A stretch of DNA of 41,890 bases, taken from NCBI GenBank assembly GCA_003221005.1, contig QHTZ01000026.1:1-41890 (forward strand). The letters are read 5' to 3'. The notes beneath the pieces were generated by a model that saw only the letters and a list, made by a program, of their open reading frames with translations, was not told the origin of the DNA and ran no database searches. Source of the DNA: Gemmatimonadota bacterium. GTDB taxonomy: Bacteria > Gemmatimonadota > Gemmatimonadetes > Gemmatimonadales > GWC2-71-9. This document shows, in pieces, positions 1-41,890 of the stretch. Numbering within the stretch: position 1 is the stretch's first letter; each line of letters opens with the position of its first letter. The position numbers were made by a program, and so were the translations under genes.

Positions 1-584
1 TCGCAGGTGTCCTTGGTCACGATGAAGGCGGTGATGCCGTGCGCGCGTTTCGCGGCAGCGTCAGTGCGCGCGGTCGCCACGAAGACCTCTCCCACACCGC
101 CGTGCGTGATGAAGATCTTCGAGCCATTGAGGACGTAGTGGTCGCCCTTCGGGACCGCGGTGGTCTTCGTGCCCCCGGCGTCCGAGCCCGCACCGGCCTC
201 GGTCAATCCAAACCCGCCCAGGACGCGCGCCGTGGCGAGGCGAGGGACGAACGCCCGCCGTTGGGCGTCCGTGCCGAAGTCCATGATCGGCGAGGTGGCG
301 AGCGTGGTGTGGGCGCTGACCGTGATCGCGTGGCTCGCGTCCACCTTGGCGAGCTCGTGGATGACCAGGATGTATGAGAGGTAGTCCATCCCCGAGCCGC
401 CGAGCGGCTTCGGCCAGGGAATGCCGAAGAGCCCGCGCTCGGCCATGCGCTTGACGTTGTCCCACGGGAACTGACTCTCGGCGTCGTAGCGGCGTGCGCT
501 GGGCCGGATGACCTGCTGCGCGAAGTCGCGCACCATGTCACGGACCTGGAAGTGCTGGTCGGTGAAGTAGGGGGAGTCGGGCAT
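1..584 (-). CDS. Acyl-CoA dehydrogenase (short/branched-chain type), 5' part; runs off the window
   Basis: Not in the ORF track; translated by hand from ATG at 584: MPDSPYFTDQHFQVRDMVRDFAQQVIRP...GFGLTEAGAGSDAGG...YVLNGSKIFITHG. Contains the ACAD motifs (LTEPxAGSD-like and NGSKxFIT). Confidence 0.93.
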   Translation of the reverse strand, partial: MPDSPYFTDQHFQVRDMVRDFAQQVIRPSARRYDAESQFPWDNVKRMAERGLFGIPWPKPLGGSGMDYLSYILVIHELAKVDASHAITVSAHTTLATSPIMDFGTDAQRRAFVPRLATARVLGGFGLTEAGAGSDAGGTKTTAVPKGDHYVLNGSKIFITHGGVGEVFVATARTDAAAKRAHGITAFIVTKDTC

Positions 585-597
585 GGGTCGAAACCTA
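585..597 (-). promoter_or_regulatory. Putative -10 box (TAGGTT) 7 nt upstream of ATG; leaderless start
   Basis: Minus strand reads TAGGTT-TCGACCC-ATG with no Shine-Dalgarno; near-identical to the region upstream of tolC. Confidence 0.5.
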
Positions 598-604
598 GTC
601 GCAT

Positions 605-674
605 GACGCCACGACGCCACGCTTCACGAATGTGATCGACGTGGCTCTCGTGGCACGTGGCCTCGTGAAGCGTG
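605..674. repeat. Palindromic short-unit repeat element / possible terminator downstream of ppc
   Basis: Perfect 12-bp inverted repeat CACGCTTCACGA (618-629) / TCGTGAAGCGTG (663-674). Built from tandem GACGCCAC x2 and GCTTCAC, then inverted GTGGC-type units. Confidence 0.75.
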
Positions 675-677
675 CTA

Positions 678-3401
678 CTATCCGGTTGTCCCGAATCCCG
701 CCGCCACGCAGTTGATCGACAGCAGCAGCGGCGCCAGATGGTCCTCCTGCTCCTTGCCGCTCGTGGCGCGGTAGCGGCGCAGCAGCTCGATTTGCTGGCG
801 GTTCACCTGCGCCAGGGTCGGCAGGCGCCGGCCCAGGCGGCGCTGGTACTGCGGGAAGCGCTCGGCAATGGCGCGGCCCCCGCTCAACCGCAGCAGGGCG
901 TCCGCTGTGCGGCGGTACTCCGCCTCGATCAGCGGGAAGATGGCGTCGCGCACGCGAGGGTCGGCTACCAGGCCCGCGTACTCGCGTGCGATATCGAGGT
1001 CCACATACGCCAGCGTCTTTTCGACTTCGTCCACGATCAGCCGGAACAGCCGGGAGTCCTCGAACATGCGCTTGAGGAGCGCCTCGCCCCGCGCGCCGCG
1101 CACCTCGAGGAAGGTGGCGAGCCCGCTGCCGACGCCAAACCAGCCGGGCACGAAGTGACGGTTCTGGGTCCAGGCGAAGACCCAGGGAATGGCGCGCAGG
1201 TCCGCCAGGGTCTTGACTCCGAAGCGACGGGCGGGTCGGGAGCCGATGTTCAGGAGGGCGATTTCCTCGAGCGGGCTCGCCGCCTGGAAGTACGTCACCA
1301 GGTCGGGATGCTCGACCAGGCCGCGGTAGGCGGCGTGGGCGGCGCCGGCGAGTGCCTCGAGTGCCTCATCGAACTCGGACGCCTGTGCGGGGACCGCCTC
1401 CCGCTCCGAGCGGAGCGAGTGCTCCAGCACGCTCGCGGCGAGCAGCTCGATCTGGTAGGCGGCGGTGCCGCGGTTCGCGTACTTGACCGACACCACCTCG
1501 CCCTGCTCGGTGAGCCGCAGGCGGCCCTGGATCGACCCGGCAGGCTGCGCCGCAATGGCGCGCCCGGTCGGGGCGCCGCCGCGGCTCACGGACCCACCGC
1601 GCCCGTGGAAGAACGTGATCGGCACGCCGCATTCCCGGCCGAGCCGCGTGAGCTTCAGCTGCGTCTTCGCGAGCTCCCAGTTCGACGTGAGGTAGCCGCC
1701 GTCCTTGTTGGAGTCCGAGTATCCGATCATCACCTCGTGCGCGCCACCCTGCGCGCGGACGCTGCGTCGGATCAGGGGAACCTGAAGCAGCTCCCGCATG
1801 ATGTCGGGGGCGCGCCGCAGGTCCTCGATCGACTCGAACAGGGGCACGATCGGCAGGGTGCAGCTCTCGATCCCCCCGGCATCGGCGAAGAGGCCGGCCT
1901 CCTTCGCGAGGACGTAGCTGCCCAGCACGTCATCCGCCGAGTGCGTCATGCTCAGGATGAAGGTCCCGATCGCCTCCCGGTCCACCTCGCTGCGGACCTC
2001 CCGGACCAGGCGGAACATGCCCAACGTGTCCCCCGCCTCGCCGGGGAGGTCGGGCGGAACGTGACCCGGCCGCAGCGGGCGCGTGAGTTCGGTTTGAAGC
2101 CAGGCGTGCCAGGGCGCGGATCCGGGGGCCGGCGGCTCCGCACCGTCCGAGCGCGTGCGCCACAGCGTCGCAAGCGCCTCGTTGATGCGCATCGTGTTCT
2201 CGCGCACGTCCAGCCGGAACGTGCTGAACCGGAACACCTCGACTTCCCTGCGCACCGGCCGCACCCGCATCGTCGCGAGCGCATCGCAGTTTGCCTCGCT
2301 CAAGCCGCTCTCCATCACTCGCAGGTCGGCGACCAGGGCGTCGGCTGTGGCATAGCCGCATCCCTCCGGGGCGGGCTGCCCGCGGCCGGCGTACTCGATG
2401 GTCGCGTCGAGGCGGCGCAGCATGCACGCCAGGTATTGCCGGAACACCTCTCCGGGGTTGCGGGCGGCGATGCGCTCGACCTCACCGCTCAGCGCGAGCT
2501 GCCGGTCGAGCGCCTCGCGGAAGGCTGGGGGGATGGCGAGGGTCCGCTCGGTGATACTCAGCGTGCGGACCAGGTCTCCCAGCCGCTGCCGGTAGCGTCG
2601 CAGGCTCGCGAGCCGGTTTTCGTTCAGTGTCTCCCGCGTCACCGCGTTCGTGACGAACGGGTTGCCGTCGCGGTCGCCGCCGATCCACGAGCCGAATTGG
2701 AAGAACGGCGGCACCTCGAATTGCTCGTCCGGGTATGTCTGTCGCAACGCGCGGTCGAGCTTGTCGAGCAGCTCGGGGGCGACGGCGAACAGGTTCTCGT
2801 TGACGAAGTAATGCCCCCAGGCGAGCTCCTGAGCCACGGTCGGCTTCTCGAGCCGGAGCTCGCCCGTCAGCCACAGGATCTCGATGTCGTTGCGCAGCTC
2901 GTCGATCAGATAGCTGCGCTCGCGCGGCGTCCAGCGTGGCTCTTCCAGGTCCATGAGGCGGAGATAGAGGGTACGGTGCCGCTCGAGCACCGTAACACGC
3001 TTGGCCTCGGTGGGGTGCGCGGTGATCACGGGCTCGACGTGGAGGGTCGCGAGAATGGCCCGGACCTCGTCGGGGGAGATCCCGGACGCCGCGGCGCTGC
3101 TCACCACCTGTGCGAACGTGCCCCGGAGCTGCTCGTAGCCCCGCTCGACCTCGGCACGGCGGCGGTCACGCATCACCACGTTCTGCTCCGCGATGCTGAG
3201 GAGCTGGAACCAGATGCCCTGCGCCTGGATCGTCCGCGCCAGGAGCTCCGGGCTCCGGCCCACATCGACTTGCCGCCCGCGCAGCACCGCCTCGATCTCC
3301 GGCTGATGCGCGTGGATCACGTCGAGCAGCAGGCTGAACAGGAGATCGGTGAGGTACTGGGCGTAGTCGGCGCCGAGCGCCGCCACGGGGTCCGCGGTCA
3401 C
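678..3401 (-). CDS. ppc: Phosphoenolpyruvate carboxylase (serine-cycle type)
   Basis: 907 aa with motifs TAHPTE, GGDRDGNP, MIGYSDSNKDGG, FHGRGGSVSRGG and LRAIPWVFAWTQ; GTGA overlap with the upstream gene. Confidence 0.97.
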   Translation of the reverse strand: MTADPVAALGADYAQYLTDLLFSLLLDVIHAHQPEIEAVLRGRQVDVGRSPELLARTIQAQGIWFQLLSIAEQNVVMRDRRRAEVERGYEQLRGTFAQVVSSAAASGISPDEVRAILATLHVEPVITAHPTEAKRVTVLERHRTLYLRLMDLEEPRWTPRERSYLIDELRNDIEILWLTGELRLEKPTVAQELAWGHYFVNENLFAVAPELLDKLDRALRQTYPDEQFEVPPFFQFGSWIGGDRDGNPFVTNAVTRETLNENRLASLRRYRQRLGDLVRTLSITERTLAIPPAFREALDRQLALSGEVERIAARNPGEVFRQYLACMLRRLDATIEYAGRGQPAPEGCGYATADALVADLRVMESGLSEANCDALATMRVRPVRREVEVFRFSTFRLDVRENTMRINEALATLWRTRSDGAEPPAPGSAPWHAWLQTELTRPLRPGHVPPDLPGEAGDTLGMFRLVREVRSEVDREAIGTFILSMTHSADDVLGSYVLAKEAGLFADAGGIESCTLPIVPLFESIEDLRRAPDIMRELLQVPLIRRSVRAQGGAHEVMIGYSDSNKDGGYLTSNWELAKTQLKLTRLGRECGVPITFFHGRGGSVSRGGAPTGRAIAAQPAGSIQGRLRLTEQGEVVSVKYANRGTAAYQIELLAASVLEHSLRSEREAVPAQASEFDEALEALAGAAHAAYRGLVEHPDLVTYFQAASPLEEIALLNIGSRPARRFGVKTLADLRAIPWVFAWTQNRHFVPGWFGVGSGLATFLEVRGARGEALLKRMFEDSRLFRLIVDEVEKTLAYVDLDIAREYAGLVADPRVRDAIFPLIEAEYRRTADALLRLSGGRAIAERFPQYQRRLGRRLPTLAQVNRQQIELLRRYRATSGKEQEDHLAPLLLSINCVAAGFGTTG

Positions 3402-4372
3402 GCGACCCGGTCGCGCGGCGGCGCGCCGGAGAAGAAGGCCTTGAGATTCTCGATGGCCCGCATCCCCATCGCCACCCGCGTCTCCTGCGTGGCGCTGCCC
3501 AGGTGCGGCAGCAGCACCACGTTTTCCATCGTGCGCAGCTCCGGGCTCATGGCCGGCTCGCGCTCGTACACGTCGAGGCCCGCGCCCGCGATGGTGCGCG
3601 CCTTGAGCGCTGCGACGAGCGCCTGCTCGTCCACGACGTCGCCGCGGGCCGTGTTGATGAGAAACGCGCCGGGCTTCATCAGTTTGAGACGCCGCGCGTC
3701 GATCAGATGTCGGGTCTCGGGGGTCGCGGGACAGTGCAGCGATACGAAGTCGGCCTCCCGCACCACGTCGTCGACGCTGGGGCGGGCCGTCGCCCCGAGC
3801 TCGCCCACGACCTCCGGAGGCGGGGGCACGGGATCATGGAACAGCACGCGCATCCCGAAGCCGAGCCGCGCACGTCGCGCCACCGCGCGAGCAATGCGAC
3901 CCATCCCCACGAGCCCCAGCGTCTTCCCGGAGACCTTGGTCCCGAGCAGGTGCGTCGGGCGCCAGCCGGTCCAGGCGCCGGCGCGCACCTGCCGCTCCCC
4001 TTCCCCGGCGCGGCGCGCCACCATCAGCATCAACATGAAGGCGTCGTCCGCCGTGTCCTCGGTGAGCACTTCGGGCGTGTTGGTCACGACCACGCCGCGC
4101 GTCCGCGCCGCGGCGAGGTCGATGTGATTGAAGCCGACGCCGAAGTTGGCGAGGATCCGCGCCTGGAGGGGCTCCACGGCGAGGACCTCGGCACTGATCC
4201 GGTCGGTGACGGTGCACAGCAACCCATCGGCGGTGCGGAGTGCCTGCTGCAGCCCCGCCGCCTCGAGCGGCCGGTCGTCGCGGTTCAGCTGGGCGTCGAA
4301 CTCGCGGGCGAGCTGCTCCTCCACGGCGGCGGGAAGCCGCCGCGTGACGGCGACGCGGGAGCGCCCGCTCAC
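3398..4372 (-). CDS. hprA: D-glycerate dehydrogenase / hydroxypyruvate (glyoxylate) reductase, D-2-hydroxyacid dehydrogenase family
   Basis: Motifs [16 protein letters not shown], Rossmann [20 protein letters not shown] and PHLGSAT; the hpr function is assigned from operon context. Confidence 0.85.
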
Positions 4373-5283
4373 CGCGGGACCATCACCCGCCGGGAGCGCT
4401 TCCTCGCCAGCGCCTCCGCCATCGTCGACCCGAGCTCCGATGGGCTGGGGGCGACGACCAGGCCGGCCGAGCGCATGATCTCGGCCTTCTCGGCCGCCGT
4501 GTCGCCGAACGCGGAGATGATCGCCCCGGCGTGGCCCATGCGGCGTCCCTTGGGAGCCGTGAAACCCGCCACGTAGCCGATCACCGGCTTGGTCATGTGC
4601 TCCTTCACGAACATGGCGGCATCGGCTTCCTGCGGGCCGCCGATCTCGCCGATGATCATCACCGCGTCGGTCTCGGGGTCCTGCTCAAACAACGCCAGGA
4701 TGTCCACGAACGAGCTGCCGTTGATCGGATCGCCACCGATGCCCACGCTCGTCGTCTGCCCGATCCCGAGCGCCGCCATCTGCGCCGCCGCCTCGTAGCC
4801 CAGCGTGCCGGAGCGGGTGACCACGCCGACCGGTCCCGGGACGTAGATGTGGCCTGGCATGATGCCCATCATCGCCTTCCCGACGCTGATCACGCCGGCG
4901 CCGTTCGGGCCGACCATACGGGTGCGGCGCTCCTTGGGGTAGCGCCACAGGTAGCGTTTCACGGTCATCATGTCCTGGGCGGGTACGCCGTCCGTGATCG
5001 TGACCACGAGTCGGATGCCGGCGTCGGCGGCTTCCATGATGGCGTCGGCGCAGAACGGCGCGGGTACGAGGATGAGGCTGGCGGTGGCGCCGGTCGCCGC
5101 GACGGCTTCCTTGACGGTGTTGAAGACCGGCTTCCCAAGGTGGGTCGTCTCGCCTTTGCCGGGGGTTACTCCGCCGACGACGTTGGTGCCGTAGGCGATC
5201 ATCTCCTTCGCATGGAAGGTGCCTTTGTCCCCCGTGAAGCCCTGGATGATGACGCGGGTGCGCTCGTCGAGCAGGATGCTCAC
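4369..5283 (-). CDS. mtkB: Malate--CoA ligase (malate thiokinase) small subunit, SucD-like
   Basis: True start is GTG at 5283 ([18 protein letters not shown]...), overlapping the mtkA stop. Motifs [21 protein letters not shown] and phospho-His MGHAGA. Context with mcl/sga favours Mtk over SucD. Confidence 0.88.
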
Positions 5284-6329
5284 GCCGCCCTCGCTGCGTT
5301 GCGCGCCGCCACCACGCGTTCCGCCGCCTCCGCGAGCGTCTCCGCCGTAAGGATCGGCAGACCACTGTCCCGGAGGATTCGCCGCCCCTCCTCCACGTTG
5401 GTTCCCGCGAGCCGCACCACCAGGGGCACCGGCATCTGCACGTCGCGCACCGCCTGGACCACGCCCTCGGCGACCCAATCGCAGCGGTTGATGCCAGCGA
5501 AGACATTCACGAGGATCGCCCTGACCTTCGTGTCCGACAGGACGATTCGAAAAGCGACCGCCACGCGGTCAGGTGATGCTCCCCCTCCGATGTCGAGGAA
5601 GTTGGCCGGCTCGCCCCCTGCGTGCTTGATCATGTCCATCGTCGCCATCGCCAAGCCCGCTCCGTTGATGATGCAGCCGATGTCGCCGTCGAGCGCCACG
5701 TAGCTCAGCCCGTGCTCAGCGGCCTCGGCTTCCCGCGGATCCTCCTGCGCGTAGTCGCGCAGCTCCGCCACATTGGGTCGCCGGAACAGGGCGTTGTCGT
5801 CGAAGCTCATCTTCGCGTCGAGGACGAGCATCTGACCATCTTTGGTGAGCACGAGCGGGTTCATCTCGACCATGGTTGCGTCGAGCTCGCGAAACGCGCG
5901 GTAGGCCCCGAGAATCACGGCAATGGCCTGGCTGACCTGGGCGCCGGGCAGCCCCAAGCCGAACGCGAGCTCGCGCGCCTGGAACGGCTGCATCCCCACC
6001 GCGGGCTCCACCACCTCGCGCAGAATCGCCTCGGGCTCCCGCTGGGCGATCTCTTCGATCTCGATGCCGCCGTGGGGATGGGCCACGACCACGATCCGCT
6101 CCCGTTTGCGGTCGAGCACGAGTCCCACGTACAGCTCGCGGTCGACCGGCACGGCCTGCTCGATTAGCACCCGGTGCACCGGCAGCCCTTCCGGACCAGT
6201 CTGGTCGGTCACCAGGGTCTTGCCGAGCAGGTCCTTGGCGCCCTGGCGAACCTCAGCGTCGCTGGCGCAGTCCTTGATGCCACCGAAGCCGGCGAGGAGC
6301 TCCTTCGCCTGGTACTCGTGGATGTCCAT
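5280..6329 (-). CDS. mtkA: Malate--CoA ligase large subunit, SucC-like, with an apparent in-frame internal deletion of about 40 aa
   Basis: [12 protein letters not shown]..., [23 protein letters not shown] and [15 protein letters not shown] (MtkA-like). Only 349 aa; the family's VVKAQ..GxRGKAG segment is absent between LAGFG and GIKDC. Confidence 0.85.
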
Positions 6330-6333
6330 GGCG

Positions 6334-7302
6334 TCAGGCCCGCGCGTCGGCGAGCGACGGCGCGCGCTTCGCGTCGATGGCGGCGGCGATCTGCACGACG
6401 TTGCGGGCCAGGCGCGCCGACGCCGCGTCGATCATGCGGCCCTCGAGCTGGGCGGCGCCGCGGCCTTCGCGCGCCGCGTCATCCAACGCCCGCAGAATCC
6501 GCTGGGCGCGCTCGATCTCCCCCGCCGGCGGGGTGAACACGTCGTTCGCGGGGGCGATCTGGGACGGATGGATCGCCCACTTTCCCTCGTAGCCGAGCGC
6601 GGCGGCGCGGCGCGCGGCGGCGAGGAACCCGTCGGGATCCTTGAAGTCGCCGTAGGGCCCGTCAATGGGTCGCAAGCCGTAGGCGCGGCACGCGGTCACC
6701 ATGCGGGACAGCGCGGCGTGCCACTGATCGCCGGGATAGTCGGGGTTGAGCCCGCCGATGCTCACTGTGCGGGCGCGCAGGCTGGCCGCCAGGTCGGCGA
6801 CGCCGAAGTGCATCGCTTCGAGGCGCGGGCTCGCGTGGGCAATCGCCTCGACGTTCGCCATGCCGAGCGCGGTCTCGATCAGCACCTCGATGCCGAGCCG
6901 GTGCGTGATCCCGCGCGCGGCTTCAATCTGCGTGAGCAGCGCGTCGGTGAGGTAGACGTCGCCGGGCGTGCCGACCTTGGGAACGAGCAGCGTGTCGAGC
7001 CGGTGGCCCGCTTGCTCGACGACGTCCACCACGTCGCGATAGAAGTAGTGGGTGTCGATGCCGTTGACGCGCACCGAGATGGTTTTGCCGCGCTCGCGCC
7101 AGTCGTGCTCCAGCAGCCCTGCGATCACGTTGCGGCGCGCCTGCTCCTTGTCGGCAGGGGCAACCGCATCCTCGAGGTCCAGGAAGACGTAGTCCGCTTC
7201 GCTCTCGAGCGCCTTGCGGAACAGCGTGGCCTGAGACCCCGGCACCGCCAGCTCGCTGCGCTGCAGCCGGGGACGGGCTGGCTCGTAGCGCGTCAGGCTC
7301 AC
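6334..7302 (-). CDS. mcl: Malyl-CoA lyase (CitE/HpcH family CoA-ester lyase)
   Basis: Start is GTG at 7302, overlapping the sga stop. [42 protein letters not shown] and [13 protein letters not shown] closely resemble MclA/Mcl1. Confidence 0.88.
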
Positions 7303-8546
7303 GTCGCGACTTTGGCGCGGGAGGGCTTGGCGCCGGCGGCTGGCTGCTGGGCGTCGGGGGACGGCCGCGCGGCCAGGGGCGCGGCGGTGCTGCGGTAGGA
7401 CTCCTCGGCGGCCGCCACGCCCGCTCCGGGTGTGACCTGAATGCCGGCGTCTCGCAGCGCCATCTCCGTGCCCGCGAGCGCCCCGAGGAGCATCAGCTCG
7501 TTCAGGTCTCCCATATGGCCGATGCGGAACAGCTTCCCCGCCATGCGCCCGAGCCCCGCGCCGAGCGCGAGGTTGTAGCGCCGGAACGCGACGTCGATCA
7601 CGTCCCCGGCGCTCGTCCCCTCGGGCGCCATGATGGCGCTGACCGTGTTGGAATACCACTTGGGCGCCTTGGCGCACAATTTGAGGCCCCAGGCGCGCAC
7701 CGCTGCCCGCACCCCCTCCCCCAGGCGCTGGTGCCTGGCGAACACGTTCTCGAGCCCCTCCTCGAACAGCATGTCGAGCGACTCGCGCAAGCCGTGGAGC
7801 ATCAGCACCGCGGGCGTGTAGGGGAAGTAGCCGGTCGCGTTCGACTTGATCATTTCGCCCAGGTCGAAGAACGCGCGCGTGCACTTGGCCTGCTCCCGCG
7901 CGGCGAGGGCGCGCGGGCTGGCGCATAGGATCCCGAGCCCGGCCGGCAGCATCAACCCCTTTTGCGACCCGCTGATCGCGAGGTCCACGTTCCACTCGTC
8001 CATCCGGAAGTCGATGCTCGCGATCGCGCTCACCCCGTCCACGTAGAGCAGTGCGGGGTGGCGGGCCGCGTCGACGGCACGGCGCACCGCGGCGACATCA
8101 CTCGTCACGCCGGTCGCCGTTTCGTTGTGGACGATCAGCACGCCTTTGATCTCATGCTGGCGGTCGGCTGTGAGGATCTCCTCGATCCGGTCGGGGGGCG
8201 CCCCCTCCCCCCACTCCACCTCCAGCACGTCCACCCGCAGGCCGTGGCGCTGCGCGAGCTCGATCCAGAGGTGACCGAATTGGCCATAGCGTGGGGCGAG
8301 CACCCGGTCGCCCGGAGACAGGGTGTTCACGAGTGCCGCCTCCCAGGCGCCGGTCCCGCTGGCAGGGAAGATGAACGCCTGGCCCGCGCTGGTCTTGAAC
8401 AGCTTGTTGAGGTCCCGGAACAGGCCGGTCGGCAGTTCCGGGAACGCCGAGGAGCGGTGATCCTCCATCGCGCGATGCATCGCGCGCAGGATCCGGTCCG
8501 GAACGTTCGTCGGACCAGGTACGAACAGGAAGTTGCGGCCGGCCAT
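7299..8546 (-). CDS. sga: Serine--glyoxylate aminotransferase (class V PLP enzyme)
   Basis: ATG at 8546: MAGRNFLFVPGPTNVPDRILRAM; VHNETATGV, PLP-lysine motif SGSQKGLMLP, FPYTP and FRIGHMG. Confidence 0.93.
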   Translation of the reverse strand: MAGRNFLFVPGPTNVPDRILRAMHRAMEDHRSSAFPELPTGLFRDLNKLFKTSAGQAFIFPASGTGAWEAALVNTLSPGDRVLAPRYGQFGHLWIELAQRHGLRVDVLEVEWGEGAPPDRIEEILTADRQHEIKGVLIVHNETATGVTSDVAAVRRAVDAARHPALLYVDGVSAIASIDFRMDEWNVDLAISGSQKGLMLPAGLGILCASPRALAAREQAKCTRAFFDLGEMIKSNATGYFPYTPAVLMLHGLRESLDMLFEEGLENVFARHQRLGEGVRAAVRAWGLKLCAKAPKWYSNTVSAIMAPEGTSAGDVIDVAFRRYNLALGAGLGRMAGKLFRIGHMGDLNELMLLGALAGTEMALRDAGIQVTPGAGVAAAEESYRSTAAPLAARPSPDAQQPAAGAKPSRAKVAT

Positions 8547-8647
8547 ACTCTTGGTCCTTGGAAGTGGCAGAAAAAATGAAGCGAGAATCTGTATATTGGG
8601 CCTCCCCGGCACCTGACGCCAGCCCCTTGCATCCCAGGGCGTTGCGG

Positions 8648-9823
8648 TCAGGCCTCACGTGGCAAGCCGCACCGGTCACATCCGTTGCAGCGCTCCCCGA
8701 CCTCGCCGAAGTGGTTGAGCAGGGCGCGCCGCCGGCACTGGCGGCCTGCGACGTAGCGTCGCATGGCGGGGTCGCAGTCGGTCTGCTCGAAGTCTGCGGG
8801 CGTCCAGAGGATCACGCACGCCGCGCGCGCCCCGTCCCGGCCCGCGCGGCCGGCCTCCTGGTAGTATGCCTCGAGCGTGCGGGCCGGCCCCCAGTGGATC
8901 ACTCGGCGTACGTCGGGCTTGTCGATGCCCATGCCGAAGGCGCTGGTCGCGACCACGACAGGGATGCGGTCCCGCAGGAAATCGCGCAGCACCTTGCGGC
9001 GCATCTCGGGCGGGAGCCCAGCGTGATAGGGCGCCGCCAGCGTTCCGGCACGCAGCAGGGCGCGGGTGACAAGCTCGGTGAGCCGTCGCGTCGGGGTGTA
9101 AACGACCGAGTACCCCGGTCCGCGCGGTACTAGCCGCCGCAGGCGAGCGAACCGCTCGCGGTCGTCGCGGACGCGTTCGACCGCGAACGTCAGGTTCGGC
9201 CGGTCGAACGACGTGACCACCACCTCCGCGCCCGGCATGCGCAACACCTCGATGATTTCCGCCTGTGCGGCAGGGGTGGCACTCCCTGTGACCGCGAGGG
9301 TCACGGGCTGCCCGAGCTGATAGCGGTACTGGCCGAGGCGGCGATATACCGGCCGAAATTCGTTGCCCCATTCGACGATGCAGTGCGCTTCGTCCACCGC
9401 GAGGAGCGAGACCGGGATCAGAGCTGCGCGCAGCGCTGGCACGAGCCGGGCAAGGCGCTCGGGGGCGCAGTATAACAGGCCCACTCGCCGGGCCTGGACC
9501 GCGGCCAGCACCGTGCGGCGGTCGTCGGGACTCAACAGGCTGCTCAAGTACGCTGCTGGCAGCCCGCGGCGGCGGAGGGCGCCGACCTGGTCCTGCATCA
9601 GCGCGATGAGGGGTGAGATCACGAGCGTCATGCCCTCGGTCATGAGGGCGGGAAGCTGGTAGCAGAGCGACTTCCCCGCGCCGGTAGGCAAGACAGCGAG
9701 CACGCTCCGTCCCGCGAGCAAGGGGCCGAGCACCTTCACCTGGTGCACGTGCAGCCGCTCGTGCCCGAAGTGACGCCGCATCAGCTCGCGCGCGCGCGCC
9801 AGCCCGCCCCGAAAGACCGACAC
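8648..9823 (-). CDS. recQ: RecQ-family ATP-dependent DNA helicase, short form without winged-helix/HRDC; start uncertain
   Basis: Motifs PTGAGKS, DEAH, AFGMGIDKPDVR, YYQEAGRAGRDG and C-terminal Zn site CRR...CNGCDRC. Confidence 0.9.
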   Translation of the reverse strand: MSVFRGGLARARELMRRHFGHERLHVHQVKVLGPLLAGRSVLAVLPTGAGKSLCYQLPALMTEGMTLVISPLIALMQDQVGALRRRGLPAAYLSSLLSPDDRRTVLAAVQARRVGLLYCAPERLARLVPALRAALIPVSLLAVDEAHCIVEWGNEFRPVYRRLGQYRYQLGQPVTLAVTGSATPAAQAEIIEVLRMPGAEVVVTSFDRPNLTFAVERVRDDRERFARLRRLVPRGPGYSVVYTPTRRLTELVTRALLRAGTLAAPYHAGLPPEMRRKVLRDFLRDRIPVVVATSAFGMGIDKPDVRRVIHWGPARTLEAYYQEAGRAGRDGARAACVILWTPADFEQTDCDPAMRRYVAGRQCRRRALLNHFGEVGERCNGCDRCGLPREA

Positions 9824-9836
9824 GGGCAGAAATGAG

Positions 9837-9867
9837 AATGGGCTCCGGAGCAATTCCGGAGCCCATT
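9837..9867. terminator. Hairpin, probable terminator of the 9901-10218 gene
   Basis: 13-bp perfect inverted repeat AATGGGCTCCGGA / TCCGGAGCCCATT, followed by a T-rich stretch on the minus strand. Confidence 0.6.
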
Positions 9868-9900
9868 TCGCGCCGCCTGGTCCATTCTATCGCGCGGGAG

Positions 9901-10218
9901 TTACCCCCGATCTGCCCAGTTCACCGCGTAGCTGTTTCCACACTCGGGGCACTTCGCCTCTTTCGGCTGTCCCGACACGTGGTGGCGCTTGTGACACCCC
10001 GGGCACACGAGGTGCGGCTCATGCACGACGCTCCACGTTGTCGGAGGCTCACGCCGAACCTCGAGGTCGTCCTTGGGAATGCGGACCTCGACGTTGTGCA
10101 CGTCCACGACGACCCACGGCTTCCCACTGTCCTCCACGACGCGGTACCACGCTCCGCGGCGCAGGCCGTCCTTCTCCGCGCGATCCCCGCGACTGCGGGC
10201 CCATCCAGGAGCCGCCAT
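9901..10218 (-). CDS. Hypothetical protein with a C-terminal Zn-ribbon (CPGC...CPEC)
   Basis: 105 aa with protein-like composition, a beta-rich N-terminal half (LRRGAWYRVV) and two CxxC pairs. Confidence 0.8.
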   Translation of the reverse strand: MAAPGWARSRGDRAEKDGLRRGAWYRVVEDSGKPWVVVDVHNVEVRIPKDDLEVRREPPTTWSVVHEPHLVCPGCHKRHHVSGQPKEAKCPECGNSYAVNWADRG

Positions 10219-10262
10219 GGCGCTAAGGATGCACGTCCCCTGGGACGTGCGCCAGAGCCCGC

Positions 10263-10637
10263 CTACTCACTCGCCGTGCCCTCGCGTACGAGGACGAGGA
10301 TCGCCGCCTGTGGCACCACCAGGTAAGTCTTTTGTCCGAATGTGATTTCCACTGCGGCCTTCCGAAAGAACAGAGCATAGTCACCCACTTCCGCCTGCAT
10401 CGGCAAATAGCGCACTTCGGGAGCGTGGATCTTCCACGGCTCCTCGTCCATGCTCGCCGGCTCGGAGATGGGGTTGCCGGGACCTGTGGCGACGATGCGT
10501 CCGCCCTGCACCTGGCGGCTTTCGAGCGCCGTGGCGGGAAGGTAGAGCCCGACGTTCGTCCGCTCTTCGCCCTGCTCCGGGGAGATCAGGACGCGGTCGC
10601 CCACGACGATCAGACGTTTAGGGGTCTCTTCCGGCAT
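10263..10637 (-). CDS. Orphan GroES/Cpn10-like co-chaperonin
   Basis: ATG at 10637: ...VVGDRVLI..EERTNVGLYLP...GRIVATGPG...VGDYALF...TYLVVPQAAIL. No groEL is adjacent. Confidence 0.85.
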   Translation of the reverse strand: MPEETPKRLIVVGDRVLISPEQGEERTNVGLYLPATALESRQVQGGRIVATGPGNPISEPASMDEEPWKIHAPEVRYLPMQAEVGDYALFFRKAAVEITFGQKTYLVVPQAAILVLVREGTASE

Positions 10638-10711
10638 GCCAATGAGTACCGCCGTTCGGCGCGTTTGCGCAAGTCGTAACGTCGGCGTGATCGGCGTCAC
10701 GCGGCGAATGC

Positions 10712-10740
10712 TTGACAGGGCGGGAAGGCTCACTATCAAT
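10712..10740 (+). promoter_or_regulatory. Possible sigma70 promoter of the membrane protein/vWA pair
   Basis: TTGACA (10712-10717), 16 nt spacer, then TATCAA(T); GAGGAGG SD-like sequence before ATG 10814. Confidence 0.45.
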
Positions 10741-10813
10741 GAGCGTCGCCGCAGTGCGCCCCCCGCCCCGCGGCCGTGATGCTTCGTCCCACCTCCGAGG
10801 AGGGAACCGCCAC

Positions 10814-11951
10814 ATGCAAGCTCCTGTAGCCGCTGTTCAGACCGCGCAGTGGAGCTGGATCCTCTCGACGCTCTGGAGCTGGATCTGGGCCGGGCTGGCG
10901 TGGATCGTCGAATGGCAGGCGAGAGTCTTCGGGATGATCTTGGGCGTCGACTCCTTCTGGGGCGTTGTGGGAGTCGTGGTGCTCTTGTTCCTGCCCGCGG
11001 CGACGCTGGTGGCCGGCGTGTGGGGGACGATGGTGTCCCTCTACACCATCCCGTTTCGGCTGGGGCGGGCGGGCTTGCTCCTTACGTCGCTGTTGATGTC
11101 GTGGTGGGACGCGGTTCGCATGACCTGGTTCTACTGGTCCGGCCTCGTGCGGTTCGTCGTGGTGTTCTTGGGCTGGGTGTGGGGGCTTCTGAAGCTCACG
11201 GTCGAGCTCGTGTGGGGGACCTTGAAGGGGGCCGTCACGTCGCCGCTCGCCATGCTCGACGCGACCGCGCGCCGGCCCGGCGTGCCGTGGGCGGCGTTCT
11301 TCCTTCTGATATTCTGGTCCGCGATCGAAGCCACGATCTTCACGTTCACGCTGCGCCCCACCATGAGCGAGCTGCTGGCGGACCTCACCGGCTACGAGGT
11401 GAATCCGGTCTTCCTCGTGCTCATCCTATGGGTCTTTCTGTGGGTGCTGATCGCGGGCAGCTTCGCGTGCATCCAGGTGCTGAACGATGCCATCAAGACC
11501 CGGCAGGTGGGGCAGATCGCTCGCGCAGCAGGGCGTGCAGCTCGGCGTGTTCGGGACGATCGGCCTTGCGTTCTTCGGCTGGATCGGTGTCCGCGGCATG
11601 ACGTGGTTCTTGTTCGGCCGCTTCGGTGCGCCCGCGCTGATCGGGCTCCTGGGGCGGCAGGCGTTCGCGCAGGCGCATGGTGCCGGAGGCGCGGCCGGCC
11701 CGGCGCCCAACCTCGACTTCTGGCAGGGGCCGATCAAGGCGCTCAAGGCGGAGCGCGAGTGGTTCAACAAGCAGGTGCGCGAGGGGTGGGAGCTGCTGTT
11801 GCTCCCGATCCTCCAGCTGATCGCAGCCGGGTTCAACTTCGGCTTCGTGATCTTCATCGGCCGGCCGCACTTTGCTTTGCCGTTCCACTCGATCGAGGAC
11901 GTGCTCGCGAGCACGCCGTTCGCGGGCAAGGCGACGGAAGGAGGCCACTGA
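10814..11951 (+). CDS. Uncharacterised Trp-rich multi-pass membrane protein, interrupted by a frameshift/deletion near 11519
   Basis: Hydrophobic frame MQAPVAA...IKTRQVGQI continues in another frame as LAQQGVQLGVFGTIGLAFFGW...ATEGGH*; TGATG overlap with the next gene. Confidence 0.75.
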
Positions 11952-12709
11952 TGCGCCGGCCGATCGCAGGCACCGTCGCGCTGGCGCTCGCCCTCGCGGC
12001 GTGCAGCCCTCCCAAGAACGCGCCCCCACCCAACTCAACGCTCGTGGTGGGGATCGACGTGAGTGGCTCGTTCCGCCACACCCCGCAGTTCAACGAGTCG
12101 ATCGATTTCGCGGCCCTCTACATCTACGGCCACTTGAACGGCATCGGCGGGCTGCGTCCCTACACAGCGATATTTGTGGGCGAGCTCGGCGGCGTGCGTC
12201 CGGGTCAACCCAAGGTGTTTCACCCGATCCAGGATCTCACCGGGAAGTCGCCCGCGCAGATCGCGGCGGACATCAGGGCGTGGTTCCCCCAGACCGATCC
12301 GATCACCGACTTCAACGCGTTTTTCCAGCGGGCCGCGGTGCACGTGCGGCGCAACAACCTGATCCTGGCACCGCTGAACATCGTGCTGTTCTCGGATGGC
12401 GAGCCTGATTACCCGGGCGCCGGCCGCCTGTCCCCCGAAGCACGCTACGAGCGGGTGGACTTGAGCCCCCTTGAATTCCTGTCTCGCAATGTGACCGTGC
12501 GCTTACTCTACGCCGACCCGCCGATCGCCCAGCTATGGGAGCGCCGGGTGCCGCGCAAGCGTGTCCGTATCTGGACGCAGGATTCGGAGGTGATGAAGGG
12601 TTGGCGCCGCCACGTGCGCGAGGGCGTGCCGATGGAGCGGCAGGATTCGCTCTGGTCGTGGGTGGACAAGATCGTGGACGTGCGGGTGCGGCGGGGGAAA
12701 CTCCTCTAG
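11951..12709 (+). CDS. Lipoprotein with a vWA-like domain
   Basis: MRRPIAGTVALALALAAC lipobox; MIDAS-like VVGIDVSGS...TD...VLFSDGEPD; 252 aa. Confidence 0.8.
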   Translation: MRRPIAGTVALALALAACSPPKNAPPPNSTLVVGIDVSGSFRHTPQFNESIDFAALYIYGHLNGIGGLRPYTAIFVGELGGVRPGQPKVFHPIQDLTGKSPAQIAADIRAWFPQTDPITDFNAFFQRAAVHVRRNNLILAPLNIVLFSDGEPDYPGAGRLSPEARYERVDLSPLEFLSRNVTVRLLYADPPIAQLWERRVPRKRVRIWTQDSEVMKGWRRHVREGVPMERQDSLWSWVDKIVDVRVRRGKLL

Positions 12710-12723
12710 CGCGCGTCGCTCTC

Positions 12724-12784
12724 GACGGCCGGGGTCTCCCTTCGCGACAAAACGACGCAGTCGCTCCGGGAGACCCCGGCCGTC
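12724..12784. terminator. Long hairpin between convergent genes, probable bidirectional terminator
   Basis: Perfect 17-bp inverted repeat GACGGCCGGGGTCTCCC / GGGAGACCCCGGCCGTC, with an inner GCGAC/GTCGC stem. Confidence 0.75.
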
Positions 12785-12788
12785 TCGT

Positions 12789-13226
12789 TTATGTGCAGTA
12801 GCGATCGAACGCGGCAGTCAGGTCCGCCGCGATGTCTTGGGCCGGGCGTCCTTCGATGTTCTTCCGCTCCAGCATGAACACCAGCTTCCGGCCCTGGAAT
12901 AGCCCCATTTGCGGGGACGAGGGCGGGTAGCCCGTGAAGTAGCTGCGCGCTCGCGCTGTGGCATCGGCGTCCTGACCGGCAAACACCGTGAGGAGCCGGG
13001 CCGGGCGCTTCGCGTGCTGGACCGCGATCGTGACCGCCGGACGCGCGTTCCGCGCCGCGCAGCCGCACACGGAGTTCACTACCACCAGCGTGGTCTCGGT
13101 CTCGGCGCCGAGCGCGTCGTCCACTTGGACGGGAGTGCGGAGTTCCTGGAATCCGATGCGCGTCAGCTCCTCGCGCATCGGCTGCACCAACCGAGGGTCG
13201 TACATCGGAACGTTGAGATTAGTCAT
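12789..13226 (-). CDS. BrxA/BrxB family bacilliredoxin
   Basis: VQPMREELT...VVNSVCGCAA (CGC motif), TVFAGQD and PPSSP. Confidence 0.93.
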   Translation of the reverse strand: MTNLNVPMYDPRLVQPMREELTRIGFQELRTPVQVDDALGAETETTLVVVNSVCGCAARNARPAVTIAVQHAKRPARLLTVFAGQDADATARARSYFTGYPPSSPQMGLFQGRKLVFMLERKNIEGRPAQDIAADLTAAFDRYCT

Positions 13227-13251
13227 GGCAGAATAATAACGACGCAGGGCT

Positions 13252-13269
13252 TGTCAGGTTCCTGACAGG
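13252..13269. promoter_or_regulatory. Putative OmpR/CusR-family response-regulator box in the divergent brx/tolC promoter
   Basis: TGTCAGG-TT-CCTGACA palindrome, also readable as the direct repeat TGTCAGG/TGACAGG with 11-bp period, lying just upstream of a TAGGTT -10 box (13279-13284). Confidence 0.6.
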
Positions 13270-13291
13270 TACGCCGCGTAGGTTTCGCCCG

Positions 13292-14488
13292 ATGCATCGT
13301 TCCCTGGTCATCGTCTCACTGTGCGCCGTCGCGGCCGTGAGCGTCATGTCCGCTCAGCAGCCGGTGACCCGCGCTGACGCCGTCGCCACGGCGCTCGCCC
13401 GCGGTGCACGCGCCGCTCTCGGCCGTGCCGACACCGCGGTTGCCGCGGCGGTGCTGCATGGGGCGAGGGCGTATCCCAACCCCTCGATCTCCGCGAGCTA
13501 CACGCAGGATGTCCCGCACCACCACGTCGCTGCCGCGCTGTCGCTCGATCTGCCCTGGTTGCGATCGGCGCGTGTGGGCGCCGCGGCGGCCGCGCGGGAG
13601 GCTGCCGTGTATGGCTTCGCGCTCGAGCGCGCCTCCATTCGGTTCGAGGTCGACACGACCTACACCCAGGCGCTCGCGGCGCTCGCGCATGCGCGCCTGT
13701 CGCGCCGCAACGCCCTCGACGCCGACAGCCTGCTCGCGATGGCGCGGCTGCGGCGCGAAGTGGGGGATGTCAGCGATCTCGATGTGCGGCTCGCCGAGGT
13801 GAACGCAGGCCAGCTCGAGAACACTGCTGCGGACGATTCGCTTGCGGCGATCGGGGCGCTGCTCGCCGTGCAGCTCGCGATGGGGCTCTCGGGGGAGCAA
13901 CCGGCAATCACCCTGGTCGACTCGCTCACCCCGCCCCGTGACACCGTGTCCAGCCCGGTCGCTGAGCCGCTTCCGGTCCTCGCCGCGGCGGCGAGTCTGC
14001 GCTCCGAGGAGCGCGCACTCAGCCTCGCCAGCCGCAGCATTTTCGCGACGCCGAGCCTCGAGCTGGGCGTGGATCAGGGCGACCCCACGGGACCGGGTGG
14101 CTTGCTGCCCTTCATCGGGCTGTCGCTGCCGCTTCCGCTGTTCAACTGGAATGGCGGCGAGGTCGCCCGCGCGCGCGCGACGCGCGACCGCGCGCAGGCC
14201 AACCTCGACCTGGTGCGGCGCGAGAGCGCCGCCGAGGCGGCGGGCACGCGGCGGCGGTTTGCAGCGTCGCTTGCGAGGGTCGCGCGCGATCAGCTCCTGC
14301 TCGCGGGCGCCGACCGCGTCGCGGGGATGGCGCTCCAGGCGTACGCGGAAGGCGCGGTCCCGCTCGCCAACGTTCTCGAGGCCCAGCGGAACGCGCGTGA
14401 GGCCCTGGGGCGCTACATCGAGGACGTGCGAGCGGCGAACAACGCCGCGGCGACCGTGCGGCTGCTGACCGCGTCGCCACAGCAGTGA
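13292..14488 (+). CDS. TolC-family outer-membrane efflux protein
   Basis: Signal peptide; YPNPSIS, G(D)VSDLDV, LPLPLFNWNGG and AYAEGAVPLANVLEAQR are typical outer-membrane efflux repeats. Confidence 0.88.
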   Translation: MHRSLVIVSLCAVAAVSVMSAQQPVTRADAVATALARGARAALGRADTAVAAAVLHGARAYPNPSISASYTQDVPHHHVAAALSLDLPWLRSARVGAAAAAREAAVYGFALERASIRFEVDTTYTQALAALAHARLSRRNALDADSLLAMARLRREVGDVSDLDVRLAEVNAGQLENTAADDSLAAIGALLAVQLAMGLSGEQPAITLVDSLTPPRDTVSSPVAEPLPVLAAAASLRSEERALSLASRSIFATPSLELGVDQGDPTGPGGLLPFIGLSLPLPLFNWNGGEVARARATRDRAQANLDLVRRESAAEAAGTRRRFAASLARVARDQLLLAGADRVAGMALQAYAEGAVPLANVLEAQRNAREALGRYIEDVRAANNAAATVRLLTASPQQ

Positions 14489-15546
14489 GACCAACCTTCG
14501 CGTTCTCCGTTGCGGCGGCCGCGTGTGTGCTGTTGGGATGCCACCGGGGGCATGGGGGCGAGGGCGAGGTGGCCTCCGGGCAGCAGGCCGTGGTGGGGGC
14601 GGGCACGGCGGTCGCCGTGATCCAGGCGTTCCCGCAGAGCGTGCGGGCGATCGGCACCGTGACGCCGCGCCCCGGGGGGTACGCCGATCTGGCGGCGCCC
14701 GCTCCGACGAGGGTGGCGCACATCTTCGTGGCGCCGGGCGACCGGGTCGCGGAGGGGGACGCGCTGGTCGAGTTCGAGCGTGCGCCGTTCGACGCCGCCG
14801 CAAAAAGCGCAGACGCGGCGCTGGCGAGCGCCCGGCACGCCTACGCCCGCGCCGTCCGCTTGGTGGAGGCGGGAATTCTCCCGCAGAAGGATTCCGACCA
14901 GGCGGCGGCGGATCTCGCCCAGGCTCAGGTGGCGTCGGTGACGGCGCAGCGATCCCAGCAGCTCGCGACGCTGCGCGCACCGCTCGCCGGTGTCGTCACC
15001 CGGATGAACGCGGTGCTCGGCGCGTCCGTGGACCCCGGCCAGCCGCTCGTGGAAGTCGCGGATCCCAGGGCCCTGGACATCGTGTTCAACGTGTCCCCGA
15101 CCGAGGCGGCCGGCATTCGTACGGGGGACACTGTCCACGTCCGCGCCGGCGAAGGCGCCGGCGCCGAGAACCTGGGGGCGGGAGTCGTGACCGCGGTCGG
15201 TGCGGCCGTGGACTCGGTCTCGCGCGCCGTCGCGGTCCGTGCGCGCCTTCCCCGGGCCGCGCGAGCGCTGCGCATCGGCGAGTCGGTGTTCGGCCGGATC
15301 GTGACCGCCGTCCACCCCCAGGCTGTGGTCGTGCCGGTCGAGGCGCTGGTGCCGACGGGCGGCGGCGACGGCTACCAGGTGTTCGTGGTGGACTCGGAGG
15401 GCGTTGCCCACGCACGACCGGTGACGCCGGGTGCGCGCGGAGAGACGTTGGTGGAGATCGCGCGTGGCCTCACCTCCGGCGAGACGGTAGTGACGACGGG
15501 CGCCTACGGCGTTGCGGAGGGCGCGCGGATCGTTCGGCCGCGATGA
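14485..15546 (+). CDS. RND efflux periplasmic adaptor (membrane fusion protein), lipoprotein
   Basis: Lipobox LLGC; lipoyl-like PGDRVAEGDALV...LRAPLAGVV; C-terminal GLTSGETVVTTG. Confidence 0.9.
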   Translation: MRPTFAFSVAAAACVLLGCHRGHGGEGEVASGQQAVVGAGTAVAVIQAFPQSVRAIGTVTPRPGGYADLAAPAPTRVAHIFVAPGDRVAEGDALVEFERAPFDAAAKSADAALASARHAYARAVRLVEAGILPQKDSDQAAADLAQAQVASVTAQRSQQLATLRAPLAGVVTRMNAVLGASVDPGQPLVEVADPRALDIVFNVSPTEAAGIRTGDTVHVRAGEGAGAENLGAGVVTAVGAAVDSVSRAVAVRARLPRAARALRIGESVFGRIVTAVHPQAVVVPVEALVPTGGGDGYQVFVVDSEGVAHARPVTPGARGETLVEIARGLTSGETVVTTGAYGVAEGARIVRPR

Positions 15547-18500
15547 AGCTCTTCGACGTGCTGTCGCGCCAGCGACGGCTGATCTATCTCGTCGTGGCGG
15601 TCCTCAGTGCCGCCGGGGTATGGGCGACGCTGCGACTGCCCTCGGCGATTTATCCCGAGCTCGAGTTCTCCCGCATCACGGTCGTCGCGCAAGGCTCGAC
15701 TCTGGGCGCCCGGCAGGTGGTGTTCAGCATCACCCGACCGCTCGAGGAGGCGGTCAGCATCGTCCCGGGTGTGACGCGCGTACGCTCGCACTCGATCCGC
15801 GGCGCCGTCGAAATGCAGATCACATTCGCTCCGCGCACCGACATGGCGTATGCGCTGCAACTGGTTCGCGCGCGCGTGAATCAGATTCAGGGAGACCTCC
15901 CCGCTGGGCTCGACATCGAGGTCGAGCGGCTCGCGCCGTCGCTGTTTCCCATCCTGTCGTACAACCTCGAGGGTGGCGATCCGGCCACGCTGTATGACAT
16001 CGCGCGCTACGAGATCAAGCCGTTGATCTCCCGCGTGCCGGGGGTCGGGCGCGTGGACGTGATGGGCTCGGATGTGCGGGAGATCGAGGTGATCGCCGAT
16101 CCGGCGCGGCTCGCGCAGCAGGACCTGACCTATACGGACCTCGCCGACGCGATCCGGCGGGCCGTCACGGTCCAGGCGGTGGGCCGGGTGGCGCAGGATT
16201 ATCGCCAGTATCTCATTGTCACGGACCAGGAGGCGCACAGCGCGGATGACGTTGGGGCCGTCGTCGTCAAGGGTGGGCTCCGCGTACGCGACCTCGCCAC
16301 GGTGCGCCTGGGAACGGAAGACCACGTGCGCATCGTCGCGGGCGACGGCAGGCCGGCCGCGATCCTCAACATCACGCGCCAGCTGGGCGGTAACACGCTT
16401 GCCATTGCGGACAGCGTGGCGCGAATCGCGGCGGCGCTAGCCCCGGGGTTTCCGCCCGGTGTCCACCTCAAGCCCGTCTACGACCAGGCCGCCCTCGTAC
16501 GTGACGCCGTGACCGCGGTGCGCGACGCGATGCTCGTCGGCGCCACGCTCGCGGTCATCGTGTTGTTGCTGTTTCTCCGGCACGGGCTGATCACCGCGAT
16601 CAGCGCGACCTCCATTCCCTTGACACTCGCGATCACAATGTTTGTCATGAGTGTCCTCGGGCAATCGTTTAACCTCATGACGCTCGGCGCCATGGCGATC
16701 GCGATCGGACTCGTGATCGACGACGCGGTGGTGGTCACGGAGAACATCGCCCGGCACATGGCCTTGTCCGCCGCCCGCACGCCCGCGATCCGGGAGGCCG
16801 TGCAGGAGCTGATCTGGCCCGTAACGACGTCCACCATCACGACCGTCGTTGTCTTCCTTCCGCTGGGCCTGCTGCAGGGGGTGGTGGGCCAGTTCTTCGC
16901 CGCGCTCGCGACCACCCTGACCGTGGCGGTGCTCGTCTCCCTGGGCCTGGCGCTCAGCATTATCCCGCTCCTCGCCGCGCAGTTCGTCACAGCGAGTGAG
17001 GTGCAGGTCGTTGCGGCCGGGCCGCTGGCCCGGGTGCAGCGGGCGCTCGACCAGCTGGGACCGCGATACGAGCGCGCGCTGGCCGCGGTCCTGCACCACC
17101 GCGGCCGGGTCGCCGGCGCGGCGTTCATCCTGGTCGTGGCCGGGCTCGGCCTGTGGCGTCTGGTGGCGACGGGCTTCCTCCCGGAGATGGACGAGGGGGC
17201 GTTCGTGCTCGACTACTGGACCCCCGGGAGCACGGCGCTGGACGAGACGAACCGTCAGGTGGGGATCGCCGAGCGGATTCTCGCCGAGACGCCGGAGATC
17301 GCGGGGACCTCGCGCCGCACCGGCGCCGAGCTGGGCCTGTTCGCCACGGCGCAGAACACGGGCGACGTGGTGGCGCGGCTGGTGCCGCGCAGCCGGCGCA
17401 CGCGCGACATCTTCGCGGTGATGGACGACGTGCGGGACCGGATCTCGGCCGCCGCCCCGCGACTGCGCATCGAGTTCGTGCAGATCCTCTCGGACGTCGT
17501 GAACGATCTGGCCGGAAACCCGAGGCCGGTCGAGATCAAGGTGTTCGGCGAGCAGCTCGACACCCTCGAGGCATACGCGCGCCGGATCGCTCCGGAACTC
17601 GAGCGGATCGAGGGGCTGGAAGACCTCTACGACGGCGTGAGCGAGCCATCAGCCGAGCTGCTGATGCGCGTGAACCAGGCCGAAGCGGACCGCGTCGGCA
17701 TGGCGCCGGCGGACGTGGGAGCTGCGGTGAGCGCCGCGCTGCTGGGCGTCAACGCCGGCGAGGTCCGCGCGGAGGACCGGCCGGTCGCGGTGCGGGTGCG
17801 GGCGCCCGATTCGGTCCGGTTCGACCCGCTGCGGCTCCGCTCCCTTCCCCTGCTCCGCCCGGGCGCGCCCCGCGCCACGCCCCTCGGCAGCCTGGCCACG
17901 TTCGCTGCGGCTGAGTCCCGCATGAACCTCGAGCGAGAGAACCAGCAGCAGATGATCGCGATCACCGGTGATCTGAGTGGCCGCTCGCTCGGCGGCGTGA
18001 TGGCGGACGTGCGCCGCGTGCTCGCCGCACACGCCCCGCCGCCGGGCGTGCGCGTCGCGCTCGGCGGCCAGTACGCGAGCCAGCAGGACGCGTTTCGGGC
18101 GCTGCTGCTCGTGCTGGGCCTCGCGGCGGTGAGCGTCTGCGCCGTGATGGTGGTGCAGTTCGAGTCGTTCGTAGAGCCGCTCGTCGTGCTCCTGGTGGCG
18201 CCCCTGTCGTTCGTCGGAGCGCTCTTCGTCCTGCTCGTGACGGGCACCGCGTTGAACGTTTCGTCGTTGATGGGGCTGATCCTGCTCGTCGGGCTGATCG
18301 TGAAGAACGGCATCATCCTGCTCGACTTCACGCGACTGCGGATGCGCGAGGCCCGCGTGCCGCTCGAGACTGCGATTCGTGAAGCGGCGCGCGTGCGGCT
18401 CCGCCCCATCCTGATGACGACCCTGTGCACCCTGTTCGGCCTGCTGCCGCTGGCGCTTGGGATCGGCACCGGCAGCGAGTTGCAACGCCCCCTGGCGCTC

Positions 18501-18608
18501 GCCGTGATCGGTGGCCTGACGCTGTCCACCCCCATCACGTTGTTCGCCGTCCCCATTCTGCTCGTCGCGATTCGCGGCCCGGGCTACGCGCTCCCCGACG
18601 GGACCTGA
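15543..18608 (+). CDS. RND efflux permease (AcrB/CzcA/CusA superfamily)
   Basis: True start is ATG at 15543 (ATGA overlap), 1021 aa; motifs GLVIDDAVVVTEN, FLPEMDEG, GLIVKNGIIL and RLRPILMTT. Confidence 0.95.
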   Translation: MKLFDVLSRQRRLIYLVVAVLSAAGVWATLRLPSAIYPELEFSRITVVAQGSTLGARQVVFSITRPLEEAVSIVPGVTRVRSHSIRGAVEMQITFAPRTDMAYALQLVRARVNQIQGDLPAGLDIEVERLAPSLFPILSYNLEGGDPATLYDIARYEIKPLISRVPGVGRVDVMGSDVREIEVIADPARLAQQDLTYTDLADAIRRAVTVQAVGRVAQDYRQYLIVTDQEAHSADDVGAVVVKGGLRVRDLATVRLGTEDHVRIVAGDGRPAAILNITRQLGGNTLAIADSVARIAAALAPGFPPGVHLKPVYDQAALVRDAVTAVRDAMLVGATLAVIVLLLFLRHGLITAISATSIPLTLAITMFVMSVLGQSFNLMTLGAMAIAIGLVIDDAVVVTENIARHMALSAARTPAIREAVQELIWPVTTSTITTVVVFLPLGLLQGVVGQFFAALATTLTVAVLVSLGLALSIIPLLAAQFVTASEVQVVAAGPLARVQRALDQLGPRYERALAAVLHHRGRVAGAAFILVVAGLGLWRLVATGFLPEMDEGAFVLDYWTPGSTALDETNRQVGIAERILAETPEIAGTSRRTGAELGLFATAQNTGDVVARLVPRSRRTRDIFAVMDDVRDRISAAAPRLRIEFVQILSDVVNDLAGNPRPVEIKVFGEQLDTLEAYARRIAPELERIEGLEDLYDGVSEPSAELLMRVNQAEADRVGMAPADVGAAVSAALLGVNAGEVRAEDRPVAVRVRAPDSVRFDPLRLRSLPLLRPGAPRATPLGSLATFAAAESRMNLERENQQQMIAITGDLSGRSLGGVMADVRRVLAAHAPPPGVRVALGGQYASQQDAFRALLLVLGLAAVSVCAVMVVQFESFVEPLVVLLVAPLSFVGALFVLLVTGTALNVSSLMGLILLVGLIVKNGIILLDFTRLRMREARVPLETAIREAARVRLRPILMTTLCTLFGLLPLALGIGTGSELQRPLALAVIGGLTLSTPITLFAVPILLVAIRGPGYALPDGT

Positions 18609-18634
18609 CTGATTCCCCAGCCGCTCGACCCGGC

Positions 18635-19660
18635 CTACGGGTCGAGAACCAGCAGTGTGAAGGTCCCGGGAACGATGCTGGGCCGCGGGCGCGGTCGCTC
18701 GGGAGTGGGGGGCGGCGGCGGGCCAAAATCGGCGGTCACGGTGAAGATGCGATGTGTCTGCTCGTCGAGCGCCAAGGTCCGCGCGCCTCGCCGGGTGGTC
18801 ACGTTCGCCACCACGCGAAACTGGCTCGGCCCGTCTTCATGCACCACGGTCAACGTGCCGTCGCCGTTCGAGGAGAACGCGAGCGCCGTGCCCGGATCGA
18901 ACGCGCAGCCATCGACACCGGCGCCGATCGGCATCGTGGTGATCAATCTGCCGGCGCTCGCGTCGGAAATCGCCATCACCTGGTTGCGACAGCCACTGAA
19001 CAGGCGGTGATGAGCGCGGTCGACCGCGAGCCCGGTCGGCGACTGGCAGGGTGCGAGCGACCACTCCCGCGTGACTTTCATTGCGCTCGCGTCGATCTCG
19101 GCCACTGCGCCCTTGTCTTCCAGATTCACGTACAGCTTGCCGTCGCCGCTCGAGACGCCGAACTCCGGTCCCGCGCCGAGCTCGATGGTGCCGATCCGTT
19201 GGCCGGACGAGGCGTCGATCACCGTAGACGAGTGGGCGTCACCGTTGAACGTGAAAATGCGCTTCGTGGCGGGGTCATACAGGACCGCATCGTCGTCCGG
19301 AGCAGCAGTGGTGTGCCCGAGCACCTGGAGCGTCTTGAGGTCGAACATCGTGACCGTGCTGTCGGCGCCCGAGGTGGCAAAGCCATGGCCCGCCTCGTAC
19401 GCGAACGCGATCCCGTGTGCCCGGTTCAAGCCCGGGATCTCCGTCAAGACCTTTCCATCGGAAGGGTCCACGACCATGACGCGATTCTGGCGCGCCACGA
19501 AGAGGCGGTGGCCGACCGTGTCGAGGGCGACGTAGTCCCAGCCGCCGTCGCCGCCGAGCAACATGGTCCTGGCGACATGGTAGGCCTGCGCGCTCCCCGG
19601 GGTGGGGCCTGCGATCAGGAAAACCAGCGTGCCGAAGCAAGCTCGTGATGCCGCGTTCAT
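18635..19660 (-). CDS. YncE/YVTN-type secreted beta-propeller protein
   Basis: ATG at 19660 with a signal peptide; GGDGGWDY, repeated beta-propeller blades, IGAGVDG and GARTLALD. Confidence 0.85.
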   Translation of the reverse strand: MNAASRACFGTLVFLIAGPTPGSAQAYHVARTMLLGGDGGWDYVALDTVGHRLFVARQNRVMVVDPSDGKVLTEIPGLNRAHGIAFAYEAGHGFATSGADSTVTMFDLKTLQVLGHTTAAPDDDAVLYDPATKRIFTFNGDAHSSTVIDASSGQRIGTIELGAGPEFGVSSGDGKLYVNLEDKGAVAEIDASAMKVTREWSLAPCQSPTGLAVDRAHHRLFSGCRNQVMAISDASAGRLITTMPIGAGVDGCAFDPGTALAFSSNGDGTLTVVHEDGPSQFRVVANVTTRRGARTLALDEQTHRIFTVTADFGPPPPPTPERPRPRPSIVPGTFTLLVLDP

Positions 19661-19670
19661 GGCGGGTCCT

Positions 19671-20817
19671 CTATGGCGTGAGTGGAAACCTAACGGCGAC
19701 GCGTGTGCCTGCGCCCGGCTGGGACACGATGCTGATGCTCGCCCCGTGCTCGTCGGCAATCCAGCGCGCGATGGCGAGGCCGAGGCCTGCTCCCTCCGCG
19801 TGGTGCGCGGCGTCAGCGCCGCGGTAGAATCGCTCGAACACGTGCGGCAGCTCGTCCGGCCGGATCCCGATCCCGGTATCACTGACGAGTACTTCGCCGC
19901 GGCCATCCTCGGCGGAAACGTCCAGGCGAACGCGCCCGGCCGCCGGCGTGAACTTGATGGCATTGTCCAGGACGATCAGCAGCAGCTGGCGGACGAGCGC
20001 GGCGTCTCCCGCGATCGGCGTTTCCTCGAACTTCCCGACCTCGACCGCCACGCCTTTCTGCTAGCAGCTCGCCGACGATCTCACCGACCCGGGCGGCTTC
20101 GCCCTCGATCGTCCTGAAGGTGCGTGCGTCCCGCGCGGCGTCCCGGTCCTGTCCTGCGGCGAGCTCGGCGCGCGTGCGCAGCAAGGTGACCGGGGTGCGA
20201 AGCTCGTGCGCCGCGTCGGCCATGAAGCGCCGCATCTGGGCGATGGACCGCTCGACCGGCGCGGTCGCCTGGCGGACGAGAAAGTAGCCGGCGACGGCCA
20301 CGAGCAGCAGCGCCACGAACGCCGCGGCGGCAAAGGCGCGGATGAGCGCGGCGTACTGATCCTCGAGCTCGAGGCGGTTCGCCACGACTGTGGCGACATA
20401 GGCTGTGCCGCCTTCGCCCAGGAACCGCTCGGCGTGGAGTCGTACGATGTGGTCGTCCGGGGTCTCGAGGTCGCGGTCCGCCCGACCGGTGCGCGCCGCC
20501 TCCCGCGCTGCCTCGGCGATCCAGTCATCGGCCTGCGCCGGCTTCATGGGGCGCCCGCCGGCATCGAACAGATAGAGCGACCGATCGGGGATGTGCAGCT
20601 CGTCGAGGGCGTCGGCGAAGAGCCCCCGACCGCGCGCCTGCTCCATCTCGCGGATGTGCGCGGCCTGGATCAGCGCCGCCGTGGCGGTCCGGACCGATGC
20701 GTCGAGCTCCCGGGACATCTGGCGGCGGATTGCGACGAACAGGCCGGCGCCTAGGGCACCGAGGATCGACAGGAAGGCCGCGGTATACCACGCGGTCAAG
20801 CGCAGGCGGAGACTCAT
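19671..20817 (-). CDS. Membrane sensor histidine kinase, interrupted by a frameshift/deletion near 20060
   Basis: Two TM helices and H-box FMADAAHELRTP in one frame; HATPase (LDNAIKFT, DTGIGI, FERFYRG, GAGLGLAI) in another. The linker between ELL and QKGVAV is missing. Confidence 0.85.
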
Positions 20818-21482
20818 GATCCGAACCGGTACCCGGCTCCGCGGAGCGTCGTGATCAGCTTGGGCTCGAACCCGTCGTCGATCTTGCGCCGCAGGCGGCG
20901 GACCAGGACGTCCAGGACGTTGGCGAAGGGATCGTGATTGTCATCCCACACGTGGGCGGTGATGGTGGCGCGGTCGAGCACCTTGCCACGGTGCTGGATG
21001 AACAGCTCGAGCAGGGCGAACTCCTTCGCAGTCAACGGCACCGCTCGCCCCCCGCGGTGCACCCGGCGGCTGCCGAGATCGACCTCGAGGTCCGCAACCC
21101 GATGCAGCGCCGGCGTCAACGCCGGCCGGCGGCGCGCCAGGGCCTTGAGCCGCGCTACCAGCTCGCGGATGGCGAACGGCTTGGTCAGGTAATCGTCCGC
21201 CCCGGCCTCGAGCCCGCGCACGCGGTCGTCCACGGCGTCGAGAGCGGTCAGCATCAGGATGGGGGTCGTCACGCGGCGGCGGCGCAGCTGGGCGCACAGG
21301 TCCAGTCCAGTGCCACCCGGCAAGCGCACGTCGAGAACGATGACGTCGAACGCGGCAGCCGCGGCGTGCTCGAGCCCCGCGACGAATGTCGCGGCCAGCG
21401 TAGGGTCGATGCGCTGCCCGCGCAGGCTGTCGCGCAGCAGCCCAGCTAGCTCAGGATCGTCCTCGACGATCAGCACCCGCAC
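20814..21482 (-). CDS. OmpR/CusR-family DNA-binding response regulator
   Basis: GTG at 21482: VRVLIVEDD...LDVRLP...GADDYLTKPF...LTAKEFALL...TLRGAGY. Confidence 0.95.
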   Translation of the reverse strand: MRVLIVEDDPELAGLLRDSLRGQRIDPTLAATFVAGLEHAAAAAFDVIVLDVRLPGGTGLDLCAQLRRRRVTTPILMLTALDAVDDRVRGLEAGADDYLTKPFAIRELVARLKALARRRPALTPALHRVADLEVDLGSRRVHRGGRAVPLTAKEFALLELFIQHRGKVLDRATITAHVWDDNHDPFANVLDVLVRRLRRKIDDGFEPKLITTLRGAGYRFGS

Positions 21483-21501
21483 AGGCGACGCTCCGCTGCG
21501 G

Positions 21502-22977
21502 CTATACCCACCGCCCGGGATCCGCATCCACAGAGCCCAACTGGCTCTCGGTGGGCTCCGCTCAGCAGAACCACGGCTCGGTGAGACGCGGCGACCGGGA
21601 CGGCAGCTCCTCCCGCGCACCTGTCGGCCGCCGGTGCGTCGGCTCCCCGCTCGCTGCCAGTGCAGTATCGCGCACCGTCTCGAACGTCGTGCGCGGGTCC
21701 TCTTCCGCTCGTGCGGCGTCCGCGACCACCTGGCTCACGGCAGCGTGGAGCCCGTCCATGCGGGGATCGGGATGGCTCCAGCGATAGGTGAGCGCCGCGG
21801 GGTCGAGCGGACCGATGTGCGCCTGGATCGGGGCGCGGGACAGGAGCGCAGAGCCCGGCGGGATCAGCAGCCGGATTGCGTACTGCACCGGGTCCACGTC
21901 GTCGATTACAGCGTGGGCGTCCACAAATTCGAGCAGCTCGAGGTAATCGGACAGCGTCGTCCACGGGGTGAAAGCGACAAAGGAGGGTCGCAGCGCGATC
22001 CCCGCGCGCCGCACGATCTCCAGCGCCACCGGCACGTCCGCCCGGGAGTGCCCCTTCTCCAGGTGTCCGAGCACGACGTCGCTCAGCGATTCGACGGCCG
22101 AGACCACGAAGGCGCATCCAAGCGCGCCGAACTCGGAAAACAGCCCGCGGTGCTCGAGGATGTGCTCGATCTTGGCGGTGAAGTCGTACGTCACCCCGGG
22201 GAATTCGGCGTGCAGCGCCCGGGCGAGCTTGAGCGCATGAGCCGGCCCGTTCAGGAAGTCGGGATCGCCGAACGTGATGTGGCCTGCACCTGCCGCGACG
22301 AGGCGCCGGATGTCTTCGAGCACGACCTCGCGCGGGACGGCGAAGAACCGGCCACCGTAGACCGGCGGAATGGGGCAGTGCAGGCAGTGATGCAGGCAGC
22401 CGCGGCTCGCTTCGACGTAGCCCGCCGGCACGTCCGCGCCCGCTCTCGCGAGATGGACGTAGCGGTGGAGATCCGGGAGCCCGATGCGACTCGGAACGGG
22501 ATACGCGAGCCGGTCCAGCGCAGGCACCCGGCCGGCGGCACCCGTCCCGTCCCGCTCTACCTGCTCCACCAACGCGACGAGGGGGCCCTCGAACTCTCCG
22601 CCGATGACCGCGTCCGCGATTCCGGCTAGCAGGTAGTCGGCGTTGAGCAGCGCGTACAGTCCGTAGAAGCAGATGAAGCATTGGGGATTGAGCTTCCGGA
22701 TGCGCTCCGCCGCCCGCACGCCCAGCCGGAGCGCGGTGTGCATCGGTACCGCAATCCCTGCGAACCGGGCGCGCCCGACTTTGAGTTCATCGAATGGATC
22801 GACCGCGAGGTCGAGGTAGTCGGGAGCGTATCCCGCGCGCTCGAGGAACGCGCGGGGCCATGCGATCCCGAGCGGCTGGTGGCCCAGCTCGTAGCAGGAG
22901 ACGAGCAGTACCGCGCCCGGTCCGCGCAGGTTACGCGGCACGGCATCCGTCACGGCGGCACCAGGCAATTTGCGCAT
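21502..22977 (-). CDS. B12-binding radical SAM protein of the CUAEP/CCAEP-tail family; probable selenoprotein (Sec at TGA 21562-21564)
   Basis: SRGCLHHCLHC (CxxxCxxC) and an N-terminal B12-binding-like region. The frame continues TGC TGA GCG GAG CCC = C-U-A-E-P to TAG at 21502. Start is ATG 22977 or GTG 22953. Confidence 0.85.
21530..21561 (-). promoter_or_regulatory. SECIS-like stem-loop immediately 3' of the in-frame UGA
   Basis: GCGGAGCCCA pairs with UGGGCUCUGU (10 bp, two G-U) around the 12-nt loop CCGAGAGCCAGU. Confidence 0.65.
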
Positions 22978-23032
22978 CGTGCAAGGAATGCTACTACTGG
23001 TCGCGGGAGTGCGGTATGCCAAACGACTGGGT

Positions 23033-23197
23033 CTAGGGTGCGCGCGGGTTCCGTTCGGCGAACCGGAGCGCGAAAGCGGCAGTGAGCAGTCCGACGGCGA
23101 TCCCGACCAGCCAGCGCCACGTCAAGGCCATCCCGACGAGCCCGATCACGAGGCCGGCGCCGCCCAACCAGGCTTTGGGCGCGAAGAAGCGCGTCAC
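23033..23197 (-). CDS. Small 54-aa two-helix membrane protein (not in the ORF track)
   Basis: GTG overlaps the crotonase stop (GTGA): MTRFFAPKAWLGGAGLVIGLVGMALTWRWLVGIAVGLLTAAFALRFAERNPRAP*. Confidence 0.65.
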   Translation of the reverse strand: MTRFFAPKAWLGGAGLVIGLVGMALTWRWLVGIAVGLLTAAFALRFAERNPRAP

Positions 23198-23958
23198 CGC
23201 TTCAGGAAGGCTTCGAGCGCGGCGCGGAAATCCGGGGTCGTGCGGCTCACCGCGTTCACGTCCGCGCCCAAGCGGAGGCCCTCTTCGAACGGGAGGCCGT
23301 CGAGCTGGTAGAACTGCTGCTTGGTGAGCGCCAGCGCCGTGGCGCTGCTCGTCGCGAGCGCACGCAGCACTTCCCCGGCCTGCTCCTCGAAGTCCGCGTC
23401 CTCGTACACGCGGGAGACGAGACCGATCGCGGCCGCTTCCGACGCCGAGAGCACGCGGCCGGTCGCGGCGAGGTCGAACGCGATCTTCTCGCCGACCGCA
23501 CGCCGCAGCAGCGTCATGACCAGCGCCGGGACGAAGCCGCGCTGCACCTCGGGGTAGCCGAACGTGGCTGACTCGGCCGCGAGGACGAGGTCACAGGCGG
23601 TCGCGAGGCCGCACCCGCCTGCCAGGGCGCGCCCCCGCACCAGCGCCACCGCGGGCTTCGGGATCCGCCGCATCCGGGCAAAGATCTCTGCGAAGCGCAG
23701 CGCAGCCGCACGGTTCGCCTCGAGCGCGTGGTCCGCTGAGGCCAGCAGCTCGTTCAGGTCCATCCCGGCGCTGAAATCGGATCCCGCCCCGCGCAGCGCG
23801 ACCGCGCGGACGCCGGCGTCGAGGTCGGCGCGCTCGAGCATCGCGAGGATGGCCTCGATCATCGGCGTGTCGATGGCGTTTTTCTTCTCGGGACGGTTCA
23901 GGGTGGCGGTTAGCACGCCCTCCGCCACCTCGATCACGACGCGCGGGGCGTCCGTCAT
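23194..23958 (-). CDS. Enoyl-CoA hydratase/isomerase (methylglutaconyl-CoA hydratase-like)
   Basis: LNRPEKKNA, FSAGMDL, GRALAGGCGLATACD and FGYPEVQRGF. Confidence 0.9.
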   Translation of the reverse strand: MTDAPRVVIEVAEGVLTATLNRPEKKNAIDTPMIEAILAMLERADLDAGVRAVALRGAGSDFSAGMDLNELLASADHALEANRAAALRFAEIFARMRRIPKPAVALVRGRALAGGCGLATACDLVLAAESATFGYPEVQRGFVPALVMTLLRRAVGEKIAFDLAATGRVLSASEAAAIGLVSRVYEDADFEEQAGEVLRALATSSATALALTKQQFYQLDGLPFEEGLRLGADVNAVSRTTPDFRAALEAFLKR

Positions 23959-24302
23959 CCCGGGACCTCGATCTCCAGCCGCAACAGCGCCGTCGAGAAC
24001 ACCTTGCCCTGGGCGTCGGTCTTGAGGGAGATGGTGCCGCCGCCGTCGAGTGCGCCGTGCAGCAGGAAGTTGAGCGCGTGCAGGTTCGGCAGCTCGTAGC
24101 GCTCCACCTGTCCCATGATCATCCCCTTGAAGTGCTGCGCCACCTTGGCGGCCGTCACTTGCTTCACAAGGAGTGGATAATACTCCGGCTTGAGCGCGAT
24201 CAGCCCCACGTTCGCCGTATCACCCTTGTCCCCGGACCTGGCGTGCGCAAGCTCGACGAGGCGGACTCGACGCTTCTGGCGCTTTCGGTCCGACCGCTTC
24301 AT
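23955..24302 (-). CDS. Small AtuA-related protein (AtuA C-terminal ferredoxin-like domain)
   Basis: ATG at 24302 (ATGA overlap); [24 protein letters not shown] and [16 protein letters not shown]. Confidence 0.85.
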
Positions 24303-25681
24303 ACGTCCACGACCTCCACGCACGGCTCCACCACGTTCCTGTCCACCAACGCCGGCCAGAAGGCGACGATCTCTTCCGGCTTCGGCCGCCCGCCCGCGAA
24401 CCCGGTGACGCTGGGCGGTCCGTTCAAGATCAGCGGCGCGATCTCGCGCGTGAATCGCTCCACCGGCTCGCGGGTGGGGGCCCGGACCCCGACCCGCAGC
24501 TGTACTTCGGGGATGTCAGCGACCGGCACCGCGCCGCGCGCCAGCGGTCCGTGGGTCGCGTCCACACCCACGAATTCGGTGTGGATCGCCTCGAACGCGA
24601 GCCCCAAGGCCGCGAGTCGCTCCCGGAGGATGCGGTCGGCGGACCGCGCCTTCTCGTAGGCCTCGGGCCACGCATAGACCAGCGTGCCGACGGCCTTGAA
24701 GCCGTAGAAGTACGCCACCGACACCTTGAGCTTGTCCGTCGCCGGCTTGCCCTTGATCCCCGACACCCGCACCCGGTCCTTGCCGGCCTGCGAGAGCCGT
24801 ATGGTGGTGAAGTCGGCCACGCAATCGGGTGTGATGTACGCCGTGGGGTCTCCCATCTCGTAGACGAGCTGCTCCGTCACGCCGGCGACGGTGATGCGGC
24901 CGCCCGTGCCCGGATGCTTGGTGATCTCGAACGTGCCGTCGGCCGAGGCCTCCACGATCGGATAACCCACGTTCGCCAGGTCGGGGATGCGCTCCCAGTC
25001 AACTAGGCAATTGCCGCCGCTCGCCTGGGCGCCGCACTCGATCGTGTGGCCTGCCACCGTGCCCGCCGCGAGGAGGTCCCACGCGTCAGGCCGCCACTCG
25101 AACGCATGCATCAGCGGCGCGAGCGTGAGCCCGGTGTCGGTCACCCGGCCCGTGATCACGATGTCGGCACCGCGCCGCAGCGCATCCACCACGGGGCCGG
25201 CACCAAGGTAGGCGTTGGCCGAGAGGACGCGGTCGCGAACGTCGCTCAGCGGGCGCCCGGTGTCGAGGTTCCGGAGCTCGTGGCCCCGCGCGAGCAGCCG
25301 GTCCAGCCGGCCGAGCAGGTCATCTCCCGTGACGACACCGATCCGCAGTCGGCCGCTCAGTCCCAGCCGCCGTGCCGAGTCCGCGACCGCCTGCGCGCAG
25401 GCGCGAGGGTTCACGCCGCCCGCGTTCGCCGTCACCTTGATCCGCCGCTCCGCCAGAGTCGGCAGGATGCGCTCCATGGCGGGGACGAAGTCCTTGGCGT
25501 AGCCGAGCGCCGGATCGCGCGAGCGCTGCTTCTGGAGGATGGACATCGTGACCTCGGCCAGGTAGTCCATCATCAGGTAGTCGATGGACCCCCCGGTCAC
25601 CTGTCGATAGGGAGCTTCGAGCCAGTCTCCCCAGAAGCCTTGGCCCGCGGCAATGCTAATGGAACGTGGAGACGAAGCCAT
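24299..25681 (-). CDS. Acyclic terpene utilisation AtuA-family (DUF1446) protein
   Basis: ATG at 25681: [46 protein letters not shown] and [10 protein letters not shown]. Confidence 0.9.
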
Positions 25682-28482
25682 CAGTAGCGCCGGACCGCAG
25701 CTACGCCGGGGACGGTCTCCGGGTGCACCCGCGTCTCCACGAGCGGTGCGAATCCGGCAGGGAGTACGAGGGGAGGCGTGGCGAACACCGGCATCACGAC
25801 CCGGCCCCCGGGCACGATCGACACTCGCTGGCCGTCGCCGAGCGGTTGCTCGCGCTCGAGCAAGAACTGCACGCGCACGGCGGCGCGCCAGGGGCGGGCG
25901 CCGTCGCTGCGAGCGAAGGCCGGGTAGAGCTCGATCAGGAGCGGCCTGTCTCTGAGCGCGGCGATTCGCAGACGCTCGCGGCCCACAGAGTAGTTGAGCG
26001 GCCCCTGACCCACTTGTTGTCCGGTAGAATCGAACTCCGTAACGCCGAACCCGGTGAACTCGTGCCATTGCCCGCGCGGCATCGCGACGTCGAGGACGGC
26101 GCTCGCCGCCCACTCGGGAACCCGTACGGCGAGCGTCTCCGCTGGTGCCCCACGGCCCTCAACGGCGTAGGTGCGTTCGGCGCCGAGCAGTGCGGCGCTG
26201 ACGCGCGCCACAACCGTGGCTTGCCCCGTGTTCGTCGCTTCGAGCGTTCCGCCTGCCCCGGTTGTGTCGAGCGTCACGGGCGCGACCGACGCATGCACGG
26301 TGGCGGTGACTCCGGACAACGTCGGCGCAAACACGTCGAGCTCGTACACGCCCGGTACCAGGTCTTCGCCCCGCACGACAAATCGGGCCGTGCTTCCACC
26401 GCGGCGCCCCAGCGCGGTCTCTTCCGCGTCGCGGAAGGGCTGCCCGCTCGGCTCGTACAGCCGGGCAGCGGCCTGCTGATTGAGCGAGTCGGACAGCGTC
26501 ACGGTGGCCTCGAGAGTCGCGCCCGGACGCGCCACGCGCAGAAAGTAGCGTTGCACACGCCCCGGGCCGATCGGGCGGGCCAAGTCGGCGAGGGGTGCGG
26601 CGGCGAGGTCGTGCGGCACCACCACGGTCGTGACGAGCGTGAACAAGGGGCCGGCCAGCGTGTCGCTCGGGTTCCAGGCCGTGACCGCGCCCAGGTACGC
26701 GCCCGGTGTGACGAAGCGAGTCGGCGCGTATCGCACGGGAATGCTGGTTTCGAGCGGCGCCGCGACCACGGTCGGGGGTGCCGAAAGCCACGAGACGCTG
26801 CTGCGCAGCGTGAATTGCGCCGCCCGCAGGCCGGCGAGATGCCGGACGTGGAAGACTTCCACCGTATCGCCGGGTCCCGTCAGCCCGTCCCGCCGGAATG
26901 CGGCGGAGGCGCCGTCGCTCGTCCGGACGAGATACTGCGAGCCCTGGTGCCCCGCCGCGAGCCAGCGGTAGGCCACCTCGAGCCGTGGTTCCCCCGCCCC
27001 CTCGTCCAGCAGCGTGGCCCCGGCGTACCGGATCGCGGAGACCCGGAGCGCCTGGCCGATCTCCGCTGCGCCGACGCTGCGGCCTTCCTGGGCCAGCGCC
27101 GAGATGAGACATGCCGCGAGGCCGGCCGCCTGCGGAGCGGCCATGCTGGTACCGCCTTTGATCTCCTGACCCATGTCGAAGCGCGGCACGGCTGAGAATG
27201 CCACGCCCGGGGTGAGCAGGTCCGGCTTCGCGAGCTCGCCCCCCCGCGCGCTCCACCAGCCCACATTGTTCGGCGCGCGCGGCCCCTCGGGTCGGGCGAG
27301 CTGCGCGAACGTCCCCGGGTATGCCGCACCGGTCGACAGCGCGAGGTCCGCCGAGCCGGGGAACCCGATCGTGGAGAGACCCGGTCCGTCGTTCCCGGCG
27401 CTGATCGCGAACACGATCGCCGGGTGCGCCGCGAGAAAGGCGTTGACGATCGAGTCGATCTCGGCCCGGCCTTCGAGCTCGTTGCCCACGCCGAAACTGA
27501 GGTTGAGGACCAGCCGCAGTCCCCGCTGCTCGGCGTAGCGGGCCGCATAGGCCATCGCGCGCTGCATGCCGCCGGTCACCGCGATACCCCCCCCGGCGTT
27601 GTTCGAGATCTTGAGACCGAGCAGCTGCGCTCCCGGCGCGACGCCGTCGAAGCCGGGGATGCCGAAGAGATCGTGCCCGGCTGCGATGCCCGCGACGTGG
27701 GTGCCGTGGCTCGAGTTGTCGAACACGAAGTCGAGCAGCGGCGCACCATTCCGCTCGTCCAGGTTCGCGGCCATGGTGAGCGGCTTCGAGCCGAGCGCGA
27801 TCATCTCGTGGCCCTGACGATAATCGCGCACCGGTGTCTCGTCGTCGAACGAGCCGTTCAGGTTCGTGTCCATGAAGGCGACCCACCCGTCCGTCGCCTT
27901 CACCACGATTACGGGGAAAGCGTCGGTGTTCTGTCCGTTGCCGTTCAGGTCCGCGGCCGGGCTCCTTCCGAGGGGCAGCTCGCGCAGCTCGCCTGCATAC
28001 CATGTCGTGGCGCTCGTGATGCGCGCGATCCTGCCGGCGCCCATCAACGAGTGGCCTGCTACGGTCACCGTGCCGTCAGGCGACGGAACGACGGGGGTGA
28101 GGAACACGCGTCCTTCATCGGAGAAATCGCGCAGGTCCAGGATCTTCGGGGCGCCGGTGCTCGTTACCGCGAGGCCCGCGGCACCGGGGTCAACGCCCGA
28201 GTCGAGGATACCGATGACCACGCCACGGCCGTCATAGGTGGCGTGGCGGGCGCGAAACTGGTCGACGCCGGTGGACGCAAGCGGCATGAGGCCCGCAGCG
28301 TAGGCGTAGCTGGGCGGCAGGACGGGCTCGGTGGCGGGCGGCGCCGCGCTGTCGCGCGCGATCGCGCCGGGAGGGAACCAGAGCGTCTGCTGCGGCGGGG
28401 GGGCTGTGGCGGGGCGCGGTGCGGTGCCGCCGCAGGCGACGCACGCCACCGCGAGCAACGACGGCAGCGCGCGGCGCCTCAT
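25681..28482 (-). CDS. S8 subtilase, tripeptidyl-peptidase II-like, predicted lipoprotein
   Basis: Signal peptide/lipobox (VAC); catalytic triad ILDSGVDPG / HGTHVAG / GTSMAAP; TPPII-like N-terminus [18 protein letters not shown] and a long Asp-His insert. Confidence 0.88.
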
Positions 28483-30053
28483 GAACTGCCCGGCAGGACG
28501 AATGGCCCGATGTGGGGCCCAGCGAATTGCGCAGTGACGTCGACGAGAAAAGCGAGGACGTCGCGCGTCTCCTCGGGCGCGATCAGCGCATCGACGAAGC
28601 CACGCGCCGCCGCGAACTTCGCGTCGAGCTCACGCTCGTAATCCGCGCGCATCGCGTCCACGGCCGGGGCGACGTCCGGATCGGCAACGCTGTCTCCGTA
28701 CACGGCCTGGACCGCCGATTCCCCTTCCATCACACCCATACGCCCCGTGGGCCACGACGCGATGAAATCGGGATCGAACCCCTGCCCCGCCATCGCGTAG
28801 TAGCCGGCGCCGGAGGCGTGGTTCAGGGTGAGGACAATCTTCGGCACCGTCGCCGTGGCCATGGCTTCCACGAAGCGCGCACCCGCGCGGATGATGCCGG
28901 AGTGCTCCGCCTCCACCCCCACCATGAAGCCCGAGACGTCCTGAAGGAACAGGAGGGGCAGGCGTTCGCGATCGGCCGTCTCGATGAAGTACGCGGTCTT
29001 CTCGGCGCTCTCGGTGTAGATGATGCCGCCGATCTTGGGCGGCTGGCCCTGCCGCCCCTTGATCACGCCGCGGTGGTTGGCGATCAGCGCGACGGGATGC
29101 CCGGCGACCGCGCCGTGGCCGCAGATGATCTCGGGACCGACCTCCGGCTGAAACTCGTCCAGCTGTCCGGCGTCGAGCACGCAGTCGAGCACTGCCCGCA
29201 TGTCGTAGCTCATCCGGTGATCGGCGGGCAACAGGTCGTACAGCTGAGCGGGGTCGCGCTTGGGCTGCGCCCGCGAGGCTGCGGGGCGCGGGGCCTGGGC
29301 AACGGGCAGGCGCTCGACGTACGCCCGAATCCGCTGGAGGCAATCCGCGTCGTTCTTGGCCCGGTAGTGCGCCACCGCACTCACGGCGGTGTGGGTTCGC
29401 GCCCCGCCCAGAGACTCGGCGTCGACGGTCTGGCCGGTCGCGCCCTTCACCAGGTTCGGGCCACCCAATCCCATGAACGAAGTGCCCTCGACCATGAAGA
29501 TCACGTCGGACAGCGCCGGGAGGTACGCCCCGCCGGCGATGCACGGACCCATGACGGCGGCGATCTGCGGGACGTGCAGGTAGCGTCGCATGATCGAGTT
29601 GTAGTAGAAGATGCGCGCCGCGCCATACTGTCCGGGAAACACGCCGCCCTGATACGGGAGGTTGACGCCGGCCGAATCCACGAGGTACACGATCGGAATC
29701 CGTTGGCGCATGGCGATTTCCTGCGCCCGCAGGATTTTCTTGATCGTTTCGGGCCACCAGGAGCCAGCCTTCACCGTGGCGTCGTTCGCCACGACCACGA
29801 CCGGCCGACCGGCGATCACCCCGATTCCGGTGACTACGCCCGCCGCCGGCGCCTGACCGTCGTACTGGTCGTGGGCGACGAGTAGCCCGACCTCGAACCA
29901 GGGACCGCCGCGGTCGAGCAGCCCGGCGACTCGCTCGCGCGCCGTGAGTTTGCCCTGCTCGTGCTGACGCCGAACTTTGTCAGGGCCGCCCCCCTCCTCC
30001 AGGCGCGTTTTGAGCTTGCGATACTCAGCGGTCAGCGTCTTGAGGCGGGTCAA
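28479..30053 (-). CDS. Acyl-CoA carboxylase carboxyltransferase (beta) subunit, methylcrotonyl-CoA-carboxylase-like
   Basis: GKLTARER, ANDATVKAGSW, LVDSAGVNLP, CIAGGAY and QDVSGFMVG; TTG start. Confidence 0.92.
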   Translation of the reverse strand: MTRLKTLTAEYRKLKTRLEEGGGPDKVRRQHEQGKLTARERVAGLLDRGGPWFEVGLLVAHDQYDGQAPAAGVVTGIGVIAGRPVVVVANDATVKAGSWWPETIKKILRAQEIAMRQRIPIVYLVDSAGVNLPYQGGVFPGQYGAARIFYYNSIMRRYLHVPQIAAVMGPCIAGGAYLPALSDVIFMVEGTSFMGLGGPNLVKGATGQTVDAESLGGARTHTAVSAVAHYRAKNDADCLQRIRAYVERLPVAQAPRPAASRAQPKRDPAQLYDLLPADHRMSYDMRAVLDCVLDAGQLDEFQPEVGPEIICGHGAVAGHPVALIANHRGVIKGRQGQPPKIGGIIYTESAEKTAYFIETADRERLPLLFLQDVSGFMVGVEAEHSGIIRAGARFVEAMATATVPKIVLTLNHASGAGYYAMAGQGFDPDFIASWPTGRMGVMEGESAVQAVYGDSVADPDVAPAVDAMRADYERELDAKFAAARGFVDALIAPEETRDVLAFLVDVTAQFAGPHIGPFVLPGSS

Positions 30054-30065
30054 AGGAGACGGGGG

Positions 30066-30497
30066 CTACGCGGACACACGCTGAGCGGCCCATTCCTCGA
30101 TGTACTTCACGAGCTCGGAGGTCGGTGTGCCCGGGCCGAACAGCCGGCCGACCCCCTGCTGCTCGAGGGCGGCGACGTCCTCGGGAGGGATGATCCCGCC
30201 GCCGGTGAGGAGGATGTCGGACCGGCCGGCCTGGTCGAGCAGCTTCTTGACGCGCGGAAACAGCGTCATGTGCGCCCCAGAGAGGATCGAGAGGCCGACC
30301 ACGTCCACGTCCTCCTGGATCGCGGCCTGGGCGATTTGCTCCGGGGTCTGGTGCAGCCCCGTATAGATCACTTCCATTCCCGCGTCGCGCAGCGCGGCAG
30401 CCACCACCTTGGCGCCGCGGTCGTGACCATCGAGCCCGGGCTTTGCCACGAGCACGCGGATGGGACGCCGCGAGCTCCGCCCCGCGGTCGCCGCCAT
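30066..30497 (-). CDS. icmB: Cobalamin-binding small subunit of an acyl-CoA mutase
   Basis: [12 protein letters not shown] (DxHxxG), SILSGAH and GGIIP; the icmB name is inferred from the IcmA-type partner. Confidence 0.88.
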
Positions 30498-31531
30498 CAG
30501 CGTCGGAACCGCAGCAGCGCGGCGAGGCCTTGGACGGCACGGCGCGCGCGCTCGTCGTACAGCACGTCGACCTGCGCCCGCTGGGCCAGCGCTTCCTCGA
30601 TCGCGTCGTCGATGCGGGGATCGTCGTCGTGTCCATCCGCGAGCAGCGTACGCACCTGCCCACGCTCCAGCGCCTTGAGGGTGGGCTCGATGCCGTTCAC
30701 CGCCCAGCCCGTGGCCAGCCCCTCGCGCGCGGCTTCGGCATGGGCGCGCTCCCAGGCGCGCTCCCGTTCCTCGCGCAAGGTGAGCGCCGCCTCACGCACC
30801 TGGGCGGCCGTCACGCTCTTGCGGTTGAGCTTCACGACGCCCAGGACGAGGTCGTGCAGGTAGGTGTGCAGGTGCGGCAACAGCGCCGCCGCATCCACGC
30901 CGATCCCTGCGACGACCAGGCCCGCGAACGGGCGCTCGCTGTGCAACTGAAACACGCGGTCGGCGACGGCGGCGTACAGGCGGTGCTTCTCCTCGCGGAT
31001 CCGCTGATGGTAGTTGTGCTCCCCGGCGCTCCCACCCTTGCGGCGAGGCCGGCCCATCACCTCGTTGGCGCCGTGGAACTTGGCGGTCCGGCTCGCCGGC
31101 TGCACGAGCGCCGGCAGCTCCGTGACGTCGTACGCCGTCACCTCAAAGAACCGCGCCGCGGTGCGATCGTAGACGAGGTGCACGTGCGGCAGCGGGATCG
31201 CCTCGAACAGCGCGAGGGGGGTGCAGGCGAAGATCGCGATGCCGCGCGCCGGCGGCAGGCGAGCGGGCTCCTCGAAGAAGTGACGCACCCGCTCCAGATC
31301 CGCCGCGACGCTCTCCCGCTGAGCGTGTTTGAGCCCCTCGCGGTCGAGCGCCGCGAGCGCCTCGCGCACGCGGTTCTTCATCTTGATCAGGTACTTTCCC
31401 CGAGTCTTGTCACGGGGCTCGAGCTTCAGGTAGCAGGACACCACCTCGTACGGCCCGGGCGTGACGCGCGCGAGGCGGTGGATCGCCTGGCGCACGACCC
31501 CTTCTGTGGACAGGCTGGGAAGGGCGGTCAC
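30497..31531 (-). CDS. Bacterial archaeo-eukaryotic release factor 1-like (baeRF1) protein; possible short internal deletion
   Basis: [24 protein letters not shown], central RNase-H-like region and C-terminal GQVRTLL...GLAALLRF (eRF1 domain-3-like). Confidence 0.7.
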
Positions 31532-31533
31532 GC

Positions 31534-33099
31534 TCAGAAGAACACCGGCTCGCGATAGGCGCCGTATACCTGTTCTAGCGCGTGCCGGATCTCGTACAGC
31601 GTGGCGTAGGCCCGGGCGCAGTCGAGCATCGGGCCGATCACGTTGTGGTCGCCCTCGGCAGCCTGGCGCAGGGCATCGAGGCGACCAGCTATCAGCCTGT
31701 TGTCGCGCTCGGCCCGCAGCCGCGCCAGCCGGCGCCGCTGGGTGTCCTCCGCGTCATTCGAAATCTTCAGGACCTCCACCGGGTGGTCGTCCTCGCTGAT
31801 GAAGTCGTTCACGCCCACGATGATCCCCTCGCCGGTCTCGACCTCGCGCTGGAACCGGTCCGCCGAGCGGGCGATCTGGCGCTGGAACCACCCGCTCTCG
31901 ATTCCCTTCACCACGCCTCCGACCGACTGGATCTCCGCGAACAGCGCTTCGGCTTCCCGCTCCATCTGATCCGTGAGCGCTTCCAGGTAGTACGAGCCGC
32001 CGAGCGGGTCGGCGACCTCGGGGACGCCGGTCTCATGCGCAATGATCTGCTGGGTCCGCAGTGCCAGCTGCACGGCCTGCTCCGTCGGGAGCGCCAGCGT
32101 TTCGTCGAGCGAATTCGTGTGCAGCGACTGCGTACCGCCGAGCACGGCCGCGAGCGCCTGGTAGGCGACCCGTACGATGTTGTTCTGGGGCTGTTGGGCC
32201 ATCAGCGTAACACCCGCGGTCTGGCTGTGGAACCGCATCATCCAGGAGCGGGGGTTCTTGGCACCGTAGCGCTCGCGCATGTGCCGCGCCCAGATCCGCC
32301 GCGCCGCACGCAGCTTCGCGATCTCCTCGAACAGGTCGTTGTGGATGTCCCAGAAGAACGAGAGGCGTGGGGCGAACGCATCCACGTCGAGGCCCCGCGC
32401 GAGCCCTCGCTCCACGTACGTAAACCCGTTCGCCAGCGTGAACGCGAGCTCCTGCGCCGCCGTCGCGCCTGCTTCGCGGATGTGGTAGCCCGAGATGGAA
32501 ATCGTGTTCCAGAGCGGCGCGTGCTGGGCGCACCACTCGAACATGTCGACGATGATTTTCAGCGCCGGCTCGACGGGGTACACCCAGGCGTGCTGCGCCA
32601 TGTACTCCTTAAGCATGTCGTTCTGCACGGTGCCCTGGAGCTTGGCTATCGGCACATGCTGTTGTTCGGCTGCCGCGACGTAGAAACAGAACAGCATCGC
32701 CGCGGGACCGTTGATCGTCATCGACGTCGAGACGCGGTCGAGCGGGATCCCGCGAAACAGGTCCTCCATGTCCGCCAGGGAGGAGATCGCGACCCCGCAC
32801 TTGCCGACTTCGCCTTCCGCCCGTGGATGGTCGGAGTCGTAGCCCATCAGCGTGGGAAAGTCGAATGCCACCGACAGCCCAGTCTGACCGTGGTCGAGCA
32901 GAAACTTGTAGCGGCGGTTCGTGTCCTCGGCTGTGCCGAACCCTGAGAACTGGCGCATCGTCCACAGGCGGCCGCGGTACATCGTGGGATGAATCCCGCG
33001 CGTGAAGGGGTACTCGCCAGGCCGCCCGAGTTGACGCGCGGGGTCGAACCCCGCGAGATCGTCCCACGTGTAAACGGCCTTCCGCTCGATTCCGCTCAC
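31534..33099 (-). CDS. icmA: Acyl-CoA mutase substrate-binding subunit with an isobutyryl-CoA mutase signature
   Basis: [20 protein letters not shown] (Phe in place of MCM Tyr), [11 protein letters not shown] (Gln in place of MCM Arg), [12 protein letters not shown] and GGTQSLHTN. Confidence 0.85.
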
Positions 33100-34175
33100 G
33101 GCAGTGCTCCGCCCTTCAACTGGTGCAAGATCTCGGCCGCCACGTCATAAGGGTTCGTTCGGCCCTCGGCGACGTCATCCAGCCGCTCGGTGACGAGCTC
33201 GTCTGCGCGCGTAGCGTCCCACACCCATTGGCGTAGGGTACGCTCCACAACCGCCCGCAGCCGGTCGCGCAGCCGCTGCCGGCGGCGCGCGTCCCGCTGG
33301 CCGCTCGCTTGAAGGTAGGTGAAGTGGCGATCGAGCGCGGCGGCGAGGTCAGCGATCCCCTCCCCCTTCGTTGCGACCGTAGACAGTACGGGAGGCTCCC
33401 ACCCGTCGGACGGTCGAACGGTCGGACGGTCGGACCGAGACGGCGCTGTAACGTCCGACGGTCCGACTGTCCAACTGTCCGACCGCCGATGTTGCGCCAC
33501 ATGCCGGAACGCATTGCCGCGCCGCAGGCCGAGCATCACCTCGACCTCCTGCCGGAGTCTGTCTCCGCCGGGACGGTCACTTTTGTTGATCACGTAGATG
33601 TCGGCGATCTCCATCACGCCCGCCTTGAGCGTCTGGATGCCATCGCCCGACTCAGGCACCAGGACCAGCACCGTCGTCTCGGCGGTACGTGCGATGTCGA
33701 GCTCCGTCTGTCCGACCCCGACGGTCTCGATCAGGATGCGCTCGAACCCAAACGCCTCGAGCAGATCAGCCACTTCCTCGGTCGTGGTCGCGAGGCCGCC
33801 GCGTGAGCCGCGTGTAGCCATCGACCGGATGAAGACGCCCGAGTCGACGCTCGTAGACTCCATGCGGATGCGATCACCCAGCAGCGCACCACCCGTGAAA
33901 GGGCTCGTCGGGTCGACAGCGATGACGCCGACGCGTCGGCCCTCTCCCCGCAACTGCTGAATCAGCCGCTCGGCGAGCGTGCTCTTCCCCGCACCCGGCG
34001 GTCCGGTGATGCCGATGCGCCTCGCCCCACCGCGCCCCACCCGTGCATATGCGTGCGCCAGCACGCGCTCGAAGCCATCACGCTGGTTCTCCACGAGACT
34101 GATGGCCCGCGCCAGCGCCGTGGGGTCCCGGCGCTCGAGCCCATCGAGGATCCCGTCCACGAAGATAACGCTCAC
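33096..34175 (-). CDS. meaB: MeaB/ArgK mutase-associated GTPase (B12 chaperone)
   Basis: [35 protein letters not shown] and NKSD; carries a repeat-derived insertion. Confidence 0.95.
33405..33483. repeat. 79-bp palindromic element (4x GTCGGACG-like octamers + 4x inverted copies) in frame inside meaB
   Basis: gtcggacg gtcgaacg gtcggacg gtcggac - 17 nt - gtccgacg gtccgact gtccaact gtccgac; 26 of 31 positions are Watson-Crick complementary. Confidence 0.9.
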
Positions 34176-35368
34176 TTCCGATCCTCGGCGCGGCCGAGCG
34201 GCACCGTCCGCACCGGGCCCCGACGCGCGAGCAGGCGCTCGACGCGAGTGGACGTGGCGGCGAGGATGTCGAACTCGACGCCCCGCAGCAGAAAGCGCTC
34301 ACCCGCACGCGGGATCCGACCGAGCGCTTGCACCAGCAGGCCCCCGACGGTTTGTGCCCCAGGTCCGCCGACGGCGAGGCCGAAGAGTTCCTGGAGTCGG
34401 GCCCCCGGCGCGTTCCCCTCGAGCTCAACCACCCGCACGGGGGGCGCGCCCGGCTCTTCGGGAATGTCCCCGAAAATCTCCCCCACCAGGTTCTTCGTGA
34501 GGTCCTCAAGGGTCACCACCCCCGCCGTGCCGCCGAACTCGTCCAGCACCACCGCCAGGTGGCCGCGCCCGCGTTGCATCTCGAGCATCAGGTCGGCGGC
34601 TCGTGTGGTGCCGGGCACGGTGATCGCCGGTCGAGCCGGTATGGGATCGTCGGGTTGCAACGTGAGCAGGTCGAAGGCGTGCGCCACCCCGATCACCTCA
34701 TCGAGTGAGCCGCGATACACGGGGTAACGGCTGTACCCGGCCTGAGCACAGACGTGCGCCGCTTCCGCGGCGGGCGTTCCCTCCGGGAGCGCAACAATCG
34801 CCGTGCGCGGGGTCATCAGCTCTCTCACGGGCCAATCCGCGAACGCGAGCACGGCGGAAACGACCGCGATCTCGTCGGCCGCAGCGAGCGCCTCAGTGTC
34901 GGCGCCCGAGAGGACGGCGGCGAGCGTGGTACGGGCCGAGGGGTCGCGGCGGGGAATGAAGGGGGCGAGCGGGCGCCCGGCACGCTCCAGCCACGGGACG
35001 GCGCGGGTCACGATCGGCTCGGCCCAGCGCCGGCCGACCACGCGGGGCACGAGGTACGCCGCACTGACAAAGAGCGGGACCCCCACGGTGACCGTGAACA
35101 CGCCGAGAAACGTCGGAGTGGTCTGCGCCAGCAGCGCCGGCACCGCAGCGGCGGCGCAGACAATCCCCAGCGTGTTCACGGCGTTCGCGACGGCGAGGAC
35201 GCGGCCCGGGTTGTCGAGCACGCTCGCCGCCGCGCCCATGCCGCGCAACCGGTACGCGACCCAGCGGCTCAGCTCCACCTGGCTCACCGCCGCCGCGGCG
35301 ACGGCGATCGTGGCGGCCGCGCCCGCCAACACGAGGCCTAGGAGTAGCGCTACCAAGGAGGCGATCAT
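34172..35368 (-). CDS. CNNM/HlyC-CorC family protein (DUF21-CBS-CorC)
   Basis: N-terminal TM helices, VRELMTPRT, YSRYPVY and VLDEFGGTAGVVTLED. Confidence 0.88.
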   Translation of the reverse strand: MIASLVALLLGLVLAGAAATIAVAAAAVSQVELSRWVAYRLRGMGAAASVLDNPGRVLAVANAVNTLGIVCAAAAVPALLAQTTPTFLGVFTVTVGVPLFVSAAYLVPRVVGRRWAEPIVTRAVPWLERAGRPLAPFIPRRDPSARTTLAAVLSGADTEALAAADEIAVVSAVLAFADWPVRELMTPRTAIVALPEGTPAAEAAHVCAQAGYSRYPVYRGSLDEVIGVAHAFDLLTLQPDDPIPARPAITVPGTTRAADLMLEMQRGRGHLAVVLDEFGGTAGVVTLEDLTKNLVGEIFGDIPEEPGAPPVRVVELEGNAPGARLQELFGLAVGGPGAQTVGGLLVQALGRIPRAGERFLLRGVEFDILAATSTRVERLLARRGPVRTVPLGRAEDRK

Positions 35369-36540
35369 TGCCGCTCGAAATAGACGCGTGTGACGCGGCG
35401 TCGCTCCACCCGCTCGACCACGACGCGGAAGCCGTCGAGCGTCAACTCCTCACCTTGCCGCGGCACGCGTCCCAACGCCGAGTAGATCAGCCCGCCCACC
35501 GTCGACACATCTGGATGCTCGAAGGACCGGCCCAGGGCGAGCGACAAGTCGTCGAGGGTGACGCGGCCGTCCACCCAGTACCGGTCCCCGTCCCGGCGGA
35601 TCGCGGGCGCGGTCTCGACGTCGTGCTCGTCACGGATCTCGCCTACGACCTCCTCGAGCACGTCTTCGAGAGTGATGAGCCCGGACGTCCCGCCGAACTC
35701 GTCCACCACGATCGCGAGGTGCGCGGGGCCGCGCTGAAACTCGCGCAGCTGATTGTCGAGCGTCTTGCTCTCCGGGACGTAGGCGGCGGGCCGGATCAAC
35801 TCCTGCCAGCGGCCGCCGGCGTCGCTCATCCCCGTCGCGGCGGGCACGAGGTCCTTGGCGTACACGACACCGACGATGTTGTCGGGCGTACCGTCGTACA
35901 CCGGGAGGCGGGAGTGCGCGCTCGTGCGGAACAGCGCCAGCAGCTCGTCGAGCGAGGCACCCTGGTCGACCGCCACCATGTCGAGGCGGGGCGTCATGAC
36001 TTCGCTCACGGTCGTGTCGGCGAGCGTGAACACGCCCAGCAGCATGTCCCGCTGGGCAACGCCGAGCTCGGGCTCGAGCGGGCGCGGCGTGTTGACGAGC
36101 GCGTGGAGGCCGCGGTCCACCCAGGCGAGCAGCCACAGCAAGGGATGGAACGGAGACAGGGTGCGGCGCGCCAGCGGGAGCGCCGCCGCCGCGACCTCAG
36201 GAGCGAGGCGCGCGAGGCTGCGTGGCAGCGCGTCTCCCACGACGAACAGGAAGCCCGTGGCGAGCGCCAGATCGATGATCGCCTCGGACCACGGCCGCAC
36301 CCACCACGCGAGCACGTCGCCCGCGGCAACCGCGCCGAGCACGAGCAGGGCGAGGCGGGCGACGTGGAGGGCCCGGTGCAGTGGCACCCGGGCGCCCGTC
36401 GTCGCCGGCGGCGCGTCCCCGAGCGTGTGCAGGGCCTCGCCCACGGCCGCCTCCTCGCCCAGGGCGAGGAGACCCGCCCAGAGGGCCGCGATCAGCGCCG
36501 CAGCGACGCCGCCGATGAGGAAGGCGGTGGCGGTGAGCAT
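35365..36540 (-). CDS. CNNM/HlyC-CorC family protein (second tandem copy)
   Basis: ATG at 36540 (TGATG overlap); EVMTPRLDM, HSRLPVY, VDEFGGTSGLITLEDVLEE and C-terminal CorC domain. Confidence 0.9.
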   Translation of the reverse strand: MLTATAFLIGGVAAALIAALWAGLLALGEEAAVGEALHTLGDAPPATTGARVPLHRALHVARLALLVLGAVAAGDVLAWWVRPWSEAIIDLALATGFLFVVGDALPRSLARLAPEVAAAALPLARRTLSPFHPLLWLLAWVDRGLHALVNTPRPLEPELGVAQRDMLLGVFTLADTTVSEVMTPRLDMVAVDQGASLDELLALFRTSAHSRLPVYDGTPDNIVGVVYAKDLVPAATGMSDAGGRWQELIRPAAYVPESKTLDNQLREFQRGPAHLAIVVDEFGGTSGLITLEDVLEEVVGEIRDEHDVETAPAIRRDGDRYWVDGRVTLDDLSLALGRSFEHPDVSTVGGLIYSALGRVPRQGEELTLDGFRVVVERVERRRVTRVYFERQ

Positions 36541-36989
36541 CAGCCCTCCCGCGCGAGCAGGCGGCGCACGTAGGCCTCCTGCCGGCGCCACATCGGGGAG
36601 CGGGTGCGACCGGTGCCCTCCGGGTGATCGTAGCCGAGCACATGAAGCGTGCCGTGCACGGCGAGCCGCACTAGCTCCTCCTCCACCGCTCCCCCTTCGC
36701 CCTTCCCTCTTCCCCCGTTGCTCACCCAGGCCCGCGCCGCAGCGGGACAGAGGTACACATCCCCGATCAGCGCCCCGTCGGGTTGCGGCAGCGCGAAGGC
36801 GATCACGTCGGTGAGGCGGCGTCGCCCCGTCGCGCGCCGGTTGAGGCGCCGCATCTCAGTGGGGCCGACGAGCGTGAGCTCGACCCGGGTGCGGGGCGCG
36901 CCTTCCCACACCAGCACGCGCCGCGCGGCGCGCGCCAGCCGGCGCTCAGCCCCGGGCCGCCGGCTGCCAGGTCGCCGAGATCCCGCCAC
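36540..36989 (-). CDS. ybeY: rRNA maturation endoribonuclease YbeY; start uncertain
   Basis: MRRLNR..TDVIAF..GDVYLC and HGTLHVLGYDH metal motif; located in the phoH-HD-ybeY-corC neighbourhood. Confidence 0.9.
   Translation of the reverse strand: MAGSRRPGSRRPGAERRLARAARRVLVWEGAPRTRVELTLVGPTEMRRLNRRATGRRRLTDVIAFALPQPDGALIGDVYLCPAAARAWVSNGGRGKGEGGAVEEELVRLAVHGTLHVLGYDHPEGTGRTRSPMWRRQEAYVRRLLAREG
36687..36716 (-). repeat. Purine-rich heptamer tandem repeat in frame in ybeY
   Basis: GG GGGAAGA GGGAAGG GCGAAGG GGGAGCG, encoding GGRGKGEGGA. Confidence 0.6.
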
Positions 36990-39035
36990 TGGACTCCGGA
37001 TAGTCGATGCGGTTGTGATACATCCCGGTGATACTGCGCACGAACTCTTCCTTCACCTGGTGGATCTGCTGCAACGTGATCGGGGCTTCGTCCAGCTGCC
37101 CCTGGTTCAGCTTGGTGCGGATGATGTGGTTGATCGCCTCCTCGATCTTCTCGGGCGTGAGGTCTTCCAGCACCCGCAGCGACGCTTCCACAGAGTCCGC
37201 GACCATGGTCACCGCCGTCTCGATCGAGCGGGGCTTGGGCCCCGGATAGACGAAATCCGCGGCGCGCGGCGCGGCGCCCGACCCGCTCTTCTTGGCGCGG
37301 TCGAAGAAATAGGTGATCTCGCTCGTGCCGTGATGCTCAGGAATGAAGGCAGCCACGACGTCCGGGAGCCGCGCGTCGGCGGCGAGGGCGAGTCCGTCGG
37401 TCACGTGCGCCCGGATGATCTCGGCCGACTGCCGGGCGTCGAGGCGGTCGTGGGGGTTGTTGCCGCGCGTCTGGTTCTCGACGAAGTACTGCGGGTTCTT
37501 CACCTTGCCGACGTCGTGGTAGTAGCACCCCACGCGCCCCAGCAGGCCGTTCGCGCCGACCCGGTTGCAGGCCGCTTCCACCAGGTTCGCCATCGCGATG
37601 CTGTGCGCATAGGTGCCGGGCGCCTCGAGCGACAGGCGTCGCAGCAGCGGCCGGCTGGGATCGGAGAGCTCGAGCAGCGTGAGGTCGGTCGTAATGTGCG
37701 TCAGCGCCTCGGCCACCGGGAGGAGCAGCAACGTAAGCCCGGCGGAGACGAGTCCGTTCGCCGTCCCGAGCAGCGCGCGCAACAGCGTCTCGCCCACGGT
37801 CCAGGCGCCGGTCAGGCCGATGGCCACGGCGCCGGCGAAGAACCCGGCGCCTACCATGAGCACGACCACGGCGAGGTGGCTGCGCCGCCGCAGCACCCGA
37901 ATGGAGAGGGCGGCCGAGACGCCGCCCACCACGCAGAAGAACAGGGCGGGCGAGTCGTGAAACACGGGTTGGATCCCGATGACCACGGCGAGGATCATCG
38001 CTGCGATCATGGACACGCGGCCGTTGAACAGCACGGTGAGCATCATCGCCGTGAAGGGCAGCGGGATGAGCACGGGATGCTGCGGCGCCCACCGCGAGAT
38101 GGCCGCCCCACCCGCGATGGCAGCGGCGAAGAGGAACCCGACAAGCGCCACCTGCCGCGGTTCGCGATAGGTCTCACGCCGGTAAAACAAGAGCAGCACC
38201 CAGAATATCCCGAGCACCAGACTGTCGCGCAGGATCGGGCCGAGGACGCCGAGGCCCGACCGACTGGTCGCCGCGCCGCGGCGCAGCAGCTCCTGCTGGA
38301 GTGCCACCAGGCGCTCGTGGGCCTCGCTCGTCACGACCTCGTGGGCGCCGACGATGCGCTCGCCAGCGCGCACCACGTACTTCGTGGGGTCCACACTGCG
38401 GCGCAGCTCGTCGCGCCGGCGCTCCGTTTCGACGGTGTTCGGCACCAGGGTGGGCCGGAAGAAGTGTCCGGCCAGCAGCACGTACACGGCGTCTCCCGCG
38501 GCCGAGCCCTTGTCGGGGTGGGCGAGCCGGGCGCGCGCGAGATACTGCGCGTACGACATCACCTGGTGACCCCGACTGCGAGGGTGTGATCAAAGAGGTC
38601 GGCGAGCGCGGCCTCGACGTTGCGCCGCTTCTTGCCGTTCGCGAGATAGCTCGCCTCCAGCGGGGTCAGGGCCACACCCAGATCCCGCGCCGCGCGCGTG
38701 ATGCCTGGCGCGCCCTGCCCCGACGCCGCCGCGATCCGGGCGAAGAAGACGTGCATCGCGGAGGTGGCACTGTCGAGCGCGCGTTGCTCGAACTGGTAGA
38801 TCGGCTTGACGGTGCCCGCGAGCTCCTCGGCCTCGCGCGCCAGCTCCTGGTCGGTCTTGTTCACGGAGAAGGTGAACGGTGCGACCACGTCGCGGAGGGC
38901 CACCCGCTCCTCCAGCAGCGGCGCCACATCAATCGAGCTCGAGGGAAAGAGGAGAAACGCGAGCAGCGCCAGCCCTGGTACCCAGGCCCAGCGCTCGGCG
39001 TGGTAGCGCACCTGCTCCTTGGTGGGGAGTCTCAC
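36946..39035 (-). CDS. 7TM-HD phosphohydrolase (PgpH/YqfF-like cyclic-di-AMP phosphodiesterase family), split by a frameshift/deletion near 38562
   Basis: N-terminal extracellular part (38559-39035) plus 7TM and HD domain: APGTYAHS, YYHDVGK, FVENQ, EHHGT, YPGPKP and ADSVEA. Confidence 0.85.
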
Positions 39036-39036
39036 G

Positions 39037-40005
39037 TCAGCCCTGGGCGTCTTCCGCGTAGGCTCGGATGATGTCCCGCACCAGGCGATGGCGGACCACG
39101 TCGCTGTCGTCGAGGTAGCAGAATCCGATCCCCTCGATCCCGGGGAGGATGCGCTCGACCTGGAGCAGCCCCGAGTCCTCGCGGTTCACCAAGTCGATCT
39201 GGGTCTTGTCCCCTGTAATCACCGCGCGCGAGTTCACCCCGAGGCGCGTGAGGAACATCTTCATCTGCATCCCGGTGGCGTTCTGGGCCTCGTCGAGGAT
39301 CACGAACGCGTCGGAGAGCGTGCGGCCGCGCATGTAGGCCAGCGGAGCGATCTCGATGGTGCGCGTCTCGAGCGCCTTCTGTATGCGGTCGCGCGGCACC
39401 ATGTCTTCGAGGGCATCGTACAGCGGCCGCAGGTAGGGATCCACCTTTTCCTGGAGGTCGCCTGGGAGGAACCCCAGGCTCTCCCCCGCCTCCACCGCCG
39501 GGCGGGCCAGAATGATGCGGCGCACCCGCTTCCGCGCCAGCGCGTCCACCGCCGCCGCGACCGCGAGATACGTCTTCCCCGTGCCCGCCGGCCCGATGCC
39601 CACGACGATGTCGTGCTGGGCGATCGCGCGCAGATACTGCCGCTGGCCCGCCGTCTTCGGCTGGATGACGCGCCGCAGGCCCGGCAGGATGATCTTGAAC
39701 TCGCCTCCCGCTCCCACGGGGCCACCGTCTCCCGACGGAGCCTGACGCTCCCCGCTCACGAGCCGGTCCACGTCTTCCACGCTCAGCACCTCCCCCATGC
39801 GGGCGAGGTCCACCAGGGCCTGTGCCACGAGAGTCGCGCGCTCCACTGCTTCCGGGGAGCCGCCCAGCGACAGCGTGTCGCCCCGCAGCGACACGCGCAC
39901 GCCCATTCGCTTGGCGAGCTCCACGAGATTGCCATCGTTCACGCCGGCCAGGGCCAACGGGTCAACCCCTTCCGCCGAGAGCCGCTGGATGACGTCGTCG
40001 CTCAT
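39037..40005 (-). CDS. phoH: PhoH-family ATPase (YbeZ-like)
   Basis: GPAGTGKTYLA, RPAVEAGESLGFLPGDL, PLAYMRGRT and DEAQN. Confidence 0.96.
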   Translation of the reverse strand: MSDDVIQRLSAEGVDPLALAGVNDGNLVELAKRMGVRVSLRGDTLSLGGSPEAVERATLVAQALVDLARMGEVLSVEDVDRLVSGERQAPSGDGGPVGAGGEFKIILPGLRRVIQPKTAGQRQYLRAIAQHDIVVGIGPAGTGKTYLAVAAAVDALARKRVRRIILARPAVEAGESLGFLPGDLQEKVDPYLRPLYDALEDMVPRDRIQKALETRTIEIAPLAYMRGRTLSDAFVILDEAQNATGMQMKMFLTRLGVNSRAVITGDKTQIDLVNREDSGLLQVERILPGIEGIGFCYLDDSDVVRHRLVRDIIRAYAEDAQG

Positions 40006-41707
40006 GGTCGTTTCACCTCGATGTGCAGCGCGGCGATGTCGGCGGGCTTGGCGGGGCTGGGCGCGCCCTCGAACAGCGCGCGGGCGGCCGTCGTCTTGGG
40101 GAACGCGATCACGTCGCGTAGGCTCGCCGCGCCAGCGAGCAACATGACGACGCGGTCGAAGCCGATCGCAAACCCGCCGTGCGGCGGCGCGCCGGCGGCG
40201 AGCCCCGCGAGCAGGAAGCCGAACCGCCCTTCGGCCTCAGCCGCCGACATCCCCAGATGCTTGAAGACCGTGCGCTGCACGGCGGGATCGACGATCCGGA
40301 TGGAGCCGGATCCCAGCTCATTGCCGTTGTACACGGCGTCGTAGTGCAGCGCCCGACAGGCGAACGGATCGCTGTCCAGGCGCTCCAGGTCTTCGGGGTG
40401 CGGCGCCGTGAAGGGGTGATGGGCGAACACCGGCCGCCCCGTGTCGGGCTCCGGCTCGAACAGTGGGAAGTCCACGATCCACGCGAAGGCGTGCTCGGCC
40501 TTGGGCTGGGGCGCGAGCCGCCGGATGACCTCCTGCCGCACGCGGTCGAGCACCGGCGAGGTCACGCGGTCGGGGCCCACGGTCATCAGGACCGCGTCCC
40601 CGTCGCCCGCGCCGAGCTGCCCCAGCGCCTCGACCGTGAAGTGCTTGCCGACCGAACCGGTGATCTGGTCGCCCTGGCGCTTGGCCCAGGCGAGGCCTGC
40701 CCCTCCAAGCTGCTTCGCGGCCGCTGCGAGCTGATCCACGTCCTTACGGGAGAGCGCTCCGCCACCCCGCACCGCGAGGCCGCGCACGCGCGCGCCGTCC
40801 CGGAGCGCTGATTCGAAGAACGGCACGCCCAGGGGGCGCACCTGCGCCGTCCAGTCGGCGATCGGGAAGTCGTAGCGCAGGTCGGGCTTGTCGCTGCCGT
40901 AGCGCTCCATCGCTTCGCGGTAGGCGAGGCGCGGGAAGGGGCTCGCCACACGCTGTCCGGCCTCCGCCCACTGCGCCACCAGCACCGTCTCGACGAACCC
41001 GAGGACGTCAGCCTGCGTCACGAACGACGCTTCGAGATCGATTTGTGTGAACTCCGGTTGGCGGTCGTTACGGGTGTCCTCGTCACGAAAGCAGCGCGCG
41101 ATCTGGAAATAGCGGTCGAACCCCGCACCCGCGACGGCACGAGATAGTCCCGCGCGCCTTCGGGCGTGGGCCTCGTGAGGATCGGCGTCTCGATCTCGAG
41201 GAAGCCGAGCTCGGAGAGGGTGCGGCGCGCCTGCTGCAGCAAGCGGTGGCGCAGCATCAGATTGGCCTGGAGCTCGGGACGCCGTAGGTCGAGGTGCCGG
41301 TGCTTGAGGCGCAGCTCCTCGGCGGGTAGCTCGTCTCCCTTCGCCCGCGCGACGGGGATCGCCGGCGTCGCCGCCACGCTGATCACGGTCAGGCCTGTGG
41401 CATGGACCTCGATGTCCCCGGTCGCCATCTCCGGATTCTTGGCACCCGCGGGCCGCGCCACCACCTCTCCCTCGACGAGCACCACGGTCTCGCCTCCCAG
41501 GCTCCCGGCGCGCGCTAGCACGTCGGGGGACGCCCAGTCTGGTCCGAACGCGACCTGCACCAGGCCCGCGCGATCACGCAGATCGATGAAGACGATGCCC
41601 CCGAGATCGCGCCGGCGGTGCACCCAGCCGCCGAGGCGCACCCGCTGTGTCACGTGCTCTGCCCGCAACGCCCCGCCGAGGTGCGTCCGCAGACTCGTGG
41701 CGCTCAA
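40002..41707 (-). CDS. aspS: Aspartate--tRNA ligase, broken by a frameshifting deletion near 41125
   Basis: TTG at 41707. The first frame has GWVHRRRDLGG and TPEGARDYLVPSRV; another frame has AGFDRYFQIARCFRDED, YGSDKPDLR and GAPPHGG..GFDR. Confidence 0.93.
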
Positions 41708-41890
41708 GTGCCCTGTGCTCCCTCCGCCTCGCACAGCACGCGGTAGAACTCCTCGGGCGTCCGGGCGTTCAGGAGCCGGACCCGGATGGGCTCGCGCCGC
41801 ACGAGTCGCGAGATGCGGCTCAGCGCCTTCACGTGCGCACCAGACAATGACTCCGGGCCCGCCAGCATGAAGAAGATCCGCACCGGCTCT
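41704..41890 (-). CDS. PTS EIIA (Ntr/Fru-type) protein, 3' end only
   Basis: Manual translation EPVRIFFMLAGPESLSGAHVKALSRISRLVRREPIRVRLLNARTPEEFYRVLCEAEGAQGT*; the stop overlaps the aspS TTG. Confidence 0.85.
   Translation of the reverse strand, partial: EPVRIFFMLAGPESLSGAHVKALSRISRLVRREPIRVRLLNARTPEEFYRVLCEAEGAQGT

Follow-up and report, generated by a model that had tools for sequence, protein, structure and literature searches.

Analysis of a 41,890-nt contig (the window, to which all positions below refer) revealed a six-gene operon, sga-mcl-mtkA-mtkB-hpr-ppc, that on sequence grounds is a genuine serine-cycle operon. It is probably the serine-cycle operon that is standard for one Gemmatimonadales family, found here in the genome of a soil bacterium that lacks the modules feeding it and with a gap in mtkA that is better ascribed to the assembly. 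The presence of such an operon in Gemmatimonadales is already known and is not new; few operon carriers are cleanly devoid of the feeding modules, and this genome, judged from its assembled contigs, is among them.

The six genes are co-oriented on the minus strand and run from 8546 to 678: sga for serine--glyoxylate aminotransferase (7299..8546, 415 aa, Aminotran_5), mcl for malyl-CoA lyase (6334..7302, 322 aa, with a GTG start overlapping the sga stop), mtkA for the malate--CoA ligase beta subunit (5280..6329, 349 aa against the expected ~391), mtkB for the alpha subunit of the same enzyme (4369..5283, 304 aa), hpr for a D-2-hydroxyacid dehydrogenase, the putative hydroxypyruvate/glyoxylate reductase (3398..4372, 324 aa), and ppc for phosphoenolpyruvate carboxylase (678..3401, 907 aa). 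Reading of the junction sequences showed GTGA stop/start overlaps at sga/mcl, mtkA/mtkB, mtkB/hpr and hpr/ppc, which may couple translation of these genes, and a 4-nt gap (TGA CGCC ATG) at mcl/mtkA; the re-read coordinates and junctions agree with the earlier note. Both flanks are conserved. Upstream lies a recQ-family helicase gene (8648..9853, minus strand; TIGR00614, 359 bits), found at the matching position in the Gemmatimonadales locus L015 and in the congener G034, and downstream the N-terminal part of an acyl-CoA dehydrogenase gene (3..620, minus strand; Acyl-CoA_dh_N and _M) that leaves the contig and has counterparts at the matching position in L015, L016, G034 and a second congener, G139.

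The family assignments agree with the serine-cycle enzyme set proposed in that note, and the predicted products of sga, mcl and ppc are of the families expected for this cycle. Sga is a class-V aminotransferase with 61-70% identity to Methylobacterium sga and 81% to that of congeners. Mcl matches HpcH_HpaI at 133.8 bits and no bacterial Mcl model of NCBIfam at its cut-off; its identity is 60-63% to the ppc-adjacent mcl of Methylobacterium loci and 84-85% to Gemmatimonadales loci. MtkA matches the malate--CoA ligase beta model NF010647 at 583.5 bits over profile positions 58-389 only, and falls below the cut-off of 604 because residues 16-57 are absent; the proteins of congeners score 686-696 bits, above this cut-off. 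MtkB is a SucD-type alpha subunit (NF004230, 422.9 bits, cut-off 336; CoA_binding and Ligase_CoA), 86-90% identical to that of congeners and 71-77% to Methylobacterium-type mtkB. Ppc matches PF00311 at 785.6 bits and NF000584 at 751 bits, under the cut-off of 815. Hpr contains 2-Hacid_dh_C (214 bits) and reaches no NCBIfam model at its cut-off, the top one being glyoxylate reductase (309 bits, cut-off 455). It is just 32-35% identical to Methylobacterium HprA, and 55-61% identical to hpr at the matching operon position in proteobacterial loci; its substrate and role are inferred from this conserved position.

In the serine cycle, GlyA converts glycine and methylene-H4F to serine, Sga transaminates glyoxylate with serine as the amino donor, yielding hydroxypyruvate and glycine, and Hpr then reduces the hydroxypyruvate to glycerate. 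Carboxylation of PEP by Ppc gives oxaloacetate and, after a reduction step, malate; MtkAB spends ATP to convert malate to malyl-CoA, and Mcl cleaves malyl-CoA to glyoxylate and acetyl-CoA. The earlier note had placed glyA, glycerate kinase and glyoxylate regeneration outside the window, and all three were found elsewhere in the genome: serine hydroxymethyltransferase on contig C75 (SHMT, 566 bits), a GlxK-type glycerate kinase on contig C15 (Gly_kinase, 326 bits), and isocitrate lyase on contig C84, as two stretches of one 493-aa frame. This gene content would fit the isocitrate-lyase-positive variant of the cycle. Glycerate would be phosphorylated by the GlxK-type kinase encoded outside the operon, and glyoxylate could be regenerated by isocitrate lyase. 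Profile searches of the genome gave no MOFRL-type 2-kinase and no crotonyl-CoA carboxylase/reductase above cut-off. Because malate synthase is encoded in the genome as well, the operon is not needed to stand in for it. The gcvT gene is present in 6/6 congeners; its site here is a contig end in a genome estimated to be 93.9% complete.

Among 401 sampled genomes of the phylum, MtkA was found over cut-off in 69, with 61 in the family of the window, 8 in another family of the same order and none among the 141 genomes elsewhere; all seven genomes of the genus carry it. In a cross-tabulation of the 401 genomes, Fae occurs in 70 of 74 MtkA-type carriers as compared with 13 of 327 non-carriers. Most operon carriers of the phylum have XoxF, PQQ, H4MPT and FtfL alongside, and in them the operon is for methanol assimilation, as published. 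Passages of a 2016 paper (PMC5103831) describe soil Gemmatimonadetes genomes with XoxF and the H4MPT pathway, and with a tetrahydrofolate-to-serine pathway that includes the malate branch, as well as glycerate kinase; PMC10875860 and a 13C-methanol RNA-SIP study (PMC9258066) add to these reports. The pathway has thus been described for soil Gemmatimonadetes in MAG, proteome and SIP papers since 2016. The novelty for the phylum suggested by the earlier note is thus superseded.

The genome of the window departs from this pattern. Profile searches of the genome returned no match for Fae, Mch, FtfL or pqqC; Mpt_N had no match either, in a search whose control matched nowhere. Fae and Mch are both present in 5/7 genomes of the genus. 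In comparison with G034, contig C100 runs straight across the sites of a XoxF cluster (7.6 kb) and an H4MPT island (11.1 kb), with the flanks joined cleanly at 5310/5321 and 861/882; contig C70 likewise runs across the site of a pqq cluster of 5 kb; and the ftfL site is closed, contigs C59 and C36 overlapping by exactly 55 bases across one continuous ORF. These absences are clean indels relative to G034, which may reflect either loss or gain of the modules within the genus. Since ftfL, the pqq cluster, the main XoxF cluster and the H4MPT island are absent here and Fae accompanies the operon in nearly all carriers, this genome is not predicted to encode the usual route of methanol assimilation, and the operon would be unable to draw on methanol in that way. 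It might instead take one-carbon units from serine or glycine, serving as a route of interconversion between glyoxylate, glycine and serine and C2-C3-C4 compounds, or it might be a leftover.

MtkA lacks 42 residues, an in-frame omission of about profile positions 16-57 (a 42-column gap in alignment A1). The junction lies at 6283..6286 (6284/6285, minus strand), between codons F15 and G16, and in a DNA alignment (A2) with G034, G139 and L015 exactly 126 columns are missing, the junction sharing only GG. The earlier note did not remark on this shortening.

A biological origin of the gap, namely that the operon decays after loss of XoxF1, H4MPT, FtfL and PQQ synthesis, and that a 126-bp deletion in the nucleotide-binding domain of malate thiokinase inactivates a cycle no longer under selection, is in our view a minority reading, though one that several observations favor. 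The gap is unique: it is found in none of the best 120 MtkA homologues, all of which are 388 aa or longer, and in the 6/6 other genomes of the genus MtkA is full length, matching profile positions 1-389 or 1-390. It is in frame and coincides with the clean absence of four functionally linked modules; in the regions compared first, with 38 orthologue pairs, no other gap reaches 10 aa. The genome holds no second mtkA; its only other SucC-like gene, on contig C106, is 44% identical and is the separate sucC. SucCD (PDB 6mgg, 1jkj, 1cqi) is a paralogue of MtkAB that shares its fold and subunit layout, full-length MtkA 1-383 aligns to SucC 1-384 without N-terminal gaps, and the missing residues 16-57 map one to one to residues 16-57 of the solved SucC chains. 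PMC2440562 locates the nucleotide-binding site in the N-terminal domain of SucC and names residues 20 and 42 as lying in this site or at its edge.

Against a real deletion stand three more short gaps on the same contig: aspS has a frameshifting gap of 64 bp, a 7TM-HD gene is split by one of 82 bp, and a baeRF-like gene has one of 81 bp that stays in frame. A living cell could not have the aspS gap as a real deletion, because it breaks the only AspRS gene of the genome, the other candidate scoring as AsnRS. Over 173 kb compared, clean gaps of 60-130 bp number five in this genome (G000) and one in G034. Moreover, apart from the mtkA gap all six genes are intact and evolve no faster than in congeners (MtkA branch length 0.12 here, 0.09-0.12 in congeners), and G139, a congener of ~100% completeness that likewise lacks Fae, Mch and FtfL, has mtkA at full length. 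Mainly because the same contig carries the other gaps, one of them in its sole aspS, we consider an assembly error the more probable origin of the mtkA gap.

The earlier note read the operon as possibly a true assimilatory methylotrophy module, which here would imply a working methylotroph that uses a remaining XoxF-like enzyme together with the serine cycle; given the absent modules, we regard this as improbable. The genome does retain a second XoxF-like PQQ dehydrogenase on contig C121, above the family cut-off (TIGR03075, 608 bits), with two vicinal Cys residues and a D-Y-D motif that we take to be lanthanide-type, and a methylotrophic way of life would also suit the presence of glyA, glycerate kinase and isocitrate lyase and the apparent methylotrophy of most operon carriers in the phylum. 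A soil metatranscriptome contig identical to mtkA over window positions 6056-6268 points weakly in the same direction, as RNA libraries can contain DNA. However, the retained dehydrogenase is the orthologue of the second copy of G034 (612 bits) and not of the 705-bit copy adjoining the H4MPT island, it is left with no pqqC match and no pqq cluster, and the missing Fae, Mch, Mpt_N (with the control noted above) and FtfL matches are joined by glutathione-dependent formaldehyde dehydrogenase, found in 0/7 genomes of the genus. With scavenged PQQ and spontaneous condensation of formaldehyde with H4F, the cycle could still receive some carbon from methanol. Of the companion genes named in the earlier note, glyA, a GlxK-type kinase, icl and a second XoxF-like gene were thus recovered, and ftfL, pqq and Ccr were not; that note also held that a genome without C1 oxidation, glyA and glycerate kinase would speak against its reading, and here the C1 modules are absent, whereas glyA and glycerate kinase are present.

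It is very improbable that the aminotransferase is BhcA and that the cluster serves glyoxylate assimilation by the beta-hydroxyaspartate route instead of the serine cycle. The top NCBIfam match of the sga product is indeed the BhcA model, but its 591.5 bits are below the model cut-off of 650, and this match is non-discriminating because Sga of Methylobacterium serine-cycle clusters scores 541-582 bits on the same model. The neighbors are mcl, mtkAB, hpr and ppc rather than other bhc genes, and the combination of a score over 650 with adjacent bhcBCD was not observed at the locus.

The host was suspected in the earlier note to be non-proteobacterial and Gemmatimonadota-like, and this is borne out: by gene order and nearest homologues, it is a member of the Gemmatimonadales and the contig is non-chimeric. 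Apart from one 8.3-kb island, the window and contig C4 of G034 are collinear, over window bases 7 to 41890. The nearest named MtkA homologues are from Gemmatimonadales or Gemmatimonadetes, and the nearest named loci, from Gemmatimonadales MAGs, carry both this operon and the recQ and acyl-CoA dehydrogenase genes that flank it here; the six-gene order is kept in 4/4 named Gemmatimonadales loci with enough flank, a fifth being cut by a contig end. A chimeric contig or proteobacterial contamination of the bin, to which the nesting of Gemmatimonadota MtkA inside proteobacterial MtkA might point, was tested and found unsupported, and is the least probable explanation considered, in view of the collinearity of the entire contig, the operon and flanks shared with named MAGs, the single group formed by 19 Gemmatimonadota MtkA rows in the tree, the contamination estimate of 0.35%, and an even GC content of 67-73% along the window.

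The serine-cycle operon of the window can be compared with several known systems. The soil Gemmatimonadetes MAGs (PMC10875860; Butterfield et al. 2016, PMC5103831) represent the same phylum, enzyme set, malate branch and GlxK-type kinase, and a close MtkA homologue (76% identity) is from Gemmatimonadetes bacterium 13_1_20CM_69_28; however, the genomes of PMC5103831 are described there with XoxF, PQQ synthesis and a full H4MPT pathway, whereas this genome lacks the main XoxF cluster, pqq and H4MPT. In a quick tree, MtkA of Gemmatimonadota branches as sister to the Methylobacterium-type clade (SH-aLRT 99), and the Methylobacterium loci L022, L023 and L027 contain orthologous sga (61-70%), mtkA (61-63%), mtkB (71-74%), ppc (61%) and mcl (60%). 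Their order is sga-hprA-(gap)-mtkA-mtkB-ppc-mcl, the gap being presumably mtdA and fch, and their hpr is a different 2-hydroxyacid dehydrogenase, as judged from the identity given above. The Nitrosomonas loci have only a three-gene mcl-mtkA-mtkB set, whereas the operon of the window also includes sga, hpr and ppc. The earlier note contrasted the gene order with that of alphaproteobacterial methylotrophs, yet the six-gene order does not set the operon apart from Proteobacteria: the identical order, with the same hpr type, is found in five proteobacterial loci, those of three Gammaproteobacteria MAGs (L020, L032, L035), Mesorhizobium kowhaii (L033) and a Chromatiales MAG (L050). These loci differ in phylum and show lower identity (48-72%), and their MtkA is not the immediate neighbor of the Gemmatimonadota clade in the tree.

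The operon comprises six genes on the minus strand: sga (8546-7299) for a class-V aminotransferase, mcl (7302-6334) for an HpcH/HpaI lyase, mtkA (6329-5280) for a malate--CoA ligase beta subunit (583.5 bits, cut-off 604), mtkB (5283-4369) for a SucD-type alpha subunit (422.9 bits), hpr (4372-3398) for a D-2-hydroxyacid dehydrogenase whose best model, glyoxylate reductase, scores 309 bits and under its cut-off, and ppc (3401-678) for a PEP carboxylase (785.6 bits). The coordinates and the sequences of the start regions bear out the arrangement described in the earlier note, in which four joints are GTGA stop/start overlaps and mcl and mtkA are separated by a 4-nt gap. The assignment of these genes to the serine cycle is likewise right, as judged from Pfam and NCBIfam families and from identity to Methylobacterium loci, whose counterparts are 60-63% identical to the Mcl and 61-70% identical to the Sga of the window. 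The top NCBIfam model for the sga product is BhcA (591.5 bits, cut-off 650); the Sga proteins of the Methylobacterium serine-cycle clusters, taken as a control, score similarly on this model (541-582 bits), so the match is no argument against Sga, and BhcA was ruled out as the identity of the aminotransferase. The serine-cycle mechanism of such an operon is established, and the encoded enzymes would work as in the textbook pathway.

An Rfam scan of the window detected no riboswitch or other RNA element at the gathering score, and a promoter scan of positions 1-10800 yielded no promoter-like site. The terminator scan of the same region gave one terminator-like hairpin, upstream of recQ, and shuffled sequences yield more. 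A terminator-like hairpin with a 13-bp stem (9837-9867, minus strand) coincides with the TTG annotated as the start codon of the recQ-family ORF, and the real recQ start is probably located further downstream.

The contig is not a chimera, and its host lies outside the Proteobacteria. The assembly of the genome under study, G000, consists of 2.79 Mb in 141 contigs (completeness 93.9%, contamination 0.35%, GC 69%), and the window is the entire contig C119. Three observations establish the Gemmatimonadota host proposed earlier: (i) all named entries among the best 120 MtkA homologues are Gemmatimonadales or Gemmatimonadetes MAGs, (ii) the nearest loci in a collection of species-representative genomes, those of the Gemmatimonadales MAGs L015, L016, L017 and L019, have the identical six-gene order in four of four cases, with the flanking acyl-CoA dehydrogenase shared by L015 and L016 and recQ by L015, and (iii) contig C4 of the congener G034 is collinear with the window from base 7 to 41890, except for an 8.3-kb island. 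A chimeric contig or an alphaproteobacterial host, either of which would have undone the initial interpretation, is dismissed by this collinearity. A fifth Gemmatimonadales locus, L064, is interrupted by a contig end. The island (13226-21527), present in the window and missing from the otherwise collinear G034, is accessory and carries efflux and two-component genes: an outer-membrane efflux protein, a beta-propeller-like ORF, a histidine kinase, an OmpR-type response regulator, and an AcrB-type RND pump fused into a single long frame of 1361 aa.

The cluster is an ordinary serine-cycle operon of one Gemmatimonadales family. MtkA was found above its curated cut-off in 69 of the 401 phylum genomes sampled, namely 61 in the family of the window and eight in another family of its order, and none of the 141 genomes from other families qualified; these counts take in three unpublished genomes, G057 (positive), G097 and G157 (both negative). 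Within the genus, all seven genomes have MtkA. Methylobacterium loci show the order sga-hprA ... mtkA-mtkB-ppc-mcl, with an hpr of another kind than that of the window. The claim that the gene order differs from the proteobacterial one thus holds for Methylobacterium; it fails for five other proteobacterial loci (three Gammaproteobacteria MAGs, Mesorhizobium kowhaii and one Chromatiales MAG) that have the same six-gene order. A quick maximum-likelihood tree of MtkA and SucC was built from 91 rows with gap columns left out, omitting five of 95 loci with short or interrupted matches (L056, L064, L070, L073 and L109). The 19 Gemmatimonadota MtkA rows form one group (SH-aLRT 90), sister (SH-aLRT 99) to a Methylobacterium/Methyloceanibacter/Methylibium clade and nested among Pseudomonadota. 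The identical order in Proteobacteria and the nested position of MtkA argue for old horizontal exchange, not independent invention, and an origin of the operon by old transfer, in whichever direction, would fit these sequence comparisons.

Excerpts of published reports state that soil Gemmatimonadetes genomes, unlike those of Rokubacteria, have a malate-intermediated serine pathway with glycerate kinase (PMC5103831), that the entire serine pathway occurs in most XoxF-bearing MAGs, including Gemmatimonadetes (PMC10875860), and that 13C-methanol RNA-SIP labels Gemmatimonadetes (PMC9258066). Going by these excerpts, the interpretive core, a serine cycle in Gemmatimonadota, is already in print and the finding is known, which refutes the novelty of such a module in the phylum.

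To relate the operon to methylotrophy, we cross-tabulated it with Fae by hand in the same 401 genomes. An MtkA-type match is present in 74 of them (the 69 above cut-off, four with hits at contig ends, and G000), and Fae was found in 70 of these 74 carriers vs 13 of the 327 non-carriers; these are plain counts over genomes that, being related, are not independent. The operon in this phylum normally travels with H4MPT-linked methylotrophy, and G000 is a rare exception. The four carriers without Fae are G000, its congener G139, G347 and G111; G139 is about 100% complete and its operon is intact.

Outside the window, G000 has glyA, a GlxK-type glycerate kinase gene, and genes for isocitrate lyase and malate synthase. 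For the ethylmalonyl-CoA pathway, no crotonyl-CoA carboxylase/reductase (Ccr) scored above the cut-off in G000. Searches of this genome gave no match for FtfL, Fae, Mch or pqqC, and none for Mpt_N, for which the search control was also silent. Among the seven genomes of the genus, Fae and Mch were found in five, FtfL in four, pqqC in five, and glutathione-dependent formaldehyde dehydrogenase in none. Thus, the genome search proposed in the earlier note recovered glyA, glycerate kinase and isocitrate lyase; the main XoxF, ftfL and pqqC were missing, as was any Ccr above the cut-off.

Comparison with G034 revealed how these modules are missing. A 7.6-kb cluster with a 705-bit XoxF is absent from within contig C100, where its flanks meet at 5310/5321, and an 11.1-kb H4MPT island is absent from the same contig, its flanks meeting at 861/882; these are two separate clean indels, not one. 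In G034, the two segments flank a 4.4-kb block kept in G000 (contig C19 of G034, approximately 34.0-61.0 kb; loci L122, L119 and L120). The ftfL gene is lacking at a point where C59 and C36 share an exact 55-base overlap over one continuous reading frame, and a 5-kb pqq cluster is missing within C70 (36016-36151). Because the junctions lie cleanly within contigs or in an overlap, these absences are not assembly holes. The sole PQQ dehydrogenase left in G000 (608 bits, C121) is the orthologue of the second copy in G034; its sequence contains two vicinal Cys residues and a D-Y-D motif, which we take to be of the lanthanide type. A search for other H4F-linked methyl inputs in G000 turned up a single GCV_T-family match, a weak paralogue (76 bits); gcvT is present in six of six congeners, and its site in G000 is a contig end. 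Assimilatory methylotrophy, as proposed from the sequence, is therefore not encoded in G000, where the usual route for feeding methanol carbon into the operon is missing. The first interpretation was correct about the enzymes and the phylum; novelty, and methylotrophy in this genome, were not borne out.

Either the operon of G000 is a leftover, or it would work independently of methanol, interconverting acetyl-CoA and C3/C4 units with glyoxylate, glycine and serine. The intact operon in G139, a complete genome devoid of the modules, leans towards a retained function. A role as a substitute for malate synthase is weakened by the malate synthase that G000 itself has. The genus is not uniform in its glyoxylate-shunt genes, with isocitrate lyase in five of seven genomes and malate synthase in two (G000 and G402); G139 has neither. 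We consider it possible, if rather doubtful, that a minority of Gemmatimonadales (four of the 74 operon carriers sampled) keep an intact six-gene operon after clean loss of every methanol-feeding module, i.e. the main XoxF, H4MPT and FtfL modules and, in G000, also PQQ synthesis. If so, these soil bacteria would use the operon for a purpose unrelated to methanol, for which the candidates are conversion of glycine, serine and glyoxylate to acetyl-CoA and C3/C4 units, or of malate to glyoxylate and glycine, and methylotrophy would be a strain-level accessory trait inside one genus. The part that Gemmatimonadota, a phylum abundant in soil, play in methanol turnover has been deduced almost wholly from MAGs. 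Since the C1-oxidation and C1-transfer modules come and go in this genus as clean islands and the operon stays, a serine-cycle operon alone is no safe marker of methylotrophy.

The MtkA of the window lacks exactly 42 residues (16-57), or 126 bp, with GG alone shared at the junction. All of the best 120 MtkA homologues have at least 388 aa, and in six of six congeners the profile match begins at position 1. The MtkA of G296, which also seemed short at its N terminus, was set aside because a contig end truncates it. Neither a second mtkA nor a stray 42-residue segment was found elsewhere in the G000 assembly. In alignments with SucC chains of known structure, the missing residues correspond one to one to residues 16-57; an excerpt of PMC2440562 assigns the nucleotide-binding site to this N-terminal domain and locates residues 20 and 42 at that site or on its edge. 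Our literature search on SucC nucleotide-binding residues found no paper naming Lys46 in SCS. The glycine-rich loop and the ATP-grasp lysine presumably fall within the missing segment as well. An MtkA with this gap is most likely inactive.

We rather favour an assembly error over a real deletion as the source of the gap. We aligned positions 600-8700 with public contigs of four soil runs, three of DNA and one of RNA; among the pieces listed, those of DNA start at 6299, the RNA piece stops at 6268, and none spans 6284/6285. Upstream of the start codon the strains diverge, and this, rather than the deletion, accounts for the break at 6299. In the tree, the branch of the window MtkA is not longer than those of its congeners. 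Over the 173 kb compared, five clean 60-130-bp gaps were found in G000 vs one in G034, and this excess, together with further short gaps on C119 in the aspS, 7TM-HD and baeRF-like genes, is the reason to distrust the mtkA gap as biology. The aspS gene (40002-41890, minus strand) is divided into two ORFs by a 64-bp frameshifting gap at 41126/41127 relative to G034, and neither ORF covers positions 190-244 of the NCBIfam AspRS profile. No other AspRS is encoded in the assembly, as the second candidate (C19) scores as AsnRS (538.7 bits, cut-off 414), so the split is most likely an assembly error. With several internal gaps of 60-130 bp, including one in an essential gene, calls of a complete or broken pathway that depend on a single gene are unsafe in this assembly.

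The 7TM-HD (PgpH-like) gene (36946-39035, minus strand) has an 82-bp gap at approximately 38565-38589 that leaves residues 159-180 of the G034 protein without a counterpart and produces two frames in place of the single 722-aa ORF of G034. The baeRF-family, release-factor-like ORF (30497-31531, minus strand) has an 81-bp in-frame gap of 27 residues at approximately 31169-31177 relative to G034. The opposite case is the MeaB gene of the window, with 33 extra residues near 33402-33504 that are not present in G034. An acyl-CoA metabolism cluster occupies 23194-34175 on the minus strand and includes genes for enoyl-CoA hydratase, AtuA and a ferredoxin-like partner, a carboxyltransferase, MeaB and the large subunit of a methylmalonyl-CoA-mutase-family enzyme, whose substrate may be methylmalonyl-, isobutyryl- or ethylmalonyl-CoA. 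On the plus strand, a 665-aa open frame without a Pfam match (10712-12709), with a membrane-spanning-like N-terminal half and an Arg/Ala-rich middle, may represent two genes or be non-coding in part.
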